Positions 1 through 64,000 of a DNA stretch of 64,000 nt are shown piece by piece. This stretch comes from an uncultured delta proteobacterium (GTDB taxonomy: Bacteria > Desulfobacterota > Syntrophorhabdia > Syntrophorhabdales > Syntrophorhabdaceae). Each line of letters begins with the position of its first letter. The first letter of the stretch is position 1. Below the pieces are notes generated by a model. It had not been told where the DNA came from. It searched no databases and saw only the letters and a list, made by a program, of their open reading frames with translations. The stretch is from positions 3,249-67,248 of the forward strand of contig CAVVCD010000049.1 of assembly GCA_963746565.1 (NCBI GenBank), given 5' to 3'. Both the position numbers and the translations under genes were made by a program.

Positions 1-360
1 CGACAATTTTGTCGGAACAATAAAGCAGCATTTAAGGGGAAAACAGTTCGGAGTCGGAGTACCCGCTTGCGGGTCGCCGGAGTTCGGAGTAACAAGCAGT
101 AAAAGACCGTAAGACGTGGGATGTCTGTCCCTTCGAGACTTTGACGTAGGATGTGAGAAACGAAGCGTGATGCGTCCGAGTGAGTCACAGATTCTTTGGG
201 ACGAACGGACGTCCTAGCGCAGCGGGCGAGAGAGGCAGAAGTTGAGAAGCTAAGAAGTTAAGAGGATGAAAACATGGGTTTTCCTCAACTTCTCGATTTC
301 TGGTTTTCACAGGGGGAAAGATCCCGCTTGGGAAGGGACAGGCGTGAGCCCCAGAAATTA
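1..360 (+). repeat. Mosaic intergenic repeat cluster, copy 1 (cut by window edge)
   Basis: Contains agttcgg-type heptamers (45-90), the palindrome ACCCGC-tt-GCGGGT (61-74) and a 76-nt module C (105-180, 71/76 identical to 48748-48823). Also carries a ggacgtcc palindrome, gagaagtt words and a degenerate module A with a GGC-gtga-GCC hairpin (311-354). Same module order as 36355-36650 and 48715-49058. Confidence 0.7.
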
Positions 361-364
361 GAAG

Positions 365-437
365 TGCCGAGGGACGGAATTGAACCGCCGACACGGGGAT
401 TTTCAGTCCCCTGCTCTACCGACTGAGCTACCTCGGC
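365..437 (-). tRNA. tRNA-Phe (anticodon GAA)
   Basis: Reverse complement folds as a cloverleaf: GCCGAGG-TA-GCTC-AGTCGGTA-GAGC-A-GGGGA-CTGAAAA-TCCCC-GTGTC-GGCGG-TTCAATT-CCGTC-CCTCGGC-A. CCA is not encoded. Confidence 0.93.
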
Positions 438-497
438 ACGTTGATATTTAAAACACACTTGCTCGTTCTATGTCAAGAAATTCATATTTAGAGAGGA

Positions 498-526
498 CAG
501 GGGTCGAGGGTTCCAGGGGTCGAGGG
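498..526. repeat. Direct repeat, 2 x caggggtcgaggg with a 16-nt period
   Basis: Units at 498-510 and 514-526. Related ggttcaagg/ggttcgagg words occur at 48727-48745 and 50688-50715. Confidence 0.7.
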
Positions 527-660
527 CGGAAAAAGCAGAAAATCGCATATCGTATATCGTAAGATGAAAGTGGTTTGCGAAATACGACATGCTATATACG
601 CCATCACGTGCCTTTCAAAACCTTTTGACTTTATGACTGCTGTATGTTAACAAATTCACT

Positions 661-1901
661 ATGTCAGAATTGCTCACCAAACCATTTAAGGGTATCCTCT
701 ATAACCGCAAGAAAATTGACAACATCGCCTCATGCGTGTGTCCACCCTATGATGTTGTATCAAGCGTTCGAACATATTATGAGCGAAGTCCCTTCAACGC
801 CATCAGACTTGAACTCCCCATGTCGCAGCCTTCAATGGACAAGTACAACGTTGCCAAACACACCATGGAGCAATGGCTGAGAACCGGTGTGCTTCAGAAG
901 GATACGAGCGACACAATTTACGTGTACGATCAGGAGGTCATCGTTGATGAAATACACTACCTGAGGAGGGGCTTTATTGCCCTCAACAGACTTCAGAAGG
1001 AACGCATACTTACTCACGAACAGACAAGGAAAAAGGCAAAGGAAGATCGCGAAAGACTGATCACCACGCTGAAAACATATACCAGCCTGGTCTTTGCCCT
1101 CTATGAAGACAAAGAAGAGGCCATAGAAGACGTACTTATCGGTTCCCAGAAAGAGAAGCTCTATGATTTTGTCGATGAACAATCGATAACGAACAGATTT
1201 TACCGGATGACCAGCCCGGAAGATATTAAAAAGCTTGCATCTCTGATGGAGGAAAAGAAGATTTATATCGCCGATGGTCACCACAGGCTGGCCGTTTCAT
1301 ACAAGATTGGCCTGGACTATATCCCCCTTTATCTGACCAACATGTATTCAACGGGTATCGTGATTTTTCCTTACCACAGGATTATCAAATTCAACAAACC
1401 CAGAGGCCTCGCAGAGATACTGTCCCTTCTCGAAGAGTCTGTTGCCATTGAGAAATATCCCCTTACAGACATCGACTCAGTAAGAAACGCTGCGCACATG
1501 ATCAATGCAGCCCCAAAACCCTCGTACATAATGTATTCCAAAGATGACCCTGACAATTTTTACATTCTGTCAGAGAAGTTCCCGGTTTACACTGATCCAG
1601 AAGTTCATGAAAGTGTAAGAAAATTGAAGGTCAGCATACTCCACATGGGCATCCTGAAAAATATTCTCAAGGTGCAGGATGAGGAGATCTCCTTCACCCA
1701 GGCCCTCGATAAATCAGTTACCCAGATAAAGGATGGCACTCTTGATCTTGCCCTTTTCCTCCCCCCACCCTCGTGGAAGAAGTCAAGGAGATTGCTGATA
1801 ACAGCCTCGATATGCCTCCGAAATCAACCTTTTTCTATCCAAAGATACTCACCGGCCTCGTTTTCTACCAGTATGATACCGATTCGTCTTCATTCATATA
1901 A
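661..1901 (+). pseudogene. DUF1015 family protein with an apparent 1-nt deletion frameshift at a C6 run (1761-1766)
   Basis: ORF-track frame 661..1938 ends in nonsense (PPPSWKKSRRLL...). The frame starting at 1767/1770 reads [34 protein letters not shown], the conserved DUF1015 C-terminus, with a stop at 1899-1901. Confidence 0.8.
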
Positions 1902-1998
1902 CTTTGTTGACTTCGTCGTCATCTCGTCGACGTACTAACATGTACGTCTCCGTCGTTTCCTCCTCGTCGCCTCGTTCTACCTCTGAATACAAATTGGT

Positions 1999-2730
1999 AT
2001 GACTGAGGTTGCCGGCCAGGACGAAACCCTCGATATCCTGTGCGAAGATAGGCTGCAGATTATCCAGAGAAGGGATGGTTATCGATTCTCAATCGACGCA
2101 ATCCTTCTCGCAAATTTTATAACCCTCAAAAAACATGAACGTCTTTTGGATATTGGATCAGGTTGTGGTATTATGCCTATCTACATGTCGAAGAAGGGAT
2201 TTGCAAATGAAATGCTCGGCGTGGAGATACAGAAGGACCTGTACAACGCGTCCCTCAGGAATAAAACACTCAACTCTTGCGCCAACGTAGACTTCACCTG
2301 CGGTGACATAACCTCATGGGCTCAAACATTAAAGAGGTCTCCATTCCACGTTGTTATCTCGAACCCTCCCTATACAAAGGAACGGACCGGAAGAAAGAGT
2401 CCCTACCATTCAAGGCTCGTAGCCAGGTATGAGACTTCCTTGCATCTCTCTGATCTCATCTCAGTGTCTTCTTCCCTGCTTTACAAGAAGGGGAGATTTT
2501 ATGTCATATATCCCTCCAGAAGATTGGGGGAGCTTATAAGCGTCGCCGCCTCATACAAACTTGAAGCGAAACGGTTGAGATTTGTTCATCCGAAGAAGAA
2601 TGAAGGGGCAAACCTTTTTCTTGCAGAGTTTATCAAGGAGGGTGGCGTCGGCACAAGCGTTGAACAACCTCTTTACATTTTTGAGAATAGCAGATACACT
2701 GATGAGGTAAAAGGTTACTACGCATTGTAA
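1999..2730 (+). CDS. SAM-dependent methyltransferase, tRNA1(Val) m6A37 TrmN6/YfiC-like
   Basis: RRDGYRFSIDAILLA N-terminus, GSGCG SAM motif and a NPPY catalytic motif (VISNPPYTK). Confidence 0.7.
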   Translation: MTEVAGQDETLDILCEDRLQIIQRRDGYRFSIDAILLANFITLKKHERLLDIGSGCGIMPIYMSKKGFANEMLGVEIQKDLYNASLRNKTLNSCANVDFTCGDITSWAQTLKRSPFHVVISNPPYTKERTGRKSPYHSRLVARYETSLHLSDLISVSSSLLYKKGRFYVIYPSRRLGELISVAASYKLEAKRLRFVHPKKNEGANLFLAEFIKEGGVGTSVEQPLYIFENSRYTDEVKGYYAL

Positions 2731-2738
2731 GGTTAACT

Positions 2739-3707
2739 ATGGAATCCGTTACAAGACTCATCTCAGATGATCTGACAAAACTCGAATCGACAATCCAGCA
2801 GCTCATAACGACCAAGATCGGTTTCATCAAAGAGATCGTGAACCACATCATCAGATCCGGCGGGAAAAGGGTACGACCAATTCTTATCATTCTCACGGCA
2901 AGGCTTTGCGGGTACAAGGATGAAAAACATATCCCCTATGCGGCAATCGTAGAATTTATCCACACGGCAACCCTGCTGCATGACGACGTGGTAGATAATG
3001 CTCAGACCAGGCGAGGCTCATCCACTGCAAATACTGTCTGGGGAAACGAGCCAAGTGTGCTCGTCGGGGATTTCCTCTTTTCCAAATCCTTTGAACTCAT
3101 GACCCACAATGGCAACGAGGAGATCCTGAGGATTATGTCAGAGGCAACTACAGCCCTTGCAGAAGGAGAAATCCTCGAACTCTTGAAGACATGTGACGCT
3201 GATACAACTGAAAAAGAATACCTCGAGATAATCAATAACAAGACAGCGTCGCTATTTTCGGCCGCTTGCGAAGTGGGAGCAATCCTGGGGAAGGTAGATC
3301 AAAAAAAACGGCTTGCCTTGAAAGATTTCGGATATAACCTTGGCATGGCATTCCAGCTCACCGACGATGTCCTGGATTATATCTCCTACGATGCTGTGCT
3401 TGGCAAACGTGTAGGGACTGACCTCAAGGAAGGCAAGGTAACCCTTCCCCTGATCTATGCATTAAAATCCTCCACCGAGAAGGAAAAAACCTATATCAAC
3501 AATGTTCTCGGCAAAGCAAGGGTGACAGCCAAAGACTTTGAAAGAATCAGTAAGATTATAAGAAAATACGGTGGAGTAGAATATACAGTAAACGCAACCA
3601 AGCAGTTTATTGATGAAGCCAAGGGTAATTTGCAGTCTTTCCGGCCTTCAGCTTATAAAGAAAGCCTGATCACTCTTGCGGATTATATACTTGCAAGGGA
3701 AACGTGA
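2739..3707 (+). CDS. Polyprenyl (hepta/octaprenyl-type) diphosphate synthase
   Basis: Two Asp-rich motifs: LLHDDVVD and QLTDDVLD. Confidence 0.85.
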   Translation: MESVTRLISDDLTKLESTIQQLITTKIGFIKEIVNHIIRSGGKRVRPILIILTARLCGYKDEKHIPYAAIVEFIHTATLLHDDVVDNAQTRRGSSTANTVWGNEPSVLVGDFLFSKSFELMTHNGNEEILRIMSEATTALAEGEILELLKTCDADTTEKEYLEIINNKTASLFSAACEVGAILGKVDQKKRLALKDFGYNLGMAFQLTDDVLDYISYDAVLGKRVGTDLKEGKVTLPLIYALKSSTEKEKTYINNVLGKARVTAKDFERISKIIRKYGGVEYTVNATKQFIDEAKGNLQSFRPSAYKESLITLADYILARET

Positions 3708-3734
3708 TAAAACCGTGACGCGTAATGCGTGATC
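3703..3734. repeat. Heptamer-type array cgtgaNN (cgtgata, then cgtgacg cgtaatg cgtgatc)
   Basis: The first unit contains the TGA stop at 3705-3707. Three contiguous 7-nt units lie at 3714-3734. The family is the reverse complement of the gcgtcac array at 57984-58004. Confidence 0.6.
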
Positions 3735-3857
3735 AGTTTTTCCTCTTTTTATATCTGATTCTTAAGATTATTGAACCCCATAATGGTTTTGTTGTTGTTC
3801 GCTTTGCCCCTAGAACCCTTGGACCCTCGACTCCTTTGCTTTCAACCGTCACGGGCT

Positions 3858-5084
3858 TTAAAGAATGGCACCTTTGGGAATGACAACTATCCCTTCATCA
3901 GAAACAAAGAAACGCTGCCGGTCTTTTTCGAGGTCGTAACCAATCTTCATCCCTGCGGGAACCCTGACTCCCTTATCAATGATGGCCCTCTTCACCTTGG
4001 CGTGCATCCCTATGACAACATTGTGTAAGAGGATTGATTCGGTTACCTCGGCATAACTGTTTATCCTTACACCAGGAGAAATCAAAGAACGTTCTACTCT
4101 GCCACCGCTGATAATAACACCGCTGCAAATGATAGAATCCAGTGCCTTCCCGGCCCTCCCCTTGTCTTCATCTGCAAAAACAGTCTTTGCCGGCGGGTAT
4201 TGACCCTCATAGGTTCTTATAGGCCAGCTTCTGTCATAGAGATTGAACACCGGGCTCACAGAGGCAAGGTCCATATTGGCCTGGTAATAGGCATCAATCG
4301 TCCCGATATCCCTCCAGTAATCCGCATCCTTGCCACCGGTCATGCCAAACCTGTACACAAATACCCTATGATTGGGGTACATATACGGCATAATATCCTT
4401 GCCGAAATCGTGGGAGGTTTCCATGCCGGCATCCTTATTGAGGATATCAATCAGGGTTTTCCTGTTGAATATATAGACGCCCATTGAGACAAAGGCTTTA
4501 CCGCGCTTTCCCGGAATCGCTTTCGGGCGTTCGGGTTTTTCTTCAAAGCCGCATACCTTGCCCGTCTCGTCGACCTGGATTACACCAAAACGGTGAGCCT
4601 CCCTGAGATCAACCTCAATTGCCGAAATAGTAAGATCAGCCCTCCTTCTTTGATGATACCGAATAAAGTGGCCGTAATCCATCTTGTAAATGTGGTCGCC
4701 AGAGAGGATCAGGACGTAGTCCTCATCAATCTGTTCCAGATGGTAAATATTCTGGTACACAGCATCAGCAGTCCCCTTGTACCAGTCTTCTCCAACACGC
4801 ATCTGGGGGGAGAGATGGACGAGGAACTCCCCGAGTTCCGGGCTGAAGATATTCCATGCATCCCGCGTGTGCAGCGCGAGGGAGAAAGATTTGTACTGGG
4901 GCAGAATAAAGATTTTCCGAATACCGGAATTGACACAGTTACTCAGGGTATAATCAATGACCCGGTATTTCCCCCCAAACGGAACAGCCGGCTTCGCGCG
5001 ATCCCGCGTTAAAGGGTGGAGACGAACCCCGACACCGCCGGCCAGTACAAAAGCAACTGCGTTATGGATAATTTTTGACTTCAT
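3858..5084 (-). CDS. glgC: Glucose-1-phosphate adenylyltransferase
   Basis: LAGGVGVRLHPLTRDRAKPAVPFGG motif, PF/KF region and a left-handed beta-helix C-terminus. The ORF track starts at GTG 5129; I prefer ATG 5084 (MKSKIIHNAVAFVLAGG). Confidence 0.88.
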   Translation of the reverse strand: MKSKIIHNAVAFVLAGGVGVRLHPLTRDRAKPAVPFGGKYRVIDYTLSNCVNSGIRKIFILPQYKSFSLALHTRDAWNIFSPELGEFLVHLSPQMRVGEDWYKGTADAVYQNIYHLEQIDEDYVLILSGDHIYKMDYGHFIRYHQRRRADLTISAIEVDLREAHRFGVIQVDETGKVCGFEEKPERPKAIPGKRGKAFVSMGVYIFNRKTLIDILNKDAGMETSHDFGKDIMPYMYPNHRVFVYRFGMTGGKDADYWRDIGTIDAYYQANMDLASVSPVFNLYDRSWPIRTYEGQYPPAKTVFADEDKGRAGKALDSIICSGVIISGGRVERSLISPGVRINSYAEVTESILLHNVVIGMHAKVKRAIIDKGVRVPAGMKIGYDLEKDRQRFFVSDEGIVVIPKGAIL

Positions 5085-5283
5085 TGCACCTACTACATTA
5101 TTAGCACATTCCCGAAAATAATCAATCACTAATTGAGCTCATATGTATGCGTGTGGTTCATAAATAATTGGTTTTACCGGGGCGAAATCCCGCCTTCATC
5201 CACGGCAGTCTGATTATTTCTTGGCGGGATAAAGAATTTCCTTGCGCGAGACAATAACTTGTTGTAATTTCAGGATTACACTC

Positions 5284-7293
5284 ATGAACATCTATTGCGT
5301 ACCACCCCTTTTGAGCGCAATCGTCCTCTTTACGCTTTTTCTCATGGGTATTCTCAAGGCAAAAGCATCCAGGGCAAATTTACTTTTTGCCTTCATATGC
5401 CTTATTGGCTTCTTTTTAAATACAGATAAAGCAATCCTCACCGCAGTGCACAATCCCCTCATTGCTTTGTGGTTGAGCAGAATCGATCACGCCTTTCTTG
5501 TTTTTGTGATCCCTCTCTATCTTCATTTTGCAGTCATTGTTACCGGATATCGCAAGTGGCTCCCTGTTGTAAAAGCCTGCTACGTAGTGGCATTTCTTTT
5601 CATCCCCCTTACCCAGCACCCCCTCTACTTGACCGGGGTAAAAAGATTCTTTTTTGGTTTCTTTGCCATGTCAGGACCTCTATTTTACATCTTTGGTGCC
5701 TTCAGTTCTGCAAGCGTTATCCTGTCCATTTGCCTTTTTGTCAAAAGCCTCAAGGAAGAACGGGTTGCTATAAAAAGGACAAGGGTCAAGTATATCCTTC
5801 TCAGTTTCGGTCTTGCAGCTACTGTCACGCACGTTGACATCATCACTATGATGGGCCACGAGATGTATCCCTTGGGCAACTTTGCATTTATCCCAATGTC
5901 CCTTCTCGGTTATGCCATCTTTAAACATGATGTTATGGAGTGGAAAATTTTTCTCAATAAGGGGATGGTCTTCCTGACGCTCTTCCTCATGTCTTTAGGA
6001 TTCTTCTTAGGCGTTGTAGTTATCCTGAGACACCTCTTGGGAGAGGCCTTTGATGGGGATCTCATCTATATAATGTCGATGATCACCACCTTTGTCTTGA
6101 TCTATTTTTCGAGCCAGAAGGTCTACAGTACCATTACGCAATTCCTGCAGCAGGAGTTTCTCAGAAACAGAAAAGCGTTGAGAGGCCTGAGTTCAGAAAT
6201 TCTTACGCTCTTAAAAATAAGTGATCTAAAAGCAAAGGTGATTGATGGACTTTCCGGGACCTTTGGACTAGAAAAGTGTGAAATTAAGACTGTTCCGAGG
6301 ATTGATAGCAACGAGGGGGCTATCTTCCTCGAAGAACGGGATCCTTTCTGGCGATTAGGTTACAGGCTTTCAATACCGATTTCGTCAAAATCGAGCCCCT
6401 CCTATCTTCTCCTTGGAGAGAAACAAACTATGAGCCTCTACACAGGTGAAGAGACAGAAATCCTCATGATGCTTGCAAACAATGTTGCCCTCGCATTCGA
6501 CAATGCGGATGCATATACAAAATTGCAGGATTTCTCTCTTTCCCTGGAACAGCTTGTTGACGAACGGACCAAGGCACTCATCCAGAGCGAGAGCCTTGCA
6601 GCGGTCGGGCGGCTGGCCGCAGGGGTTGCCCATGAGTTGAATAATCCCCTTGCGAGCGTTATGAGCACCCTCGAATATCAGATTGATCACCTGAAGGAAA
6701 ATGACGAATTGCGCGATGATCTTGCCTTCTCATTAAGCGAATTACGACGGGCCCGGGATATTGTAAAAAGCCTCCTCGATGCATCTCGCCAGAGGGAAGA
6801 GACAAAGGAACTTGTAGATATCCACACACCTATTGAGGATGCCCTTAAAGTGCTATACAACCAGTATAAAAATAAAAAAATTACTGTTATCCGGATATTC
6901 AATGCAGAGAACAGCCTCATCAGGGGAAATACACCAAGGCTCTGCCAGGTTTTTATCAATATTATAAAAAATGCAATCGATGCAATAGGTGAAAAAGAAG
7001 GGCGCATTACCATCGAAACGGCAAATGAATGCCTTCCATCTCAGAACAGAGGACCTACCGGGACTCCGGGGGATATGGTTGTCTGTAAAATCACGGATGA
7101 TGGGGAAGGGATCGATAAAAAAGACCTTCAGGACATATTTAAACCCTTCTTCACGACAAAGTCACAGGGAAAGGGGATTGGGCTTGGGCTATTCATTGTC
7201 CACGAGATCATAAAAGACCATCAAGGGTCAATTCAGGTAGAAAGCGATAAAGGGAGGGGTACTATCTTTACTCTTATTTTCCCATCCCACTAA
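5284..7293 (+). CDS. Sensor histidine kinase with a 7-TM N-terminal input domain
   Basis: About 7 hydrophobic helices, then a HisKA H-box (AHELNNPLAS) and HATPase N/G boxes (NAIDA, DDGEGI, GIGLGL). Start taken at ATG 5284. Confidence 0.8.
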   Translation: MNIYCVPPLLSAIVLFTLFLMGILKAKASRANLLFAFICLIGFFLNTDKAILTAVHNPLIALWLSRIDHAFLVFVIPLYLHFAVIVTGYRKWLPVVKACYVVAFLFIPLTQHPLYLTGVKRFFFGFFAMSGPLFYIFGAFSSASVILSICLFVKSLKEERVAIKRTRVKYILLSFGLAATVTHVDIITMMGHEMYPLGNFAFIPMSLLGYAIFKHDVMEWKIFLNKGMVFLTLFLMSLGFFLGVVVILRHLLGEAFDGDLIYIMSMITTFVLIYFSSQKVYSTITQFLQQEFLRNRKALRGLSSEILTLLKISDLKAKVIDGLSGTFGLEKCEIKTVPRIDSNEGAIFLEERDPFWRLGYRLSIPISSKSSPSYLLLGEKQTMSLYTGEETEILMMLANNVALAFDNADAYTKLQDFSLSLEQLVDERTKALIQSESLAAVGRLAAGVAHELNNPLASVMSTLEYQIDHLKENDELRDDLAFSLSELRRARDIVKSLLDASRQREETKELVDIHTPIEDALKVLYNQYKNKKITVIRIFNAENSLIRGNTPRLCQVFINIIKNAIDAIGEKEGRITIETANECLPSQNRGPTGTPGDMVVCKITDDGEGIDKKDLQDIFKPFFTTKSQGKGIGLGLFIVHEIIKDHQGSIQVESDKGRGTIFTLIFPSH

Positions 7294-7951
7294 CAATAAT
7301 AAGATATTCCCCCTTTGGTTCCTCATCACTTAATGTGGTAATGAGTTCGTCCATATTCCCCCTCATGACCCGTTCGTAGACCTTTGTCATCTCTTTAATC
7401 ACCACAGCTGACCTGTTTCCCAGCTCTTCACGCATACACCGCAGCGTCTCAAGGAGTTTTCGTGGCGATTCATAAAAAACGATGGGATAAGGAAAAGTCG
7501 AAAACTCCCGCAGCACCTTTCGCTTCTTGCCTTGCCTCTGGGGCAAGAATCCATAGAAAAGAAACCTGTCAACATAAAGGCCGGAGATTGAGATAGCCCC
7601 TGCAGCAGCCGAGGGACCCGGTATGGCCTTTACATCCACCCCAGCATCATAACACGCCTTCACGACTAACCCTCCAGGGTCAGAGATACACGGTGTCCCA
7701 GCGCCTGATATGAGGGCGCAGGATTTTCCCGAAGCAATCTGCCATGCAATGCTCTTTGCCTTTCTCTCCTCGTTATAGCTATTGATTGTAATCATTGGTT
7801 TACGAATGGAGAGGTGGCTTAAAAGCTTTAAAGCGCGTTCCCTGTTTTCAGCCACAACGAGATCAACATCCTGTAAAACCTCAATTGCCCGCAAAGTAAT
7901 ATCTTTCAAATTTCCAATCGGAGTTGCAACAACATACAACACGCCATTCAC
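7274..7951 (-). CDS. rsmI: 16S rRNA (cytidine1402-2'-O)-methyltransferase
   Basis: LYVVATPIGNLKDITLRA, ISDPG, GFLP and FYESPRK motifs. The 3' end overlaps the convergent kinase gene by 20 nt. Confidence 0.85.
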   Translation of the reverse strand: MNGVLYVVATPIGNLKDITLRAIEVLQDVDLVVAENRERALKLLSHLSIRKPMITINSYNEERKAKSIAWQIASGKSCALISGAGTPCISDPGGLVVKACYDAGVDVKAIPGPSAAAGAISISGLYVDRFLFYGFLPQRQGKKRKVLREFSTFPYPIVFYESPRKLLETLRCMREELGNRSAVVIKEMTKVYERVMRGNMDELITTLSDEEPKGEYLIIVSGMGK

Positions 7952-8005
7952 ATGATACCCCCTTCCAGCGAGTTATTTCCTTTAGCTTAGCATATGTCCG
8001 GGTAA

Positions 8006-8030
8006 CAGGCTATCAGGCTATGGGCTATAG
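8006..8030. repeat. Tandem caggctat caggctat gggctat ag words
   Basis: Read directly from the sequence. The same ggctat word family occurs at 22831-22844, 33883-33896 and 57873-57895. Confidence 0.6.
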
Positions 8031-8219
8031 ATAATTCAAATACTATCCTAATGAAGTTCCTATAACCTATTGCCCATGTGCCCTATTTTTGCGATGTTAT
8101 TGTGTTCCATGTCATTTACATTGGGTATTCGAAGTATTAAATTCTAATGGTGTTTACCGATAAGAGTATTGAAGTGCAAAAGGCTTGACAATTGTGACAA
8201 AGTTTAAGAAAATAGGAAA

Positions 8220-8816
8220 ATGATACTGAAATTTCTCTTGATCTTCTTGATCTGTTTGATTCCGCTCAATGGTCTATGTGGCATTTATGGCTACGTAGAC
8301 GATGGCGGTGTATACCATTTTACCAATATTAAACCTGCGGGCAAGAAAAATTATCAGGTTGTGATTCCTGATAGGCCTAACACGTCTGCAACGTTTTATA
8401 CAAAAGGCATCGATACCGATCGCTACGACTCACTTATTATGCAACACTCTTACAATCATGGCGTGGATCCATCACTTGTGAAGGCTGTCATGAAAGCAGA
8501 GTCGAATTTTAATCCTCAAGCTTTGTCCCAAAAGGGGGCTCAGGGTCTCATGCAGCTTATGCCTGACACTGCAAGACATATGAGCGTTTATGACCCGTTC
8601 GACCCTGATGAAAATATCAGGGGAGGCACGAGGTACCTGAGACTTCTTGACGAGACCTTCCAGGGAAACCTCGAACTTATTCTGGCTGCCTATAATGCAG
8701 GGCCGAACAGAGTGAAAGAACACAAGATGAATGTTCCGCCAATTGAAGAAACACGGAATTTTATCAAACGGGTAAAACAATACTACAACAAGCTAAAAAA
8801 CCCCAATGAAGGTTAG
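8220..8816 (+). CDS. Lytic transglycosylase (SLT domain) with a DUF4124-like N-terminus
   Basis: Signal sequence, YGYVDDGGVYHFTN motif, catalytic AESNFNPQALSQKGAQGLMQLMP and AYNAGP. Confidence 0.85.
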   Translation: MILKFLLIFLICLIPLNGLCGIYGYVDDGGVYHFTNIKPAGKKNYQVVIPDRPNTSATFYTKGIDTDRYDSLIMQHSYNHGVDPSLVKAVMKAESNFNPQALSQKGAQGLMQLMPDTARHMSVYDPFDPDENIRGGTRYLRLLDETFQGNLELILAAYNAGPNRVKEHKMNVPPIEETRNFIKRVKQYYNKLKNPNEG

Positions 8817-9384
8817 GGACGAGGCAGCTTCTCTCTGGACGCTGCCCAATCGCTTATCTATTCTCAGAATCCTTTTTATTCCTGTAATAGTATTTTTTAT
8901 CTCAACACAGGAAGACGGCCTCCTCCTTGCTTCATGCCTTCTTTTCATTATCGCGGGAATCACTGATGGACTCGATGGTTATCTGGCGAGAAAAATGAAT
9001 TTAACATCCAAGCTCGGCCTCTACCTTGATCCTATTGCTGATAAACTACTCGTTTCTTCGGTTCTGATAACCCTCACTTATTATCATCAAATACCGCTCT
9101 GGGTTACGCTCATCCTTGTGGGGCGGGAGTTTCTTATCAATGGTTTGCGGGCTTTTTATGCAATGGAAGGAATAGCAATCTATCCGTCATCCTCTGGGAA
9201 GATCAAGACAGCACTTCAGTTAATAGGGATATCATGCATACTTTTCAATATTGCATTAGAACGCATCGATGCAATTGCCCACCAGATCGGCCTTATTATT
9301 ATCTATGCTGCGTTATTTTTCAGTATTTACTCGGCAGTCAACTACCTTACCGCTCTTTTCAGACCATCTGGCCTAAAAAGTTGA
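8806..9384 (+). CDS. pgsA: CDP-diacylglycerol--glycerol-3-phosphate 3-phosphatidyltransferase
   Basis: CDP-alcohol phosphatidyltransferase motif DGLDGYLARK...G..LDPIADK. Overlaps the SLT gene by 11 nt. Confidence 0.85.
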   Translation: MKVRDEAASLWTLPNRLSILRILFIPVIVFFISTQEDGLLLASCLLFIIAGITDGLDGYLARKMNLTSKLGLYLDPIADKLLVSSVLITLTYYHQIPLWVTLILVGREFLINGLRAFYAMEGIAIYPSSSGKIKTALQLIGISCILFNIALERIDAIAHQIGLIIIYAALFFSIYSAVNYLTALFRPSGLKS

Positions 9385-9414
9385 GAAGTTGAGTAGTTAC
9401 GTAGATGAGTGAGT
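9383..9414. repeat. 8-nt periodic array gagaagtt gagtagtt acgtagat gagtgagt
   Basis: Starts inside the pgsA TGA stop (9382-9384). The inverted word set ctcatcttcttaacttc follows at 9436-9452. Confidence 0.55.
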
Positions 9415-9435
9415 TGTGACTTAATTCTTAGTTTC

Positions 9436-10557
9436 TCATCTTCTTAACTTCTGTTTCTTACCCTGTCCACAGATGCCGCATTCTTGGCACCAGCTCTTTT
9501 TTCCATCATCTGCGTAAGAACCTTCCTCACCGGAAGGACTCTCCAGATGAAGCAATTTACCATTGCGTCTTTTCAGATATTGGTAATCGAGTGGCACTTT
9601 TCCAAAGCCACCGGTAATATCCAAGGCATACTGAGGCATTGCAAGGCCAGACCCATTCTTTCTCAGGAAATGGATGATTTGGATTCCCTTTTTAATACCT
9701 GTCTTAAAATGCATGGCACCCTTAACCTCGTCGAGCTGAAAAAGATAATAGGGCTTTACCCCAATCGATACCAGCATTTCAAAAAGCTTCAAAAGTATAT
9801 GAGGGCAATCGTTAATGCCCCGCAGGAGGACTGTTTGGCTCACCAAGCTGGCGCCTGCTTCCCGTAGCTTTTTCACAGCATCAACGAATTCCGGCGATAC
9901 CTCCGTCGGATGGTTTATATGAATGACAACCCATACAGGTGAAAGCTTCGATATCGCCTTCAAGTGCCCTTTTTTCAGCCCTTCCGGATAAACTACAGGC
10001 AGCCTTGTGCTTATCCTGACCGTTTTAATCCGGCTAACGTTTTTCAACCTTTCCATCATATATGAGAAATCATCTGTTGGAAGAGTAAAAGGATCACCTC
10101 CTGAGACAATAACCTCCCTCAAGTCCTCATCGCCCTCCATGTAACTGAAACTCTCTTCCCACGAGGCCCCCGGATCACGGTTTCTGCCTACAAATCTTCG
10201 CCTGTTACAAAACCTGCAATACATTGCACAGTGAAAAGTGGCAAGAAAAACACCTCGTCCGGGATACTTTTTTATAAAGGAAGTTGTTACTGAAAAACGT
10301 TGTTCATCGAGAGGATCAGCTTGACCGGTTCGAATAAGCTCAGCCTTCGAAGGAACAGATTGCCTTCTCAAGGGACATGCTGGATTTTCTTTGTCAGCCA
10401 GATTAAGGTAGAATTCAGGTATTTTTAGCGGGAAAACATCAGATACCTTTTGTATTTCTTTCTTAGCTTCTTCAGTGAGGTAAATATGTTTGGAAAGTTG
10501 TTCTACGTTGGAAAGGAAAGGGAGGGTAGCAGATCTACCCTCCTCCTTTCTTGGCAA
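9436..10557 (-). CDS. KamA-family radical SAM aminomutase (lysine 2,3-aminomutase-like)
   Basis: CAMYCRFCNRRR (CxxxCxxC), GGDP, a C-terminal Cys cluster CQECGIC, and FPLKIPEFYLNL...NPACPLRRQSVP upstream. Start is uncertain. The ORF runs to 10674 but that part overlaps pal, so I use TTG 10557. Confidence 0.75.
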   Translation of the reverse strand: MPRKEEGRSATLPFLSNVEQLSKHIYLTEEAKKEIQKVSDVFPLKIPEFYLNLADKENPACPLRRQSVPSKAELIRTGQADPLDEQRFSVTTSFIKKYPGRGVFLATFHCAMYCRFCNRRRFVGRNRDPGASWEESFSYMEGDEDLREVIVSGGDPFTLPTDDFSYMMERLKNVSRIKTVRISTRLPVVYPEGLKKGHLKAISKLSPVWVVIHINHPTEVSPEFVDAVKKLREAGASLVSQTVLLRGINDCPHILLKLFEMLVSIGVKPYYLFQLDEVKGAMHFKTGIKKGIQIIHFLRKNGSGLAMPQYALDITGGFGKVPLDYQYLKRRNGKLLHLESPSGEEGSYADDGKKSWCQECGICGQGKKQKLRR

Positions 10558-10558
10558 T

Positions 10559-11092
10559 TTAGGGTAGCGGTGCGAAGTGAGCTCTTCTGTTCTTCGCCCA
10601 GCATTCTTCGTTCTTCTCGGTGCAGACAGGCCTTTCTTTACCATAGCTAATTGTATCCATAGACTTGCCATCAACGCCGAGGTTTACAAGGTAGTTCTTT
10701 GTGGAATCTGCTCTCTTCTGACCGAGGACAAGGTTGTACTCCACGGTGCCCCTCTCATCGCAGTTTCCTTCTATTCTAACCCTTTTTCCCTGATTGGCCT
10801 TGAACCATCCAAGATTGCCCTTGAGTGTCTCTGCATCCATCGGCCTTATGTTGTATTTGTCAAAGTCGAAATTGACATCTTTCAGCATCACGACCGGTGC
10901 AGGTGCTGGAGCTGGAGCTGGTGCAGGAGCAACAGGAACTTCTTTTTTCACTTCAGGTGGAGCTGCTTTTGGTGGAGGCGGCGGCGGTGCAGGGGTTTCT
11001 CCCTTGGCTGCCTGCTGAAAACATCCACATCCACTCAGGAAAGCTCCAAATACAAAGACAATCAATATAAGCCCAAACATCTTTAGTTTCAT
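10559..11092 (-). CDS. pal: Peptidoglycan-associated lipoprotein (OmpA-like domain)
   Basis: Lipobox LSGCG, a Pro/Ala linker (PAPAPAPAPAP), and an OmpA-like C-terminus (FDFDKYNIRP...NLVLGQKRA...NRRAHF). Confidence 0.85.
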   Translation of the reverse strand: MKLKMFGLILIVFVFGAFLSGCGCFQQAAKGETPAPPPPPPKAAPPEVKKEVPVAPAPAPAPAPAPVVMLKDVNFDFDKYNIRPMDAETLKGNLGWFKANQGKRVRIEGNCDERGTVEYNLVLGQKRADSTKNYLVNLGVDGKSMDTISYGKERPVCTEKNEECWAKNRRAHFAPLP

Positions 11093-11116
11093 AATCCACT
11101 CCCTCCTTGAGGTTGA

Positions 11117-11145
11117 GGGTATATCCTTATGACAAGGATATACCC
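11117..11145 (-). other. Perfect 12-bp intercistronic stem-loop
   Basis: GGGTATATCCTT-atgac-AAGGATATACCC, between the lipoprotein stop (11159) and the pal SD/start (11092). No T tract follows on the transcribed strand. Confidence 0.7.
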
Positions 11146-11158
11146 CGATATCCCATAC

Positions 11159-11353
11159 TTACTTTTTTGCTGGGGCTTCTGCTGGTTTCTCAGGCGCTGG
11201 AGCTGCTTTCTCAGGCGCTGGTGGTGGAGCTGCTGGTTTAGCCTCCTCCTTTGGCGGAGCCGGCTTTGGTGGCTCTGCTGTCGGGCCGCAGCCGATCAGT
11301 GCAAAGCTTGCAAAAAATGTAATAGCAATAAACAACACCAATAATTTCTTCAT
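11159..11353 (-). CDS. Small Pro/Ala/Lys-rich lipoprotein (64 aa)
   Basis: Signal peptide with lipobox LIGCG, followed by a low-complexity PAPPKEEAKPAAPPPAPEK tail. An SD (aaaggaggtg) precedes the ATG. Confidence 0.65.
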   Translation of the reverse strand: MKKLLVLFIAITFFASFALIGCGPTAEPPKPAPPKEEAKPAAPPPAPEKAAPAPEKPAEAPAKK

Positions 11354-11441
11354 CTACATTCACCTCCTTTCGTTATTAATATATAATTCTTACCCAACTA
11401 CCCTGTCGAAAATATATAATACATCATTTTGAATAAGTAAA

Positions 11442-12365
11442 TTAAATTTTTTTAATTATAATATCTTCTTTAATTAAATCAATATCTTCTTTTGTGCATA
11501 GTATATTGCCTGGATTCAACGTAGAAGCTGTTCCACACGCTACCCCCAGTGCAAGGGCCTCTTCAAAACTTCCCCCTTTGTTTAATACAAACACAATGCC
11601 CGCAACCAGTGAATCTCCTGCGCCAATAGAACTCCGAACCTTAACCTTGGGGGGCATAACGTGATAATTGCCTTCCCTGGAAACTCCTGCCACACCTCGG
11701 GCGCCCGCTGAGACAACGATATAATCGACTACACTGAGGTATGGTTTTGCCTCATTAAAAATCTCATCAATGTCGGTAATATTCTTGCCTATGAGCCTTC
11801 CAAACTCATGGATATTTGGTTTTATTAAAAAAGGACCTGCATTCACCCCTCTTGCCAGGACCTCCTCGTCTGCATCGAGGATCACCTTAACCCCTTTTTC
11901 CTTGAGGGTTGTTATTAACTGGGCAAAAAAATTGTCACTTATACCCTTCGGCATGGCTCCGCCCAAAACGACATAACTATCGCCAGGTAATTCCCTTATT
12001 TTAGTGTAGAAGGCAGAAATTTCAAATGGCTTCACCTCCGGACCGCAGGTGTTGAGAAGAGTTTGCAGGTTCTTTTTTTGTTGATAGATGATTATGTTAG
12101 AACGGTTTTCATCGTTAATCCTGGTAAAATCGCACAAGATACCTTCATTAACAAGCCTGCCTTCGAGTTCCAGTCCGTTATATCCGCCGATGAACCCAAG
12201 GGCGACACTCTGGCCACCGAGTTCCTTGATGACCCTTGATACATCAATGCCCTTGCCGCCGGCGCTGTTCTTCTCCTCCATGATTTCGTTGACGTCATCA
12301 TAGATGATTTCCTCTACTTCAACAGTTCTGTTGAGGACTGGGCTTTGCGTGATGGTGTATATCAT
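11442..12365 (-). CDS. PfkB-family sugar kinase (1-phosphofructokinase/tagatose-6-P kinase-like)
   Basis: N-terminal NPxxD-type region (TITQSPVLNRTVEV), GG dipeptide and a C-terminal GAGDSLVAG motif. Confidence 0.8.
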   Translation of the reverse strand: MIYTITQSPVLNRTVEVEEIIYDDVNEIMEEKNSAGGKGIDVSRVIKELGGQSVALGFIGGYNGLELEGRLVNEGILCDFTRINDENRSNIIIYQQKKNLQTLLNTCGPEVKPFEISAFYTKIRELPGDSYVVLGGAMPKGISDNFFAQLITTLKEKGVKVILDADEEVLARGVNAGPFLIKPNIHEFGRLIGKNITDIDEIFNEAKPYLSVVDYIVVSAGARGVAGVSREGNYHVMPPKVKVRSSIGAGDSLVAGIVFVLNKGGSFEEALALGVACGTASTLNPGNILCTKEDIDLIKEDIIIKKI

Positions 12366-12452
12366 GGGAGCACAAGTTTATTGTATTAAATATATCTGAA
12401 AATGGCTACATAAAAATTTTGCCTATTGTTTTTTTATCAACCACAATGTCGG

Positions 12453-13715
12453 TTATTCACTGCTGAGTTTGATAGCTTCACGGGGAAGGATTGAAGGATC
12501 GAGCAACAGATCATACTGCACCTTCGTCTTCATGTCTCGTAGAACAACCATGCCCTTGTCTATTTCGTCATCTCCCAGGATAAAAACAAAATCGGCATTC
12601 AAGCTGTCTGCATACCTCATCTGTGATTTCAACGATCTTCCATCATATGAGTAGCTGAGGGAAAGACCAGCATCAGAAAATGCCTTCACAAGGGGGACGA
12701 GATATTTTTTTGCCCCTTCGCCAAGGTACGCAAAGAAATAGGTCGGGGTCGCCACAGCGCTTTCATTCATTGTAATAAGCGCCAGCCTTTCAACCCCTAT
12801 TGCAAAACCAGTCCCCGGGGTTTTGGGCCCGCCCATCTCCTCAACGAGGTTGTCATATCTACCGCCGGCTATAAAGGCCTTCTGCGCCCCAAGATCATCA
12901 GACGTAACCTCAAAAACTGTTTTCGTGTAGTAGTCAAGGCCTCTCACAAGCCTTTTATTGATCTTTACAGTAAAACCAAAACTGTCAATGTGCTTCCGAA
13001 ACTCATCAAAATGATTCTTGCAACCCTCACAGAGGTATTCAAAAAGAAACGGCGATCCCTGGCTTACATCAATACACTGTTCGTTCTTGCAGTCAAAAAT
13101 CCTTAAGGGATTTCTATCCAATCGCCTGCCACAGTCTTCGCAGAGCTTTTCTTTTTTTGCTTCAAAATAGCCCACAAGGACCTTACGGAATGTCTCGCGA
13201 CATTCAGGGCATCCCACGCTATTGACCTCTATTTCAAAACTCTTAACATTAAGCTCCTTAAGAAGCAGGTGGATCATCCAGAGGAGCTCAGCGTCAATGA
13301 GAGGGTCCTCAACACCAAACACCTCCACATCAATCTGGTGAAACTCCCTGAACCGTCCCTTTTGAGGCTTTTCATGACGAAACATGGGACCCATGGTGAA
13401 GAGCTTACTCACCCGTTCTTTGACATACAAACCCGATTGAAGATACGCTCTCACCATCCCTGCCGTTGCCTCAGGACGCATGGTGAGGGAATCCCCGCCA
13501 ATATCGATAAATGTGAACATTTCTTTCTCAACGATGTCTGTTGTGTCGCCAATACTTCTTACAAACAGTTCTGTTTTCTCAAGGATGGGAATCTCGATCT
13601 CGGTAAAATTGAGAAGTTGAAGATATTTTCGCGAAACAGCTTCGATGCGCTTAAACCTGTCAAGCTCTTCTCCTGAGATATCCCTGAAACCTCTAAGGGT
13701 CTTTATCTTCTCCAT
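12453..13715 (-). CDS. hisS: Histidine--tRNA ligase
   Basis: Class II aaRS motifs (LRPEATAGMVRAY, FRHEKPQKGRFREFHQ, GGGRYD, GFAIGVERL) and a C-terminal anticodon-binding domain. Confidence 0.92.
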   Translation of the reverse strand: MEKIKTLRGFRDISGEELDRFKRIEAVSRKYLQLLNFTEIEIPILEKTELFVRSIGDTTDIVEKEMFTFIDIGGDSLTMRPEATAGMVRAYLQSGLYVKERVSKLFTMGPMFRHEKPQKGRFREFHQIDVEVFGVEDPLIDAELLWMIHLLLKELNVKSFEIEVNSVGCPECRETFRKVLVGYFEAKKEKLCEDCGRRLDRNPLRIFDCKNEQCIDVSQGSPFLFEYLCEGCKNHFDEFRKHIDSFGFTVKINKRLVRGLDYYTKTVFEVTSDDLGAQKAFIAGGRYDNLVEEMGGPKTPGTGFAIGVERLALITMNESAVATPTYFFAYLGEGAKKYLVPLVKAFSDAGLSLSYSYDGRSLKSQMRYADSLNADFVFILGDDEIDKGMVVLRDMKTKVQYDLLLDPSILPREAIKLSSE

Positions 13716-13814
13716 CTATTCTCCGAAATGTTTCAAAAACACCACATTATTACCATAAACAGCGTTGTTTTTAAAGTGATTTTTGAGCTCGTGCCTATTG
13801 CCGGTTTTACAACA

Positions 13815-14795
13815 TCATGGTTTCCTTGCTTCCACAAGGCAGTCCATCTTGTCACCGGTTCTCAAAAGCTTCACATCACGGAAGCCTGAATTTTCAAGTC
13901 CGTCTTTCACTTCCCGAAATGAGTACGTATCGCCACCACGGGTATTAACCAGCATGTTAATAGCAAAAAGAGTGCCCGCAGGAGGCTTTGTGCGATCTTC
14001 ATTCATAATGTGATCCCTGATAAGTATTGTACCACCCTTTTCGAGGGCTCGGAAGATTTTGCCATACAGAATCATGTTCTCTTCAGGGCTATTCTGGTGG
14101 ATAATGGCTGACAGGAGGGCAAAATCACATCCTGTCGGCAACTCATTCTCGTAGAAGTCGCCTGCGATGAACTCTACGCGATCGGAAAGCCCCTCGTCCC
14201 TGATCCTCTCCTCGGCCATTGGTATGACGTCTTCAAGGTCAAATATGATAGCCTTCATGAAGGGATTTTTTCGCAGAAAGGCTATAGCGTAAGTACCCGA
14301 AGCACCTCCTACGTCAAGAAGCCGTTTGCATTGACTCGCATCATAAGCTTCGGCGATCTCTAAAGATAAGACCCTGGCTGCAACATGCATTGCACCTACA
14401 AAGGACTTCCAGTCTTTCTCGCTGAATTTGAGGCCAGTTTTATACTGTTTTCCGGAACCTTCTCGCACGATTTCTGTAAGATCACTCCATGTTCGCCAGA
14501 GATGAACCATATGAAGGACCATGGGGAGGACCGTTTCGGGATGGTGTGATGAGAGAAAAGCCCCTTTGCCTGTCACCCGATAGATGTCATCCGTTTTTGC
14601 GAGAAGCTCCATGACAAACAAACAGTCAAGAATCCTGGTTGTTGCTCGCACATCAAGGCCTCGTTCATGTGCAATTCGTGAAGCGGTATCAGGTTTCTCA
14701 TCAATGCAAGTAAAGAGATCAAGCTCTGCAGCAGTCAGGATAACCTTACTCTTCATAAAAGCTCTCGCCTCAGTCATGAGAATCTCTTGGAACAT
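13815..14795 (-). CDS. Class I SAM-dependent O-methyltransferase (Methyltransf_2-like, with a dimerisation/winged-helix N-domain)
   Basis: LDVGGASGTYA SAM motif, FDLEDV and GDFY motifs. Confidence 0.7.
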   Translation of the reverse strand: MFQEILMTEARAFMKSKVILTAAELDLFTCIDEKPDTASRIAHERGLDVRATTRILDCLFVMELLAKTDDIYRVTGKGAFLSSHHPETVLPMVLHMVHLWRTWSDLTEIVREGSGKQYKTGLKFSEKDWKSFVGAMHVAARVLSLEIAEAYDASQCKRLLDVGGASGTYAIAFLRKNPFMKAIIFDLEDVIPMAEERIRDEGLSDRVEFIAGDFYENELPTGCDFALLSAIIHQNSPEENMILYGKIFRALEKGGTILIRDHIMNEDRTKPPAGTLFAINMLVNTRGGDTYSFREVKDGLENSGFRDVKLLRTGDKMDCLVEARKP

Positions 14796-14916
14796 AACTT
14801 TTCTCCTTTTCTTGGTTTATCCCTCGGGGGGATATAAAACTATAAAACGTAATCTCTATAAATTCCACCTAATAACCCTGCCGGTCTGCCGGTTATCACT
14901 TTTCCTCGTAGAACAG

Positions 14917-14945
14917 TTGACATGGGGTTGGTGATACAGTATCAT
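14917..14945 (+). promoter_or_regulatory. Sigma70-like promoter TTGACA-17 nt-TATCAT
   Basis: -35 at 14917-14922 and -10 at 14940-14945. A 3-codon uORF atgaagcaataa (14962-14973) abuts the ATG at 14974. Confidence 0.45.
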
Positions 14946-14973
14946 GCAATCGTCCTTCATTATGAAGCAATAA

Positions 14974-15714
14974 ATGGGGTTCATTGTGGCGCTGAAAGAA
15001 GAATTCGAACATACAGGCAATTGGTTGTTCAGGTGGCGAAGCTACCTCCCCATTCTGCTTCTTTGTGTTTTTGTCATTGGCTTTTTTGACCTCCGTCTCA
15101 GGGCCGAGGATGGGGGCAGGGGCCTCATGTGGGAGCTTGCCTGTTTCGCAGTGACACTACTCGGTCTTGCAGTCCGTATCTATACTGCCGGCTATGCACC
15201 CCGCGGAACATCAGGGAGACACACATTACGACAGGAAGCAAAGAGGCTGAACAGCTCCGGAATGTATTCTCTCCTCAGGCATCCACTCTATCTGGGAAAT
15301 GCACTTATGTGGCTTGGGATTTCCCTCTTTGTTCATGTGTGGTGGGTGGTTGTCATTTCCATGCTCATCTTCTGGATCTATTATGAAAGAATAATGTTCG
15401 CTGAAGAAGAGTTTCTATTGCAACAATTTGGCCATAAGTTCGAGGTATGGGCGAAAAAAACCCCTGCATTTCTCCCGAAATTCAAAAACTGGATACCCCC
15501 TGACAAGGATTTCTCATGGAAAAAAATCCTCAGGTATGAGTCCCCTACCCTACTCTTGTTAACAGCCTCCCTGACTTTTCTCCATGCACTTCGGGATCAA
15601 ATCGTGCTGGGCACCATTGAAATAGACTGGGTTTGGATTACCCTATTGTCGATCACTCTGCTATTCTACCTTGTAATCAGAATTTTAAGAAAAACAACCC
15701 GTATACTTTCATAA
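14974..15714 (+). CDS. Membrane methyltransferase, ICMT/phospholipid-methyltransferase-like
   Basis: Multi-TM protein with GMYSLLRHPLYLGNALMWLG and EEEFL motifs. Confidence 0.65.
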   Translation: MGFIVALKEEFEHTGNWLFRWRSYLPILLLCVFVIGFFDLRLRAEDGGRGLMWELACFAVTLLGLAVRIYTAGYAPRGTSGRHTLRQEAKRLNSSGMYSLLRHPLYLGNALMWLGISLFVHVWWVVVISMLIFWIYYERIMFAEEEFLLQQFGHKFEVWAKKTPAFLPKFKNWIPPDKDFSWKKILRYESPTLLLLTASLTFLHALRDQIVLGTIEIDWVWITLLSITLLFYLVIRILRKTTRILS

Positions 15715-15750
15715 AAAAGGCCGCACAGGCAGAAGCCAGGCGGCCTTTTG
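15713..15750. terminator. Bidirectional rho-independent terminator
   Basis: aaaaaa-GGCCGC-14 nt loop-GCGGCC-tttt, placed between convergent genes ending at 15714 (+) and 15769 (-). Confidence 0.75.
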
Positions 15751-15768
15751 TTTACAATTAATACTCTT

Positions 15769-18027
15769 TTACCACTGGCCGGTCTTCAGGTATTCGTCCA
15801 TGGCTGCTGCTGCCTTACGTCCTGCACCCATAGCAAGAATAACTGTTGCAGCACCGGTCACGATGTCGCCACCGGCAAAAACACCTTTCCGGCTCGTCTT
15901 GCCTGTCTCCGGATCAGCGACAATATTACCGGATTTTCTGAGCTCGAGGCCTGCTCCGCTCTGGGTAAGGATGGGGTTCGGACCCTGGCCTATGGCAACG
16001 ATCACAACGTCAACGTCGATGATATAATTGGAGCCTGGTATATCCATAGGTCTCCGTCTTCCAGAGGCATCAGGCTCGCCCAACTGCTGTTTTACTACTT
16101 CTAACCCCGTTACCCATCCATTATCATCGCCAACTACCTTGATAGGGTTTGTGAGGAGTCTGAAATCGATCCCTTCCTCCTCTGCATGATGGGCCTCTTC
16201 CGCCCTCGCCGGCATCTCAGCCCTTGAACGTCGGTACACAAGGTATACATTCTCAGCGCCAAGTCGCTTTGCCACCCTCGCAGAATCCATGGCAACATTA
16301 CCACCGCCGATAACCGCAACCTTACTTCCCACCCGGACCGGTGTATCGTATTCCGGGAAGAGATAAGCCTTCATAAGGTTTGCCCTCGTTAGGAACTCGT
16401 TTGCTGAATAAACGCCATTCAGGTTCTCGCCGGGGATGTTGAGGAAATAAGGCAACCCTGCACCAGTTCCAACAAAGATCGCATCAAATCCCTGGGCAAA
16501 GAGCTCATCAACGGTCACTGCCTGGCCAACAATCACGTCCACCTTTATCTTCGCGCCAAGCTTGCCCACATAGTCCACTTCCCTCTGCACGATTGCTTTG
16601 GGGAGACGGAATTCAGGGATACCATACACGAGCACACCACCGGCTTTATGGAGGGCCTCGAAAACCGAGACGTCATGACCCTTCTTCGCGAGCTCTCCAG
16701 CAACGGTTAACCCTGCTGGTCCTGCACCGACGACTGCCACTTTTTTCCCTGTGGGTTTTGCAACCTCAGGAACCCTGATGTCACCTTGTTGTGCCTCGTA
16801 ATCAGCAGCAAAGCGTTCCAACCTCCCGATGGCGATGGGTTCACCTTTCTTGCCAAGAACACATTTTTCTTCGCACTGGGTCTCCTGCGGGCATACACGG
16901 CCGCAAACGGCAGGCAGGGCATTCGTTTCCTTGATGACATGGATGGCGCCCATGAAATCGCCTTCCTTTATCTTCTTGATGAATTCAGGGATAGTGATGT
17001 TCACAGGACAACCTTCAATACAGGGCATATTCTTGCACTGGAGGCAACGGGACGCCTCCCTGATAGCATTTTCCCGGGTATAGCCAAGAGCAACCTCGCT
17101 GAAATTCTGGACCCTCTTCTTCGGATTCTGCTCAGGCATTCTCTCGCGCCTTTTCGTCTTCTTTAACTGCTTTGCCTGAAATTCAAGCTTGCACTGGTGG
17201 TCCCACATGGCACGCCGCTCTTCTCGGTTATACATTTTCTGGCGGGCGACCAGCTCCTTGAAATCCACCTGGTGCCCATCGAATTCAGGTCCGTCAACAC
17301 AGACAAACTTTGTCTCGCCCCCGATAGTGGCACGGCAACAACCGCACATACCCGTGCCATCGACCATAATGGTGTTCAGGCTGACGATCGTTCTTATATT
17401 ATGAGGTCTTGTCACATCACTCACAGCCTTCATCATGACCACAGGGCCGATGCCCACAACCTCTTCGATCTTCTCGCCCTTTTCAATGAGCTGTTTGAGG
17501 ACATCAGTGACAAAACCGTGGTGGCCATAAGTACCATCGTCGGTCGTCACGAAGAGCTCTGTACTCACTGCCTTCATTTCGTCTTCCAGGATGAGCATTT
17601 CTTTCGTCCTGGCGCCGATAATGGAGATAACCCTGTTTCCAGCCTCAAAGAGAGCCTTTGCAATGGGGAGCACGGGTGCAACACCAACACCGCCTCCTAC
17701 ACAAACCACGGTTCCATATTTCTCGATATGGCTGGGCCTTCCAAGAGGGCCAACAACGTCAAGGAGGGTCTGCCCTTTTTCAAACTTCGCCATCTTCTGG
17801 GTGGATGACCCGACTGCCTGGAAGATAACAGTAATAAGGCCCGCTTTCCTGTCATACTCAGCTACAGTCAGGGGAATACGCTCTGCATAGTCGTCTACCC
17901 GAAGGACAACAAACTGGCCTGCTTTTACCTTTTTTGCAATGTCCGGCACGTAGAGTTTAAAAAGCGTGAGGGAAGGTGCCAGGTCTCGTTTTTCAACAAT
18001 TTCATTTAGTTTCGGTTCTCTTGCCAT
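15769..18027 (-). CDS. Fused NfnA/SudB-like (FAD/NAD, 2Fe-2S) and NfnB/SudA/GltD-like (2x4Fe-4S, FAD, NADPH) oxidoreductase, 752 aa
   Basis: N-half carries GTGMCGCCRATIGGETKFVCVDGPEF. C-half carries CLQCKNMPCIEGCP, CGRVCPQETQCEEKC, VAVVGAGPAGLT and VIGGGNVAMD. Confidence 0.85.
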   Translation of the reverse strand: MAREPKLNEIVEKRDLAPSLTLFKLYVPDIAKKVKAGQFVVLRVDDYAERIPLTVAEYDRKAGLITVIFQAVGSSTQKMAKFEKGQTLLDVVGPLGRPSHIEKYGTVVCVGGGVGVAPVLPIAKALFEAGNRVISIIGARTKEMLILEDEMKAVSTELFVTTDDGTYGHHGFVTDVLKQLIEKGEKIEEVVGIGPVVMMKAVSDVTRPHNIRTIVSLNTIMVDGTGMCGCCRATIGGETKFVCVDGPEFDGHQVDFKELVARQKMYNREERRAMWDHQCKLEFQAKQLKKTKRRERMPEQNPKKRVQNFSEVALGYTRENAIREASRCLQCKNMPCIEGCPVNITIPEFIKKIKEGDFMGAIHVIKETNALPAVCGRVCPQETQCEEKCVLGKKGEPIAIGRLERFAADYEAQQGDIRVPEVAKPTGKKVAVVGAGPAGLTVAGELAKKGHDVSVFEALHKAGGVLVYGIPEFRLPKAIVQREVDYVGKLGAKIKVDVIVGQAVTVDELFAQGFDAIFVGTGAGLPYFLNIPGENLNGVYSANEFLTRANLMKAYLFPEYDTPVRVGSKVAVIGGGNVAMDSARVAKRLGAENVYLVYRRSRAEMPARAEEAHHAEEEGIDFRLLTNPIKVVGDDNGWVTGLEVVKQQLGEPDASGRRRPMDIPGSNYIIDVDVVIVAIGQGPNPILTQSGAGLELRKSGNIVADPETGKTSRKGVFAGGDIVTGAATVILAMGAGRKAAAAMDEYLKTGQW

Positions 18028-18072
18028 AGCTTCTCCTTTTCAAAATGTTGGGCCAAGCATGCTTATTGCCCT

Positions 18073-19561
18073 CTATTGTTCTAGCTTAATTGGTAACTTC
18101 ACCTTAAAGGTGGTGCCTTTTCCTACCTTGCTGTCCACCTCAATATGTCCAAAGTGTGACTCCACAATCCTTTTCACAATGGAAAGCCCAAGGCCTGTTC
18201 CCGTTATGTACCTCGTATCGGGTCCGCAAACGCGGTAAAACTCTTCAAAAATGCTTGACAGGTGTTCCTTGTCGATGCCGATGCCTGTATCGGCAATTTT
18301 GATGTTCAGGTAATGGTTGCTTGGGACCGCGCTAATCGTAACCTTTCCTTTTGCCACGTTATACTTAATTGCATTTGAAATAAGGTTCGTGAATAACTGC
18401 TCCATTTCCGCCCGGTCTGCCTCCACAAGGGGAAGTTTTTCCGGCAAGTCCATCTTAAACTTAATCTCATTCGCTTCACCCTGGTTTTTCAGAAGCTCTA
18501 CGGTGCTTATAATGATACCGGTTAAATCAAGGAGCTCTTTTTTTCTCTCAACACGTTTACACTCGAGCCTGCTGAACTGAAGAAGGTCGTTCACGAGATC
18601 AAGGAGCGAATGGGTCCTTGTCTTTGCCCTCTCAAGCATCTGGCGATTCATCTGTGGATCATTTCCTGCAGCACCGCTTAAATACGCAGAAAGGTAGCCT
18701 TCCACGGCTGACAGGGGAGCACGCAACTCATGGGTCACCATGGAAACAAACTGGGATTTTACCTGGTCGAGTTCTTTCAGGCCCGTTATGTCCCGAAGTG
18801 TGCTCACAACTCCAAGTTCCTGCCCATCTGTGTCCCGGATTGCCGACACGTTTACCATCAGTGTTTTTGGTGCAGGCTTTGTCAACTCTATCTCCTCAGA
18901 CATTGCCGTGTAACGGGAAGAGTCAGGCAACAAGGCTCTTGTTCATGAGATCTACCAGGTTTTTTTCCTTGATGACCTCCCCGATGTTCTTGCCAACTTC
19001 GAGCTTCACGTTCAGGTTAAGCATCTTCAACGCCGCAGGGTTCCAAAGAACCAGCTGATGCTCCTTATTCGTCACAAGAATCCCGTCGGCCATAGAGTTA
19101 ACGATGGTGTGGATCTTCGACTCCTCACGGGCAACTTCAAGAAGCTTTTGATCCCTCTCCTCCATAAGCCTCTGGGCCTGGAGACTGAGGCGTCTCTTTT
19201 CAAGGCCCCTGTTTACAACAGCAATGACCTGGTCAGGAGCGAATGGCTTTGGCATATAGTCGTATGCCCCGTGTTTCATTGCATCAACGGCCGTCTCGAT
19301 CGTTGCAAATCCGGTAATGACGATCATGATGATTTCCGGGTCAAACTTTCTCACCTCTTCCATCATCTCAAGGCCACCCATGACAGGCATCATGAGATCA
19401 ACCAGTATGAGATCAAAAGGCCTTGACTTAACGAGCTTCAGCCCTTCTTCGCCATTCTCTGCCACATCGACGGTGTAGCCTTCGCTTATAAGGATTCGGC
19501 GGCACCCTTCCCGGATACCCCTCTCGTCATCAACGACCAGTATGTTTGATTCCTCAGCCAC
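18073..19561 (-). pseudogene. REC-PAS-HisKA-HATPase kinase split into two ORFs (18923..19561 and 18073..18933)
   Basis: The upstream ORF holds the receiver (DDERGI...DLMMP...K) plus the N-terminal half of a PAS fold. The downstream ORF begins with the PAS beta-strands G-I (EEIEL..TLMVNVSAIRD..ELGVVSTLRDIT), then HELRAPL and the HATPase. The frames differ by one within 18923-18942. Confidence 0.7.
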
Positions 19562-19581
19562 AGTCCACCAAGAAGTCTCGT

Positions 19582-19986
19582 CTATCCTTGTGCAGATCGA
19601 GCCAGAAGCTCATTGATCTTCTTTATAAGATCCTCAGGCAACAGTGGTTTACTGGCATAATCGTCGGTCTTCATCCAGTAGCCGTCAAGCTCCTGGGAGA
19701 AATCCATACCAGTCTCGCTCGACACTGCGGTGAGCATGAGAATCGGAGTGTTCTTCGAGGTTGGGTCCGCCTTGAGTGCCTTTGCAAACCCAAAACCCGT
19801 ATCATGCTTCTCCATCATCAGATCAAGAACGATCAGGTCGGGCTGTTCAAACCTGACTCTGTCCAGGCCTTCTGCCCCTGAATAGGCCACCACAACGTCG
19901 AATCCGTTGTTTTCGAGTACGGCCTTATTCAGATCAATAAAATCAACATCGTTGTCAACAAGTAAAATTTTTGTTTTTTTACTCAT
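19582..19986 (-). CDS. Single-domain CheY-like response regulator
   Basis: Receiver motifs DD...D (ILLVDNDVD, LIVLDLMM), T (LTA) and K (SKP). No output domain. Confidence 0.85.
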   Translation of the reverse strand: MSKKTKILLVDNDVDFIDLNKAVLENNGFDVVVAYSGAEGLDRVRFEQPDLIVLDLMMEKHDTGFGFAKALKADPTSKNTPILMLTAVSSETGMDFSQELDGYWMKTDDYASKPLLPEDLIKKINELLARSAQG

Positions 19987-20009
19987 AGTTACTTCTCCCT
20001 ATCGTTTCG

Positions 20010-22085
20010 TTATATTTTGAATCCATAAACTTTTGCCTTTCCTTCGTCCCCTGCCGTCTCCTCACTCACACTAACAGGCAAGGTAATCACAAACGTACTG
20101 CCCTTCCCTAAATCAGTCTCAACATCAATCTTTCCCTGGTGGCGCTCGATGATACCATAAGAGATAGCCAATCCAAGGCCAGTGCCTTTTTCCTTTGTGG
20201 TAAAGAAAGGGGAAAAGAGTTTGCCCATCACCTCGGGAGGAATACCGGGACCAGTGTCTGCAATTTTGATCTTAATCTGTTTCTTATCAAAGATTGTGCT
20301 GATCGTCAGTTTCCCGTTACCCTCCATGGCTTGAGCCGCGTTCAGTATGATGTTGAGGAATACCTGCTTGAGTTGGGTCTCATCAGCAACGATCGTCTGA
20401 GGCCCCTGATCAAAAGATTTCTTAATCTTGATGTTGTGAAATAAGGATTGATTCACAACCAGGCTGAGCACCTCTTCAAGGATATCGTTGACATTAACCT
20501 CTGAGGCCCTCAGCTTCTTCTCTCTGGCAAAGCTCAGGAGACCCTGGACAATATCTTTCGCCCTGTTGGCCTCGCTTATGACCAGTGCAATATCCTCCCG
20601 TTTCGGATCATCGGGCTCCAAGCTCTTTTGAATTAAATGGGAATAGATCAGGATGGTACCGAGGGGGTTATTGATCTCGTGGGCAACACCGGCTGCTAAC
20701 TGCCCGATGGAGGCTAACTTCTCGGTCCTGATGAGCTGGGTCTGTGCTTGTTCAAGCTCCTGGTGCGATACCTGGAGTTCCCGGTGAGATTTCTCTAACT
20801 GTTGAAAGATCTTCTTGCTCTCTCCAAGCAGGTAAGGTAGGCAATATTCCTCGCGAGCAAGGCCTTGAACAACCGCAATTGCCTTGTCACGGCACGATGG
20901 GTAGCCACAGGCCCTGCAATCCAGATTGTGATTCGGTGGAAGTTTCCCGATTTTCTTCAGCACCGTCCTGATCTCTTCTTCAGTCGGCGAAGGCAATCTT
21001 TGTTCCATGTTTTGAAAGCTCCGTGCCAAGTCAATGTCCTTGAACTTATCAAGCTCTGCCATGACGCTTACAATGTCCTGTTTGGCCATTTCGGATTTGG
21101 TGTACTGGGCAACGATCTGCCTGCGGGCAAGGATTGAGAGGTCACGTTCCGCGAAAGGACCGTCAACGCAGCCATAACAATAAACAAAGTCGAGGAACTT
21201 CCCCTGCATGTAACCTTCAGCCAGTTGTTTGAGTGCCCCGATTGACCGCCTGTAACCTCCTATGACGCTGATCTCATCCGTGAGAACGTCAAAGCTTGGC
21301 CCGATATTCCGGTACAGGCCGCCGATAACAGGGATTATTCTCCCCTGGTACGGTCTCGGCCCATCAAATTCAGTCTCAGGTACGGCTGATTTATTTATGT
21401 CCATCTCATTGATCAGTTTCCTTACGTCAACGAAGGTGATGACCTCATCAATGGAACCTGCTACTTCGGGAGCTACCATTTCCCCCATGCGGGAAAGGCA
21501 AGAGGTGATGTAAACAACCTTCCATTCAGGGCCCTTTAACTGGTGCGCTACCCTGCCAATAGCGATCATTGGAGAAACTACGGGGGCAAGGTTCGGGATG
21601 AGTTGCGGGTAATATTTCTGGACATAAAAAACTATTACCGGACAAAACGAAGAGATGAGGGGACGAGTGGTCTCCTCATGGAGAAGTTTGAAGTACACCT
21701 GGCTAACGAGCTCAGCTCCAAAGGCACCTTCCCAGACTTCATCGAAACCTATTTGCTTGAGTACGCCCACAACCTGCCTTGGAGTTCCGAGGTCTGTCTC
21801 TACGGCGAAGCTTGGATCAAGGACTGCGATAGTTTTCGTTCCCTCGGCAAAGAATTCTTTCACATGGGGAAGACCGCCGTGGTAGGTCAGTGCACCCTGG
21901 GGGCATGCCCTGATACAACCACCACACATAACGCACCGCTCCTGGATAACCCTGAAACCATCTTTCCCCACCTTGATTGCCTTTGCAGGACAAATCTGAA
22001 CGCAGTAGGAACAACGGCGGCACTTACGGTTGTTGACATCAATGTCATAGGGATTTTGTTTTGTATCAAACGTTACGGTTGCCAT
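20010..22085 (-). CDS. Histidine kinase with a 2x[4Fe-4S] ferredoxin, a degenerate [FeFe]-hydrogenase H-domain-like region and a CxxCx4Cx16C Fe-S input
   Basis: CRRCSYCVQICP and CVMCGGCIRACP; SSFCP, TSCLSRMGE and YCYGCVDGP in the order of H-cluster motifs L1-L3; CRACGYPSC-x16-C; a coiled coil; then AHEINNPL and the N/G boxes. Confidence 0.75.
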   Translation of the reverse strand: MATVTFDTKQNPYDIDVNNRKCRRCSYCVQICPAKAIKVGKDGFRVIQERCVMCGGCIRACPQGALTYHGGLPHVKEFFAEGTKTIAVLDPSFAVETDLGTPRQVVGVLKQIGFDEVWEGAFGAELVSQVYFKLLHEETTRPLISSFCPVIVFYVQKYYPQLIPNLAPVVSPMIAIGRVAHQLKGPEWKVVYITSCLSRMGEMVAPEVAGSIDEVITFVDVRKLINEMDINKSAVPETEFDGPRPYQGRIIPVIGGLYRNIGPSFDVLTDEISVIGGYRRSIGALKQLAEGYMQGKFLDFVYCYGCVDGPFAERDLSILARRQIVAQYTKSEMAKQDIVSVMAELDKFKDIDLARSFQNMEQRLPSPTEEEIRTVLKKIGKLPPNHNLDCRACGYPSCRDKAIAVVQGLAREEYCLPYLLGESKKIFQQLEKSHRELQVSHQELEQAQTQLIRTEKLASIGQLAAGVAHEINNPLGTILIYSHLIQKSLEPDDPKREDIALVISEANRAKDIVQGLLSFAREKKLRASEVNVNDILEEVLSLVVNQSLFHNIKIKKSFDQGPQTIVADETQLKQVFLNIILNAAQAMEGNGKLTISTIFDKKQIKIKIADTGPGIPPEVMGKLFSPFFTTKEKGTGLGLAISYGIIERHQGKIDVETDLGKGSTFVITLPVSVSEETAGDEGKAKVYGFKI

Positions 22086-22312
22086 TATTCACTTTAAAGT
22101 GCTTGTATTGGTACTAAATTGTTACAATTTTACACCGAAATCAAGCCCTGAGTCAACGGAGGTAATTAAACCGATTGAAGATTTATGAAACCATGAACTT
22201 ATCAAGGTCGATTGTAAAGCAAAAAACCTCAACTGTTACGGCATTTTGCTATGGTAGATTGTGTGACAATTACCCCTTGCCATATCCATAAACTATGCTA
22301 AGAATATAGTAA

Positions 22313-22798
22313 TTGGTATTAATCATGACGGCAATAAAAGGCGTGATGAAAGAGGTTATGATGATCGTGGAGGCCATTGAAGAATCCGATCTCTTCAAAG
22401 GGGTAAGCAAGGAGTTTCTTCATGAGATAGGTAAGGCCGGGGAAGTAAAGCACTGCAAGCGCGACTCATTTATCTTCCACGCCAACGAGAAAGCACGGTA
22501 TGTTTATCAGCTCATTGAGGGTACCATAGACATAATGATGGCCGAGAAAGAGATCATTCACTTCACTGTTACCAGGCCCGGTGAAATAATCGGATGGTCT
22601 GCCCTCGTTGAGCCATACACATATACTGCCACCGCAAAGTGCACATCTGACACGAGGGTTGTGAAATTATCAAGGGAGTCCCTCGAGAAGATCATCATGA
22701 AACACCCTTCTGACGGGCTAGCCATACTAAAGCATCTCACCGGCATCATTTCCCATCGCCTCCGCCACGCCTATTTGTATATTTACAATAAAGGATAA
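22313..22798 (+). CDS. Stand-alone cyclic-nucleotide-binding (Crp/CAP effector) domain protein without an HTH
   Basis: cNMP beta-barrel pattern (LFKGVSKEFL..., GEIIGWSALV). The start (TTG 22313 or a downstream ATG) is uncertain. Confidence 0.6.
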   Translation: MVLIMTAIKGVMKEVMMIVEAIEESDLFKGVSKEFLHEIGKAGEVKHCKRDSFIFHANEKARYVYQLIEGTIDIMMAEKEIIHFTVTRPGEIIGWSALVEPYTYTATAKCTSDTRVVKLSRESLEKIIMKHPSDGLAILKHLTGIISHRLRHAYLYIYNKG

Positions 22799-22830
22799 AA
22801 TTCAAGCAGGAAGCCCATGTTGCCGGCCAT

Positions 22831-22867
22831 AGGCTATGGGCTATAGGAACGGCAGCTCATAGCTCAT
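22831..22867. repeat. Heptamer words aggctat gggctat ... agctcat agctcat
   Basis: Units at 22831-22844 and 22854-22867, downstream of the stop at 22798. Confidence 0.6.
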
Positions 22868-23083
22868 TGCTGAAAGGTATTAAGTAACCGTGTCACAAGG
22901 CCGATAAGAGGGGTGAGCAAAAACACCTATGGTATCGGTTTTCATATTAATTATACTCCTGGTTATTCTCCTGACGATTTTCGTCGGCAGGGCAACAGAA
23001 TTGATCATCATGAAGATTCAAGAAAAAAACATGCGCCCTGTTATGGAAAAAAACCTCGAGCAGGAGTCTATCAATCCTGCCCA

Positions 23084-23890
23084 TCAGCCTTCTCCATGAA
23101 AAAGGTCATGTAACCACTCAATGCTCCGGTAGGAGGCTGCCATAAAACTTGTTACCGGCTCATTCTTCTGGTCTTTAGGAAAAACTTCGAGCGTTAGAGA
23201 ACCCTGGTAGGTTTTGACAGGCAACCAGCGCATTATCTCTTCCCAGTTCAGTACTCCCAATCCAGGCAACCAGTGGCGATCGTGTACCCCATCGTTGTCC
23301 CCCAGATGGGTCACCATGAGTCGATGCCCCCATCGTTCGAGCAATGCTCCCGGTTTGGGACTGTAGAGAAAATCATGGGAAGTGTCGTAACAGAATCCAA
23401 GATGGTCAGACTGAATGTTTGAAAAAATAAGATCCAGCAAGGCTGGCTGCATGGTGTTTTCAACTACTACCTTCACATCAGAATCCTCTGCAAACTTGAT
23501 GAGATCCATCAGGGCAATAAGCCCCTCAGCGGCGGGACTTTCCGGTTGCTCACCTTTGCTCTGGCTCGCATGTATGACAAGAAAAGGTATAGAATGTCTC
23601 TTGCACAAATCTACATATGATCGATAGACACGCCTCCATTCCTCACGCCTGGTCTCAGATCCTGACCATACATCGTTACATCCTATGTCGGGCGCATGGA
23701 TATACTCCAGAAAAAGGCCCCTGGAACGGATAAGACCTGGAAGGAGATCGGCCTTGCCCTTGCCCACAAGTTCCTCCTCAGGGCCAAGCCAGAATCCGGT
23801 GGCAGAAAAACCTGCCTCCTTGATGAGATCAAGCCTCTCCTCAAAGGGCATGGGGTACCCAAACCAGGAAAACATGCTGAATCTACTCAC
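23084..23890 (-). CDS. Sugar phosphate isomerase/epimerase, xylose-isomerase-like TIM barrel
   Basis: Size and motif pattern (VVVENT, HLGFCYDTSH, HLGDNDG) fit the AP-endonuclease-2/TIM family. Confidence 0.6.
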   Translation of the reverse strand: MSRFSMFSWFGYPMPFEERLDLIKEAGFSATGFWLGPEEELVGKGKADLLPGLIRSRGLFLEYIHAPDIGCNDVWSGSETRREEWRRVYRSYVDLCKRHSIPFLVIHASQSKGEQPESPAAEGLIALMDLIKFAEDSDVKVVVENTMQPALLDLIFSNIQSDHLGFCYDTSHDFLYSPKPGALLERWGHRLMVTHLGDNDGVHDRHWLPGLGVLNWEEIMRWLPVKTYQGSLTLEVFPKDQKNEPVTSFMAASYRSIEWLHDLFHGEG

Positions 23891-23991
23891 ACAATTTCTC
23901 CTGTTTTCGTGTACAGATGCTTTCAGGTAAATAAAAAGGCTGCATTGCCTAAACAGACAATACAGCCTCGAAGGTTACATTTAGCCCACCA

Positions 23992-25413
23992 TTATTGCTT
24001 CCCTGTCGTCAGGTATTCGTGCATTGCACGGGCTGCTTTTCTGCCGGCACCCATGGCGAGGATGACGGTGGCAGCGCCGGTTACGATATCGCCACCGGCC
24101 CATACCCGGTCACGGGTAGTTTTGCCGGTTTCAGGATCGGCAACGATGGTGCCGTGTCGTGTCGTATCCAGACCCGTGGTGGTTGATGGAACCAATGGGT
24201 TGGGGCTATTACCAATGGCGCACACTACTGCGTCCATCTCCATTCTGAAATTAGAATTCGGTATTTCAATCGGGCGTCTTCTTCCGGAGGCATCCGGCTC
24301 CCCGAGTTCCATCTTCAAACACTCGATCTCTTTGAGCCAGCCATTTTCATCCCCGATATACCGGACAGGAAGGGTCAGCATGTTGAAAATCACGCCCTCT
24401 TCCTCGGCGTTCTCACTCTCTTCAAGACGGGCAGGAAGTTCAGCGTGGGAGCGCCTGTATATGATCCTTGATTCATCCGCACCCATGCGTAGCGCTGTCC
24501 GTGCCGAATCCATGGCCACGTTGCCACCTCCAACCACTGCAACCTTTTTATGCCTTCTAATGGGTGTCCTCGACAAGGGGTACTTGTATCCCTGCATCAG
24601 GTTCATCCTGGTGAGGTACTCATTTGCAGAGTAGACACCGTTCAGATTTTCTCCTGGTATGTCCATGAACCAGGGAAGCCCGGCTCCTGTTCCGATAAAT
24701 ACTGCGTCGAATTTCTCAAGGAGTTCATCCATGGAGCGTGTCTTTCCCACAACAAAATCGGTTATCACCTTGACACCCAGTTTTCCCACGTATTCAACTT
24801 CCCGTGCAACGATGGCTTTTGGCAACCTGAACTCGGGAATACCATACGTTAAAACCCCACCGGCCTTATGGAGCGCCTCATAAATTGTGACCTCATGACC
24901 GAGGAGAATCAGGTCACCGGCAACCGTCACCCCAGCGGGTCCTGAGCCGACAACAGCAACCTTCTTCCCTGTAGACCTTGCTTTCGGTGGGAGATCAACC
25001 TCGCCTTGCCCTGCTTCCCAGTCAGCAAGGTAGCGCTCCAGGCGGCCAATGGCAACCTCCGCCCCCTTGTTTTTCAATATGCACTGGGCTTCACACTGGC
25101 TTTCCTGGGGGCACACCCTTCCACAAACCGCAGGGAGGCAGTTCTTTTCTTTTAACTTCCGGATACCTCCCCTGAAATCTCCCTTAACGATGAAGGAAAT
25201 GAAATCGGGTATGTCGATCTCGACAGGACACCCGGTCTTACACCGCGGCTTTTTGCACTGGAGGCAGCGACTCGCTTCGGCAATCGCTAGTTCCTCTGTG
25301 TACCCGAGGGCAACCTCGTTGAAATTGTGACTTCGCATTTCCGGAGACTGCTTCGGCATATCGCGACGATTTGTATCGATCTTGCTCTGTTTTTCCTCGC
25401 TCATGAGTGACAC
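23992..25413 (-). CDS. NfnB/SudA/GltD-like NADPH-dependent oxidoreductase subunit
   Basis: CLQCKKPRCKTGCP, CGRVCPQESQCEAQC, VAVVGSGPAGVT, VVGGGNVAMD and GGDIVTGAATVI motifs. Confidence 0.88.
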   Translation of the reverse strand: MSLMSEEKQSKIDTNRRDMPKQSPEMRSHNFNEVALGYTEELAIAEASRCLQCKKPRCKTGCPVEIDIPDFISFIVKGDFRGGIRKLKEKNCLPAVCGRVCPQESQCEAQCILKNKGAEVAIGRLERYLADWEAGQGEVDLPPKARSTGKKVAVVGSGPAGVTVAGDLILLGHEVTIYEALHKAGGVLTYGIPEFRLPKAIVAREVEYVGKLGVKVITDFVVGKTRSMDELLEKFDAVFIGTGAGLPWFMDIPGENLNGVYSANEYLTRMNLMQGYKYPLSRTPIRRHKKVAVVGGGNVAMDSARTALRMGADESRIIYRRSHAELPARLEESENAEEEGVIFNMLTLPVRYIGDENGWLKEIECLKMELGEPDASGRRRPIEIPNSNFRMEMDAVVCAIGNSPNPLVPSTTTGLDTTRHGTIVADPETGKTTRDRVWAGGDIVTGAATVILAMGAGRKAARAMHEYLTTGKQ

Positions 25414-26258
25414 TTACCCCCTTTGTGTAATATGGGCTTTGGTTCACTGTGCCGGAAATATGATGTCTCTTCATTCATATACTGCTTCCTTCGCGCCAGA
25501 AATTCTTTCCAGTCTACTTCGTGGCCGTTAAACTCAGGGCCATCAACACAGGCAAACTTCATTTTATCCCCTACCGTGACACGGCAGACGCCGCACATGC
25601 CTGTCCCGTCAATCATGATTGGGTTTAGATTGACTACTGTTGGGATTCCCATGCTTTTTGTAATCTCTGATGTGTGGGCCATCAGGTATGTACAGCCATT
25701 CACAATAATCCTGTCAGGCGGGTTGGGTAGACCGTGTATAATATCCGCCAGGCGTGTGATATGGCCCTTCATACCAAGACTTCCATCCCGGGTAATGTTA
25801 AAAATCTTCGAGACATGGCCCACATATCGATCTGCCCAGTACAGAAGGTAGGAACTTCGCGCTTCGAGAACCATGATGATCTGATTTCCTGCATACCACA
25901 GTTCACGGGCTACCGGATATATACTGCCGATCCCGTAGCATCCTGCAATGCACATCACTGTTCCATATTTCTTGATTTCTGTGGCATTACCAAGGGGGCC
26001 AACACATGTGGGGATTGTATCCCCTGGTTTAAGCTCAGCAAGGGTCCCGGTGGATGCCCCAACTTCCATGAAGATGATAGTAACGGTTCCTTTCTCAAGG
26101 TCCCAGTCAGCAACAGACAAGGGGATGCGCTCCCCCTCCTCGCTCGCTCGAACGATGACAAACTGCCCCGGTTTGATCTTGGATGCTATTTCCGGCGCTT
26201 CCAGGGTAAGGAGGTGCATATTGGGAACAATCATGGTGCGTTCAATTACTTTATTCAT
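25401..26258 (-). CDS. NfnA/SudB-like FAD/NAD(P)-binding [2Fe-2S] subunit
   Basis: Ferredoxin-reductase fold with GTGMCGVCRVTVGDKMKFACVDGPEF. Overlaps its neighbours by 13 nt and 4 nt. Confidence 0.85.
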   Translation of the reverse strand: MNKVIERTMIVPNMHLLTLEAPEIASKIKPGQFVIVRASEEGERIPLSVADWDLEKGTVTIIFMEVGASTGTLAELKPGDTIPTCVGPLGNATEIKKYGTVMCIAGCYGIGSIYPVARELWYAGNQIIMVLEARSSYLLYWADRYVGHVSKIFNITRDGSLGMKGHITRLADIIHGLPNPPDRIIVNGCTYLMAHTSEITKSMGIPTVVNLNPIMIDGTGMCGVCRVTVGDKMKFACVDGPEFNGHEVDWKEFLARRKQYMNEETSYFRHSEPKPILHKGGKCHS

Positions 26259-28522
26259 TGTGCCTCCTTATCTGAAAAGGATGTTGCCTTGACCCACTCC
26301 TCAATAACCTGCATGCCTGCAACTACCTGCCCGAGGGGTATGCCACGGTAAAAAGCGTTCATGGCAACCGGGAGACTCTCCGGGTCAATTTTGATCGGTC
26401 CCTTCAGCCATTTTCCAGCGTCTTTGAATTCGAACTTTGCAAACTCCACTCTCTTTTTCCCGACATGGAAATCATTGATCTGTTTCTTGATCTCCCCCTG
26501 GATTGAAGCGATATCCTTGTATTTAAATTTCCCTTTTTTCATCTTGTCTGCAATCCTTGTCAGTATCCACCAATCGGGCTTCGTATCCATGTACCGTTCT
26601 GTCGCCTTTTCGAGCCTGAGAACCCTGCCCTCCACATTGATAGTCGTACCGGGTGACTCAGGAAAGAGGCTTGTTGGAAGAATCAGATCAGGTTGCCGCG
26701 CAGATGATGGCGGTATGGCGTTTTGGTAAATGAGGTAGTCACAGTCCGGTATGATGTCAAATCGACCCTCTCCTATGAGATAAACTAGTTTTTTCCGTTT
26801 TGTGAGATCAGTTGTCGGTATGGTAAGTTTTACGCTACCCGCTTCAGCCTTCAGGAGTAATCCAGGTTTAATGCCGGGGAACACACCCATGGAGAGCATG
26901 CCCAGAAGGTTTGTGTATGGGTGGGCGACTATGACTTTCCAGGCAAACCGGTCTCTTAAGATGCGAACCCGTTCAAACACCTCGCGCCGTTGGGATGAGA
27001 AGATTACCTCAGGTCCCACAATCAGCACATTTGCAGATGATTGAGCGAACGAACCGGCAACGGCTGCCAAATCACCGTTCCACTCCTTGCCTCCTTTACC
27101 CTTACCTTTGCCGACCTTGGAAAGACCGTCAATGAGTGCATCGAGGAAGCCAGGCCAACGAGGTGAATCCATCTTGAATGATGCCTCCGACAGCATGTCG
27201 AGATTTGAATCACAGGAACCAAGGGTCACCAGTGTGGCGCCTTTCTGGGCGGCCCTCTTTGCGGCTATGCCAATGGGGGTATAACCGTAGGTCGAATCAA
27301 ACCCCATTGCGAGGATTCCCTGGGCCATTTCAATTGAATCATAGGTGCTTGTATGAACAACAAGGTCGAGGAAAGGTGCAAAATCATTGCTTAAGTCAAC
27401 CATCATTGACGACAGTATCATCTCTGAGCCAAGGGCCTGTCTCACAAACTGCTGGGCCACAAAAAGATCCTCGTTTGACAACTGTGGCGAAACCATTACG
27501 AGGATATCGTCCGGTTTTAAACCCGACATCTTCTCTGCTGCCGTATCGATGGCCTGATCCCACGATATGACTTCGTATCCCACAGGGGTCATCCTCTGGG
27601 GAACCGTAAATCGTTGCGGGCTATTCACATACTCGGGTATGGCAAATCTCCCTTTTACACAGATAAGGCCCTGGTCCACAACAGAATCATAATCAGGCAG
27701 GACATCGATAACCTCGTCGTTTTTAACCTGAAGCATGAGACGGCAGCCTGATGAGCAGAATGTGCAGGTAGTCGCGACCTTTGCATCCGCCATTCCATAC
27801 CATTTACTCACCTTTGTCGACAGGGCTCCTGTCGGGCAGACAGAGACACAGGCCCCGCAGAATTCACAACCTGCTTCTAAATGGGTACGGTCGAAGGCAG
27901 GTCCGATGGTGGTTAGTTTGCCTCTCTGTTTGAATGCCAGTGTGCCATTCAGGCGAACGCTGTTACATACACGCACACAACGGCCGCACAGGATGCAGAG
28001 GTTATAATCCCTATCGTAAAATGGATCATTTTTCTCCACGGGAAAACCACGATAGTAAACCGGGTAGGAAGTCTCAGTAAGACCTACCTTATCGACAATT
28101 TCCTGGAGCTCGCAACTGGCATCATTGGGACAGTATCTACAGCCCGTGGTTACACCGACCTTGCGTATGGTCCCCATGTATTTCTTGCACTCATCGTGCT
28201 CATCGCAGAAGAGGCAGCTTGCAGGGTGCTCGCTCAAAAGCAGTTTAAGGATTTCCTGCCTTAGACCCCTTATCTCTGTCGTATCTGTCCGAATGACCAT
28301 ACCAGCCTCAACAGGGGTTGTGCATGATGTGGGAAACCCTCTCAATCCGTCCACCTCTACTATGCAGAGTCGGCACGCTCCGTAGGAAGGCAGATGTTCA
28401 AGAGTACACATGGAGGGGATATAGATGTTGTTGTCGCGGGCGGCCTGCAGTATTGTGCTATTCGGTCGCACCTCAACCTGTTTGTTGTCAATAGTAACGG
28501 ATATCTTTTTTTCTTTTGTCAT
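26255..28522 (-). CDS. NuoG/HydA-N-terminal-like polyferredoxin with a degenerate molybdopterin-oxidoreductase domain (non-catalytic)
   Basis: 2Fe-2S region (CTLEH..GACRLC..C), HPASCLFCDEHDEC, CILCGRCVRVC, CEFCGACVSVCP and CTFCSSGC...C. No Cys/Sec active-site motif and no H-cluster motifs were recognised. Confidence 0.75.
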   Translation of the reverse strand: MTKEKKISVTIDNKQVEVRPNSTILQAARDNNIYIPSMCTLEHLPSYGACRLCIVEVDGLRGFPTSCTTPVEAGMVIRTDTTEIRGLRQEILKLLLSEHPASCLFCDEHDECKKYMGTIRKVGVTTGCRYCPNDASCELQEIVDKVGLTETSYPVYYRGFPVEKNDPFYDRDYNLCILCGRCVRVCNSVRLNGTLAFKQRGKLTTIGPAFDRTHLEAGCEFCGACVSVCPTGALSTKVSKWYGMADAKVATTCTFCSSGCRLMLQVKNDEVIDVLPDYDSVVDQGLICVKGRFAIPEYVNSPQRFTVPQRMTPVGYEVISWDQAIDTAAEKMSGLKPDDILVMVSPQLSNEDLFVAQQFVRQALGSEMILSSMMVDLSNDFAPFLDLVVHTSTYDSIEMAQGILAMGFDSTYGYTPIGIAAKRAAQKGATLVTLGSCDSNLDMLSEASFKMDSPRWPGFLDALIDGLSKVGKGKGKGGKEWNGDLAAVAGSFAQSSANVLIVGPEVIFSSQRREVFERVRILRDRFAWKVIVAHPYTNLLGMLSMGVFPGIKPGLLLKAEAGSVKLTIPTTDLTKRKKLVYLIGEGRFDIIPDCDYLIYQNAIPPSSARQPDLILPTSLFPESPGTTINVEGRVLRLEKATERYMDTKPDWWILTRIADKMKKGKFKYKDIASIQGEIKKQINDFHVGKKRVEFAKFEFKDAGKWLKGPIKIDPESLPVAMNAFYRGIPLGQVVAGMQVIEEWVKATSFSDKEAQ

Positions 28523-30399
28523 GGTCTCTTCTCCGCACTTCTTATCACAATAGCGTCACCGGCGATGGCCTCAAAACGGCAAATCTCGTAACAGGATCGG
28601 CACTTTATACATTTGCTGGCGTCGAGGTTGTGAGGTTCAGATCGTGGCCCGGTGATTGCGCCCGTCGGACAAGCCCTCACACACGATTGGCAACCGGTAC
28701 ACTTTTCTTTAATAACCCGGTACTCGATCAGGTCCTTACACACAGTGGCCCGGCAACGGTTGTCTTTTATGTGCTCAAGGTATTCATTCCTGAAATACCG
28801 AAGCGTTGTGAGGACAGGGTTTGGCGCCGTCTGACCGAGGCCGCAGAGGGAGCCCTTTTTGATGGTATCGCCCAGGGTTCGCAAGGCCAGGAGGTCTTCC
28901 GGTGTACCCTCGCCGTGGGTAATCTTTTCTAGTATCTCCACCATGTGCCTTGTTCCCACGCGACACGGGACACATTTGCCACACGACTCTTTCTGGGTAA
29001 AATCGAGGAAATACCTGGCAATGTCCACGATGCACGTATCATCGTCCATGATAATGAGACCACCGGATCCCATGATAGAACCCGCAGATGCCAGGGATTC
29101 ATAATCGACAGGGAGGTCAAGAAATTCCTCAGACAGGCAGCCTCCGGATGGTCCCCCTGTTTGAATCGCCTTGAAATTCTTCTGAACACCGCCCCCGATA
29201 TCGAAAATAATCTCCCGGAGTGTGGTGCCGAGCTGAACTTCAATCAACCCCGGACGTCGTATTTTGCCGACAAGAGAGAAGGTCTTTGTTCCCCGGTTTC
29301 CCTCCTTGCCGTATTTTGTGTACCACTCTGCCCCATTGCGCAGTATATTCGGGAGCGTTCCCATTGTCTCTACGTTGTTGATAATTGTCGGGGATCCGTA
29401 GAGCCCTGATATGGCAGGAAATGGTGGACGGGAACGGGGCATTCCCCGTTTCCCCTCTATGGAACCGATAAGCGCAGTCTCTTCACCGCACACAAAAGCA
29501 CCTGCGCCCTCCTTGATCTTAATCTCAAAACTGAACTTCGAGTCAAGAATCTTGTCGCCAAGGAGCCCGTATTCCCGCATCTGTGCTATGGCGTTTTTGA
29601 GCCGTTCTATGGCGAGGGGGTATTCAGCCCTGATGTAGATGATGCCCTTGCTTGCCCCGATAGCGTACCCGGCAATCAGCATTCCCTCAAGTACCGCGTG
29701 GGGATCCGATTCGATAAGTGACCTGTTCATGAACGCCCCGGGGTCACCTTCGTCGGCGTTGCATATGAGGTACTTTTGTTCACCCGGCGCATTCCTGCAG
29801 ACAGTCCATTTCTTGAAGGTTGGAAAACCGGCACCGCCCCGGCCCCGCAAACCTGCCTGGCGGACCACACCGATCACATCATCAGGAGACATTTTTAATG
29901 CATTCATCAAACCCTGGTAGCCGTCAAGAGCAAGATACTGATCGATGTCTTCCGGGTCGACAAAACCGCAGTTACGTAATACAATCCTTACCTGCGGCTT
30001 GAGCATGGGAAGGTCAAAGAACCTCGGAACGTCATGAAAAGATTCTTTTCCGAAATTTCCCAGGGCAAGCTTCGCATGAGGAACGCCTCCCAGCAACTCG
30101 GATTTGAGGATAATGGGAAGTGTTTTTTCCGTGACGTTGTTGTAGCTCACCCGGGGTTGCCCGGGAAGCTTTATATCCATAAGAGGTTCCAGGTAGCAAG
30201 GCCCGATACATCCAACCTGGATAACCTTGGCAGAAACCTTGTTTTCTATAAGAAATTCATCGATCCCCTTCAGTACGTCCAGTGCTCCTGCTGCCCTCCC
30301 ACAGGATGCTGCCCCTACATAGATGATAGGGTCCTTGTTGTTCTCAAGCTCCTCCCATTTTTTCTTAGCCAGTGATATTTTTTTATTTAGCTTATTCAT
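28519..30399 (-). CDS. NuoF/HydB-like NAD(H)-binding flavoprotein, bifurcating type, with an extra N-terminal thioredoxin-like domain and a C-terminal 2x[4Fe-4S] domain
   Basis: GRGGAGFPT (FMN/NADH), ESCGKCVPCRVG (N3 cluster), and C-terminal CTGCQSCVRACP and CIKCRSCYEIC. Confidence 0.88.
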   Translation of the reverse strand: MNKLNKKISLAKKKWEELENNKDPIIYVGAASCGRAAGALDVLKGIDEFLIENKVSAKVIQVGCIGPCYLEPLMDIKLPGQPRVSYNNVTEKTLPIILKSELLGGVPHAKLALGNFGKESFHDVPRFFDLPMLKPQVRIVLRNCGFVDPEDIDQYLALDGYQGLMNALKMSPDDVIGVVRQAGLRGRGGAGFPTFKKWTVCRNAPGEQKYLICNADEGDPGAFMNRSLIESDPHAVLEGMLIAGYAIGASKGIIYIRAEYPLAIERLKNAIAQMREYGLLGDKILDSKFSFEIKIKEGAGAFVCGEETALIGSIEGKRGMPRSRPPFPAISGLYGSPTIINNVETMGTLPNILRNGAEWYTKYGKEGNRGTKTFSLVGKIRRPGLIEVQLGTTLREIIFDIGGGVQKNFKAIQTGGPSGGCLSEEFLDLPVDYESLASAGSIMGSGGLIIMDDDTCIVDIARYFLDFTQKESCGKCVPCRVGTRHMVEILEKITHGEGTPEDLLALRTLGDTIKKGSLCGLGQTAPNPVLTTLRYFRNEYLEHIKDNRCRATVCKDLIEYRVIKEKCTGCQSCVRACPTGAITGPRSEPHNLDASKCIKCRSCYEICRFEAIAGDAIVIRSAEKRP

Positions 30400-30841
30400 A
30401 GTCTTTTAATTGCTCCGTTAGTTTGTTTACTGTCACCCTGCTGTATATCTCTTTATCTATCTGGACAACAGGGGACAATGCGCAGCAGCCGAGGCAGGCA
30501 ACCCTCTCCAGGTCATACCGTTTGTCCGGTGTTGTTTCGCCGCAACTGATACCTAACCCTCGCTCCAGCATCTCAAGCAAGGTGGCGCCTCCCCTAACGT
30601 GGCAAGCTGTACCGAGACAGACTTTTACCGCGTGACGGCCTGGTACGGTGAATCGAAACTGCGCATAGAACGAAGAAACACCATAGATCTGGTTTTCTGT
30701 GATGCGGAGATATCTCGAAATCCTTTTTACCGATTCAGGAGAAATGTATCCGTACTCTTTTTGCACATCCTGCAGAATCGGTATTAACTCATCCTGTTTC
30801 CTGTTGTGTCTTGCAAAAATTGTCTCGATCGGTTCAGGCAT
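30392..30841 (-). CDS. NuoE/HydC-like thioredoxin-fold [2Fe-2S] subunit
   Basis: CLGTACHV...CLGCC cluster motif. Start set at ATG 30841, preceded by AAGGAGAG. The ORF-track extension to 30949 has no support. Confidence 0.85.
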   Translation of the reverse strand: MPEPIETIFARHNRKQDELIPILQDVQKEYGYISPESVKRISRYLRITENQIYGVSSFYAQFRFTVPGRHAVKVCLGTACHVRGGATLLEMLERGLGISCGETTPDKRYDLERVACLGCCALSPVVQIDKEIYSRVTVNKLTEQLKDYE

Positions 30842-31010
30842 AGTGCTCTCCTTAAGACCACGCTTTACGTGGGTACTGGAATTTGAAACATTGAGTAAGT
30901 ACTTTCTTGTTCCACAGAGATGTGGCGTTTGATTGAAATGGATAAACAAAAAGGGCTTCTTTCCCTTTTACCATAACCCCCCTTTTACACCAACTACAAC
31001 AACTACACCA

Positions 31011-31039
31011 TTTTTAGTAAATCGGACAATTTATGTCAA
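31011..31039 (-). promoter_or_regulatory. Candidate sigma70-like promoter TTGACA-17 nt-TAAAAA for the nuoE-like operon
   Basis: On the minus strand, -35 is at 31039-31034 and -10 at 31016-31011. This implies a leader of about 160 nt. Confidence 0.3.
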
Positions 31040-31091
31040 GTACTTTATTTTCACAAATGCGTTTAATGATTTTTTGACCTTAGCCTTATGC

Positions 31092-32624
31092 CTATAGGGT
31101 TATCCTTTTATCAAGTACACGGTACTGAATAGCCTCTGCCACGTGGGACTCAACGATCTGTTCACCGTTCTCCATATCCGCTATGGTTCTGGCAACACGA
31201 ATAATCCTGTGATATGCCCGTGGTGAGAGACCGAATTTTTCAACGGCTTTTTCAAGGAGGTTCTTCCCGTTCTCTGTCAAGGGGCAGTATTTTTTGATCA
31301 TTCGCGCACCCATCTGGCCGTTGGCGTATATCTTCTTTTCTCTGAACCTTTCCTCCTGGGCCTTGCGAGCCTTCACTACCCGTTCCCTTATTTTATCTGA
31401 CGGCTCCTCATCTTTATCCATGGAGAGCTCCCTGATTGTCACAGGAGGGACTTCAACGTGGATGTCTATCCTGTCTAAGAGAGGTCCTGAAATCCTCGAT
31501 CTGTAGCGGTGAATCTGAGATCCCGTGCATGTACACGACCGTCTCGTGTCTCCCCAGTAGCCGCATGGACAGGGATTCATGGCAGCAATAAGCATGAAAC
31601 GTGCCGGGAAGGTGATAGCATGGGTTACCCGGGAAACAGTCACATCACCATCTTCAAGGGGTTGACGCAATGCTTCGAGGACATTTCTTTTAAATTCCGG
31701 GAATTCATCGAGAAAAAGTACCCCGTTATGGGCAAGACTCACCTCGCCTGGTTTCGGGACATGGCCTCCCCCAACGAGGCCTGCATCAGATATTGTGTGA
31801 TGGGGTGTCCTGAATGGTCTATCCAAAACAAGAAATTTGCTGGCATTTAAAAGGCCGGCAATGCTATGAATTTTTGTCGTCTCTATGGCCTCATCGTAAC
31901 TCAGAGGAGGCATTATGGTTGGAATCCTTCTGGCGAGCATCGTCTTTCCCGACCCCGGCGAACCAATCATCAGGAGGTTGTGACTTCCGCTTGCAGCTAT
32001 CTCAAGAGCCCTTTTTGCCTGTGCTTGACCTTTAATATCGGAAAAATTGAGGCCCCTATCGTTCCTGCTATGCTCATGATCCGTATCCGTTCCCCCAAAC
32101 TCCTCGAGGGAACCATCACCCTTAAGGAAGTGAACAATCTCAAGAAGGTGTTTTGCTCCAAAGACCCTGACACCTTGTACAACCGACGCCTCCCTGCCGT
32201 TCTCATATGGTACAATGATGTTGCGCACCCCCTCCTTACCGGCCAGTATAGCCGTCGGCAGGATTCCCCGTACACTCTTGATCCGTCCATCGAGCGAAAG
32301 TTCTCCTGCAATAAGATAATTCTTTGTGGCTTCCTTTTTTAAGATATTTAAGGAGGTAAGGATTCCGATTGCTATGGGCAGGTCGAACGATGAACCTTCT
32401 TTCCTCACGTCTGCCGGAGCCAGGTTTATTGTTATCCTGTCATTGGGAAATTCAAACCCCGCGTTCCTGATGGCTGATCTAACCCTCTCCTTACTTTCTT
32501 TTACAGAAGTTTCTGGAAGACCGACAATATTGAAGGCCGGAAGACCCATAGAAATGTCTACCTCCACATCGATCTTGATGCCATCAATACCATAAATCGT
32601 CGCAGTTGTTATTTTTGAAATCAT
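31092..32624 (-). CDS. comM: YifB/ComM-family Mg-chelatase-like AAA+ protein
   Basis: N-terminal Lon-protease-like domain, Walker A GSPGSGKT, VLFLDEFPEF and a C-terminal ChlI-like region. Confidence 0.88.
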   Translation of the reverse strand: MISKITTATIYGIDGIKIDVEVDISMGLPAFNIVGLPETSVKESKERVRSAIRNAGFEFPNDRITINLAPADVRKEGSSFDLPIAIGILTSLNILKKEATKNYLIAGELSLDGRIKSVRGILPTAILAGKEGVRNIIVPYENGREASVVQGVRVFGAKHLLEIVHFLKGDGSLEEFGGTDTDHEHSRNDRGLNFSDIKGQAQAKRALEIAASGSHNLLMIGSPGSGKTMLARRIPTIMPPLSYDEAIETTKIHSIAGLLNASKFLVLDRPFRTPHHTISDAGLVGGGHVPKPGEVSLAHNGVLFLDEFPEFKRNVLEALRQPLEDGDVTVSRVTHAITFPARFMLIAAMNPCPCGYWGDTRRSCTCTGSQIHRYRSRISGPLLDRIDIHVEVPPVTIRELSMDKDEEPSDKIRERVVKARKAQEERFREKKIYANGQMGARMIKKYCPLTENGKNLLEKAVEKFGLSPRAYHRIIRVARTIADMENGEQIVESHVAEAIQYRVLDKRITL

Positions 32625-32661
32625 GACCCCCCCGTTGTGCTTTAGAACGAAGACGACACCG

Positions 32662-32717
32662 TTGAGAAGATAGGAAGCTTAGAACTTATGAAAAAACTAA
32701 GGTTCTTAACTTCTCAA
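32662..32717 (-). repeat. Imperfect palindrome built from gagaag/ttaagaac words
   Basis: TTGAGAAG (32662-32669) pairs with CTTCTCAA (32710-32717), and an inner ttagaactt/aaggttcttaa pairing follows. The right arm contains the manC stop codon. No T tract. Confidence 0.5.
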
Positions 32718-33778
32718 TTTCTAGGCAGCATCGTTCTGTCCTTCTTCTTCGCCTCCACGAGACGTGCTATCTCACGTACCTCCTGTGCCCTGTCGGCGTC
32801 ACATACAAGGACCCCATCCTTGGAAGCAACAATCACCATGTTGGACACTCCTATGACGCCAACTTTCAACCCGTCGCTGCAAATAACCGAATTCTTTGTT
32901 TCAAGACAGATAGTGTCGCCTGAGCAATAATTCCCATTCTCATCCAGATCTTTAACCCTCAGAAGAGAAGACCACGTTCCTACATCGTCCCAGGTAAATT
33001 CACCCGGTATCATGAGGACATTATCGGCTTTTTCCATCAATCCGTAGTCTACTGATTTACGGACAAGGTTTGAATATATTTCTGCAAAACATCCCTCATT
33101 ACGAGCAGCCAATGCCTCTTGTATTGCCAGGAGACCACTATAGAGCTCGGGCATGTGCTGTGCAATTCCTGCAAGAACAGTCTTTACCTTCCAGATAAAC
33201 ATTCCTGCGTTCCAGAAGTAATTGCCTTCTTCCAGATATTGTTGTGCCCGATTGGCGTCGGGCTTCTCAACGAACCTTTCTACCCTGAGACAAGTCCCGC
33301 TGTCTGAGGAAAAAACCGGTTCATGGGCGTTAATATATCCATACCCTGTCTCTGGCCTACCTGGTTTAATACCTATAGTCACGAGGTAGTCACCCCTGCC
33401 CGCAATTTCTGCCCCATACGAGACAGTCTTTACAAAATGGTCACTGTCCGGGATAAAATGATCGGCTGGTAACACAATCATAACTGCCTGGGGGTCTAAC
33501 CCCAGCAGTGAAATTGCCGCAAAACCAATACATGGGGCCGTATCCCTGCCCTCCGGTTCCACCAGAAAATTAGCTGCAGGCAGATCCGGCAGTTGCTCTC
33601 TTGCAATATCAGCATGAGACGTACCGAGAACGATGAAAATCCGCTCCATAGGCAATAGCCTGTTGACTCTCTCAACGGTAAGCTGAATCATTGTCTTGGT
33701 GCCGAGTATCCTGAGAAATGGTTTGGGCATGCTGTCGGCACTTAAGGGCCAGAACCTCTCTCCCCTACCCCCGGCCAT
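32714..33778 (-). CDS. manC: Mannose-1-phosphate guanylyltransferase
   Basis: IMAGGRGERFWPLS, the nucleotidyltransferase fold and a C-terminal beta-helix region. Alternative start at ATG 33853 would add 25 aa encoded largely by a heptamer array. Confidence 0.8.
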   Translation of the reverse strand: MAGGRGERFWPLSADSMPKPFLRILGTKTMIQLTVERVNRLLPMERIFIVLGTSHADIAREQLPDLPAANFLVEPEGRDTAPCIGFAAISLLGLDPQAVMIVLPADHFIPDSDHFVKTVSYGAEIAGRGDYLVTIGIKPGRPETGYGYINAHEPVFSSDSGTCLRVERFVEKPDANRAQQYLEEGNYFWNAGMFIWKVKTVLAGIAQHMPELYSGLLAIQEALAARNEGCFAEIYSNLVRKSVDYGLMEKADNVLMIPGEFTWDDVGTWSSLLRVKDLDENGNYCSGDTICLETKNSVICSDGLKVGVIGVSNMVIVASKDGVLVCDADRAQEVREIARLVEAKKKDRTMLPRN

Positions 33779-33808
33779 GATGATACAGTAAGTGTGCTCT
33801 AAAACATT

Positions 33809-33838
33809 GGCGATGGGCGATGGGCGATGGGCGATGGG
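33809..33838. repeat. Perfect heptamer array (ggcgatg) x4
   Basis: Units at 33809-33836, plus 2 further nt. Confidence 0.85.
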
Positions 33839-33861
33839 TAAATTAGCTTCCATATCTCCTA

Positions 33862-33896
33862 CTATGAGCTGATAGCTTACAGCTATGGGCTATGAG
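33862..33896. repeat. Degenerate heptamer array ctNNNNg x5 (ctatgag ctgatag cttacag ctatggg ctatgag)
   Basis: Strict 7-nt periodicity. Ends 3 nt from the cobB stop at 33899. Confidence 0.7.
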
Positions 33897-33898
33897 CT

Positions 33899-34633
33899 TT
33901 AATCCATATATTCAAGTATTCGAGGCAAAATCTCCGATGCGTTGCCTTTTAGAAAGTGGTCGGTTATGGACGAAGTAAAAGACGTATCCTCCACGTTTAT
34001 CTCGATAATTGTTGCCCCCTTTGACTTTGCCGTGAATGGAATCTCTGCCGCAGGATAGACAACGCCGGATGTTCCGATGATGAGTAAAGTATTGCACACG
34101 TCTGCTTCTTCATTTGCCCTGATAGCCGCAACCATGGGAATACCCTCACCAAAAAATACAACATCAGGCTTAAGGGCAGTATTACATTTCTCACATTTTG
34201 GGTAAGGGCGGATGCTGACAACTTCACGGGCAAGGGGGATTCTTTTCGAACAATTCGGGCAAATTAGCCACCTGTGGTTGCCATGGTATTCGATCACATT
34301 GGTATTTCCCGCCTCCTGGTGAAGACCATCGACATTTTGCGTTATTACTGCCTTAAGGATACCCTTTTTTTCCAAGGCTTCCAGGGCAAGGTGCGCCGCG
34401 CTCGGTTTTGATTCAAAGATTACCTCTGACATCTCCCTGAGCATCACCCAAACCTTTTCCGGGTTATGGTAAAAGGCCCGTATTTCGGCATATTCCATTG
34501 GGTCATATTTCTCCCACAATCCCTGACCTCCCCTGAAGGCAGGAATGCCGCTGTCAACAGATATGCCGGCACCGGTAAATGCAACCATATAACCCTTCTC
34601 CTTGATAAGTTTTGCCAATCGCTTTATAGTCAT
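33899..34633 (-). CDS. cobB: NAD-dependent protein deacylase (Sir2 family)
   Basis: GAGISVDSGIPAFRG, QNVDGLH, catalytic HG and a Zn ribbon (CPNC...CEKC). Confidence 0.88.
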   Translation of the reverse strand: MTIKRLAKLIKEKGYMVAFTGAGISVDSGIPAFRGGQGLWEKYDPMEYAEIRAFYHNPEKVWVMLREMSEVIFESKPSAAHLALEALEKKGILKAVITQNVDGLHQEAGNTNVIEYHGNHRWLICPNCSKRIPLAREVVSIRPYPKCEKCNTALKPDVVFFGEGIPMVAAIRANEEADVCNTLLIIGTSGVVYPAAEIPFTAKSKGATIIEINVEDTSFTSSITDHFLKGNASEILPRILEYMD

Positions 34634-34753
34634 CCATTATGTTCTACGCCCTTTTTCTCTTTCTTGGCTAATTGTTTTCTTAACTTCTCGCCTTTATAAT
34701 TTCTATCTTTATTTTTTCTCAGACTAACTCAACTTCAATCTGCGCTCAGGTTT

Positions 34754-35731
34754 TTACGCTGTTTTCCACCCTTTTGTAATATCCTTGAAGGCAGGCAGGA
34801 TACCGAAACCATCTGCTTTTTTTACAGCCCTCTTGATGGCCTCTGCAATAACAAACTCTCCGAGAACACCAACGAGGTTGATATCTGCCTCGCACTCACC
34901 AGTCGCAAGGGCAAATACAAGATCACCATCAAAGGTAGTATGTACAGGGCTTATGGTCTTGATAAGTCCCCCTTGCGCCATCTGAGCTATTTTAGTGATT
35001 CCTTTCTTGTCAAATTTTGCGTTCGTGGCAACAACACCAAGAGTCGTATTCACAAGGCCAAATTGCTTCTTTACGGCACCCTTTTTAATACTTTCCACTG
35101 TGTTGGCAAACTCAAGGCTCTCAGGGGACACCCTGGCGCCTGCTATAATCTTTCCCGTCACATTATCAATAATATCGCCAAAGGCATTCACAACCACGAG
35201 GCTTGCTACTGTGAGACCGTCCGGCATGACAATGCTGCTCGTGCCAACGCCACCCTTCATGGCCCTTGAAATCTCAAAGATCTTTCCTACGGCAGCACCG
35301 GTACCAACGCCGACACTTCCTTCTTCGACGGTCTCCTGTGCATTCACGCAGGCCTCATAGCCCATCTCCGGAGTGGGTCTCACCTTCGGATCACCGAAAA
35401 AGATATCAAAAATAACAGCAGTAGGGACAATTGGTATTTTCGTCGGCCCTACATCAAAACCTATCCCCTTTTCCTCAAGGTAGCGCATAACGCCCGTAGC
35501 AGCATCAAGGCCGAACGAACTGCCTCCGGATAAGAGGATTGCGTGAACATGTTCAACGATGTGGCTAATGCTCAAGGCATCAACCTGTCGGGTACCTGAT
35601 GCACTTCCACGAATGTCTATGCCACAGGTTGCCCCTGCTTCGCAGAGGATTACCGTACAACCGGTATAACCATCGTAATTCGAGGCATGGCCTACCTTTA
35701 AACCTTTTACATCAGTAATCGAGTTTCGCAT
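34754..35731 (-). CDS. Peptidase family S58/P1 (DmpA-like aminopeptidase)
   Basis: ITDVKGLKVGH..TGCTVI N-terminus and a GGSxFGL-type region (LSGGSSFGLDA). Confidence 0.75.
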   Translation of the reverse strand: MRNSITDVKGLKVGHASNYDGYTGCTVILCEAGATCGIDIRGSASGTRQVDALSISHIVEHVHAILLSGGSSFGLDAATGVMRYLEEKGIGFDVGPTKIPIVPTAVIFDIFFGDPKVRPTPEMGYEACVNAQETVEEGSVGVGTGAAVGKIFEISRAMKGGVGTSSIVMPDGLTVASLVVVNAFGDIIDNVTGKIIAGARVSPESLEFANTVESIKKGAVKKQFGLVNTTLGVVATNAKFDKKGITKIAQMAQGGLIKTISPVHTTFDGDLVFALATGECEADINLVGVLGEFVIAEAIKRAVKKADGFGILPAFKDITKGWKTA

Positions 35732-35762
35732 TGCTTCACCTTATCAAAACGTGTTTGTATTG

Positions 35763-36263
35763 CTATTTATCAAGGAAGTCGATTAATTTCTTAGACTTAT
35801 CCTCGTTTTGTTTTTTCATGTCCGTTTTCATTTTCTCAAGTTTTTTTCTGACCTCATCATATTTTATGGACAGTATTTTGCATGCGAGGATTGCTGCATT
35901 TCTCGAAGCATCAATCCCCACTGTAGCAACAGGGATGCCCTTTGGCATTTGAACGATTGATAGCAGGGCATCTACACCATTCAGGACTCCTCCGCTCGTG
36001 GGAACTCCGATTACAGGGATGGTTGTATGTGATGCTATAACTCCCGGCAAATGGGCTGCCATACCCGCGACAGCGATGATGACCTCAAACCCCTCTTTTC
36101 TTGCCTTTTGAGCATAGTTGACCGTCTTCTCCGGTTGACGGTGGGCAGAAGATATATCGAGCTTAAATGGCACACCTATGTCTTTCAGAAACTTCAGACC
36201 ATCCTGAACCACGGGAAGGTCACTGTCGCTTCCTATGAGAACAAGGATTTTTGGTTTTTCCAT
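35763..36263 (-). CDS. purE: N5-carboxyaminoimidazole ribonucleotide mutase
   Basis: GSDSDLPV, SAHR, AGMAAHLPGV and PVIGVP motifs. ATG 36263 has an AAGGAG SD. Confidence 0.88.
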   Translation of the reverse strand: MEKPKILVLIGSDSDLPVVQDGLKFLKDIGVPFKLDISSAHRQPEKTVNYAQKARKEGFEVIIAVAGMAAHLPGVIASHTTIPVIGVPTSGGVLNGVDALLSIVQMPKGIPVATVGIDASRNAAILACKILSIKYDEVRKKLEKMKTDMKKQNEDKSKKLIDFLDK

Positions 36264-36354
36264 GGATTCTCCTTTTTCCAGTTTGATTGCGATCAATTAT
36301 CATACAAAAAAACTATTATTTTTTCTATACAATAGATAAAGCAAGTTTCAAGGG

Positions 36355-36650
36355 TCAAAGGAGAAATAGTTCGGAGTTATGAGTTCGGAGTAACAAGCAG
36401 TAAAAAAACCGATGGATGACGGACGAACGTCCTATTCTGATATACGGAAAAAAAGGAGGGGGCGACCCCGCTGATGGCGGGACAGGCGCAAGCCCCAGTG
36501 ACAAAGGAAGGTCAAGGGCGAGAATCACGAACACAAACCCAGTAAGCATCTATATTAGCGAACACAGTTCGCGAGAAGGGGAGGCTCCACGGGCTTGGCT
36601 CGTGGAGGGGGCGACCCCGCTGATGGCGGGACAGGCGCAAGCCCCAGTAA
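36355..36650 (+). repeat. Mosaic intergenic repeat cluster, copy 2
   Basis: agttcgg/agttatg/agttcgg heptamers (36368-36388), aacaagcagtaaaa, a ggacgaacgtcc palindrome, module A (36456-36498), a GCGAAC-aca-GTTCGC hairpin, module B (36573-36610) and a second module A (36605-36647). Confidence 0.85.
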
Positions 36651-36759
36651 TGGGTGTGATATTTTCGGTTGCAAATTTGTTCTCATTGCGTGAAAATAAA
36701 ACTGCCGGCGGTCCCCGTACAAAACAATACATGGCGCTTGAAACACAGGAGAATACAAC

Positions 36760-38310
36760 GTGGAAATTGTAAAACCTTTATTACACAGCACAATGATACA
36801 AGATAACCAGGATATCAAACAGGATTCACTCTTCCCTGAGCTGGATAACAATTTTTTTCATAGCATTTCCCCTTTTTCCCATGCACTTTTTTATGCTGCC
36901 GGTGAGGAGGTGGTGATAAGAGGGGCAGAATCACGATTTCTTTATTATGTTGAGAAAGGATCGGTCGAGGTTTCACATACCGTAGATACTACACGGATAG
37001 TTGTCGCCCTTATCGGACCAGCAAATTTTTTTGGCGAAATTGGGTTTTTTGACGGCATCTCGAGGGTTCGCGACATCCAGGCCACAGAAGATTCAATCAT
37101 AAGGGTTTTTGATATGGACAACATGAAAAGCATGCAACAAATAAACCCTATTCTCTATGCTGATTTTATAGCCCTCATTGCTCAATCTATCTGCAGCAAA
37201 TTCAGGCGAATTCTTGAAGAGAGTGAACCCCTCGTGGCTTATTCTGCGTCGCTGTCTACAGGCAGCCAAAGCTTTAAAGAAGCAAAACCAATTCCCTCTC
37301 ACTGTTTTCAGACAAAAGAATGGCATCACGTCAACAAGCTGGTGGAGGATTTCAAGACCTCTTTTTTTGATCTATCTCACCAATTACAGCAGGGTACCGA
37401 CCCTGGGATCCCCAGCCTCTTGCAGAAAGGTTGTTTCGAGGTGATGGACAAGTTCAATAGTCAATTGGAAGAAGCGACCCTTCTTCTCAGGGATAGCGAA
37501 TTTTCTGACTACCTCCTGGGTTACGCATTCAAGGAGATCTTCCCGTACTTCATGAGAAGCCGCTTCGCAGAGAGGGCATACTACAAGCCACGCGGCTATG
37601 CCGGTGATTTTCTTATGATGGAAATGATTTACAAGAACGAACCGGAAGGAGATGGCAAGCTCGGAAAAATCATGGATAGTTGGTGTCTTGAGACCGCTGC
37701 TGCAAGAGCGGTGAGAGGTCGACGAAAATTTCTTCGGGAGCGCCTTGAGATTCTCTGCCATATAAGAGCAAAAAACGGGCATACCACCAGGATCATGAAT
37801 CTCGCCTGTGGACCTTCCAGGGAACTTTTTGACTTCCTCGCTGCTTGTGATTACAGTGATATGATCATGGCCCTGTGCATTGATGCGGATCTTCAGGCCC
37901 TCGAATATACCAACCATACAGTCAATGTCATCCCTCATAGCTCGTCAATCAGGCTTATGAGCGATAACGTAGTTCGCTGGGCTCTCGGCAGGCTTCGTCA
38001 TAACTTTGGTGCCCAGGATATCATCTATTCGGCAGGCTTAGCAGATTATTTGGAAGACAGGGTCTTACTGGCCCTTATCAACCGTTGTTATGAACATCTC
38101 GATAGGGGAGGCACATTGATTATTGGTAACTTTGGCAGCAGGAATCAGCACAAAGCCTTCCTTGATCAGATTCTTCAATGGAAAATAATCCACAGAAGCG
38201 CTGATGATTTAAGGGAGATCTTTGCGAAAAGCCATTTTGTTAACAGTGTAGAGATTGCAACTGAAGAAAGCGGGGTTAATCTCTTTGCCTTAGCAAGAAA
38301 ATTGGAATAG
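36760..38310 (+). CDS. cNMP-binding domain fused to a class I SAM-dependent methyltransferase (possibly PhcB-like)
   Basis: N-terminal cNMP barrel (FFGEIGFFDG..R), a middle region with YYKPRGYAGDFLMMEMIY, and a SAM motif (IMNLACGPSRE). GTG start has an AGGAGA SD. Confidence 0.6.
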   Translation: MEIVKPLLHSTMIQDNQDIKQDSLFPELDNNFFHSISPFSHALFYAAGEEVVIRGAESRFLYYVEKGSVEVSHTVDTTRIVVALIGPANFFGEIGFFDGISRVRDIQATEDSIIRVFDMDNMKSMQQINPILYADFIALIAQSICSKFRRILEESEPLVAYSASLSTGSQSFKEAKPIPSHCFQTKEWHHVNKLVEDFKTSFFDLSHQLQQGTDPGIPSLLQKGCFEVMDKFNSQLEEATLLLRDSEFSDYLLGYAFKEIFPYFMRSRFAERAYYKPRGYAGDFLMMEMIYKNEPEGDGKLGKIMDSWCLETAAARAVRGRRKFLRERLEILCHIRAKNGHTTRIMNLACGPSRELFDFLAACDYSDMIMALCIDADLQALEYTNHTVNVIPHSSSIRLMSDNVVRWALGRLRHNFGAQDIIYSAGLADYLEDRVLLALINRCYEHLDRGGTLIIGNFGSRNQHKAFLDQILQWKIIHRSADDLREIFAKSHFVNSVEIATEESGVNLFALARKLE

Positions 38311-38316
38311 GGGTAT

Positions 38317-40452
38317 ATGCATCAAAAAACTGAGGAGGATGTAACCGAGAATTTCCAAAAAGATCAGGAGCAACTGGTCACTGAAAGGGTGAGCGTCATC
38401 CTTCTCCTCGGCTGGACGCTTGTTCCCTTCTTTGGCTGGGTGGATTATGTTCTCTACCCTGAGTTTTTTGGTCGTTTCATGATTTACCGGCTTGTTGCAG
38501 CAGCGATATGCGCCATCCTCCATGTCATGAACCATCGGCTAAAACTCGGATCAAAAAGCTTCTATCTCGGCATTGCTGCAGCATATGCTGTAGCATTTGC
38601 CATTATTGGAATGATCCTCAGGACCGGGGGTTATTCAACCCCTTACTACGCCGGGCTCAACCTCGTTTTCCTTGGCATGTGCACAGTATTAACCATCAAG
38701 GTCAGCCTTCTTGCTGTCCATAGCCTCGCCATATACTTCCTTTATCTTCTTGCCGTCTTGCTCTTCGCAAAGATCGATAATGTGGGCCTCTTTCTGGCAA
38801 ACAACATGTTCGTTGCCTCCACTCTGGGGATTGCCCTTGTGGCTTCCCACGTTGGCCATAGGCTCCGATTTCGCGAGTACCTTATACGGCATGAACTGGA
38901 AAACATTCAAAATCAGCTTAAACGCTACTCGGCCAACTTAGAGACCCTGGTCGCTGAATCAGAGAAGAAGTACCAGATACTCATTGATAATGCGGACGAA
39001 TCCATCTTCATCATCCAGGACGATGTTATCAAGTTTCCAAATCCAAGAACGATTGAACTCTTCGCTTATCCCAAGGAAGAGATAGTCCACATACCCTTCA
39101 TTGATCTTGTTCTTGATGAAGACAGGGGGATTATTCTCGGCCAGCCCCAGCAGATTGCCGGTGCCAAAAAAATCATACCTACGTCCACCTTCAGGATTAT
39201 GAGGAGATCAGGAGAAACGGTTTGGGTTGACATGAATGCCGTAAGCATCGAGTGGGGAGACAAGCCTGGTTTTCTCGTTTTTCTTCGAGATGTAACTGAA
39301 AAAAAACGGATGGAGGCGGAGCTGATTCAGGCTCAGAAGATGGAGGCCATCGGAACTCTGGCCGGGGGTATTGCCCACGATTTCAATAATATTCTCATGG
39401 GGATTCTTGGATACACGTCACTCATGCTCCTCAATACTGAACCTGACAACACCAGCCATGAGCGACTTAAAAGTATCGAGCACCTCGTGGAAAGTGGTGC
39501 AGACCTGACCAAGCAGCTTCTCGGGTTTGCCAGAGGCGGAAAATACGAGGTAAAGCCAACCGATGTGAACGAACTCGTCAGGAGATCTTCCGAGATTTTC
39601 GGTCGTACAAAAAAGGAAATTACCATACACAGAAATTACCAGAAAGATCTGTATATAGCCGATGTTGACCGTGGCCAGATCGAGCAGGTGCTCCTCAACC
39701 TCTTCGTAAACGCCTGGCAGGCTATGCCTGGAGGTGGTGATCTCTACCTGGAAACGAGTAACGTAACTCTTGATGAGATGTATACTCGTCTCCATTCTAT
39801 TACTCCCGGGAACTACGTGAAGATTTCAGTTACAGACAACGGCACAGGTATGGACCAGGCAACACAACGCAGGATTTTCGAGCCCTTCTTTACCACAAAA
39901 GGGATGGGACTCGGGACCGGCCTCGGTCTCGCTTCGGCGTATGGAATCATCAAGAATCACGGGGGGATCATCAATGTTTACAGTGAGGTGGGGAGAGGGA
40001 CAACATTTACCATTTATCTTCCCGCATCTACCAGGGCGATCTTTGAGGAGAAGATTATTCCTGCCGAAGCAAAGAAAAGTACCGAGTCAGTCCTCATTGT
40101 CGATGACCAGGATATGATTCTCGTAGTAGCGAGAGACATGCTGAAGGCCCTTGGCTACCAGGTTTTTACTGCCCAGGGAGGCAAAGAAGCCCTGGCAATC
40201 TATAACGAAAATAAAAAGAGTATTGACGTTGTCATCCTTGACATGATTATGCCATCCATGAGCGGCGGAGAAACGTTTGATAGGCTCAAGGCCATCAACC
40301 CTGACGTCAGGGTGATCCTTTCCAGCGGTTACAGCATCAACGGCCAGGCAACCGAAATCATGCAGAGGGGCTGCAACGGCTTTATCCAGAAGCCATTCAA
40401 CATAAAAGAACTCTCCCAGAAGATCAGAGAGGTCGTCGAAAAAAAGACGTAA
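38317..40452 (+). CDS. Membrane hybrid sensor kinase (multi-TM, PAS, HisKA, HATPase, REC)
   Basis: About 6 TM helices, a PAS domain, an H-box (AHDFNNIL), G boxes and a C-terminal receiver (VLIVDDQ...DMIMP...K). Confidence 0.85.
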   Translation: MHQKTEEDVTENFQKDQEQLVTERVSVILLLGWTLVPFFGWVDYVLYPEFFGRFMIYRLVAAAICAILHVMNHRLKLGSKSFYLGIAAAYAVAFAIIGMILRTGGYSTPYYAGLNLVFLGMCTVLTIKVSLLAVHSLAIYFLYLLAVLLFAKIDNVGLFLANNMFVASTLGIALVASHVGHRLRFREYLIRHELENIQNQLKRYSANLETLVAESEKKYQILIDNADESIFIIQDDVIKFPNPRTIELFAYPKEEIVHIPFIDLVLDEDRGIILGQPQQIAGAKKIIPTSTFRIMRRSGETVWVDMNAVSIEWGDKPGFLVFLRDVTEKKRMEAELIQAQKMEAIGTLAGGIAHDFNNILMGILGYTSLMLLNTEPDNTSHERLKSIEHLVESGADLTKQLLGFARGGKYEVKPTDVNELVRRSSEIFGRTKKEITIHRNYQKDLYIADVDRGQIEQVLLNLFVNAWQAMPGGGDLYLETSNVTLDEMYTRLHSITPGNYVKISVTDNGTGMDQATQRRIFEPFFTTKGMGLGTGLGLASAYGIIKNHGGIINVYSEVGRGTTFTIYLPASTRAIFEEKIIPAEAKKSTESVLIVDDQDMILVVARDMLKALGYQVFTAQGGKEALAIYNENKKSIDVVILDMIMPSMSGGETFDRLKAINPDVRVILSSGYSINGQATEIMQRGCNGFIQKPFNIKELSQKIREVVEKKT

Positions 40453-40507
40453 CGCCAAATTTGGCTTTACAATAAACGCTGAACAGACTCTTGATTCCCT
40501 CCAGCCC

Positions 40508-40693
40508 CTACTTGTCTACGACCAGTGTACCCCCTATCGCGTAGTCGTGTTTTGCCATATCCTGAAGAATAATCCGCACATCCTCAGGTTTCACACCAAG
40601 GCTTTTGACTACGGCGTCTGTCATCTCTGCCACAAGCTTTCTTTTCTGATCTATTGTTCTACCCTCAAACATACTGACCTGAATAATCGGCAT
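40508..40693 (-). CDS. 4-oxalocrotonate tautomerase family protein
   Basis: 61 aa, with N-terminal MPIIQV (catalytic Pro1) and the typical beta-alpha-beta length. Confidence 0.8.
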   Translation of the reverse strand: MPIIQVSMFEGRTIDQKRKLVAEMTDAVVKSLGVKPEDVRIILQDMAKHDYAIGGTLVVDK

Positions 40694-40983
40694 ACAACCT
40701 CCTTATAATTTTAAATAACCCTCTTGGGGTATGAAAAGCCCTATTCTGATAGAAATATACTTTAAACCAAAACGATCCTGAATGATTTAAGTATGAATAT
40801 TTTCCGATTATGGCTAGATAAAAGGCAGCAACAGCGTCGATGCAAGCCCTTGACATCATGATGTATCTTGGCGCATTTATAGGGCAATGTCAATACTTCA
40901 TTCACTCAGCTTCTCGTCTTCTGCTCTTAGCTGTTTGCTGATCACCGATTTCTGATTACTTAATTTACTTGTCGCGTCCTCTA

Positions 40984-41012
40984 TTGAAAAGCATTTTTCT
41001 TGTGCATATAAT
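40984..41012 (+). promoter_or_regulatory. Near-consensus sigma70 promoter TTGAAA-17 nt-TATAAT
   Basis: -35 at 40984-40989 and -10 at 41007-41012, about 28 nt upstream of the first mini-ORF and its GGAGGG SD. Confidence 0.6.
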
Positions 41013-41039
41013 GCAGAATACCATACTGGAGGGATTGCA

Positions 41040-41153
41040 ATGGAAACTGAGCCTTTTTCGCGAAAGATTAGTTTTTTAAAGCCGGGATGGTGGATTATCC
41101 ACCTCATAGGAATTGCCCTTGTTTATTCTATCGGGCACCTTATATGGAGGTAA
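41040..41153 (+). CDS. Unannotated 37-aa membrane mini-protein (paralog 1)
   Basis: METEPFSRKISFLKPGWWIIHLIGIALVYSIGHLIWR. SD ggaggg lies 7 nt upstream. It is below the 60-aa cutoff of the ORF track and paralogous to the next ORF. Confidence 0.55.
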   Translation: METEPFSRKISFLKPGWWIIHLIGIALVYSIGHLIWR

Positions 41154-41154
41154 C

Positions 41155-41259
41155 ATGCTGAAATACTTCATGCGGTATAAGCCTGGCTGGTGGATTCTTC
41201 ATATCTTTGCCATCGGATTTACACTCTATTTGGGTCATATCGTAAAATTCGTGAGGTAG
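41155..41259 (+). CDS. Unannotated 34-aa membrane mini-protein (paralog 2)
   Basis: MLKYFMRYKPGWWILHIFAIGFTLYLGHIVKFVR. It shares KPGWWI-H-x12-GH with paralog 1. Its ATG is 1 nt after the previous stop, with a GGAGG inside the upstream ORF. Confidence 0.55.
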   Translation: MLKYFMRYKPGWWILHIFAIGFTLYLGHIVKFVR

Positions 41260-41266
41260 AAAATCT

Positions 41267-41677
41267 ATGAAAAAGAACACACTGATCATTGCCCTCTTCC
41301 TCCTTGCCATATCAGGCTTTCTCCTCCACTTCAGGGTTCATCCCTTCCTTACACCCGACAAGGTGAGCCAGGGGACTTTTATGTTCAATAAAAGCAATTT
41401 CCTTGCATCACTCTTTTCGCTCATCGATGCAGTTGTTGTTACCTCCCTATTCCTCTCCCGAAAAACTGCCGTCTTCGGATATCTCTTAAACGGGCTTATC
41501 GTAATCTTTGGTACAATTCTGATGACCCATTTCAGCATTGTAGATATTATTGCCAAATCCATACCTGCAGCAAGCTGGCTCACGAGATCAACCCTGCCGG
41601 ATATCGGCATCGCCTGGGCTGATTTCCTGGTCGGCAAGAGCCTTTACGATGTATACCTAAGGCAACGGGTAGAATAA
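41267..41677 (+). CDS. Hypothetical 4-TM membrane protein (136 aa)
   Basis: Four hydrophobic segments. Tightly spaced after the mini-ORFs. I recognise no family. Confidence 0.6.
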   Translation: MKKNTLIIALFLLAISGFLLHFRVHPFLTPDKVSQGTFMFNKSNFLASLFSLIDAVVVTSLFLSRKTAVFGYLLNGLIVIFGTILMTHFSIVDIIAKSIPAASWLTRSTLPDIGIAWADFLVGKSLYDVYLRQRVE

Positions 41678-42357
41678 TGAATGTAATCAGCAGGAAAACC
41701 GTCGTTTCCGGTATTGCAACAATAATTTTCAGCCTCCTGAGCCTTAGTATGATTGGGTTAGCATATTGCGAACAATCGGCTCCATTGGCAAGATCCTCAG
41801 ATCTTGACACACAGGTTCCACGCTTTCTTAAAGATGTACGACATTCATGGACAGGATGGAATGTACCTTACGAAGACGGAAAGATTCTCTATGACCTTGT
41901 CATCAAAGGCCAGTTCAAGAATATCCTCGAGGTCGGCACCTCCACGGGCCATTCAACAATCTGGCTCGCCTGGGCTGCAGCAAAGACTGGGGGCAAAGTC
42001 ACCACAATCGAGATCGACAGGGAACGCTACAGAACCGCCCTTGAAAATTTTAAGAAGGCCGGCGTTGCATCTTATATCGATGCACGCCTCGCTGATGCCC
42101 ATGACCTGGTGAGGACCCTTAAAGGCCCTTTTGACTTCGTGTTTTGCGACGCAGACAAGGATTGGTATCTTCAGTACTTCATCGATCTTGCGCCAAAGAT
42201 AAGCGTAGGTGGCTGCTATACTGCCCACAACGCCCTGCGAGGAGGCAGGGATGTTGAGAGATTCCTTGATTATGTCAAGGGTGATCCCAGGTTTCGAACA
42301 ACTATCGAGCGGGGGAGCGGGGAAGGCATCTCTATAAGCTGCAAAATAGCTGAATGA
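41677..42357 (+). CDS. Class I SAM-dependent O-methyltransferase (family 3, CCoAOMT-like) with an N-terminal signal/anchor
   Basis: ILEVGTSTGHST SAM motif, FDFVFCDADK, and an N-terminal hydrophobic segment after MNVISRK. Coupled to the upstream gene by a TAATG overlap. Confidence 0.7.
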   Translation: MNVISRKTVVSGIATIIFSLLSLSMIGLAYCEQSAPLARSSDLDTQVPRFLKDVRHSWTGWNVPYEDGKILYDLVIKGQFKNILEVGTSTGHSTIWLAWAAAKTGGKVTTIEIDRERYRTALENFKKAGVASYIDARLADAHDLVRTLKGPFDFVFCDADKDWYLQYFIDLAPKISVGGCYTAHNALRGGRDVERFLDYVKGDPRFRTTIERGSGEGISISCKIAE

Positions 42358-42370
42358 CAGTTGCCACTAT

Positions 42371-43159
42371 TCACTTGGCAAACCTTTTAATTGCCCCCAT
42401 ATATGCATCGAGACCACGCATCATCAGGTCATTGTGACCAGCATTGGGGATAAAGAGTGAATACTTCTCTTTCGCCCCGGAAAGGTCATAAAGCGCCTTT
42501 CCCTCTGTAACAGGAATAATCTCATCGTCTTCCCCATGAATAATTAGTGTTGGAATGGTTATTTCCTTGATCTTCAAGTCATTCCCGAACCCGATCAGGT
42601 CTTTTACATCCCTGAACAGGTGGGATACCCCTAATCGCTTGAGCTGGTTCCGTCCGCTCGCGAACCCGCTTTCTATGATCAATCCCTTTATTTGTTGCTG
42701 ATAGTGATAGGCCACCTCTATGGCAGGGGCACTGCCCACGGACCGTCCCATAACAAAAAGGTCTCCCGTGTAGTTCAAGTTCTGAAGGAAGGCAATGAAG
42801 CCTTGAAAGATCGGATGGGTATCCCTTATCATACTGCCTGAAGTGGGGCTGCCGTCGCTCATGCCATATCCCCTGTAATCAGTTACAAATAGGTTGAGCC
42901 CTTTCTTTTGATATACAGGTGCTACGTAATCATAATCCGGTACCGTTTCGCCGTTACCATGAAAATAAAGGATATTGGGGGCATCATTCCGGACCGGATA
43001 GAATCGGCAACCGATGGCAATATCATCTGTTACCTTAATAAAATGATTCTTTGCATTGAGCGGGTTCGGTTCCCCGGCAAATTCCCGGCGAGGGAAAAAC
43101 AGCCGGTACACAATCTCCGGATGATCCCACAGTGCTAAACCCTTTTCAAAATCTATCAT
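42371..43159 (-). CDS. Alpha/beta hydrolase
   Basis: HGNGE, nucleophile elbow GRSVGS, and HGEDDEIIP/GHND for the acid and His. Confidence 0.75.
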   Translation of the reverse strand: MIDFEKGLALWDHPEIVYRLFFPRREFAGEPNPLNAKNHFIKVTDDIAIGCRFYPVRNDAPNILYFHGNGETVPDYDYVAPVYQKKGLNLFVTDYRGYGMSDGSPTSGSMIRDTHPIFQGFIAFLQNLNYTGDLFVMGRSVGSAPAIEVAYHYQQQIKGLIIESGFASGRNQLKRLGVSHLFRDVKDLIGFGNDLKIKEITIPTLIIHGEDDEIIPVTEGKALYDLSGAKEKYSLFIPNAGHNDLMMRGLDAYMGAIKRFAK

Positions 43160-43325
43160 CAGTGCTTTCTCCTTACACGATGTGTCACGGATAGCTAGCC
43201 GTCCCTTTTCAGTACCACATTTCCTGATGATAGATCAAATGAGGTGTTTTTCTTTTCTTGTTATATCTGATGGGGTGTGACCGGTGGCTGACAGGTGTGG
43301 GTAAAGTGTCTTTGAGTTAAAAAGC

Positions 43326-43679
43326 TCAGTAGATTGAGCGGATCCTGCCGGTTCTCTTGTCCACGATTGTTTTATCGATAAGTGACCCTTCGGAATCCTT
43401 TACTTCTATTATGAAGAACCATCTTCTCTCCACGATATTTCCTAAACGCACTTTCTGTCCGGAGCTCTCAAAGTATTCTTCAAGCACCTGCCTTGCCTCA
43501 TCAGCCGTTCTTACCGGCTTCCGAACACCGTAAGGGTCCCCGCGCATACCGGGACAAAACTGTCCATAAGGGGTCCCTTCGTACATTCCATGGCGCCTGG
43601 GCTGGGCAAAAGATGTCATAGGTAAAGCAAGTAAGAAGGTGATTATAAGAATGAGAAGGATGGGAAAACGTTTTTGCAT
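43326..43679 (-). CDS. Secreted PepSY-like small protein
   Basis: Signal peptide, then C-terminal FFIIEVKD...IVDKRTGRIRSI typical of PepSY-type domains. Confidence 0.45.
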   Translation of the reverse strand: MQKRFPILLILIITFLLALPMTSFAQPRRHGMYEGTPYGQFCPGMRGDPYGVRKPVRTADEARQVLEEYFESSGQKVRLGNIVERRWFFIIEVKDSEGSLIDKTIVDKRTGRIRSIY

Positions 43680-43691
43680 TTACACTCCTTT

Positions 43692-43730
43692 GGATGTGGG
43701 GTCTCACCAACTATTGCGGACCCCACATCC
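43692..43730 (-). other. Perfect 12-bp intercistronic stem-loop
   Basis: GGATGTGGGGTC-15 nt-GACCCCACATCC, between the cpxP-like stop (43741) and the AAGGAG SD of the PepSY-like gene. Confidence 0.7.
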
Positions 43731-43740
43731 AAAATACTGT

Positions 43741-44175
43741 TTACCGATTTGGGCAGTAGCCGGCTCCACAACCGGGGCCATATCCTGGACCATTGCCGCC
43801 GCGACCGAAACCACCACAATTACCCGGGCCATTGCCACCGCGACCGGCATATCCGGGGCCAAAGCCTCTATCAGGTAACCCATTTTTCTTAGCAGCGTCA
43901 CTAATCTGCGTCCTCAGGGCAATCATTTCTTCCTTGAGGGCAGCTATCTTAGCCTGATCAGGATTTGCCATACTAAACTCGTTCCTGAGCTCCAATCTCT
44001 TTACTGCCATTTCGTCCCGAAGCGGCAAGGTTTCCTTCTGGAAATTCCTGAAGGCATTTACATCCACCTGAGTATCGGGTCCAGGACCCTGTCCTTTCGT
44101 CCATGCCGCAACTGCCACCGTGCTCAAAAGAGCGCCAAAAACAACAATCAAAGCAACTACCATTAACTTTTTCAT
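43741..44175 (-). CDS. Periplasmic CpxP/Spy/ZraP-like protein with a Gly/Cys-rich C-terminal tail
   Basis: Signal peptide, a helical LxxxQ-type region (FQKETLPLRDEM..LKEEMIALRTQI), and a tail GRGGNGPGNCGGFGRGGNGPGYGPGCGAGYC. ATG 44175 has an AAGGAGG SD. Confidence 0.55.
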   Translation of the reverse strand: MKKLMVVALIVVFGALLSTVAVAAWTKGQGPGPDTQVDVNAFRNFQKETLPLRDEMAVKRLELRNEFSMANPDQAKIAALKEEMIALRTQISDAAKKNGLPDRGFGPGYAGRGGNGPGNCGGFGRGGNGPGYGPGCGAGYCPNR

Positions 44176-44232
44176 CCCGTGTTCCTCCTTTTCTATGGGA
44201 TCGTTCATAACAAGTATAATATATAGGAGGAA

Positions 44233-44271
44233 TGTGAACGGGTGACGAACAGATTATGAAGAATTGTGAAC
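44233..44271 (-). promoter_or_regulatory. Three phased direct repeats GTTCAC(A)/GTTCGTCA upstream of the cpxP-like gene
   Basis: The plus strand shows tgtgaac (44233-39), tgacgaac (44243-50) and tgtgaac (44265-71). Spacings are 11 and 21 nt, so all sit on the same helix face, as expected for OmpR-family sites. Confidence 0.4.
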
Positions 44272-45621
44272 GTCACCTGTGGGCAGAAATAGGGTAAACT
44301 GTGATCCTTTACCGATGGCGCTCTTTGCCTCTACCCTGCCCCCATGGGCCTCTACAAGCTCTCTCACGATAGTAAGGCCGATACCAAGGCCACCTCCTGT
44401 GCCATGGTAGAATCTTTCAAAAATGAAAGGGAGATCCTTTTCTGCTATTCCAGACCCTGTATCCTCCACGGAGATCCCCAGCTCACTATCCACGGGTAAT
44501 ACCGAGACAGACACGTGGCCGCCGGAATTCGTTGCCCTTAAGGCATTGCTCAAAAGGTTGACAATGATTTGGCTCACACGCTCGGGATCAGCGTTGATCT
44601 CTATCTCATGGGGACACACGAGCTCAAGGGTTACCCCCTTTTCCTGGAAGACGTTCCTGTATCGGTCTATGATGTTCCCCAGGAAGGGCTTAACTCCGAA
44701 ATGTTGCACATGCAATGAGAGCCCACTCGCCTCTGCCTGGTTGAGTTCTTCAATACCGTCCACCATCGTCTTGAGCCGCCCCGTCTCGTCATGGAGCGAT
44801 TGCAGGCGGGCCGTATCATTTGGAATAAGCCCGTCCATGATGCCTTCCAGCTCCCCGCGCATCACGCCTAATGGGGTTCTCAATTCGTGGGCTACATCGG
44901 CAATCAATTTCCTCCGGAGCGATTCCTGGGTTTCCAGGGTCTGTGCCATGCGGTTGAATGTTTCCGACAGCTCCCCTACCTCGTCGCGCCTCTGTATGGA
45001 AACTCGTCCCTTGAAATTTCCCTTGCTGATTGCAGAAGCAGCGAGTGCGAGTTCTTTGATGGGACGGGTCAAACGCCTGGAAAAAAGGACACTCACAATG
45101 ATAGCAAGCCCCCCGATTACGAGCATTGACAAGAGCAGGAAGCGGTTTGAACGGCTTAAGAATATGCCTTCCCTGAGGGGCTTAAGCTCACTGACTTCGA
45201 GAGTCCCGATCTGTTGCCCGGAAAGGAACAGTGGGTAAGGGAAAAAGTCACTTGTCTCTTTGAGTTCTCTGAATTGCGAAAGGGCCAGGAGCCTTCTTTT
45301 CGCCCTCGAAGAAGTGGTCTCAATTGCCTTTTCCGTATCAATCACCAGATTCCCGGCCTGATCCAGAAGCCGTATTTCAAAACCCAGTGTAAAAGCCCAG
45401 ATGGCATTCTGTGCCTGAGCATCAACGTTCCAACCTGAATTACGATCGTAGGCTCCCTCGAGGTCCGCAATAATCCAGTAGATCTTGTCTTCTGTCTCCC
45501 CTTCGAGGTAAGCCCGGAAATCTTTCAGCATGAGCTCCCTCAGCACGATCGTGCCAGAGAGCGCCAATACCGCAACGCCACAAAGAAGGATGAGGAATTT
45601 TAGCCAAAGACTTTTAAACAT
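44254..45621 (-). CDS. Sensor histidine kinase (2 TM, HAMP, HisKA, HATPase; CpxA/BaeS-like)
   Basis: HAMP domain, H-box AHELRTPL, and NALRAT, DTGSGI and GLGIGL boxes. Confidence 0.85.
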   Translation of the reverse strand: MFKSLWLKFLILLCGVAVLALSGTIVLRELMLKDFRAYLEGETEDKIYWIIADLEGAYDRNSGWNVDAQAQNAIWAFTLGFEIRLLDQAGNLVIDTEKAIETTSSRAKRRLLALSQFRELKETSDFFPYPLFLSGQQIGTLEVSELKPLREGIFLSRSNRFLLLSMLVIGGLAIIVSVLFSRRLTRPIKELALAASAISKGNFKGRVSIQRRDEVGELSETFNRMAQTLETQESLRRKLIADVAHELRTPLGVMRGELEGIMDGLIPNDTARLQSLHDETGRLKTMVDGIEELNQAEASGLSLHVQHFGVKPFLGNIIDRYRNVFQEKGVTLELVCPHEIEINADPERVSQIIVNLLSNALRATNSGGHVSVSVLPVDSELGISVEDTGSGIAEKDLPFIFERFYHGTGGGLGIGLTIVRELVEAHGGRVEAKSAIGKGSQFTLFLPTGDVHNSS

Positions 45622-46315
45622 CTCTGTTCGCCGAGAACCGGTAACCTACGCCGTAAATCGTGTGAATGAAGAGCGGGTTCTGTGGATCATCTTCCAGCTT
45701 GTGACGAATATTCTTGATATGGGCGTCCACGCTTCTCTCGTAACCCTCGAACTGGTAACCCAATGCCTTTTCAACAAGCTCGCTCCGGGTAAAAACCCTC
45801 TGGGGTGAACTGGCAAGGGTGAACAAAACCTTAAACTCTGTTGGCGTTAACCGTATCTCTTTACCCGTTTTCATGACCTTGTATGTTCCACCATCTACTA
45901 CGAGAGAACCACCACTAAACTTCATGGGCCCTTCGCCCCCCAGGTCCCCTTTTTCGAACCGCTTCAACACGGCCTTGACCCGAAAAACCAGTTCCCTGGG
46001 GCTGAACGGTTTGACCACATAATCATCGGCGCCAAGAGCAAAACCGGCAACCCGTTCTTCTTCTGAAGATTTTGCCGTCAGCATGATTATTGGTGTATCC
46101 GCAAGTTCTTTGAGCTGGAGACATACCTCCTCGCCGCTCATGTCAGGGAGCATCAGGTCAAGGATGACAAGGAGCGGTTTCTCTTTCCGCGCCTCTTCGA
46201 GGGCCTGTGCCCCGCGATCGACGTGGATAACCCTGAATCCTGCCCCTTCCAGGTATACCTTGACGATATGGGCAATCTTGGGATCATCTTCCACAACAAG
46301 GATCGGGTAAACCAT
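45614..46315 (-). CDS. OmpR-family response regulator
   Basis: Receiver (ILVVEDD, LVILDLMLPD, K) plus a winged-helix output (LTPTEFKVL, IHTIYGVGYRF). Start set at ATG 46315. Confidence 0.88.
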   Translation of the reverse strand: MVYPILVVEDDPKIAHIVKVYLEGAGFRVIHVDRGAQALEEARKEKPLLVILDLMLPDMSGEEVCLQLKELADTPIIMLTAKSSEEERVAGFALGADDYVVKPFSPRELVFRVKAVLKRFEKGDLGGEGPMKFSGGSLVVDGGTYKVMKTGKEIRLTPTEFKVLFTLASSPQRVFTRSELVEKALGYQFEGYERSVDAHIKNIRHKLEDDPQNPLFIHTIYGVGYRFSANRDV

Positions 46316-46452
46316 ATCTAATTGTATAGCAGAAATTATCAACACACAATAAATTGATTGAAATGGTAAGGCCAATAGGGTCCGGAAAAATTGGTTGCGA
46401 GCTTACTAAACATTTACAACTCAACATAGAAGTCGAGTATAATAAATGTGCT

Positions 46453-47286
46453 ATGCCGATGAAGCTGAAATCAAACCTCTTGTTGCTCCTGCTCCTTGTC
46501 TTGAGCTCAAATGTCGTAGGGCAGGATTCTGCGTGGAAGAAGATTGATGAAGGCTTATATTATAGCGATTTCACGGCCCCCATTAAGTCTTACACCGGTG
46601 GCTCAAAGATACTCATTGTCAGGATAGATCCAAAGGTTTACAATTTTCGATTACTTTCCATTTCAGAACTAGCTCCTGGCTCGCTCGCATTAAATGTCAG
46701 GGAGTGGACAGATAGATACAAGCTTATTGCAGCCATCAATGCCGGCATGTTTCAGGCAGATCTCAAGGCAAATGTGGGTTATATGAAGAACTATGCGCAC
46801 CTGAACAACCCCAGAATTCACAAAACCTACACCTCAGTTTTTGCCTTTAATCCAAAGAAGGCAGAGCTGCCGGCGGCTATGGTAATCGATACTGATGTAC
46901 AAGACATAAAAGAGATAATCTCCGGGTATCATACCGTGGTTCAGAACCTCCGGCTGATTAAGCGGCCAGGATTAATACGCTGGGCTCAACAGGACAAAAA
47001 GTGGAGCGAAGCAGCCCTTGGGCAGGACCAGGATGGAAACATTCTGTTTATCTTTTCAGAATCACCATACACAATGCACGAGTTGAGTAAAATCTTGCTA
47101 TCCCTTCCTATAAAACTGGAGTGTGCCATGCACCTTGAAGGTGGACCGGCAGCATCTTTGTATCTCCGTCACAATGGAATCGAACTTGGAAGAATGGGCC
47201 GTCATGAATTTTCTTCAATTGTTGGCGACATAAATAATGAATTCCTGCCGCTCCCCAACGTGATTGGCATAGCAAAAAAGAAATAG
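46453..47286 (+). CDS. Secreted phosphodiester-glycosidase-like (DUF2233-like) protein
   Basis: Signal peptide (MPMKLKSNLLLLLLLVL), INAGMF motif and HLEGGPAASL resembling the NAGPA/DUF2233 core. Assignment is tentative. Confidence 0.45.
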   Translation: MPMKLKSNLLLLLLLVLSSNVVGQDSAWKKIDEGLYYSDFTAPIKSYTGGSKILIVRIDPKVYNFRLLSISELAPGSLALNVREWTDRYKLIAAINAGMFQADLKANVGYMKNYAHLNNPRIHKTYTSVFAFNPKKAELPAAMVIDTDVQDIKEIISGYHTVVQNLRLIKRPGLIRWAQQDKKWSEAALGQDQDGNILFIFSESPYTMHELSKILLSLPIKLECAMHLEGGPAASLYLRHNGIELGRMGRHEFSSIVGDINNEFLPLPNVIGIAKKK

Positions 47287-47302
47287 CGCCATTACTTTGT
47301 TC

Positions 47303-47578
47303 TCATGGAGCATTCTCTAAGCGCCTGCCGGACAATCGATATTTGAGCTGCAGGTCAGGGCCGTAGATCTCATCGCCCTTTATCCATCCACGCATACGGC
47401 CATCACTGTCTAAAATATGACCACTGTCATCAATCTGATAACGCTGAACTGTTTCAGGATTAACTGCTTCTAATGACGGAGCATCTGCAACTTGCACTGC
47501 CGCACCTATCAATAATATGATGACCACACCTGTCAGCATCAACCTTATTTCTGAACAGATTTCTATAATATTACCCAT
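47303..47578 (-). CDS. Hypothetical small single-TM protein (91 aa)
   Basis: ORF with an SD-like ggaggaaagg upstream and one TM segment. No family recognised. Confidence 0.4.
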   Translation of the reverse strand: MGNIIEICSEIRLMLTGVVIILLIGAAVQVADAPSLEAVNPETVQRYQIDDSGHILDSDGRMRGWIKGDEIYGPDLQLKYRLSGRRLENAP

Positions 47579-47602
47579 GACCTTTCCTCCTTCCAGCCTT
47601 TC

Positions 47603-47630
47603 TTCTCACTTCTCACTTTTCGCTTTTCGC
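47603..47630. repeat. Heptamer array (ttctcac)x2 (ttttcgc)x2
   Basis: Four contiguous 7-nt units, read directly. Confidence 0.8.
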
Positions 47631-47716
47631 TTCTTATTGCCTATGGTTCTTTTATTTGATTATACGAGAGGAAGGTGACAGGTGTATGTCAGTCACTTAC
47701 GGAGAAAAATATTTTT

Positions 47717-48706
47717 TTAGGCGTGATCTTTTACTGACCTGGTAAGCTCTTTCCTGATTTGTTCCCGCAACCAGGCCGGCTCAACAACTTCAACATTGGG
47801 AAGCCATGAGTAGATCCAATGCTTGATTTCATTGACCCCGGCGATGGCGAAGGTGAGCTCAATTCCTCCATTGGGCAGTACTTTGCGCTGCTCCGAGGGG
47901 TGCCATTTTTCTTTTCTGAGGATGAATTCCGCCACATCCGACTTAAACTGGACCGTTATATTGACCGGTTCTTCATGGATGATACCCCAGCTACTCGAGA
48001 TATATTCCTCAAGATTAAAACCACCACGGATCTCAAAATAGAGAAATCGTTCCTTAAGATCAATGATCCTGTCTATGGCAAAGCTCCTTATTCCCTTTCG
48101 CAGATGACAGTAACCGATCAGGACCCAGACCCCCTCGAAAAACACAAGACCGTAAGGATCAACAATCCTCTCTATGGCTTCTTTTGTTTTGTGGGCACGA
48201 TAGACCATGCTCACAGACCTCTTCTCCTTTGTACAGAGAGAGATTGTCATGAGGTGGTTCTGAACCCTCTCGTTGATGGAAGCATCCGGGGTTTTTACGA
48301 TGATGGGAACTTTTTCCCTGTTTACAGGCATTCCTGTCACGGAGAACATCTTGTCCAGGAGGACCTGGAAATTATTCCTGAATGCTGCCCCCAGGTGAGA
48401 CAGTGCCTCGCCCGCGGTAAATAGGGTAATTAACTCCTGGTCTCCAAGCCTCAACTTCTTGATCCGGTCACCATAAGTAAATCTGTATCCGTTATTTTCC
48501 CGGTCAAATTCGATGGCGTCAATCAAGTTGATCTGTTCGAGATAGCGGTAAATAGACCGCTCAGTAACCCCAAAACGCTCCATGAGAGTGCTCGTAGAAG
48601 GATACTGTTTCTTGGCAATCATGGTGTAAATTTCGAGGAGCCTTATAACCTTTTCTGAGATACCGGCAGGCTTATGCGTTTTGTGGGGCACAAAGCCCTT
48701 CTTCAT
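47717..48706 (-). CDS. HTH-WYL-domain transcriptional regulator (YafY-like)
   Basis: N-terminal HTH (STLMERFGVTERSIYRYL) and a WYL core (IVDPYGLVFFEGVWVLIGYCHLRKGIRSFAIDRI). Confidence 0.8.
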   Translation of the reverse strand: MKKGFVPHKTHKPAGISEKVIRLLEIYTMIAKKQYPSTSTLMERFGVTERSIYRYLEQINLIDAIEFDRENNGYRFTYGDRIKKLRLGDQELITLFTAGEALSHLGAAFRNNFQVLLDKMFSVTGMPVNREKVPIIVKTPDASINERVQNHLMTISLCTKEKRSVSMVYRAHKTKEAIERIVDPYGLVFFEGVWVLIGYCHLRKGIRSFAIDRIIDLKERFLYFEIRGGFNLEEYISSSWGIIHEEPVNITVQFKSDVAEFILRKEKWHPSEQRKVLPNGGIELTFAIAGVNEIKHWIYSWLPNVEVVEPAWLREQIRKELTRSVKDHA

Positions 48707-48714
48707 CGGACCTG

Positions 48715-49058
48715 CTTCCAGGGAATACTGAAGGGTTCAAGGTCAAAGACCGTAAGACGTGGGATGTCCGTCCCTTCGGGACTTGGACGTAGGACGTGAG
48801 AAACGAAGCATGATGCGTCCGAGCGATTCGTGCTGGGCGCAACGAGCGGACGTCCGAGCGAAGCGATCGTCCTTCGGATATACGGTAAAGAAGAGGGGGC
48901 GACCCCGCTGAAGGCGGGCAGGGAGGGGGCGACCCCGCTGATGGCGGGACAGGCGCAAGCCCCAGTCATGGATTCATTTAGCTTGCACGGCAAGCGAGAG
49001 GGGGAGGCTCCACGGACATTGTTCGTGGAGGGGGCGACCGGACAAGCCAGGCAAGCCA
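48715..49058 (+). repeat. Mosaic intergenic repeat cluster, copy 3
   Basis: ggttcaagg words, module C (48748-48823), a cggacgtccg palindrome, a truncated module A (48893-48922), a full module A (48923-48965), module B (48996-49037) and a degenerate A remnant. Confidence 0.85.
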
Positions 49059-49059
49059 G

Positions 49060-49709
49060 TCATAGTATGACGAATTTTTTGAGGTATTGGATAATCTCCT
49101 CTGGTTCGTCCATAATCCTGAAAATTTCAAGATCTTCCGGGAAATCTTATCACAGGAAAGGAGGTTGTCCTTCATCCATTCAATCAGCCCCCTCCAGTAA
49201 GAGGAATCCACAAGAATGACAGGGAAAGGCTTAATCTTTTTTGTCTGAATGAGGGTCAAGGCCTCAAAACACTCGTCGAGAGTTCCAAAACCTCCCGGGA
49301 GGACAATATACGCCATTGCGTATTTTACGAACATTATTTTTCTCACAAAAAAGTACCGGAAATTAAGCTTTATATTCGCATACGGGTTGGGTACCTGTTC
49401 AAAAGGGAGTTCAATGTTGAGGCCTATTGACTTTGCCCCCACCTCTGCAGCACCTTTATTTGCTGCCTCCATGACGCCGCCGCCGCCGCCGGTAATCACA
49501 TTGAAACCGTTTTTTCCGAGAAGCTTTGCAAGATTGTATGTCCTTGCATAGAGAAGGTCACCATCTTTACAACGGGCGCTCCCAAATATGCTTATTGCAG
49601 GTTGTATGCCTGAAAGGTTTTCAAAGCCTTCTACAAGCTCTGACATGATGTGGAACAAGCGCCATGTATCCTTCACGGTTATGTCATCAACGACGTACTG
49701 TTTCTCCAT
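49060..49709 (-). pseudogene. LOG-family (TIGR00730-like) protein with an apparent 1-nt deletion frameshift at a GGG run (49139-49141)
   Basis: GGGGGVMEAANKGA and PGGFGTLDE motifs. The track frame runs on into the repeat cluster (to 48978). The adjacent frame reads ISPEDLEIFRIMDEPEEIIQYLKKFVIL with a stop at 49060-49062. Confidence 0.75.
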
Positions 49710-49892
49710 GGAAACCCCTTTTTGCCTTGAGATTTTGGGTGTTCACATATATTATTTAGATGGCGTGGAGATGTCAAACGAAAATGGAGTCCTTCGGAAA
49801 CTTCTCTGGCTTTATTTGTCATTTCCATAATATGCTGTTTCCCTTGCTCTCGGGGCAAGAATTATTGGGGATGGATTTTCTGAGTTGGATAT

Positions 49893-50672
49893 ATGGGTGA
49901 TATCCTTATCGGTACAAGCGGTTTTTCCTTTGATGACTGGGTTGGAGAGGTCTATCCGCAAACCATCAAAAAACAGGAGATGTTACCCTACTATGAAAAT
50001 GTCCTCGGTTTTTCAACCCTTGAGGTAAACTATACTTACTATGCGCTACCTTCGAGAAGGACCATGGAGTCTTTTGTGAGAAGGACTTCGGATACATTTT
50101 CCTTTGCCGTCAAGGCTTATAAAGGGATCACCCACGAAAGAAATGAGACAACAAGGGGACAATTCAAGACATTTAAAGAAGGGATAAGCCCCTGGGAAAA
50201 GAGTTTAAGAGCTCTTCTTTTTCAGTTTCCCTATGCGTTTCTGCCAAACCAGGAAAATATTGACTACCTCAAGGTCCTCAAGGATGAATTCCAGGATTAT
50301 GAATCGGTGGTTGAATTCAGGAACTCGCGATGGTTCGATGACAGGCATATGGATATTCTTGAGGAATTATCTTTTGGTTCCTGCGTTGTGGACGAGCCGA
50401 AGCTGAAGGGCCTTTTACCCTTTCGTCCTGCCCTTACATCAAAAACAGGCTACTTCCGTTTTCACGGACGCAACAAGGCATGGTTTCGTGAACCAGTTGA
50501 GATACGCTACGACTACCTCTATTCCGAGAAAGAGTTGAAGGAGTTTGTGGCACCGATAAAAGATGTTGCTCGTCGCGCTGAAACGACGCTTGTCTTCTTC
50601 AATAATTGTCATGCAGGAAAGGCAGTGAAGAACGCACAAATGATGAAGAAACTATTGAATGAGGCCGGTTAA
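49893..50672 (+). CDS. DUF72 family protein
   Basis: IGTSGFSFDDW N-terminus, EVNYTYY, and typical length. Confidence 0.8.
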   Translation: MGDILIGTSGFSFDDWVGEVYPQTIKKQEMLPYYENVLGFSTLEVNYTYYALPSRRTMESFVRRTSDTFSFAVKAYKGITHERNETTRGQFKTFKEGISPWEKSLRALLFQFPYAFLPNQENIDYLKVLKDEFQDYESVVEFRNSRWFDDRHMDILEELSFGSCVVDEPKLKGLLPFRPALTSKTGYFRFHGRNKAWFREPVEIRYDYLYSEKELKEFVAPIKDVARRAETTLVFFNNCHAGKAVKNAQMMKKLLNEAG

Positions 50673-50673
50673 T

Positions 50674-50715
50674 AGGTTACAGGTGACAGGTTCGAGGCTA
50701 AAGGTTCAAGGTTGA
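50674..50715. repeat. Degenerate heptamer array aggtNNN x6 (aggttac aggtgac aggttcg aggctaa aggttca aggttga)
   Basis: Begins 2 nt after the stop at 50672. Strict 7-nt phase. Confidence 0.8.
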
Positions 50716-50769
50716 GAGGTATAGATCAGCAACGAACAAATCAGGGTCTTAACAGAGAGCAGGAGATAT

Positions 50770-51711
50770 ATGAGAATTGGAATTGATATTGGTGGAACAA
50801 AAATTGTGGCAGGTCTCGTGGACATCACGGGAAAGGTTATGGCCAGAAAAAAGATATTAGTAGGACACGACAAGAGTTATCTCATTGTTCGAGATGCCAT
50901 TATTATGCTGGTGCGTGACATTCTTTCGGAAAACAACGTACACACCGAATCCCTGGAGCGAATTGGCGTTGCCTCTGCAGGACAGATAGACAGTGGATTC
51001 AATAAAATAATATTTTCACCGAACCTCGGGTGGCGCAATGTAACGTTGAGGGATGACTTTGAGGCGGCATTGAAGGTACATACCTTTGTAGATAATGATG
51101 TGAATGCAGCAACCTACGGTGAGTGGCGTTTTGGTGCGGCGAGGGGAGCCAATAACGTCCTCGGAGTTTTTATCGGTACAGGGGTTGGCGGAGGAATCAT
51201 CATTCATGGTAAGGTCTACCGTGGATCTTACAATGCCGGGGCAGAAATTGGTCACATAATCCTTAACCCTTTCGGTTACCCCTGCAACTGCGGAAACACT
51301 GGTTGCCTTGAAGCATACTGTGGCGGCGGGTATATCGTTGAACGGGTCAAGAAACACATAAAGAGCGGGTACCGTGGTAAAGTATGGGAGTTGATTGATG
51401 GCAATATAGATTCTTTGAATGCTGGTCACGTTGAGTATGGATCTACCCTTGGTGATGACCTGTGCGAGGCTGTGTGGACTGAAGTACTCGAATACCTTGG
51501 TGCCGGCCTTGCGAGTTTGGCAAACCTCTTGAATCCTGAGGTGATTGTGCTAGGCGGGGGTGTCGCCTATGGAACACGCCATCTCATAGAAGATGTTAAG
51601 CCTATCATGAAAAAAAGGGCTATGGCAGCCTCCCTGAAAAACATGAAACTCGTGAAGGCGAAGCTGAAAGAAGATGCGGCGATCATTGGCGCAGCGTTTA
51701 TAGAACCATGA
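50770..51711 (+). CDS. glk: ROK-family glucokinase
   Basis: IDIGGTK, DNDVNAA and the Zn motif CNCGNTGCLE. Confidence 0.85.
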   Translation: MRIGIDIGGTKIVAGLVDITGKVMARKKILVGHDKSYLIVRDAIIMLVRDILSENNVHTESLERIGVASAGQIDSGFNKIIFSPNLGWRNVTLRDDFEAALKVHTFVDNDVNAATYGEWRFGAARGANNVLGVFIGTGVGGGIIIHGKVYRGSYNAGAEIGHIILNPFGYPCNCGNTGCLEAYCGGGYIVERVKKHIKSGYRGKVWELIDGNIDSLNAGHVEYGSTLGDDLCEAVWTEVLEYLGAGLASLANLLNPEVIVLGGGVAYGTRHLIEDVKPIMKKRAMAASLKNMKLVKAKLKEDAAIIGAAFIEP

Positions 51712-51715
51712 AGGA

Positions 51716-51774
51716 AGCTCATAGCTGATAGCTGACGGCCAAAGACAGAAGCGAGAAGATGAGAAGTTAAGAAG
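51716..51774. repeat. Heptamer arrays agctcat agctgat agctgac, then agaagcg agaagat gagaagt taagaag
   Basis: Units at 51716-51736 and 51747-51774. GATGAGAAG (51758-66) is inverted at CTTCTCATC (51825-33). Confidence 0.7.
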
Positions 51775-51864
51775 TTTAGTAGATGCGTAAAAAATTAAGA
51801 CGGAATAATAAAACAGCTTCTCAGCTTCTCATCATACAAGAAGAAACACATGGGAGATGACAGG

Positions 51865-53226
51865 ATGAATAAGGTGATCTTCAGGGAATACGATATCAGG
51901 GGAGATGTGGATCAGGATTTAACGGATCCTGTTGTAAGGGACATCGGACGGGCATTTGCTGCTTACATGGCAGAGAGGGGCAAGAAGACTGCATCGATAG
52001 CGAGGGATTGCCGGTTGAGTTCGGAGCACTTCAGGAATCTCATTATTGAAGGCATGATGGAAGGCGGTTTGAATGTTGTCGATTTAGGACTCGTCCCTAC
52101 TCCCCTTTTCTACTATTCCCTCTTTACCCTCGATGTAGAAGGCGGGATCATGATAACGGGCAGCCATAATCCCCCTTCCATGAACGGTTTCAAGGTTGCC
52201 TTCGACAAAAGCACCATCTTCGGGGATGAGATCCAGTACTTGGGGAAATTGATCGAAGAGAAGCGGTTTGTTCATGGCCAAGGATCTTACCGTGAATATA
52301 AAGGGATCGTCGAAGATTATTACGGATTTCTGAGATCAAACATCAAGCTGGAAAAGAGCTTTAATGTTGTGGTGGATGCCGGAAACGGCACTGGTGGAGT
52401 TGTTGCAGCCCCCATACTCAAAGAGATGGGGCAAAATGTGACGGAGATATTCTGTGAAATGGATGGCCATTTCCCGAACCATTTCCCGGATCCTACCGTT
52501 GAAAAAAACATGGAGACCCTTCGCCGGACAGTTCTCAGCCAAAACGCAGACATTGGCATCGGTTATGATGGCGACAGCGACAGAATTGGCGTCATCGATG
52601 ACAAAGGCAACATTATATGGGGCGACTACCTCATGATCATTTTTGCACGAGAAATATTAAAGACACACAAAGGGGCATCCTTCGTCTCCGAGGTCAAATG
52701 CTCAAAGAACCTCTTTGACGATGTGGAACAGCATGGCGGAATTCCCGTTATGTGGAAGGCAGGCCATTCTCTTATTAAACAGAAAATGAAAGAGACAGGG
52801 GCTTTACTGGGCGGCGAGATGAGCGGGCACATCTTTTTTGCAGATAAATTCTTCGGCTTTGATGATGCCATTTATTCATCCCTGAGGCTTCTCGAAATCA
52901 TGGGCAAAGACGACCGCCCACTCTCTGAGTATCTCTCTGATGTACCAAAAACATATTCAACCCCGGAGATACGCATCGATTGTGCTGATGACGTAAAATT
53001 TAACGTCGTGAAAAAACTGACAGACTATTATAGAAGCAAGTTCAAAATTATCGACATCGATGGCGTCAGGATACTCCTTAATGATGGCTGGGGACTTGTC
53101 AGGTCTTCCAACACGCAGCCTATTCTCGTCCTGCGGTTTGAAGGGCAAAGTGAAGAGGCCCTGGACAGAATTCAGGGTATGGTGATGGAGGACCTTGAGC
53201 GCATGATGAAGGAACAGGTAAAGTAA
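51865..53226 (+). CDS. Phosphomannomutase/phosphoglucomutase
   Basis: Active-site TGSHNPPSMNGFK, the metal loop DGDSDR, and GEMSGH. ATG 51865 is preferred over 51850. Confidence 0.88.
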   Translation: MNKVIFREYDIRGDVDQDLTDPVVRDIGRAFAAYMAERGKKTASIARDCRLSSEHFRNLIIEGMMEGGLNVVDLGLVPTPLFYYSLFTLDVEGGIMITGSHNPPSMNGFKVAFDKSTIFGDEIQYLGKLIEEKRFVHGQGSYREYKGIVEDYYGFLRSNIKLEKSFNVVVDAGNGTGGVVAAPILKEMGQNVTEIFCEMDGHFPNHFPDPTVEKNMETLRRTVLSQNADIGIGYDGDSDRIGVIDDKGNIIWGDYLMIIFAREILKTHKGASFVSEVKCSKNLFDDVEQHGGIPVMWKAGHSLIKQKMKETGALLGGEMSGHIFFADKFFGFDDAIYSSLRLLEIMGKDDRPLSEYLSDVPKTYSTPEIRIDCADDVKFNVVKKLTDYYRSKFKIIDIDGVRILLNDGWGLVRSSNTQPILVLRFEGQSEEALDRIQGMVMEDLERMMKEQVK

Positions 53227-53366
53227 ACAACAGAAATTGAGAAGACAGGATGTTGAAAAAGATGAGTTTGACCTTCTTCACCTCTTAGCTTCTTAACTTT
53301 TCAGTTTCTCAGCTTCTGAACTCTATCCTGAATAAATTATCTAATACTATGGTATAACATTAAATC

Positions 53367-55799
53367 ATGATGAACATACCCTCCAATATAATGAAGCCTG
53401 CCCGTTACACGGGCATTGAACCAAACCGGGTCATGAAAGATCCTGCCGCTGTAGCAGTCAGGTTTGCCCTCTGCTTCCCTGATATCTATGAAGTCGGCAT
53501 GTCATACTATGGATACTTTCTCCTCTACGGCCTTGCAAACAGTCTGCCCGGAGTCTGGTGCGAACGCTGCTTCGCGCCATGGGGCGACATGGAAACCCAC
53601 CTCAGACAGAATGGTATTCCCCTCGCAACCCTCGAATCACATACACCCCTCAGAGCCATGGATATGGTGGGCTTTTCTCTTACCTATGAGATGAATGTAA
53701 CGAACATTCTCAACATGCTCGACCTTTCCAATATCCCCATCAGGGCCGAAGACAGGGTAAGGGGGCCGATTGTGATAGGGGGCGGGCCATCAATGCTCAA
53801 TCCTGCACCGTTTCAGAAGTTTTTTGACCTCATCGTGATCGGAGAGGCAGACAAAAAACTCGTTGAAATCCTGAGCATCTTTAAGGACCTCAAGGGAGGA
53901 TCCAGGGAAGACACCATCAGAGAACTCGCCCGGCTTGAAGGCGTGTATTCCCCCCTCTACAGAAAAGACCCGGTAAAAAGGCAATTTATCGAGAGTCTCG
54001 ACGATTCCTACCACCCCGTAGAGCCCCCTATTCCCGTGGTGGGAAGCATCCACAACAGGTTCAACGTGGAAATATCGAGAGGATGCGGAAACAGCTGCAG
54101 GTTTTGCCTTGCAGGATTCGGTTACAGGCCATATAGAGAACGTTCTTTCGAAAAAGTGAAGGATATTATCGACCAGGGTATGCGTGGTACAGGCTATGAG
54201 GAGATTTCTCTCCTTTCTTTGAGCTCCGGTGATTATAGCGCCCTCTTTGACGTTATAGCGTATATCAAGAAGAGCTATCGCGGTGTATCAGTCGCCCTGC
54301 CATCACTAAAAGTTGGAAGTATTCAGGAGAACGAGATTAGCCTGATCGGCGGCATCGCCCGAACCGGCTTTACCTTTGCCCTTGAATCAACCACACCGGA
54401 GATGAGGTGCAGGCTCAATAAGAATATCGATATGGACATCCTCCTCGGGCAACTACCCCTTCTCAAAAAGTACGGTTGGAAAAAGATTAAGCTTTATCTC
54501 ATGATCGGTTTCCCGTGGGAAAAAGAAGAGGATATTGAGGCTATCAGAGAGATTCTTATCCCCTTTGAAAAAGAACATATAGATATCAACCTTTCCGTAT
54601 CTCCTTTTATACCAAAACCTCATACACCTTTCCAGTGGTTGCCCATGGAGAATGAGAAGGTTCTCTCAGAAAAAATCATTATGCTCAAGAAGAGTCTGAA
54701 AGGGAGAAGGGTTAAGGTAAAATACAGAGATCCCAAGACAAGCATCATTGAGGCAATCGTGTCCAGGGGTAATGACCAGCTCTCGCCCCTTTTTGAATAT
54801 CTCTTCCACAAAGGGGTAAAGCTTGAGGCCTGGCGGGAATACTTTCAGCCGGGACTCTATGATGAATGGTTTGATCAACAAGGTATATCCATGGATGATT
54901 ATCTTACCGCAAAGCCTGTCGAAGGGAGCCTGCCGTGGGATATGATCGATACAGGGATCAACAAATCCTTCCTGGCCCGGGAACTTGTCCACGCTGAGGC
55001 CGGCGAGAAAACTGACGACTGCTATACCGGGTGTGCAGTGTGTGGAATTGGCTGCGAAGCACCCCATTCTGGGATAAGGATTATGGATTATGGATTAAAA
55101 CCAAGCATTGAATCCGAAATTGATGCCTCTCAACTCAAAATTCAAAATTCATCCACCCTCCACAGTAGCAGAGCAACTGCTACGGAGGGTGGATCGGCAG
55201 ACAGGCCGAACTCCGAACTCCGAACTGAGGACTCCACATCTTCCCCTCGTCCACCTGTCCCGACGCAGACGGGATCGACACTCGCCCCCGGGATTAAATA
55301 CACCTTCCGGTACGGTAAATACGCTGACGCCAGGTATATAGGGCACCTCGACACCATGCATATCCTTCTCAGGGCACTCCGATCACTGGGGGTCACTATC
55401 AGGACTCACGGAAAATACCACCCCATGCCGAAGATTTCCCTCTCTGACGCTCTGCCAATGGGGATTGAAAGCACCTGCGAACTGATGGAGATTGAAACAG
55501 ATATTGGTGTTCTCATATACGAGAAAACCATAGAAGAGATGAACCGAATATTACCCCGGGGTATCAAGATTTATGAATTTATCAAAGGAAACCTTCAAAA
55601 TATGGTAAAAGATTACTCATATCTTCTGATAACCGATAAAAATATCGACATGAGATTGTGGAAACTGGGGTATAATGGTAAAAAACATTTCTACACGTGG
55701 AAAGGCAAGGGCATTAAAGAGTTAAAAGCAAAGGGTGATTTCCAGAGAATCATAAAGATGGAGGACAGAAGGATACATGGCCTCAGAATTGATAATTAA
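53367..55799 (+). CDS. Radical SAM protein (TIGR03960-like) fused to a DUF2344/TIGR03936-like domain through a repeat-encoded linker
   Basis: ARYTGIEPN N-terminus, radical SAM motif CGNSCRFC, and the C-terminal half YIGHLDTMHILLRALR...HPMPKISLSDALPMGIES. The linker spans about 55108-55300. Confidence 0.8.
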   Translation: MMNIPSNIMKPARYTGIEPNRVMKDPAAVAVRFALCFPDIYEVGMSYYGYFLLYGLANSLPGVWCERCFAPWGDMETHLRQNGIPLATLESHTPLRAMDMVGFSLTYEMNVTNILNMLDLSNIPIRAEDRVRGPIVIGGGPSMLNPAPFQKFFDLIVIGEADKKLVEILSIFKDLKGGSREDTIRELARLEGVYSPLYRKDPVKRQFIESLDDSYHPVEPPIPVVGSIHNRFNVEISRGCGNSCRFCLAGFGYRPYRERSFEKVKDIIDQGMRGTGYEEISLLSLSSGDYSALFDVIAYIKKSYRGVSVALPSLKVGSIQENEISLIGGIARTGFTFALESTTPEMRCRLNKNIDMDILLGQLPLLKKYGWKKIKLYLMIGFPWEKEEDIEAIREILIPFEKEHIDINLSVSPFIPKPHTPFQWLPMENEKVLSEKIIMLKKSLKGRRVKVKYRDPKTSIIEAIVSRGNDQLSPLFEYLFHKGVKLEAWREYFQPGLYDEWFDQQGISMDDYLTAKPVEGSLPWDMIDTGINKSFLARELVHAEAGEKTDDCYTGCAVCGIGCEAPHSGIRIMDYGLKPSIESEIDASQLKIQNSSTLHSSRATATEGGSADRPNSELRTEDSTSSPRPPVPTQTGSTLAPGIKYTFRYGKYADARYIGHLDTMHILLRALRSLGVTIRTHGKYHPMPKISLSDALPMGIESTCELMEIETDIGVLIYEKTIEEMNRILPRGIKIYEFIKGNLQNMVKDYSYLLITDKNIDMRLWKLGYNGKKHFYTWKGKGIKELKAKGDFQRIIKMEDRRIHGLRIDN
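55151..55226 (+). repeat. Intergenic-type repeat inside a CDS: an 18-bp interrupted hairpin plus (ccgaact)x3
   Basis: ATCCACCCTCC-aca-GTAGCAG-agcaa-CTGCTAC-GGAGGGTGGAT (55151-55194), with heptamers at 55206-55226. Confidence 0.8.
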
Positions 55800-57261
55800 T
55801 GTTACTTTTAATGAGACACGGATAGCATTTCTGGAAAACGGCGTTCTCGTGGAGTTCTTCATAGAAAAGAAGAACGACAATAGCATGGTGGGTAACATCT
55901 ACAAGGGAAAAGTTGCTCGAATTGTACCGGGCATGGATGCAGCCTTTGTCGATATTGGTTTGGCAAAATCAGCATTCCTCTATGTTGGCGATATCATTCT
56001 CGACAGAATGATGTACGAGGAGTATGATGATTCTGATTATCATGTGACTCTCAATGAAAGAATCGAAGGTGTCCTTGAAGAGGGGCAGGAATTGACCGTT
56101 CAGGTCTCAAGGGAACCAATCGGGCAGAAAGGTACTCGGGTTACCTCGAAGGTCACCCTTCCCGGCAGGCTCCTCGTTCTCATGCCAGGGACAGAACATA
56201 TAGGTGTTTCCCGGAGGATCGAACAAGAGGAGGAAAGAAAAAAGCTCGCCACTATGCTCAAAGATGAGATATGTCCGAAGGGGTATGGCCTTATTGCCAG
56301 AACGGCCTCAGAAGGCAAGACAAAAGAAGAGCTGGGGGCAGATCTCAACTTTCTGAAAAGGATTTGGGAAAGCATCCAGGAAAAGGCTAAGACTGTGCGC
56401 GCCCCTTCCATCCTGCACCAGGACCTCGGCATCATATTCAGGGTAATACGGGATTTACACTCCCACAACCTGAAGAAGATTATCGTTGATGATGTCTTCG
56501 TCTATGAACGGGTCGGAGAGTTTCTCAAAGACTACCTCCCTGAGCAAGGGTGTGAAGTTGTCTACTTCAACGAAAAGGACCCAATATTTGAGGTCTTCGG
56601 GATAGAAATTGAGATAGCAAAGCTCCTGCACAAAAAGATATGGCTAAAATCGGGTGGCTACATTGTTCTTGACTACACTGAAGCCCTGACGGTCATTGAT
56701 GTAAACACCGGGCGCTATCTTGGGAAAAAGGACCTGGAAGATACCATTCTCAGGACTAACCTCGAGGCTGTCAAGGAGATTGCCTACCAGATACGTTTAC
56801 GCAATATCGGGGGAATTATCATTATAGATTTCATAGACATGGAGCGAAAAGAGTCACGAGAGACCGTCTTCCAGGCTCTTATAGATGCGTTGAAGAAGGA
56901 TAGGATCAAGACCTTCGCGTATCCGATCAGTGAGCTTGGCCTTGTTCAGATCACACGCAAAAGGACACGGCATAATATTGTCAATCTCCTCACAGAGATA
57001 TGCCCGACCTGCGAAGGTTCCGGATATATAAAATCCCGCTACACGGTCTGTTATGAAGTTTTACGGGAACTCAGGAGCCATTGCAGCAAAGAGGGCGGGA
57101 AGAGGATCAACGTTTACCTATCTCCGGAAGTGGCAAGCCTTCTTTACGAGGAGGAGAAAAACTCCATAGAATTCATCGAAAACACATATAACACGAAGGT
57201 TAATATCATCGCCAACCCCGAGTTCAGCGTCGACAGTTTTCAGGTAGAAGGTTTGCGTTAA
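55777..57261 (+). CDS. rng: Ribonuclease G/E family (Rne/Rng)
   Basis: S1 domain (GNIYKGKVARIVPGMDAAFVDIG), a DNase-I-like/5' sensor region and a Zn-link CPTCEGSG. Confidence 0.88.
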   Translation: MASELIINVTFNETRIAFLENGVLVEFFIEKKNDNSMVGNIYKGKVARIVPGMDAAFVDIGLAKSAFLYVGDIILDRMMYEEYDDSDYHVTLNERIEGVLEEGQELTVQVSREPIGQKGTRVTSKVTLPGRLLVLMPGTEHIGVSRRIEQEEERKKLATMLKDEICPKGYGLIARTASEGKTKEELGADLNFLKRIWESIQEKAKTVRAPSILHQDLGIIFRVIRDLHSHNLKKIIVDDVFVYERVGEFLKDYLPEQGCEVVYFNEKDPIFEVFGIEIEIAKLLHKKIWLKSGGYIVLDYTEALTVIDVNTGRYLGKKDLEDTILRTNLEAVKEIAYQIRLRNIGGIIIIDFIDMERKESRETVFQALIDALKKDRIKTFAYPISELGLVQITRKRTRHNIVNLLTEICPTCEGSGYIKSRYTVCYEVLRELRSHCSKEGGKRINVYLSPEVASLLYEEEKNSIEFIENTYNTKVNIIANPEFSVDSFQVEGLR

Positions 57262-57872
57262 TGGGCCTTGTTTTTGTCGGTTTGTATGTTGCGTGCGAAA
57301 TCATCGCAAACGTTACTGCCGGGAGGCCTGTATCGCTCTTCGGGATTGTTGTTCCATCGGCAGTTTTTATTTACGCCCTCACCTTTACCCTTATTGATGT
57401 CATCCACGAAATTTACGGCAAAGAGGGTTCGAGGAAGGTTATTCTCGGAGCCTTCTTCGCTAACATCCTCCTCGCCATTTATGCCTACCTCGTCATTCAT
57501 CTTCCAACGCCGGCTTTTTTCACGGATGCCAAGGCCTACGAAACGGTGTTCGGTGCAACACCGCGGATAGTTTTCGCGAGCCTCACTGCATACCTTATCA
57601 GCTCCTTGGTTGACGTTGAAGTTTATCACCTATGGAAAAACCGTATACAAAAAGCGAAATGGTCAAGGGTTCTTGTCAGCAACAGCGTTTCTACCCTCGT
57701 TGATAGTTGCGTTTTTATTACTATCGCCTTTCTTGGCATTATGCCCATACTTCCCCTCATCATAGGTCAATACATCGTAAAAATGACCATTACTGTCCTC
57801 AGCCTCCCCCTGATTTACACAACGGGTTTCAGAGGGTCAATCGCACGGTATGCGCGTCAAAACGGGCGATAG
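57261..57872 (+). CDS. yhhQ: Queuosine-precursor transporter (YhhQ/VUT family)
   Basis: Multi-TM protein with FIYALTFTLIDVIHEIYGK and the conserved C-terminal region. Confidence 0.75.
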   Translation: MGLVFVGLYVACEIIANVTAGRPVSLFGIVVPSAVFIYALTFTLIDVIHEIYGKEGSRKVILGAFFANILLAIYAYLVIHLPTPAFFTDAKAYETVFGATPRIVFASLTAYLISSLVDVEVYHLWKNRIQKAKWSRVLVSNSVSTLVDSCVFITIAFLGIMPILPLIIGQYIVKMTITVLSLPLIYTTGFRGSIARYARQNGR

Positions 57873-57983
57873 GCTATAGGCATGAGGTTATAGGAAGAGC
57901 GCGAAAATATTTAAGGTGTGCGAAGTAAAAAATGAAAAGTAAAGGCAATGAAGAATTGAAAACAGATATTTTTAGCCGATTAC

Positions 57984-58070
57984 GCGTCACGCGTCACGCG
58001 TCACCATTTAATGTAACTCTTAGCTGCCAGAAACTTCTATCTCCGAACTTAGAACTCCGAACTCCGAACT
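57984..58070. repeat. Two heptamer arrays: (gcgtcac)x3 at 57984-58004, and ccgaact tagaact ccgaact ccgaact at 58043-58070
   Basis: Read directly. The second array ends 4 nt before the ispE ATG. Confidence 0.85.
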
Positions 58071-58074
58071 GTTC

Positions 58075-58959
58075 ATGAAACATACTGCCCTCTCCCCTGC
58101 CAAGGTCAACCTCTTCCTGAAGGTAGTCTCTAAGCGACCGGACGGCTACCACAATATCGTGAGTATTGTTGACATCATCTCTCTTTTCGATATCATCCAT
58201 ATTGAGGAAGTCCCTGATGATATTGTTACTGTTAAGGATAATAAAGGCGTTTTGCCTGACGGTATGGCAAACACAATTTACAGGGCAATCATTACACTAA
58301 AAGAGAGATTCAAGATCGGCACAGGGGTGAGCGTATATGTTGAAAAAAACATACCTATCGGAAGCGGCATGGGAGGACCAAGCAGCAACGCCGCAACAGC
58401 ACTAAAAGAGATGACAAGAATCTGGGGGCTTTCAATAAGTGAAACCGAATTAAACGAAATCGGGAGTAGCGTCGGCGCGGATGTCCCATTGTTCCTCTAT
58501 GGAAAACCATGTGTCATGAGAGGAATCGGCGACCTGATTTCCCCCATTGAATTGCCGAACCTATGGTACCTTGTTGTCTATCCAAACATGTCCATATCAA
58601 CCCGAAGAGTCTATGAAGGTTTAAAAATCGTGTTGACAAACCAGCAAAATGATATTAAATTGGTTGCGAAATTTAATAATATTCAGGACATTTCTGCCAT
58701 TTTGGAGAACGATCTTGAAAGAGTCGGTATTTTACTGTGCCCGACAATACAAACCATCAAAGACAGGTTAATTGAAACAGGAGCTGGTGGCACATTAATG
58801 AGCGGGAGCGGCTCATCGGTGTTTGGTATTTTTGAAACTGAAGAGGGAGCAAAAAAAGCATCAGCTTCGTTAACTGGTATGGGAAGTATTTTCATTGCAC
58901 GAAGCATGAAAAGGGGGGGGTATGGAGGTTACCGGCGTCAAGATATTTGCTGTAAGTGA
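58075..58959 (+). CDS. ispE: 4-diphosphocytidyl-2-C-methyl-D-erythritol kinase
   Basis: SPAKVNLFLKV..RPDGYH and the GHMP kinase motif PIGSGMGGPSSNAA. Confidence 0.88.
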   Translation: MKHTALSPAKVNLFLKVVSKRPDGYHNIVSIVDIISLFDIIHIEEVPDDIVTVKDNKGVLPDGMANTIYRAIITLKERFKIGTGVSVYVEKNIPIGSGMGGPSSNAATALKEMTRIWGLSISETELNEIGSSVGADVPLFLYGKPCVMRGIGDLISPIELPNLWYLVVYPNMSISTRRVYEGLKIVLTNQQNDIKLVAKFNNIQDISAILENDLERVGILLCPTIQTIKDRLIETGAGGTLMSGSGSSVFGIFETEEGAKKASASLTGMGSIFIARSMKRGGYGGYRRQDICCK

Positions 58960-59191
58960 AAAGCGTGTAAAAGCTTATGCTGCAATCGTTTTTGATGATT
59001 GTTTTATTGTAAGGGACTTGAAGGTAATACATGGAGACAGCAAGCTTTTTGTTGCAATGCCCAGTAGGAAAATGAAAGATGGTTCATACAGAGATACTGT
59101 CCATCCGTTAAACAATACCACGAGGCAAAAGATCGAGGTAAGTGTTCTAGATGCTTACGAAAAGGAGCTCAACAAGCAACCGGTTTATTAA
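58922..59191 (+). CDS. spoVG: SpoVG family protein
   Basis: MEVTGVKIF....KAYAAIVFDDCFIVRDLKVI.G...LFVAMPSRK is typical SpoVG. The SD is the G8 tract at 58913-58920. Confidence 0.88.
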   Translation: MEVTGVKIFAVSEKRVKAYAAIVFDDCFIVRDLKVIHGDSKLFVAMPSRKMKDGSYRDTVHPLNNTTRQKIEVSVLDAYEKELNKQPVY

Positions 59192-59201
59192 GACAGGTCA
59201 T

Positions 59202-59273
59202 TGGGGTGTCGTCAAGCGGTAAGACTCAGGCCTTTGGAGCCTGCATTCGGAGGTTCGAATCCTCCCACCCCAG
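59202..59273 (+). tRNA. tRNA-Gln (anticodon UUG)
   Basis: TGGGGTG-TC-GTC-AAGCGGTAA-GAC-T-CAGGC-CTTTGGA-GCCTG-CATTC-GGAGG-TTCGAAT-CCTCC-CACCCCA-G. Confidence 0.92.
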
Positions 59274-59296
59274 AATAATCTACCAAGGAGCGATAC

Positions 59297-60232
59297 GTGG
59301 ATAAGTTAAGGATTTTTACAGGAAATGCAAATGTGGCACTTGCTGAGAAGATATGCAGCTTTCTCAAGATACCTCTTGGTAAAGCCAAGGTGGGTAGCTT
59401 TAGTGATGGCGAGGTTCAGGTAGAGATTACCGAGAGTGTGCGGGGCATGGATATTTTTGTGGTACAGCCCACGTGTCCCCCGGTAAGTCAGAATCTGGTC
59501 GAGTTATTAATTATGCTCGACGCCCTGAAACGGGCATCTGCTGAGCGCATCACTGTCGTGATTCCCTACTACGGTTATGCAAGGCAGGACAGAAAGGTTC
59601 TTCCCCGGACATCGATCTCCGCGAGGCTTGTTGCAGATCTTATGACTGTAGCCGGCGCATCAAGAATCCTGGCAATGGATCTCCACGCAGGACAGATCCA
59701 GGGCTTCTTTGATGTCCCCGTTGATCACCTCTATGCCCTCCCGGCTCAGTTCAAGTATTTCAGTAAAGTCAAGGGCGAGATTGTCGTTGTGTCGCCGGAT
59801 GCAGGCGGTGTAGAGCGGGCAAGGGAGATGGGCAAAAGACTGAATGCTTCTATTGCTATCATTGACAAAAGACGGGAGAAAGCAAATGTCTCAAAGGTTA
59901 TGCGCGTTATTGGTAATGTAAAAAATAAGACAGCCATAATCCTCGACGATATGATCGACACTGGAGGAACCATTGTCCAGGCATCTGAGGCCCTGATGGA
60001 AGAAGGCGCAAAGGCTGTCTATGCATGCTGTACCCATCCGGTTCTTTCCGGACAGGCAGCTCAAAGGATTGAGAACTCCCCTATCAAAGAAATGATTGTC
60101 ACCAACACCATACCCCTTTCAGAAGAGGCAAGCAAAGTAAAGAAGATTAAGGTGCTTGATGTGTCGCCAATACTTGGTGAGGCAATAAAAAGGATTCACA
60201 ACGACGCATCAGTAAGTTCGCTTTTTATATAG
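59297..60232 (+). CDS. prs: Ribose-phosphate pyrophosphokinase
   Basis: FSDGEV, the YARQDRK loop and the PRPP loop ILDDMIDTGGT. GTG start has an AAGGAG SD. Confidence 0.92.
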   Translation: MDKLRIFTGNANVALAEKICSFLKIPLGKAKVGSFSDGEVQVEITESVRGMDIFVVQPTCPPVSQNLVELLIMLDALKRASAERITVVIPYYGYARQDRKVLPRTSISARLVADLMTVAGASRILAMDLHAGQIQGFFDVPVDHLYALPAQFKYFSKVKGEIVVVSPDAGGVERAREMGKRLNASIAIIDKRREKANVSKVMRVIGNVKNKTAIILDDMIDTGGTIVQASEALMEEGAKAVYACCTHPVLSGQAAQRIENSPIKEMIVTNTIPLSEEASKVKKIKVLDVSPILGEAIKRIHNDASVSSLFI

Positions 60233-60255
60233 AGTAAACAAGCCCGTTCTCGGGC

Positions 60256-60331
60256 GAGAAGAGAAGGCTCAGCGAGCTTTGCTTGCTGAGGGGGCGATCC
60301 CGTTTATGACGGGACAGGCTGCAAGCCCCGG
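60256..60331 (+). repeat. Divergent module B + module A copy in the rplY 5' region
   Basis: Hairpin CTCAGCGAGC-ttt-GCTTGCTGAG (60268-60290), then gagggggcgatCCCGTttatgACGGGacaggctgcaagcccc (60288-60331). Stem changes are compensatory relative to the other copies. Confidence 0.7.
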
Positions 60332-60380
60332 TAATAGTAAGCGCAGGCTTTTGCCTTACGCATATAACAGGAGGTTTGGC

Positions 60381-60995
60381 ATGAAAGAAATATTGTTAAG
60401 GGCAGAAACAAGAAAGGGCACCGGGAAAGGCATCGCCCGGAAATTAAGAAGAGAAGGGAACATACCCGCAGTGCTCTATGGAAGGGACGTAGAGTCGGTT
60501 CCAATAAAGATCTCAGCAAAGGAATGGGACACACTCATGAGGCGGGTAAGGAAGAACGTAATCCTTACTATGGAGCTTCACAGTGACAAAGGTACTGAAA
60601 ACAGGCCCGTCATGATTAAGAATATCCAGCCGGGCTTTCTCGGTGATGATATTAGCCACATCGACTTTCTGCAGGTTTCGATGGAAAGAACCATAGAAAT
60701 AGAAATACCGATTCACTTGATTGGGACGGCAAAAGGCGTCATTAACAATGGCATCATGGATCAACATCTTAGGTCGATGATGGTTGAATGCCTACCCACA
60801 CAGATTCCGGAGAAGATAGAGATCGATGTAACAAACCTTGATGTCGGAGATTCCATACATGTAAGTGATATTTCCCTTGCTGGAGTTAAACTTCTTGAGC
60901 ATATGGATGTGGCAGTAGTAACCATTATCCATCCTAAGGCAGAAGAGAAACCTGTGGCCGTTGAAGAGATAGAGGCTGAGAAAAAGGAGGAATAG
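60381..60995 (+). CDS. rplY: 50S ribosomal protein L25/general stress protein Ctc
   Basis: RKGTGKGIARKLRREGNIPAVLYG, with an acidic C-terminal tail. ATG 60381 has an AGGAGG SD. The ORF-track start at 60279 lies in the repeat. Confidence 0.88.
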   Translation: MKEILLRAETRKGTGKGIARKLRREGNIPAVLYGRDVESVPIKISAKEWDTLMRRVRKNVILTMELHSDKGTENRPVMIKNIQPGFLGDDISHIDFLQVSMERTIEIEIPIHLIGTAKGVINNGIMDQHLRSMMVECLPTQIPEKIEIDVTNLDVGDSIHVSDISLAGVKLLEHMDVAVVTIIHPKAEEKPVAVEEIEAEKKEE

Positions 60996-61003
60996 GATCC
61001 TTT

Positions 61004-61552
61004 TTGTTTTTACTATGCGGTCTTGGCAACAAAGGTTCTGAATACGCCTTCACCCGGCACAATATTGGCTACCTCGTTATAGACAGGTTTTCTGAGCGGT
61101 TTAATATCCCCTTAAGAAAACGCCTCTGTAGCTGCAAGGTTGGCGAATCCGAGCAGATCATTCTCGCAAAACCCAACACCTATATGAACCTTTCAGGAGG
61201 CCCCGTGGCGTCCCTCGCACAACGCAAGTCTGTTCCCCCTGAGAGCCTTGTCATCATACATGACGACATTGATATGGATTTTGGGAAGTTAAGGATACGC
61301 TGGAACGGGAGAGACGGAGGCCACAAAGGTGTCCGTTCTATCGTTGGCGCAATGCAGTCACCCCTCTTCTTCCGGATGAAGATAGGCGTCGGAAGGAATC
61401 CGGTCATACCGCCTGAAGAGTATGTTTTGTCTAGGTTCCAGGGTGAGGAAGCAGAGGACCTGGCAGATATTTTGGACCGCGCCGCTGACGCCTTGCACAC
61501 ATTTGTCTTTGAAGGCAAAGAAAAAGCGATGAGCATGTATAATAGGAGTTAG
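61004..61552 (+). CDS. pth: Peptidyl-tRNA hydrolase
   Basis: GLGNKGSEYAFTRHNIG, NLSG, HDD.D and GHKG motifs. TTG start. Confidence 0.88.
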   Translation: MFLLCGLGNKGSEYAFTRHNIGYLVIDRFSERFNIPLRKRLCSCKVGESEQIILAKPNTYMNLSGGPVASLAQRKSVPPESLVIIHDDIDMDFGKLRIRWNGRDGGHKGVRSIVGAMQSPLFFRMKIGVGRNPVIPPEEYVLSRFQGEEAEDLADILDRAADALHTFVFEGKEKAMSMYNRS

Positions 61553-61562
61553 GACAACCTTC

Positions 61563-62651
61563 ATGAGCTGGTCCTGCGGAATTATTGGTCTGCCTAATTC
61601 AGGAAAATCAACAATTTTTAATGCCTTGACCACCCTTACTGTTCCATGTCAACCCTATCCCTTCTGCACCATTGAGCCGAACGTCGGTATCGTTGCAGTG
61701 CCTGATGAACGACTTGTAAAGCTGGCAGAGATTCTCAAGCCTGAGAAGGTCACGTTGACAACCATCGAATTCATCGACGTGGCAGGCCTCATCAAGGACG
61801 CCCACAAGGGCGAGGGTCTCGGTAACAAGTTTCTTTCCCATATAAGGAATGTTGATGCTATCGCCCATGTGATACGATGTTTTGGCACAAAGAATGTTCC
61901 CCACGTATACTCAGAAATAGACCCTAAGAGGGATATGGAGATCGTGGAAACAGAGATCATCATCTCTGATCTGGAGATTGTCGAGGATAGGCTCAACAAG
62001 CTGGACAGGCTCGCAAAGGTATCCAAAGAAAAGGGAACGCAGGAAAGGGAACTCCTGCTTAGAGTTAAAGCAACCCTTGAGCGAAGCTCCTTTGTAAATG
62101 TGGATGAATTTGATCATTCTGAAAAGGAAATGGTATATTCCTTCAACCTTATCACTACCAAGCCCATTTTTTATGTAGCAAATATCGATGAGGAGAGCCT
62201 GGGAGATTTGCCCATCGCTCCACTGGAAGAGCTTGTCCGTTCAAAGGGGAGCAGGCTTGTCTATATCTGCGGTAAGCTGGAACAGGATCTGATTGATCTA
62301 TCCATGGATGAAAGAAACTCATACATGGATCTCTATGGCATGACGGAGATGTCCATAGAGAAAGTGATCAAGGTCGGTTACGAGATGCTTGGCCTCATCA
62401 CCTTTTACACGATCGTAGGCAAGGAGATGAGGGCCTGGACAATTCCCCGGAACACAACCTGCGTGAAGGCTGCCGGCAAGATACATACAGACATGGAACG
62501 GGGCTTCATCAAGGCAGAGGTAATCAATGTGAACGATTTTGTGCACTACGGGTCAGAGCATGCAGCCCGCGAAAAGGGTGCCCTGAGAATGGAAGGCAAA
62601 GAGTACATCGTGAAAGACGGCGATATTCTTCATATTAGGTTCAATGTGTAG
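61563..62651 (+). CDS. ychF: Ribosome-binding ATPase YchF (OLA1 family)
   Basis: GLPNSGKST, DVAGL and NVDE-like motifs, plus a C-terminal TGS region (FFT.G..E.RAWTI..G..A..AAG.IH.D...GFI.AEV). Confidence 0.92.
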   Translation: MSWSCGIIGLPNSGKSTIFNALTTLTVPCQPYPFCTIEPNVGIVAVPDERLVKLAEILKPEKVTLTTIEFIDVAGLIKDAHKGEGLGNKFLSHIRNVDAIAHVIRCFGTKNVPHVYSEIDPKRDMEIVETEIIISDLEIVEDRLNKLDRLAKVSKEKGTQERELLLRVKATLERSSFVNVDEFDHSEKEMVYSFNLITTKPIFYVANIDEESLGDLPIAPLEELVRSKGSRLVYICGKLEQDLIDLSMDERNSYMDLYGMTEMSIEKVIKVGYEMLGLITFYTIVGKEMRAWTIPRNTTCVKAAGKIHTDMERGFIKAEVINVNDFVHYGSEHAAREKGALRMEGKEYIVKDGDILHIRFNV

Positions 62652-62677
62652 CTGATAGCTGATAAGCTCAAAGCCAA
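62650..62677. repeat. Heptamer array agctgat agctgat aagctca aagccaa
   Basis: Begins inside the ychF TAG stop (62649-62651). Confidence 0.7.
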
Positions 62678-62799
62678 GCAAGACCTGTGACGCGCCTGTC
62701 CGCCGAACAATATGGTTTTGGTAGGCGGGTAACGCGTGATCGGTCAAAAATCATTCTTTTTAAATTCCTCAGCGTCTTTATTTTTAATCCGGATTTTCC

Positions 62800-63051
62800 A
62801 TGAGGATGAGCATCGGTGTCGGGTATTCCCCGCAAACACGTTCATTCCGCTCCAGCGACTCCAATCACTCGCGTTCGGCTTCGGACATATTCCTGGGGCT
62901 TGCGTCGCCCCCTCCACGAACAAAGTCCGTGGAGCCTCCTCCTCTCGCCCACTGTGTGGGCTACTTAAGGACCTCTTTCTACGCAAAAGACCAAGCTTCC
63001 TTGCCTCGCGACGGTTTGCCAAAGGAAAGCCCGACACCGATGCTCTCATGA
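62800..63051. mobile_element. About 250-bp element bounded by inverted repeats (MITE-like or long-stem structured element) carrying modules B/A in minus orientation
   Basis: GAGCATCGGTGTCGGG (62809-62824) is a perfect reverse complement of 63031-63046. It extends imperfectly (catga, gcaaac/gtttgc). Internal modules B/A lie at 62893-62949. No clear target-site duplication. Confidence 0.35.
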
Positions 63052-63162
63052 TTTATTCTGGCTAAGCAAATAAGGTTACATTTGGTACACCTACTACACT
63101 GCAGTTAACGGTTATGGCACATGGTATATATTACCAATAGAAATGAGGATAAGTAATATAAG

Positions 63163-63188
63163 AAAAAGGCCGGGGGAGTATCCCGGCC
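63163..63188 (-). terminator. Rho-independent terminator of the IPT/TIG gene
   Basis: On the minus strand: GGCCGGG-atactcc-CCCGGCC followed by TTTTT, 18 nt after the stop at 63206. Confidence 0.75.
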
Positions 63189-63205
63189 CTGTGTCCTGAC
63201 ATGCG

Positions 63206-64000
63206 CTAAGGTTCTACGGTAAAATTACTACTGGCAGTCGTTGTCCCGACCTTGTTTGAGACCTTAAGCAGATATTCGCCTGCTGGAAATTTACTTGACA
63301 CCTTTGGTACAACAAACCTGATACGGCTATCACCGTTCACCAGATCATACATCGACCATTCTTTGACTTTGCAAGACTTCTGCTCTTTGCTTACCGGATT
63401 CTCAAGATATATCTTGCCCTTTTTGGTCCCGAAGTAGTTGCCCCTGATAAGAATCTCGTCAGGCGCTGATCCGGAATCAGGTTCGACTGATATGATCTCC
63501 GGCGCCAGCATAGTGAACACCCCTATTGATGTGATTGGAATAACACCCTTCGGTTCCTTCCGCTGTAACGTCACATCATTTATAATCCCCGGAGTCAGAG
63601 GCTTCTTAACCTCGTAGGTGACAGAATCAGGGGTCCAACCGTCTTTAACTATCTTTGCAGCCTCTCCTCCGACGAGGACTTTTCCCTTCTTGGTACCGAA
63701 GTCAGTCCCGGTCAACGTGACCTGCGTACCGATGGTGCCTTCGGAAACAGAAAGATCGAAGGGCAAGCGTTCGTAAGCGCCGATGTCGCAGGTAGAATTG
63801 CCATCTCCGTTGCCGTCCTGGGGTCGGGATATTCCTCTCTGGTCTGTCGCTGGGCAACCGACAGAATCCCCGGTATCAATAGCAGGGCTTCCTGGAAGAA
63901 GTGCATGGGTACCACCTTCCAGGGGACCAAGGAGAGGATCTGCACTACTGAGGTCTCCAGTATTGCTCAGCCCGCAGGTAGATCCACTGTCCAGGTTGTG
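63206..64000 (-). CDS. Secreted repeat protein, 5'-partial, with a C-terminal pair of IPT/TIG domains
   Basis: The frame stays open upstream of the track start to the window end and reads ...DQRGISRPQDGNGDGNSTCDIGAYE (a motif common at the end of beta-helix/choice-of-anchor type domains). Two IPT/TIG-like repeats follow (GTQVTLTGTDFG, ILIRGNYFG). Confidence 0.6.
   Translation of the reverse strand, partial: HNLDSGSTCGLSNTGDLSSADPLLGPLEGGTHALLPGSPAIDTGDSVGCPATDQRGISRPQDGNGDGNSTCDIGAYERLPFDLSVSEGTIGTQVTLTGTDFGTKKGKVLVGGEAAKIVKDGWTPDSVTYEVKKPLTPGIINDVTLQRKEPKGVIPITSIGVFTMLAPEIISVEPDSGSAPDEILIRGNYFGTKKGKIYLENPVSKEQKSCKVKEWSMYDLVNGDSRIRFVVPKVSSKFPAGEYLLKVSNKVGTTTASSNFTVEP

What the first reader, a model, noticed from the sequence alone, without database searches (positions are those of the whole stretch)
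20010..22085. Sensor kinase with a degenerate [FeFe]-hydrogenase H-domain and three extra Fe-S modules as its input
Two ferredoxin motifs (CRRCSYCVQICP, CVMCGGCIRACP) are followed by segments in the order of H-cluster signatures L1-L3, but altered. SSFCP replaces TSCCP, so the proton-relay Cys becomes Phe. TSCLSRMGE replaces MPCxxKxxE, with Lys changed to Arg. YCYGCVDGP replaces MxCxxGCxxGG, shortening the Cys spacing by one residue. A CxxCx4Cx16C motif (CRACGYPSC...C), a coiled coil and HisKA/HATPase follow. The gene heads a same-strand string containing a CheY-like receiver, a REC-PAS kinase and a fused NfnAB gene. It lies 1.9 kb from the NuoEFG/NfnAB operon. Sensory hydrogenase-like proteins are known as a class. 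This divergent version could be an H2 sensor or a redox/ferredoxin-pool sensor controlling the bifurcation genes. No DNA-binding output protein is encoded nearby.
Basis: partly seen in the sequence, partly recalled or inferred. Interest (0 to 1): 0.65.

Follow-up and report, generated by a model that had tools for sequence, protein, structure and literature searches.

The report
Hydrogenase-like sensor kinase linked to Nfn genes
This Syntrophorhabdus gene is a cytoplasmic sensor kinase whose input is a "sensory" iron-hydrogenase domain, a kind already noted in genome surveys but never tested; it belongs to a sub-branch with a changed metal-site pocket that sits beside NADPH/ferredoxin transhydrogenase (Nfn) genes instead of a hydrogenase.

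Summary
Window 20010-22085 (-) encodes a 691-aa protein. It has two ferredoxin-type [4Fe-4S] motifs, an [FeFe]-hydrogenase H-domain (Pfam PF02906, E 1e-37; Foldseek E ~1e-18 to CpI and HydA), a Cx2Cx4Cx16C Fe-S domain, a helical linker and a ZraS-like HisKA/HATPase kinase.

It belongs to the putative sensory group C [FeFe]-hydrogenase lineage. Kinase-fused forms have already been noted in Elusimicrobia and Hydrogenedentota.

All four cluster-ligand Cys are conserved.

The distinctive part is the sub-clade. It is monophyletic (NJ bootstrap 97), with Asp at CpI-A230, Phe at C299 and Arg/Gln/His, never Lys, at K358.
- Lys-type relatives: a catalytic HydA lies directly upstream in 32 of 51 loci.
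- This clade: HydA upstream in 0 of 8 loci, and a fused NfnAB gene downstream in 10 of 12.

The trio of sensor kinase, CheY-like receiver and REC-PAS-kinase is conserved throughout. No DNA-binding output is encoded nearby.

Most likely it senses H2 or low-potential redox and is tied to Nfn. Whether it still holds the diiron subcluster is unresolved.

The parts
20010..22085 (-). Sensor histidine kinase with a hydrogenase-like input domain, 691 aa (whole gene).
   Evidence: ORF and translation; Pfam domains; 120 close homologues with the same architecture.
21879..22037 (-). N-terminal 2x[4Fe-4S] ferredoxin-like domain. Ligands are C22/25/28/32 and C51/54/57/61.
   Evidence: Pfam Fer4 family hits. 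All eight Cys are invariant in 56 clade members.
21156..21824 (-). H-domain (residues 88-310). The ligand Cys are C148, C196, C303 and C306, equivalent to CpI C300, C355, C499 and C503. Pocket residues are D90 (A230), F147 (C299), T194 (M353), R199 (K358) and E202 (E361).
   Evidence: PF02906 E 1.3e-37; alignments to 8a6t, 7p5h and 7qv7; Foldseek matches; residue census.
20835..20924 (-). C-terminal Cx2Cx4Cx16C putative [4Fe-4S] domain (C390, C393, C398, C415).
   Evidence: PF04060 E 5e-9. The motif is present in 120 of 120 homologues. It is the unifying feature of groups C and D (PMC8163306, PMC13104023).
20706..20843 (-). Helical (coiled-coil-like) linker. It runs from the last cluster ligand, C415, into the DHp helix. 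There is no PAS domain.
   Evidence: The model has helices at 415-444 and 452-488, at low pLDDT. No PAS hit in Pfam.
20523..20705 (-). HisKA/DHp domain with the phospho-acceptor H469 (nt 20679-20681, H-box AHEINNPL).
   Evidence: Pfam. H469 is invariant in 120 of 120 homologues. Best fold match is ZraS 9jfj.
20073..20384 (-). HATPase_c catalytic domain. The N, G1 (DTGPGI), F and G2 (GTGLGL) boxes are present.
   Evidence: Pfam E 1.7e-26; sequence.
22127..22156 (-). Promoter-like TTGACT-N18-TAAAAT about 45 nt before the ATG. Its -35 element is invariant in eight clade loci.
   Evidence: Consensus scan; alignment of upstream regions.
19582..19986 (-). Single-domain CheY-like receiver, 134 aa, starting 23 nt after the sensor gene.
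   Evidence: Pfam Response_reg E 1e-17. A REC gene directly follows the sensor in 11 of 12 DF-type and 53 of 78 Lys-type loci.
18073..19561 (-). REC-PAS-HisKA-HATPase kinase. It is split here into 212-aa and 286-aa ORFs by one extra base at about 18938, and is an intact 495-496 aa in relatives.
   Evidence: Pfam. Intact in L002, L004, L006 and L008. Indel mapped. The extra base is absent in DNA contig X1 and RNA contig X25.
15769..18027 (-). Fused NfnA-NfnB-like gene (752 aa), the last gene of the string.
   Evidence: NCBIfam PRK12778, 1148 bits; Pfam. Downstream of the sensor in 10 of 12 DF-type loci and 0 of 78 Lys-type loci.
23992..30949 (-). Upstream partner operon: NuoE-like, NuoF-like, a NuoG-like protein (Fe-S N-terminus plus a molybdopterin-type domain, no H-domain), NfnA-like and NfnB-like. 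It is a Bfu-type module without a hydrogenase.
   Evidence: Pfam and NCBIfam. Only residues 1-230 of the NuoG-like protein match HydA. The same order is found in L001, L004, L006-L008 and L016.

Best explanation
The gene encodes a soluble sensor histidine kinase of the 'sensory' group C [FeFe]-hydrogenase lineage, in the form fused directly to the kinase without a PAS domain.

Shown:
- A hydrogenase fold with all four H-cluster cysteine ligands.
- Three accessory [4Fe-4S] motifs.
- An intact kinase.
- A conserved three-gene signalling module: sensor kinase, CheY-like receiver, REC-PAS-kinase.
- Membership of a monophyletic sub-clade that has swapped its genomic partner from a bifurcating HydABC hydrogenase to Nfn-type transhydrogenase genes.

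Inferred mechanism:
1. The H-domain site reacts with H2, as shown for TmHydS and TamHydS, or equilibrates with the low-potential electron pool.
2. The two N-terminal clusters connect this site to ferredoxin or a partner complex.
3. The resulting redox or conformational state passes through the C-terminal cluster, whose last ligand C415 sits at the start of the helix that runs into the DHp domain.
4. This sets autophosphorylation of H469.
5. Phosphate goes to the adjacent CheY-like receiver and to the receiver of the REC-PAS-kinase, which relays to an output encoded elsewhere.
6. In this syntroph the physiological link is to Nfn/Bfu electron-carrier balancing rather than to hydrogenase expression.

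I rate the family and architecture assignment at about 0.9. I rate 'the signal is H2, read by a complete H-cluster' at about 0.45. The confidence given below is for the whole statement.
For: Fold and motifs.

Family placement: the input domain aligns end to end with the HydDB 'group C1' reference from T. wiegelii (28% identity, 132 bits). It scores only 54 bits against a group A3 HydA of the same genus.

Family norms in the 151 nearest 50%-identity representatives: the Cys ligands are kept in 148-149; position C299 is A/P/S/T/C/N/F/H; position M353 is G/S/T. These agree with the published descriptions of sensory enzymes that do bind an H-cluster (PMC10055695, PMC8163306).

Clade conservation in 120 sequences of at least 61% identity: four of four Cys, E202 and H469.

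H-cluster supply: S. aromaticivorans has two group A3 hydrogenases. MAG PtaB.Bin006 holds both a DF-type sensor (L003) and HydCBA.

An Asp230/Arg358 relative (L011) lies between hydA and hydE/hydG, so Arg at position 358 is compatible with a hydrogenase and maturase context.

Module and context statistics. Clade monophyly, bootstrap 97.

Transcription: metatranscriptome contigs cover the sensor, REC, second kinase and NfnAB, and some cross the gene junctions.
Against: The clade has no Lys at either position 358 or 359. Position 358 toggles between R (56), Q (41) and H (23), although K358 contacts the distal CN ligand (PMC10147833). A bulky Phe is fixed at the position facing the azadithiolate amine, and Asp replaces the cavity residue A230.

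No catalytic hydrogenase or HydE/F/G gene lies in the 64-kb window, nor within 10 kb in any of the 12 DF-type loci.

No cofactor or ligand was measured. In TamHydS the C-terminal cluster did not respond to H2 (PMC13104023), so the transmission route is uncertain.

No output regulator is identified. In this assembly the second kinase is frameshifted.
Confidence: 0.5

Rival explanations
1. Cubane-only redox sensor. The H-domain keeps the [4Fe-4S] subcluster but no longer binds the diiron subcluster. The four Fe-S clusters equilibrate with ferredoxin or with the NuoEFG-Nfn complex. The kinase then reports ferredoxin/NAD(P)H redox poise rather than H2.
For: Clade-specific loss of Lys358 (R/Q/H), fixed Phe at C299 and Asp at A230. 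All three are cavity or CN-contact positions (PMC10147833).

Genomic partner: HydA is upstream in 0 of 8 DF-type loci against 32 of 51 Lys-type loci. NfnAB is downstream in 10 of 12 against 0 of 78. Maturase genes lie nearby in 0 of 12 against 21 of 78.

The partner 'BfuA' protein has itself lost the H-domain.

A relative, L012, has even lost the bridging Cys (C503->G) and sits next to NfnB.

There is a precedent for an H-domain holding only a [4Fe-4S] cluster: HydA of the NiFe-Bfu hydrogenase (PMC9304861). The Hydrogenedentota authors also doubted H2 sensing for kinase-bearing C1 proteins (PMC11406978).
Against: All four Cys, E361, P231 and P324 are retained. Position 358 is always a long H-bond donor, never hydrophobic.

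The Asp230/Arg358 combination also occurs in a sensor flanked by hydA and hydE/G (L011). Phe at position 299 occurs in Lys-type members as well (P0180 and P0254).

Position 299 is variable in enzymes shown to bind the cofactor (PMC10055695). The lineage can make H-clusters.

The context statistics rest on a single clade, which is effectively one evolutionary event.
Confidence: 0.3
2. Regulatory subunit of the enzyme complex. The protein docks on the NuoE/NuoF/NuoG-like-Nfn (Bfu-type) complex through its N-terminal clusters, like the proposed 'BfuT' subunit. It reads electron flux directly, and the phosphorelay acts post-translationally through the single-domain receiver rather than on transcription.
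For: The sensor directly follows the last structural gene of a Bfu-type operon in most loci. Group C proteins were called a T subunit of BfuABC in Hydrogenedentota (PMC11406978). No DNA-binding response regulator is found in any of the roughly 90 contexts; only REC and REC-kinase genes are present.
Against: The sensor has its own conserved promoter-like element, and a strong terminator-like hairpin follows NfnB. No interaction data exist. TmHydS and TamHydS behave as separate proteins in the cited studies.
Confidence: 0.1
3. Oxygen or oxidative-stress sensor. The four exposed Fe-S clusters are degraded or oxidised by O2 or ROS. This switches the kinase and adjusts NADPH supply through Nfn for detoxification.
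For: Fe-S clusters commonly serve as O2/NO sensors (general knowledge; introduction of PMC13104023). Nfn produces NADPH. The organism is a strict anaerobe found in wetland and soil metagenomes.
Against: Nothing specific points to O2. The family as a whole is tied to hydrogenase and maturase genes. An entire hydrogenase fold would not need to be conserved for a simple cluster-loss switch.
Confidence: 0.05

Closest known systems
Kinase-fused group C [FeFe]-hydrogenase-like proteins noted in Elusimicrobia (bioRxiv 10.1101/765248) and Hydrogenedentota (HydDB 'C1' with HATPase_c; PMC11406978)
   Same: The same domain order: Fe-S, H-domain, Fe-S motif, then a histidine kinase with no PAS. They are uncharacterised and were described as having H-cluster motifs that are hard to recognise. 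Here, 48 of the 151 nearest representatives carry the fused kinase.
   Different: Those proteins sit beside group A3 HydABC hydrogenases and Rex. The relatives sampled here mostly have A230, G353 and K358-K359. The window protein belongs to a separate clade with D230, F299 and R/Q/H at 358, and it is linked to Nfn genes.
TmHydS (Thermotoga maritima; group C, subclass M2f), a characterised putative H2 sensor
   Same: Two N-terminal [4Fe-4S] clusters, an H-domain without the proton-relay Cys, a small residue at M353, and a C-terminal Cx2Cx4Cx16C cluster (PMC8163306, PMC10055695).
   Different: TmHydS ends in a PAS domain and has no kinase. According to the papers it keeps the residues that H-bond the [2Fe] ligands. 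It has Ala at C299 and Gly at M353, where the window protein has Phe and Thr.
TamHydS (Thermoanaerobacter mathranii; group D, subclass M2e; its T. wiegelii orthologue is filed as 'C1, histidine kinase-linked' in HydDB)
   Same: 28% identity end to end with the T. wiegelii orthologue. A hydroxyl residue (Ser/Thr) at M353. No PAS domain. A kinase-type ATPase is part of the system.
   Different: In TamHydS the kinase-like protein is a separate neighbouring gene. It has Lys358 and CxxxC spacing, and it lies upstream of a HydABC operon.
Regulatory [NiFe] hydrogenase with its kinase: HoxBC-HoxJ (Cupriavidus/Ralstonia) and HupUV-HupT (HydDB group 2b)
   Same: It works on the same principle: a low-activity hydrogenase module controls a histidine kinase (PMC5037454 table; PMC5665086).
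   Different: Unrelated fold and metal site. Sensor and kinase are separate polypeptides joined through a PAS domain. The output there is a known NtrC-type regulator, and none is known here.
H-domain proteins without the diiron subcluster: eukaryotic Nar1/NARF-type proteins (from memory) and HydA of the bifurcating NiFe-hydrogenase (PMC9304861)
   Same: A hydrogenase fold that retains the Cys ligands and holds only Fe-S clusters. This is a precedent for the rival reading.
   Different: They have no kinase and different roles (cluster assembly or electron transfer). The nearest sequence relatives of the window protein are bacterial group C sensors, not these proteins.

Membership tests
[FeFe]-hydrogenase superfamily (H-domain) | Fe_hyd_lg_C fold | tested here: met
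   PF02906 E 1.3e-37, profile positions 6-245 of 245. Foldseek E ~1e-18 to TmHydA, CbA5H, DdH and CpI over 420-465 columns.
[FeFe]-hydrogenase superfamily (H-domain) | Four Cys ligands of the H-cluster (CpI C300, C355, C499, C503) | tested here: met
   C148, C196, C303 and C306 align to them. They are invariant in 120 of 120 clade members and present in 148-149 of 151 representatives.
Catalytic (group A) [FeFe]-hydrogenase | Canonical signatures TSCCP / MPCxxKxxE / ExMxCxxxCxxGG, including the proton-relay Cys299, Met353 and Met497 | tested here: not met
   The protein has SSFCP, TSCLSRMGE and VYCYGCVDGP: Phe for C299, Thr for M353, Val for M497, and one residue fewer between the last two Cys.
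Any H-cluster-binding hydrogenase | Lys358 contacting the distal CN ligand | tested here: not met
   The protein has R199. The clade has R (56), Q (41) and H (23), with no Lys at the next position either. Lys is present in 127 of 151 representatives. Role of K358: PMC10147833.
Any H-cluster-binding hydrogenase | Bound [2Fe] subcluster and reactivity with H2 | not testable with these tools
   This needs FTIR/EPR on purified or artificially matured protein.
Any H-cluster-binding hydrogenase | HydE/HydF/HydG maturases in the same genome | tested here: inconclusive
   None in the 64-kb window. S. aromaticivorans has two group A3 hydrogenases. MAG PtaB.Bin006 has both a DF-type sensor and HydCBA. 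The full genome of this organism could not be searched.
Sensory group C/D [FeFe]-hydrogenases | N-terminal 2x[4Fe-4S] domain plus a C-terminal Cx2Cx4Cx16C motif flanking the H-domain | tested here: met
   Pfam Fer4 x2 and PF04060. The motif is present in 120 of 120 homologues. Definition of the feature: PMC8163306, PMC13104023.
Sensory group C (subclass M2f, TmHydS type) | PAS domain after the C-terminal cluster | tested here: not met
   No PAS hit at E <= 0.01. Only 54 helical residues lie between C415 and H469.
Sensory group C/D [FeFe]-hydrogenases | Gene lies next to a group A (usually HydABC) hydrogenase | tested here: not met
   The window has no second H-domain. HydA is directly upstream in 0 of 8 DF-type loci, against 32 of 51 Lys-type relatives.
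Sensory group C/D [FeFe]-hydrogenases | Closer in sequence to classified sensory members than to catalytic ones | tested here: met
   132 bits against the HydDB C1 reference, and 54 bits against a group A3 HydA of the same genus. HydDB's own classifier could not be run.
HisKA-type sensor histidine kinase (two-component system) | H-box His plus the N, G1, F and G2 boxes, and an adjacent receiver | tested here: met
   HisKA E 1.6e-11 and HATPase_c E 1.7e-26. H469 is invariant. The fold matches ZraS 9jfj. A REC gene starts 23 nt downstream and has the DD/D/T/K residues. Phosphotransfer was not tested.
Nar1/NARF-like (diiron-free H-domain proteins) | Nearest relatives are Nar1-type proteins, and the [2Fe] subcluster is absent | tested here: not met
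   All near relatives are bacterial group C-type sensors. Absence of the [2Fe] subcluster cannot be tested here.

The most novel reading that the evidence does not exclude
This clade is a hydrogenase-derived sensor that has given up the diiron subcluster and H2 chemistry. It uses the remaining cubane plus three accessory clusters to read ferredoxin/NAD(P)H redox poise. Its kinase cascade tunes Nfn/Bfu transhydrogenases in syntrophs. It would have co-evolved with a partner Bfu complex that likewise lost its H-domain. That would make it a bacterial counterpart of Nar1-type 'ex-hydrogenases', recruited here for signalling.
Probability: 0.3. Interest if true: 0.7.

Novelty: new variant of a known kind. 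Interest (0 to 1): 0.5.

Why it matters
No group C or D 'sensory' hydrogenase has yet been shown to signal. A form fused directly to a histidine kinase gives a one-protein assay: autophosphorylation with or without H2 or reduced ferredoxin.

The Nfn-linked clade described here offers a natural contrast to the HydABC-linked, Lys-type relatives. Comparing the two would show which pocket residues decide between H2 sensing and plain redox sensing.

For syntrophs such as Syntrophorhabdus, H2 pressure and ferredoxin/NAD(P)H balance set whether growth is possible at all. A dedicated sensor wired to Nfn-type bifurcating enzymes would be a control point of that metabolism.

Tried and rejected
- A sigma-54 promoter upstream of the sensor or of nuoE: no TGGCAC-N5-TTGC match in those intergenic regions, and the window-wide count is no better than shuffles.
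- Rfam: only two tRNAs, and no riboswitch or leader near the locus.
- A genome-contig scan with the single protein found only four loci, all close relatives, so it gave the organism (Syntrophorhabdus sp., 98% identity) but no wide taxonomy.
I replaced it with a local HMM for the kinase part.
- The idea that the CxxC spacing marks degeneration: rejected, because CxGC is the majority form in the family.
- The idea that K358->R alone proves loss of the diiron site: rejected, because a D230/R358 relative lies between hydA and hydE/G.
- The idea that the lineage lacks H-cluster biosynthesis: rejected at genus and MAG level.
- The idea that the REC-PAS-kinase is a real pseudogene: unlikely, because the extra base at 18938 is absent from an independent DNA contig and an RNA contig.
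- The Greening 2016 survey is not held in the library.
Full report
**1. What is there.**
Window 20010-22085 (minus strand) is a 691-aa ORF. Pfam finds six elements:
- Two ferredoxin-type 4Fe-4S motifs, residues 21-65.
- The C-terminal domain of the iron-hydrogenase large subunit (PF02906), residues 88-310, E 1.3e-37.
- The small 'FeS' domain PF04060, residues 388-417.
- HisKA, residues 461-521.
- HATPase_c, residues 568-671.

HMMER alignments to solved hydrogenases (T. kivui HydA1 8a6t, T. maritima HydA 7p5h, HDCR HydA2 7qv7) put SSFCP on TSCCP and ITSCLSRMGE on VMPCIGKKFE. They put YCYGCVDG on ACNYGCVGG with a one-residue deletion.

An AlphaFold model built on 56 homologues has pLDDT 85-97 in the H-domain. 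It matches [FeFe]-hydrogenases over 420-465 columns at Foldseek E ~1e-18, and its C-terminal third matches the ZraS kinase.

**2. Organism and family.**
The input domain is 98% identical to a protein in an uncultured Syntrophorhabdus MAG and 82-84% identical to proteins in two other Syntrophorhabdus MAGs. Near-identical DNA occurs in wetland and soil metagenomes.

In the 5.8-billion-protein set, 2092 proteins match at E < 1e-10. The best 120 (61-100% identity; Syntrophorhabdus and Syntrophus MAGs) all have the same architecture.

In the exhaustive search of 50%-identity representatives, the protein's own cluster is followed by a jump to 41% identity or less. 680 representatives score below 1e-30. 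Of the 151 nearest, 48 carry a fused kinase. Most others have a tail of about 170 aa, the PAS-bearing TmHydS type.

The input domain aligns end to end with the HydDB 'group C1, histidine kinase-linked' example from Thermoanaerobacter wiegelii (28% identity, 132 bits). It scores only 54 bits against a group A3 HydA of S. aromaticivorans.

The layout of N-terminal 2x[4Fe-4S], H-domain without the proton-relay Cys, and C-terminal Cx2Cx4Cx16C is the published definition of the putative sensory groups C and D (PMC8163306, PMC13104023).

Direct fusion to a kinase has been remarked on twice:
- In groundwater Elusimicrobia (bioRxiv 10.1101/765248).
- In Hydrogenedentota, where the authors could hardly find the P1-P3 motifs and doubted H2 sensing (PMC11406978).

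No member has been characterised.

**3. How 'degenerate' is the H-domain?**
Against group A signatures it is divergent. Against its own family, mostly not. Among the 151 representatives:
- The four ligand Cys are kept in 148-149.
- The C299 position is A (42), P (26), S (22), T (21), C (13), N (7), F (6), H (6). This agrees with the 17% Cys reported for sensory enzymes (PMC10055695).
- M353 is G (136), S (10), T (4).
- The short C-x-G-C spacing is the majority form, 89 against 60.

The real peculiarities belong to the clade. In 120 sequences of at least 61% identity:
- The CpI-A230 position is Asp in 120 of 120.
- C299 is Phe in 118.
- M353 is Thr in 117.
- K358 is Arg (56), Gln (41) or His (23), never Lys, and the next residue is never Lys either.
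- E361 is kept in 119.

K358 contacts the distal CN ligand, and A230 lines the cavity (PMC10147833). These are therefore changes in the diiron pocket.

**4. Gene context, surveyed systematically.**
In this window the sensor is followed at 20-45 nt spacings by three genes:
- A CheY-like receiver.
- A REC-PAS-HisKA-HATPase kinase.
- A fused NfnAB gene (752 aa, PRK12778, 1148 bits).

Upstream lie NuoE-like, NuoF-like, NuoG-like, NfnA-like and NfnB-like genes. The 755-aa NuoG-like protein shares only its Fe-S N-terminus with HydA and carries a molybdopterin-type domain instead of an H-domain. This is a Bfu-type module without a hydrogenase (compare PMC9304861 and PMC11829005).

In species with 62-68% identical sensors the same nine genes are contiguous (L006-L008, L016). 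Here an AP-endonuclease-fold gene and a divergent cNMP-binding-only gene are inserted between NfnB and the sensor.

I then fetched 80 metagenomic loci of kinase-fused relatives. I scored their flanks by tblastn and their sensors for the key residues.

| Feature | Lys-type sensors (A230, G353, K358-K359), n = 78 | D230/F299/non-Lys ('DF-type') sensors, n = 12 |
|---|---|---|
| Catalytic HydA directly upstream (loci with at least 2.5 kb of upstream sequence) | 32 of 51 | 0 of 8 |
| NfnB directly upstream (same loci) | 1 of 51 | 6 of 8 |
| hydE/F/G within 10 kb | 21 of 78 | 0 of 12 |
| NfnAB downstream | 0 of 78 | 10 of 12 |

Fisher tests give p = 0.001 for HydA upstream and p = 1e-11 for NfnAB downstream. 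These values are not corrected for phylogeny.

The DF-type forms one clade (NJ bootstrap 97 of 100). This is therefore effectively one evolutionary switch, conserved down to 40% identity (L009, L017).

Two intermediates are instructive:
- L011 (D230, A299, R358) lies between hydA and hydE/hydG.
- L012 (D230, Y358) has lost the bridging Cys and follows NfnB.

The sensor-REC-REC/kinase trio is common to both types. No DNA-binding response regulator appears in any context. Rex is a frequent neighbour in the hydrogenase-linked loci.

**5. Can the lineage make an H-cluster?**
The window has no hydA or hydE/F/G. However, HydDB lists two group A3 hydrogenases in S. aromaticivorans. The MAG PtaB.Bin006 carries both a DF-type sensor (L003) and a HydC-HydB-HydA operon on another contig, with no sensor beside it. 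Supply of the cofactor is therefore plausible, though not proven for this genome.

**6. Expression and operon structure.**
A TTGACT-N18-TAAAAT element sits about 45 nt before the ATG (22156-22127). Its -35 hexamer is invariant across eight clade loci. A 15-bp-stem terminator-like hairpin follows NfnB.

Metatranscriptome contigs from sediment and groundwater (93-99% identical) cover the sensor, the receiver, the second kinase, NfnAB and the upstream operon at low depth. Individual pieces cross the REC/sensor junction and the kinase/NfnAB junction. This is consistent with co-transcription, with the caveat that DNA carry-over cannot be excluded.

**7. Mechanism.**
The steps that are shown, and the inferred signalling path, are set out in the Best explanation section. 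Briefly, the H-domain site reacts with H2 or equilibrates with the low-potential pool. The state is passed through the C-terminal cluster and linker helix to H469, and phosphate goes to the two adjacent receivers. TmHydS and TamHydS react with H2 after cofactor loading (PMC10055695, PMC8163306).

The output is unknown. The conserved linkage suggests Nfn/Bfu carrier balancing.

Whether the diiron subcluster is present is open.
- For its presence: the ligands and E361 are retained. Position 358 is always a long H-bond donor. The D230/R358 pair is found in a maturase-flanked relative. Position 299 is variable in proven cofactor binders.
- For its loss: no Lys, a fixed bulky Phe, the partner switch, L012, and the precedent of a cubane-only H-domain in NiFe-Bfu HydA (PMC9304861).

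I put the H2/H-cluster reading at about 0.45 and the cubane-only redox reading at about 0.3.

**8. Verdict.**
The class is already known from genome surveys. This gene is a member of a previously undescribed sub-clade with an altered pocket and an Nfn rather than hydrogenase linkage, which makes it a new variant of a known kind. Interest is moderate. It does not overturn anything, but it offers a clean experimental handle on the unresolved question of what 'sensory hydrogenases' sense and how they signal.

Noticed in passing
window 18073-19561 (-), indel at about 18938: The REC-PAS-HisKA-HATPase kinase is split into 212-aa and 286-aa ORFs by one extra G (AACAAGAGCC against AACAAAGCC). The gene is an intact 495-496 aa in L002 (98% identical), L004, L006 and L008. 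The extra base is absent from an independent DNA contig (X1) and an RNA contig (X25), but present in ENA contig L001. It is probably an assembly error or a strain variant.
   Followed up: yes
window 23992-30949 (-): A five-gene operon: NuoE-like, NuoF-like, a 755-aa NuoG-like protein (HydA-like Fe-S N-terminus plus a molybdopterin-type domain, no H-domain), NfnA-like and NfnB-like. It looks like a Bfu-type bifurcating module coupled to an NfnSL-like pair rather than to a hydrogenase. It is conserved in order in L001, L004, L006-L008 and L016.
   Followed up: partly
window 22313-23890: A xylose-isomerase/AP-endonuclease-fold gene (23084-23890, -) and a divergent 161-aa protein consisting only of a cNMP-binding domain with no HTH (22313-22798, +) lie between NfnB and the sensor. 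Both are absent at this position in L006-L008 and L016, where the sensor directly follows NfnB.
   Followed up: partly
window 22183-22200 (-); L003, L014 and L016 upstream regions: About 30 nt upstream of the conserved -35 element, relatives carry TTGT(A/G)CATATTATCACA. This is a TGTG-N8-CACA palindrome resembling CRP/FNR or Rex operators. In the window the box is degenerate (AAGTTCATGGTTTCATAA).
   Followed up: partly
window 23936-23969 (-): A strong terminator-like hairpin (15-bp stem followed by a T-run) lies right after the NfnB stop codon. It separates the NuoEFG-Nfn operon from the downstream genes.
   Followed up: no
L012 1196-3244: A kinase-fused relative (35% identity; D230, Y358) has Gly in place of the bridging Cys (CpI C503) and follows an NfnB-like gene. 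It is a candidate for outright loss of the H-cluster site. The contig is only 3.4 kb.
   Followed up: partly
L009 2630-14723: In one contig a DF-type sensor with REC, a REC-kinase and fused NfnAB is followed by DRTGG, HATPase, a 422-aa M2e-type (TamHydS-like) hydrogenase-like protein, PHP, HATPase, NuoE and NuoF. Two different sensory-hydrogenase systems therefore lie side by side.
   Followed up: no
L020, L023, L026, L028, L030, L032, L060, L070, L086, L087, L089: Many hydrogenase-linked loci have an NfnB/GltD-like gene between the NuoF-like gene and hydA (NuoE-NuoF-NfnB-HydA-sensor). An Nfn-type subunit was therefore already part of the ancestral neighbourhood.
   Followed up: no
HydDB supplement (PMC5037454) compared with PMC8163306: The HydDB 'group C1, histidine kinase-linked' example (T. 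wiegelii WP_014062652) is a TamHydS-type M2e protein, which later papers call group D. The label 'C1' is therefore used for different things in different papers.
   Followed up: partly
window 36760-40452 (+): A second cNMP-binding protein fused to a methyltransferase-like domain (516 aa) is followed by a PAS-HisKA-HATPase-REC hybrid kinase (711 aa).
   Followed up: no
window 10559-11092 (-): An OmpA/Pal-like lipoprotein has a long Pro/Ala-rich (PAPAPAPA) linker. On the opposite strand a 169-aa ORF shadows it and is probably spurious.
   Followed up: no
window 365-437 (-) and 59202-59273 (+): Two tRNA genes. These are the only Rfam matches in the window.
   Followed up: no

Follow-up and report, generated by a model that had tools for sequence, protein, structure and literature searches.

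The five minus-strand genes at 30841-23992 of this Syntrophorhabdus DNA, arranged in a row as bfuC-bfuB-bfuA-nfnS-nfnL, are proposed to encode a single soluble complex of the Bfu (HydBC-type) family, in which an NfnSL pair supplies the third-substrate module; judging from the sequences, we put the probability of this reading at about 0.65. BfuB and BfuC would form the FMN/[4Fe-4S]/[2Fe-2S] bifurcation core and bind NAD(H), ferredoxin would be served through the C-terminal clusters of BfuB, and BfuA would relay electrons as a dead NuoG-like wire. The third-substrate module would be an NfnSL-type heterodimer, and not a hydrogenase, a formate dehydrogenase or a fused GltD domain. With NfnL oxidizing or reducing NADP(H) at its FAD, the net activity would be that of an electron-bifurcating or confurcating transhydrogenase linked to ferredoxin, NAD(H) and NADP(H), for which the name Nfn-BfuABCSL is proposed. 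We infer the physical complex, its substrates, electron path, stoichiometry and regulation from the gene content, cofactor motifs, dead Mo site, synteny, tight junctions, co-phylogeny and BfuA-NfnS fusions described below. The genes and signals of the operon are listed here, with coordinates referring to the window, i.e. the whole 64-kb stretch of DNA that was analysed.

31010..31039, minus strand: predicted sigma-70-type promoter, TTGACA, 17-18 nt spacer, TAAAAAT (consensus match)
30842..31009, minus strand: 5' leader of about 170 nt with two small conserved hairpins (alignment and consensus fold, 6 loci)
30392..30841, minus strand: bfuC, NuoE/HydC-like protein with a [2Fe-2S] cluster, 149 aa (PF01257, 2Fe-2S_thioredx, E 6e-47)
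28519..30399, minus strand: bfuB, bifurcating-type NuoF/HydB-like protein, 626 aa (Pfam and structure-chain alignments)
26255..28522, minus strand: bfuA, NuoG-like iron-sulfur wire, 755 aa (Pfam and NCBIfam)
25401..26258, minus strand: nfnS, NfnA/NfnS-like protein with FAD and [2Fe-2S], 285 aa (5jca_S, 6e-71; 4ylf_A, 7e-67)
23992..25413, minus strand: nfnL, NfnB/NfnL (GltD-type) protein with 2x[4Fe-4S], FAD and an NADP(H) site, 473 aa (4ylf_B, 3e-169)
23936..23969, minus strand: intrinsic terminator, 15-bp stem followed by a T-run (longest hairpin-plus-T-run in the region)

The ORF list bore out the original prediction of a five-gene minus-strand block with stop/start overlaps of 8, 4, 4 and 13 nt. 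The ORF calls (30392..30949, 28519..30399, 26255..28522, 25401..26258 and 23992..25413, the last four of 626, 755, 285 and 473 aa) overlap by 8 nt at 30392-30399 and by ATGA at both 28519-28522 and 26255-26258, while the nfnS/nfnL overlap at 25401-25413 measures 13 nt with a GTG start, or is a 4-nt ATGA with the ATG three codons downstream. The start of bfuC was placed at the ATG at 30841, which has an AAGGAG site upstream and yields the 149-aa product, the ORF call itself running from 30949. TTGACA-18-AAAAAT (31039-31010) was the top-scoring minus-strand promoter match within 23700-31200, and in the eight Syntrophorhabdaceae loci compared, which include ones with only about 60% BfuA identity, the -35 element CTTGACA is invariant and TAA[AT]AAT is conserved. 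The second leader hairpin sits just 5' of the AAGGAG ribosome-binding site; the consensus fold of six loci contains a few compensatory changes in the two hairpins, and no Rfam family matched the leader. The terminator begins 23 nt past the nfnL stop, and the best promoter match and the longest terminator hairpin flank the five genes.

The first two proteins have the features of a bifurcation core. BfuC contains the CxxxxC...CxxxC motif. BfuB consists of an N-terminal thioredoxin-like domain, an FMN/NAD(H) domain, an SLBB domain, the [4Fe-4S] B1 site and a C-terminal 2x[4Fe-4S] domain (Complex1_51K, SLBB, NADH_4Fe-4S and two C-terminal Fer4 in Pfam), and carries the motifs CTGCQSCVRACP and CIKCRSCYEIC. 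The extra N- and C-terminal domains expected for this NuoF-like protein were recovered by Pfam or in alignments, residues 24-130 aligning to the N-terminal thioredoxin-like domain in HydB/NfnB structures. End-to-end alignments were obtained with 9bov_B, 9n5u_B, 7t2r_B, 8oh5_B and 7q4v_B (694-741 bits), and BfuB shares the GGPSGG loop and the Cys motifs at its C-terminus with these five solved bifurcating subunits. The best solved relatives (NfnB of C. saccharolyticus NfnABC, T. sibiricus NfnB, A. mobile NiFe-HydB and S. ovata Stn; 714-741 bits) are bifurcating subunits, in agreement with the earlier assignment of BfuB to the bifurcating type and not to complex I NuoF. In the description of the Bfu family by Schut et al. 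(2022), the thioredoxin-like N-terminus and C-terminal 2x[4Fe-4S] of BfuB are absent from non-bifurcating NuoF/FdsB; the domain set of the protein studied here, together with the adjoining BfuC, is that of this family. BfuB scores below the NuoF equivalog cut-offs. The N-module of respiratory complex I (NuoEFG) was rejected on account of the extra BfuB domains, and nuo genes were not found in the 64-kb window.

BfuA comprises Fer2_4, NADH-G_4Fe-4S_3, two Fer4, Molybdop_Fe4S4 and Molybdopterin domains, and lacks Molydop_binding (PF01568), of which orthologues elsewhere have only a weak remnant. The predicted sites are a [2Fe-2S] cluster, 2x[4Fe-4S], a MopB-type [4Fe-4S] cluster and a molybdopterin-fold domain devoid of active site and domain IV. 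The motif H-x3-C-x2-C-x5-C is followed by a second copy, C-x2-C-x5-C, and this doubling is present in 89 of 91 orthologues. In the BfuA alignment, Asp-Leu stands where the Mo site of formate dehydrogenase has Cys-His, and distant orthologues have Phe-Tyr there; the ORF has no in-frame TGA, hence no possible selenocysteine codon. Neither the H-cluster domain (PF02906) nor a Fer4_20 or Pyr_redox_2 domain was found in the 755-aa protein by Pfam search. Only residues 245-750 are modelled with confidence by AF2, and their fold matches that of NuoG/FDH/NfnA; in the iron-sulfur region, where pLDDT is below 35, the model is unusable for cofactor distances. By its sequence, BfuA is a catalytically dead NuoG-like electron wire; a NuoG-like protein that keeps its cluster domains and has no H-cluster or Mo site had been anticipated, and this description holds. 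Identity with [FeFe]-hydrogenase HydABC was rejected because BfuA lacks PF02906.

The last two proteins proved to be an NfnA/SudB-like and an NfnB/GltD-like subunit, as had been proposed (E 6e-71 for NfnS against P. furiosus NfnS, 3e-169 for NfnL). NfnL aligns nearly without gaps to T. maritima NfnB (4ylf_B, 567 bits), compared to 287-332 bits for the GltD domains of NfnA or StnC. It contains Fer4_20 and Pyr_redox_2, scores above the TIGR01316 cut-off, and retains RCx2Cx4Cx3CP, GRVCPQExQCx3C and GIPEFRLPK in the alignment to 4ylf_B and 5jca_L, i.e. the two [4Fe-4S] motifs, FAD/NADPH Rossmann folds and Arg near flavin N5 of an NfnSL L subunit. Since NfnL looks fully canonical, including both [4Fe-4S] clusters, the complex probably has a pair of flavin sites, arranged in series, that are competent for bifurcation.

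NfnS (DHODB_Fe-S_bind/PRK06222) retains the [2Fe-2S] motif D-x3-C-x2-C...C (DGTGMCGxCR...C) and RIPLS of the FAD domain. However, the linked clade shows specific replacements, namely GGG[VI]G to GCYG, xGP to NGC, D157R and G132E, in 85 of 85 linked and 0 of 8 stand-alone sequences, and two new cysteines, C107 and C189, are invariant. As read from these positions, the NAD(H) dinucleotide pocket is remodelled, and with its two new cysteines the Nfn module is not fully canonical. The original prediction of a complete NfnAB module thus stands for NfnL, but only in part for NfnS, whose remodelled pocket, like the doubled CxxCxxxxxC of BfuA, lies beyond that first reading. Given this pocket, one substrate of the complex may be something not yet considered. 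C107 and C189, together with the additional three-Cys motif of BfuA, might form a further, possibly inter-subunit, metal centre replacing nicotinamide.

The remodelled pocket bears on the explanation that survives best besides the proposed one, although we regard it as unlikely: the same complex could be another NfnABC/Stn-like enzyme, in which only BfuBC bifurcates, the FAD of NfnL serves, like that of StnC, just as the point where NADPH enters, and the role of NfnS is structural or that of an auxiliary subunit for electron transfer (net: 2 NADPH + NAD+ + 2 Fd_ox <-> 2 NADP+ + NADH + 2 Fd_red). The alteration of the NAD(H) pocket of NfnS would remove the second NAD site, BfuB is nearest to NfnB of the solved NfnABC enzymes, and the GltD-type FAD of StnC lost bifurcation despite a similar-looking sequence. 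Nevertheless, NfnL is far closer to the bifurcating T. maritima NfnB than to the GltD domains of NfnA/StnC, and differs by only six mild clade-specific changes. Moreover, strict conservation in 85 sequences extends to the whole of NfnS, whose FAD-domain and [2Fe-2S] motifs are intact; this is hard to square with a passive part, because the fused NfnA/StnC enzymes work without NfnS.

In the synteny survey 92 loci were fetched, and counts were made over the informative ones. NfnS comes after BfuA in 84 of 84 loci, and NfnL after NfnS in 74 of 74, while BfuB lies upstream of BfuA in 59 of 63 and the bfuC/bfuB junction overlaps in 57 of 58. The bfuA/nfnS genes overlap in 64 of 88 loci and are never more than 100 nt apart, a junction as tight as those within the Bfu genes; gene coupling could hardly be closer. 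The block was found in Syntrophorhabdaceae, KSB1, Latescibacterota, Zixibacteria and Acidobacteriota (at least five phyla), its order holds down to 36% BfuA identity, and the BfuA-NfnS-NfnL trio is intact where BfuCB has been replaced by a more distant lineage or relocated (L041, L044, L047, L081 and L090). The five-gene order is not due to chance, as it recurs in all informative loci, and the block is ancient and widespread in anaerobes. No catalytic hydrogenase or formate dehydrogenase gene completing it was found in the orthologous loci, in line with the earlier view of a block without such a catalytic subunit.

Three database proteins (P0212, P0237 and P0259) are natural fusions of BfuA with a full NfnS domain, and one locus (L094) has the order BfuC-BfuB-[BfuA~NfnS]-NfnL. 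These fusions argue for one physical complex. Since they exist, and since NfnS is the most-changed subunit with a remodelled NAD(H) pocket, the sequences indicate that the electron junction most likely runs from BfuA to NfnS. In the phylogeny, linked NfnL proteins form a single clade, outside which fall stand-alone paralogues of the same genomes, T. maritima NfnB and P. furiosus NfnL. The window encodes a separate fused Nfn at 15769..18027, and genomes with the block also keep a separate Nfn, so the linked NfnS/NfnL pair is not the housekeeping Nfn. Nor does the gene arrangement fit a free heterodimer, or an S-L fusion, that acts alone: the pair is always embedded behind bfuCBA, and BfuA-NfnS fusions exist.

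These data make it improbable that the operon merely co-transcribes two independent enzymes, an ordinary NfnSL transhydrogenase and a BfuABC with an unlinked partner, even though nfn genes stand beside multimeric hydrogenase genes in some clostridia and the two are not considered one enzyme. Besides the existence of fusion proteins, the adjacency is invariant across phyla, with the ATGA overlap exactly at the Bfu/Nfn junction, and NfnS and NfnL of the linked kind make up a clade of their own, while genomes retain a separate stand-alone Nfn. Furthermore, if it had no third-substrate module, a BfuABC whose BfuA is dead could do no more than short-circuit ferredoxin to NAD+.

Downstream of the operon, the window contains the following genes.

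20010..22085, minus strand: HydS-HK, a histidine kinase (HisKA-HATPase_c) with a fused HydS-like [FeFe]-hydrogenase domain of the sensory type, 691 aa (Pfam)
19582..19986, minus strand: response regulator, downstream of HydS-HK (Pfam)
18923..19561, minus strand: response regulator with PAS, downstream of HydS-HK (Pfam)
18073..18933, minus strand: histidine kinase, downstream of HydS-HK (Pfam)

The HydS-HK domain is the only Fe_hyd_lg_C-type domain found in the window, and a HydS-like gene occurs in 26 of 32 wide loci. The absence of a hydrogenase must be qualified accordingly: no catalytic one was found in the orthologous loci, but a sensory-type [FeFe]-hydrogenase homologue lies nearby in most of them, including the window. 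It is very improbable that this homologue is the real catalytic subunit of an H2-dependent, NADP-linked bifurcating hydrogenase. The HydA homologue that most loci have next to or inside the cluster does keep the four Cys ligands of the H-cluster, and in two loci (L081 and L090) the HydS-like gene is placed between nfnL and bfuC. However, the proton-relay Cys of TSCCP (SSFCP in the window) is kept in none of 50 homologues, and the proteins have, at the C-terminus, the 4-Cys 'FeS' domain that typifies sensory groups. In the window, as in all Syntrophorhabdaceae loci, the protein is fused to HisKA-HATPase_c, and it is separated from the operon by the terminator and further genes; outside this family the flanking genes of HydS are of the DRTGG and HATPase_c_2 kinase-like types, and in several lineages that have the five genes no HydS occurs within 6-7 kb. 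HydS-HK is probably an H2-responsive regulator of the operon, as suggested only by its conserved proximity, and expression would then be tuned to H2 partial pressure by this neighbouring sensor kinase. A kinase-like gene also follows HydS-HK in related loci, and the phosphorelay genes at 18073..19986 are tentatively associated with the operon.

Finally, the NAD(P)-dependent formate dehydrogenase suggested by database names ('putative formate dehydrogenase', 'formate dehydrogenase (NADP+) alpha subunit'), by FdsA chains as the best matches of the N-terminal half of BfuA and by FDH alpha subunits returned in the fold search is hardly credible, and the metal-dependent FdsA/FdhF type was rejected, since BfuA has lost the active-site Cys/Sec-His pair, lacks PF01568 and an in-frame TGA and is about 200 residues shorter than FdsA, and no Mo-cofactor or fdhD-type genes were found in the 64-kb window.

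The preferred five-subunit complex was also considered in energetic terms, using physiological potentials of -280 (NAD), -380 (NADP) and -500 mV (Fd). With the junction at NfnS, the calculated reaction is 6 Fd_red + NADH + 4 NADP+ -> 4 NADPH, and could, if true, hold NADPH near -445 mV; this stoichiometry is wasteful compared to ordinary Nfn and counts against the main reading. With the junction at the distal cluster of NfnL it is 4 NADPH + 3 NAD+ + 2 Fd_ox <-> 4 NADP+ + 3 NADH + 2 Fd_red, which, if true, might allow acceptors near -680 mV to be reached, or ordinary ferredoxin to be reduced while the NADPH pool is only weakly reduced. This route makes better energetic sense, but has less sequence support than the NfnS route. 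That two bifurcation sites of different mechanism, the L-FAD of Nfn and the FMN/[4Fe-4S]/[2Fe-2S] flavobicluster of Bfu, act in series in one soluble complex, as a 'gear-shifted' transhydrogenase with a stoichiometry unlike 2 NADPH : 1 NADH : 2 Fd, is a tentative idea that we consider doubtful. Were it correct, an H2-sensing hydrogenase-kinase would switch the system as a whole.

As had been suspected, no match to a characterised enzyme was found: the literature searched contained no paper describing a five-subunit Bfu plus NfnSL composition. NfnSL and NfnABC are treated in the literature as alternative solutions, usually mutually exclusive, so the union of a HydBC/Bfu core and an NfnSL pair, two electron-splitting modules regarded as separate alternatives, needs a rationale; this counts against the main reading. 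NfnABC/StnABC (Nfn-Bfu; C. saccharolyticus 9bov, T. sibiricus 9n5u, S. ovata 8oh5) have in common with the window system the BfuB/BfuC core, a NuoG-like wire with a dead molybdopterin domain, a GltD-type FAD/NADP(H) module with two [4Fe-4S] and, as the sequences suggest, probably the substrates NADP(H), NAD(H) and ferredoxin. However, their GltD domain lies inside a large subunit (963-1178 aa) encoded in a three-gene set, and 'there is no NfnA homologue in Stn', whereas the five-gene block has a separate canonical NfnL and a complete NfnS. Membership of the Type 1 Nfn-Bfu class was rejected, as BfuA has no GltD-like domain and separate genes encode NfnL and NfnS.

All cluster and FAD/NADPH motifs of NfnL, and the FAD-domain and Asp/Cys3 [2Fe-2S] motifs of NfnS, are common to NfnSL/NfnAB (T. 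maritima 4ylf, P. furiosus NfnI 5jca). The canonical enzyme is a free heterodimer with NAD(H) on S, whereas the window pair is genetically joined to BfuABC and its S subunit has GCYG, NGC and D157R. The Gly-rich S motif is also disrupted in P. furiosus NfnII (5vj7; IGAYTGI), but this is a stand-alone archaeal heterodimer that keeps xGP, and it scores 176 bits against the window NfnS, compared to 242 for the S subunit of NfnI.

The same ABC plus SL logic, with a non-catalytic BfuA relaying between a two-subunit catalytic module and BfuBC, has precedents in A. mobile NiFe-HydABCSL (7t2r) and in WorABCSL, in which SL is a NiFe hydrogenase or a tungsten aldehyde oxidoreductase, whereas in the window it is of a flavin-based bifurcating enzyme type. 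Geobacter SfrAB, an NADPH-dependent soluble Fe(III) reductase, has a separate NuoG-like SfrA and a GltD-like NADPH subunit, SfrB, both cited as relatives of StnC; the likeness, drawn from its description, does not extend to a BfuBC core or NfnS. The class II benzoyl-CoA reductase BamBCDEFGHI (Appel et al., 2026, preprint) offers a precedent for coupling two such modules in one complex: a HydBC-type confurcation module is wired to a second flavin-based bifurcation module, but that module is of the HdrA type, with a tungsten catalytic unit and an ETF partner in place of Nfn-type subunits.

The original prediction gave the coordinates and gene structure of the operon correctly: five minus-strand ORFs (bfuC, bfuB, bfuA, nfnS and nfnL, in this order) extend from 30841 to 23992, and the ORF listing contains the same stop/start overlaps of 8, 4, 4 and 13 nt. 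The start of bfuC is most plausibly the ATG at 30841, which is preceded by an AAGGAG site.

Features of the window adjoining the five genes
31039-31010, minus strand: sigma-70-like promoter match upstream of bfuC, the best minus-strand match of the region
30842..31009, minus strand: 5' leader of ~170 nt, from the conserved promoter to the ribosome-binding site
23969-23936, minus strand: hairpin with a T-run, the longest of the region, 23 nt past the last stop codon
20010..22085, minus strand: HydS-HK, an [FeFe]-hydrogenase domain with HisKA-HATPase_c, 2 kb downstream of the operon
18073..22085, minus strand: sensor gene string, consisting of the HydS-histidine kinase, then two response regulators, then a kinase
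15769..18027, minus strand: second Nfn, a fused NfnS-NfnL of 752 aa, PRK12778 type, ~6 kb downstream of the operon

The numbers of promoter and terminator matches across the region were not above the shuffled expectation, and therefore only their position and conservation carry weight. The -35 (CTTGACA) and -10 elements are both kept in eight related loci, and no further minus-strand terminator-like site of comparable length was found inside the five-gene block. From these signals, the five genes are taken as a single putative transcription unit. The leader contains two small hairpins (GCCACA..TGTGGC, and CCACG-TAAAG-CGTGG directly before AAGGAG), both conserved in 6 loci with few compensatory changes; a search of the leader against Rfam gave no credible family match. 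The G+C content is 0.50-0.52 over the operon (24001..30000) and the second Nfn gene (16001..18000), and 0.43-0.51, mostly 0.45-0.48, elsewhere in the window. Directly downstream of the operon terminator lies a gene for a xylose-isomerase-like TIM-barrel protein (23084..23890, minus strand), kept at that place only in close Syntrophorhabdus relatives. A small ORF with a cNMP-binding domain (22313..22798) lies on the plus strand, in the interval that separates the operon from the sensor kinase.

A synteny survey, proposed along with the original prediction, revealed that the five-gene order recurs across phyla. The window itself derives from a species of Syntrophorhabdus. One MAG locus is 96-99% identical to the window block and that of the cultured Syntrophorhabdus aromaticivorans UI 72-88%, and the same gene order was found in genomes that carry the labels KSB1, Latescibacterota, Zixibacteriota and Acidobacteriota. 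More than 566 stretches of a metagenome collection matched, representing at least five phyla; 80 of these were fetched, and the synteny counts cover 92 loci. NfnS was found directly behind BfuA in all 84 loci with enough flanking sequence, NfnL behind NfnS in 74/74, and BfuB directly ahead of BfuA in 59/63. The exceptions are L081 and L090, in which bfuCB lie a few genes downstream, L058, in which a GltD-like domain is fused to BfuB, and L073. The BfuA/NfnS junction overlaps in 64 of the 88 loci, never exceeds 100 nt, and is as tight as the junctions within the Bfu part. In distant representatives (36-42% identity), these five genes recur in different surroundings. The BfuA-NfnS-NfnL trio is intact even where BfuCB is relocated or divergent (about 54% vs about 70% identity), so it behaves as a unit plugging into a BfuBC core.

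Several individual loci have features of their own. The order in L081 and L090 is DRTGG - BfuA - NfnS - NfnL - DRTGG/HATPase genes - HydS-like - BfuC - BfuB, with the sensor module inside the cluster. The BfuB ORF of L058 (657..3776) encodes 1039 aa, comprising BfuB and an extra GltD-like domain (36% identity with NfnL); BfuA-NfnS-NfnL still lie behind it. In a distant lineage (L095/L096, 1469..4453; 36% BfuA identity; seen in 51 contig-index blocks), two glutamate dehydrogenase genes are located directly upstream of the five-gene block, which may point to a connection with NAD(P)H-dependent amino-acid metabolism; no HydS-like gene was found nearby.

BfuC is a NuoE-type [2Fe-2S] protein (PF01257, 6e-47). 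In BfuB, Pfam domains Complex1_51K, SLBB and NADH_4Fe-4S are followed by a C-terminal two-cluster ferredoxin domain. The protein aligns end to end with NfnB of C. saccharolyticus (741 bits) and T. sibiricus (739 bits), NiFe-HydB of A. mobile (718 bits), Stn of S. ovata (715 bits) and the FeFe-hydrogenase HydB chain 7q4v_B (694 bits), and the alignments to solved bifurcating subunits include its N-terminal thioredoxin-like domain, whereas complex I NuoF chains align with the core only. This agrees with the predicted bifurcating type of BfuB, and, judged by its sequence, the protein is a Bfu-family member as defined by Schut et al. (2022). A complex I reading of the block was rejected on this defining feature.

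BfuA (755 aa) contains a Fer2_4 domain, the His-type cluster motif, two ferredoxin-type clusters, and Molybdop_Fe4S4 and Molybdopterin domains; Pfam detected no Molydop_binding domain in the window protein. Public records name it a formate dehydrogenase. We rejected this identity because the active-site Cys-His of R. capsulatus FdsA is aligned with Asp-Leu in BfuA, and with Phe-Tyr in distant orthologues; the corresponding region is likewise degenerate in NfnA of C. saccharolyticus. The loss of this pair and the absence of Molydop_binding bear out the view that BfuA is an electron wire, which corrects a widespread misannotation. The C-terminus of BfuA is 70-90 residues longer in L010, L011 and L012 (genes at about 8001..10500; Latescibacterota, Zixibacteria and Acidobacteriota) and shows a weak remnant of Molydop_binding (32.6 bits) that has been lost from Syntrophorhabdus BfuA.

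The cluster region of BfuA carries a doubled motif, H99-x3-C103-x2-C106-x5-C112-x15-C128-x2-C131-x5-C137-E, kept in 89 of 91 orthologues, with E108 nearly invariant; it may hold an extra cluster. As the split of the motif coincides exactly with the point at which GltD is inserted in NfnA and StnC, we considered it a docking scar peculiar to the NfnSL-linked family. This idea is only partly tenable: the doubled motif occurs in 128/150 of the nearest 50%-identity cluster representatives and so is not exclusive to NfnSL-linked proteins. Among its carriers is P0194, a database protein of 906 aa that includes Molydop_binding, has a short NuoF next to it and stands in an FDH-like context without NfnSL. 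In an AF2 model of BfuA (22-sequence alignment), the molybdopterin-fold domain alone was confident, the iron-sulfur half having a pLDDT below 35, and a fold search with BfuA did not discriminate between NuoG, FDH, NfnA and HydA folds (TM about 0.5).

NfnL gave a nearly gapless match to T. maritima NfnB (3e-169) and was also similar to P. furiosus NfnI-L (2e-144); matches to the GltD domains of NfnA and StnC were far weaker (287-332 bits). NfnS matched P. furiosus NfnI-S (6e-71) and T. maritima NfnA (7e-67), and its Asp/Cys3 [2Fe-2S] motif is intact. A complete NfnAB module had been predicted, and this holds for NfnL, with six mild clade-specific changes, but not for NfnS, the dinucleotide motifs of which are non-canonical. 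Nineteen positions, clustered in these motifs, separate all 85 linked NfnS (those behind bfuCBA) from all 8 stand-alone ones: GGG[VI]G[VI]A[P/E/T] is replaced by [G/A]GCYGIGS and the xGP motif by NGC, with further changes G132E, D157R and F166H. Linked NfnS also has two new invariant cysteines, C107 and C189. According to a review of Nfn enzymes, the NAD-specific pocket of NfnA is defined by Asp, Gly and two Val, and P. furiosus NfnII, which differs in its NADH-binding domain, lacks NAD+-dependent activity and has a high-potential partner whose identity is not known. NfnII-S likewise has a Tyr-disrupted Gly motif. The motif changes and this parallel suggest that the NAD(H) site of linked NfnS may have changed its specificity, been lost or turned into something else.

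The second Nfn of the window retains the canonical GGGxG and xGP motifs, and an unfused NfnS'-NfnL' pair is found at the same place in four Syntrophorhabdaceae loci (L006, L025, L027 and L033). All 78 Bfu-linked NfnL grouped in one clade of a neighbour-joining tree built without bootstrap replicates, and outside this clade fell the stand-alone paralogues of the same contigs, the second Nfn of the window, T. maritima NfnB and P. furiosus NfnL. This single clade, and the retention of a separate Nfn in genomes with the block, indicate that the linked pair is a specialised orthologous group and not the housekeeping enzyme.

The nearby [FeFe]-hydrogenase homologues bear on the original prediction, which had counted a constant completion of orthologous blocks by a hydrogenase or FDH catalytic gene against itself. 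Besides HydS-HK, the sensor string encodes response regulators of 134 aa and, with PAS, 212 aa, and a HisKA-HATPase kinase of 286 aa; no DNA-binding output domain was seen among its products. The string resembles a multi-step phosphorelay with a hydrogenase-like sensor at its head, placed between the two Nfn-type systems of the window. In other phyla, a 422-aa HydS homologue is found together with DRTGG and DRTGG-HATPase_c_2 genes, either immediately ahead of bfuC or behind nfnL (in L081/L090 between nfnL and bfuC). A HydS-like gene was present in 26 of the 32 loci with wide flanks, and none was found near the block in some lineages. All 50 HydS homologues keep the cluster-ligand cysteines and none keeps the TSCCP proton-relay cysteine, in whose place stands F, H, Y, S, N, D, A or M; a C-terminal four-Cys 'FeS' domain is present as well. 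All of this is characteristic of putative sensory group C hydrogenases, a class normally found alongside operons for bifurcating hydrogenases. The HydS-like proteins are read as probable regulators, not subunits, and a hydrogenase reading of the block was rejected on this defining feature. Their recurrent presence makes the block a suitable case for testing whether H2 can control a redox enzyme that is not itself a hydrogenase.

The strongest evidence for one complex comes from P0212, P0237 and P0259, database proteins of 1023-1080 aa from separate 50%-identity clusters, in which a full NfnS domain (43-47% identical to that of the window over about 275 residues) is fused to the BfuA C-terminus; the one fusion locus examined reads BfuC-BfuB-[BfuA~NfnS]-NfnL. 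We infer that the five genes encode a single five-subunit Bfu-type complex. NADP(H) would react at the NfnL-FAD, NAD(H) at the BfuB-FMN, and ferredoxin at the C-terminal clusters of BfuB and possibly also at the distal cluster of NfnL, with BfuA connecting the Bfu and Nfn modules.

BfuA-NfnS is the favoured inter-module junction, at a probability of roughly 0.4, because the fusions join these two proteins, clade-specific changes cluster in NfnS and the nucleotide pocket of NfnS is altered. With this wiring, the reaction would be 6 Fd_red + NADH + 4 NADP+ -> 4 NADPH, and its donors would average -445 mV. The somewhat less likely alternative, wiring through the distal cluster of NfnL, would give 4 NADPH + 3 NAD+ + 2 Fd_ox <-> 4 NADP+ + 3 NADH + 2 Fd_red, with an acceptor reachable to about -680 mV. 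Some other or unsettled wiring is about as likely as this alternative. Both stoichiometries are our own calculation from physiological potentials taken from the literature, and either wiring would shift the transhydrogenase gear away from that of ordinary Nfn. More simply, bifurcation may be confined to BfuBC, with the enzyme performing the ordinary Nfn reaction. A serial design is made plausible by a 2026 preprint in which class II benzoyl-CoA reductase couples a HydBC-type module to a second bifurcating module (HdrA).

The overall interpretation of the block is supported, with qualifications concerning NfnS and the hydrogenase homologue; the finding is genuine, has clear limits and does not stem from faulty annotation. 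The block had been said to match no characterised enzyme, and literature searches on combined terms indeed gave no description of it, an earlier mention still being possible; a proteomics-related paper on S. aromaticivorans UI contains nothing on these genes. The block is widespread, occurs in this cultured syntroph and is directly testable. The Bfu types of Schut et al. (2022) comprise FeFe, NiFe, Nfn (fused), Fdh, F420, Wor, Bam, Codh, Por, Mbh, Nuo and Rub modules, and none has NfnSL as extra subunits. Stn lacks an NfnA homologue and Nfn a HydBC homologue (Kumar et al., 2023), while NfnSL and NfnABC are unrelated, share the same function and are usually mutually exclusive (Xiao et al., 2025). 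The block is a new subunit architecture within known Bfu and Nfn enzymes, and the NfnSL and NfnABC/Stn machineries, held to be alternatives, are genetically welded in many anaerobic lineages. If it encodes one enzyme, it may alter how syntrophs and sediment fermenters working near thermodynamic limits balance their pools of NADH, NADPH and ferredoxin; the Bfu family would gain a subunit architecture, and the enzyme would be the second natural case of coupled bifurcation modules, after class II benzoyl-CoA reductase.
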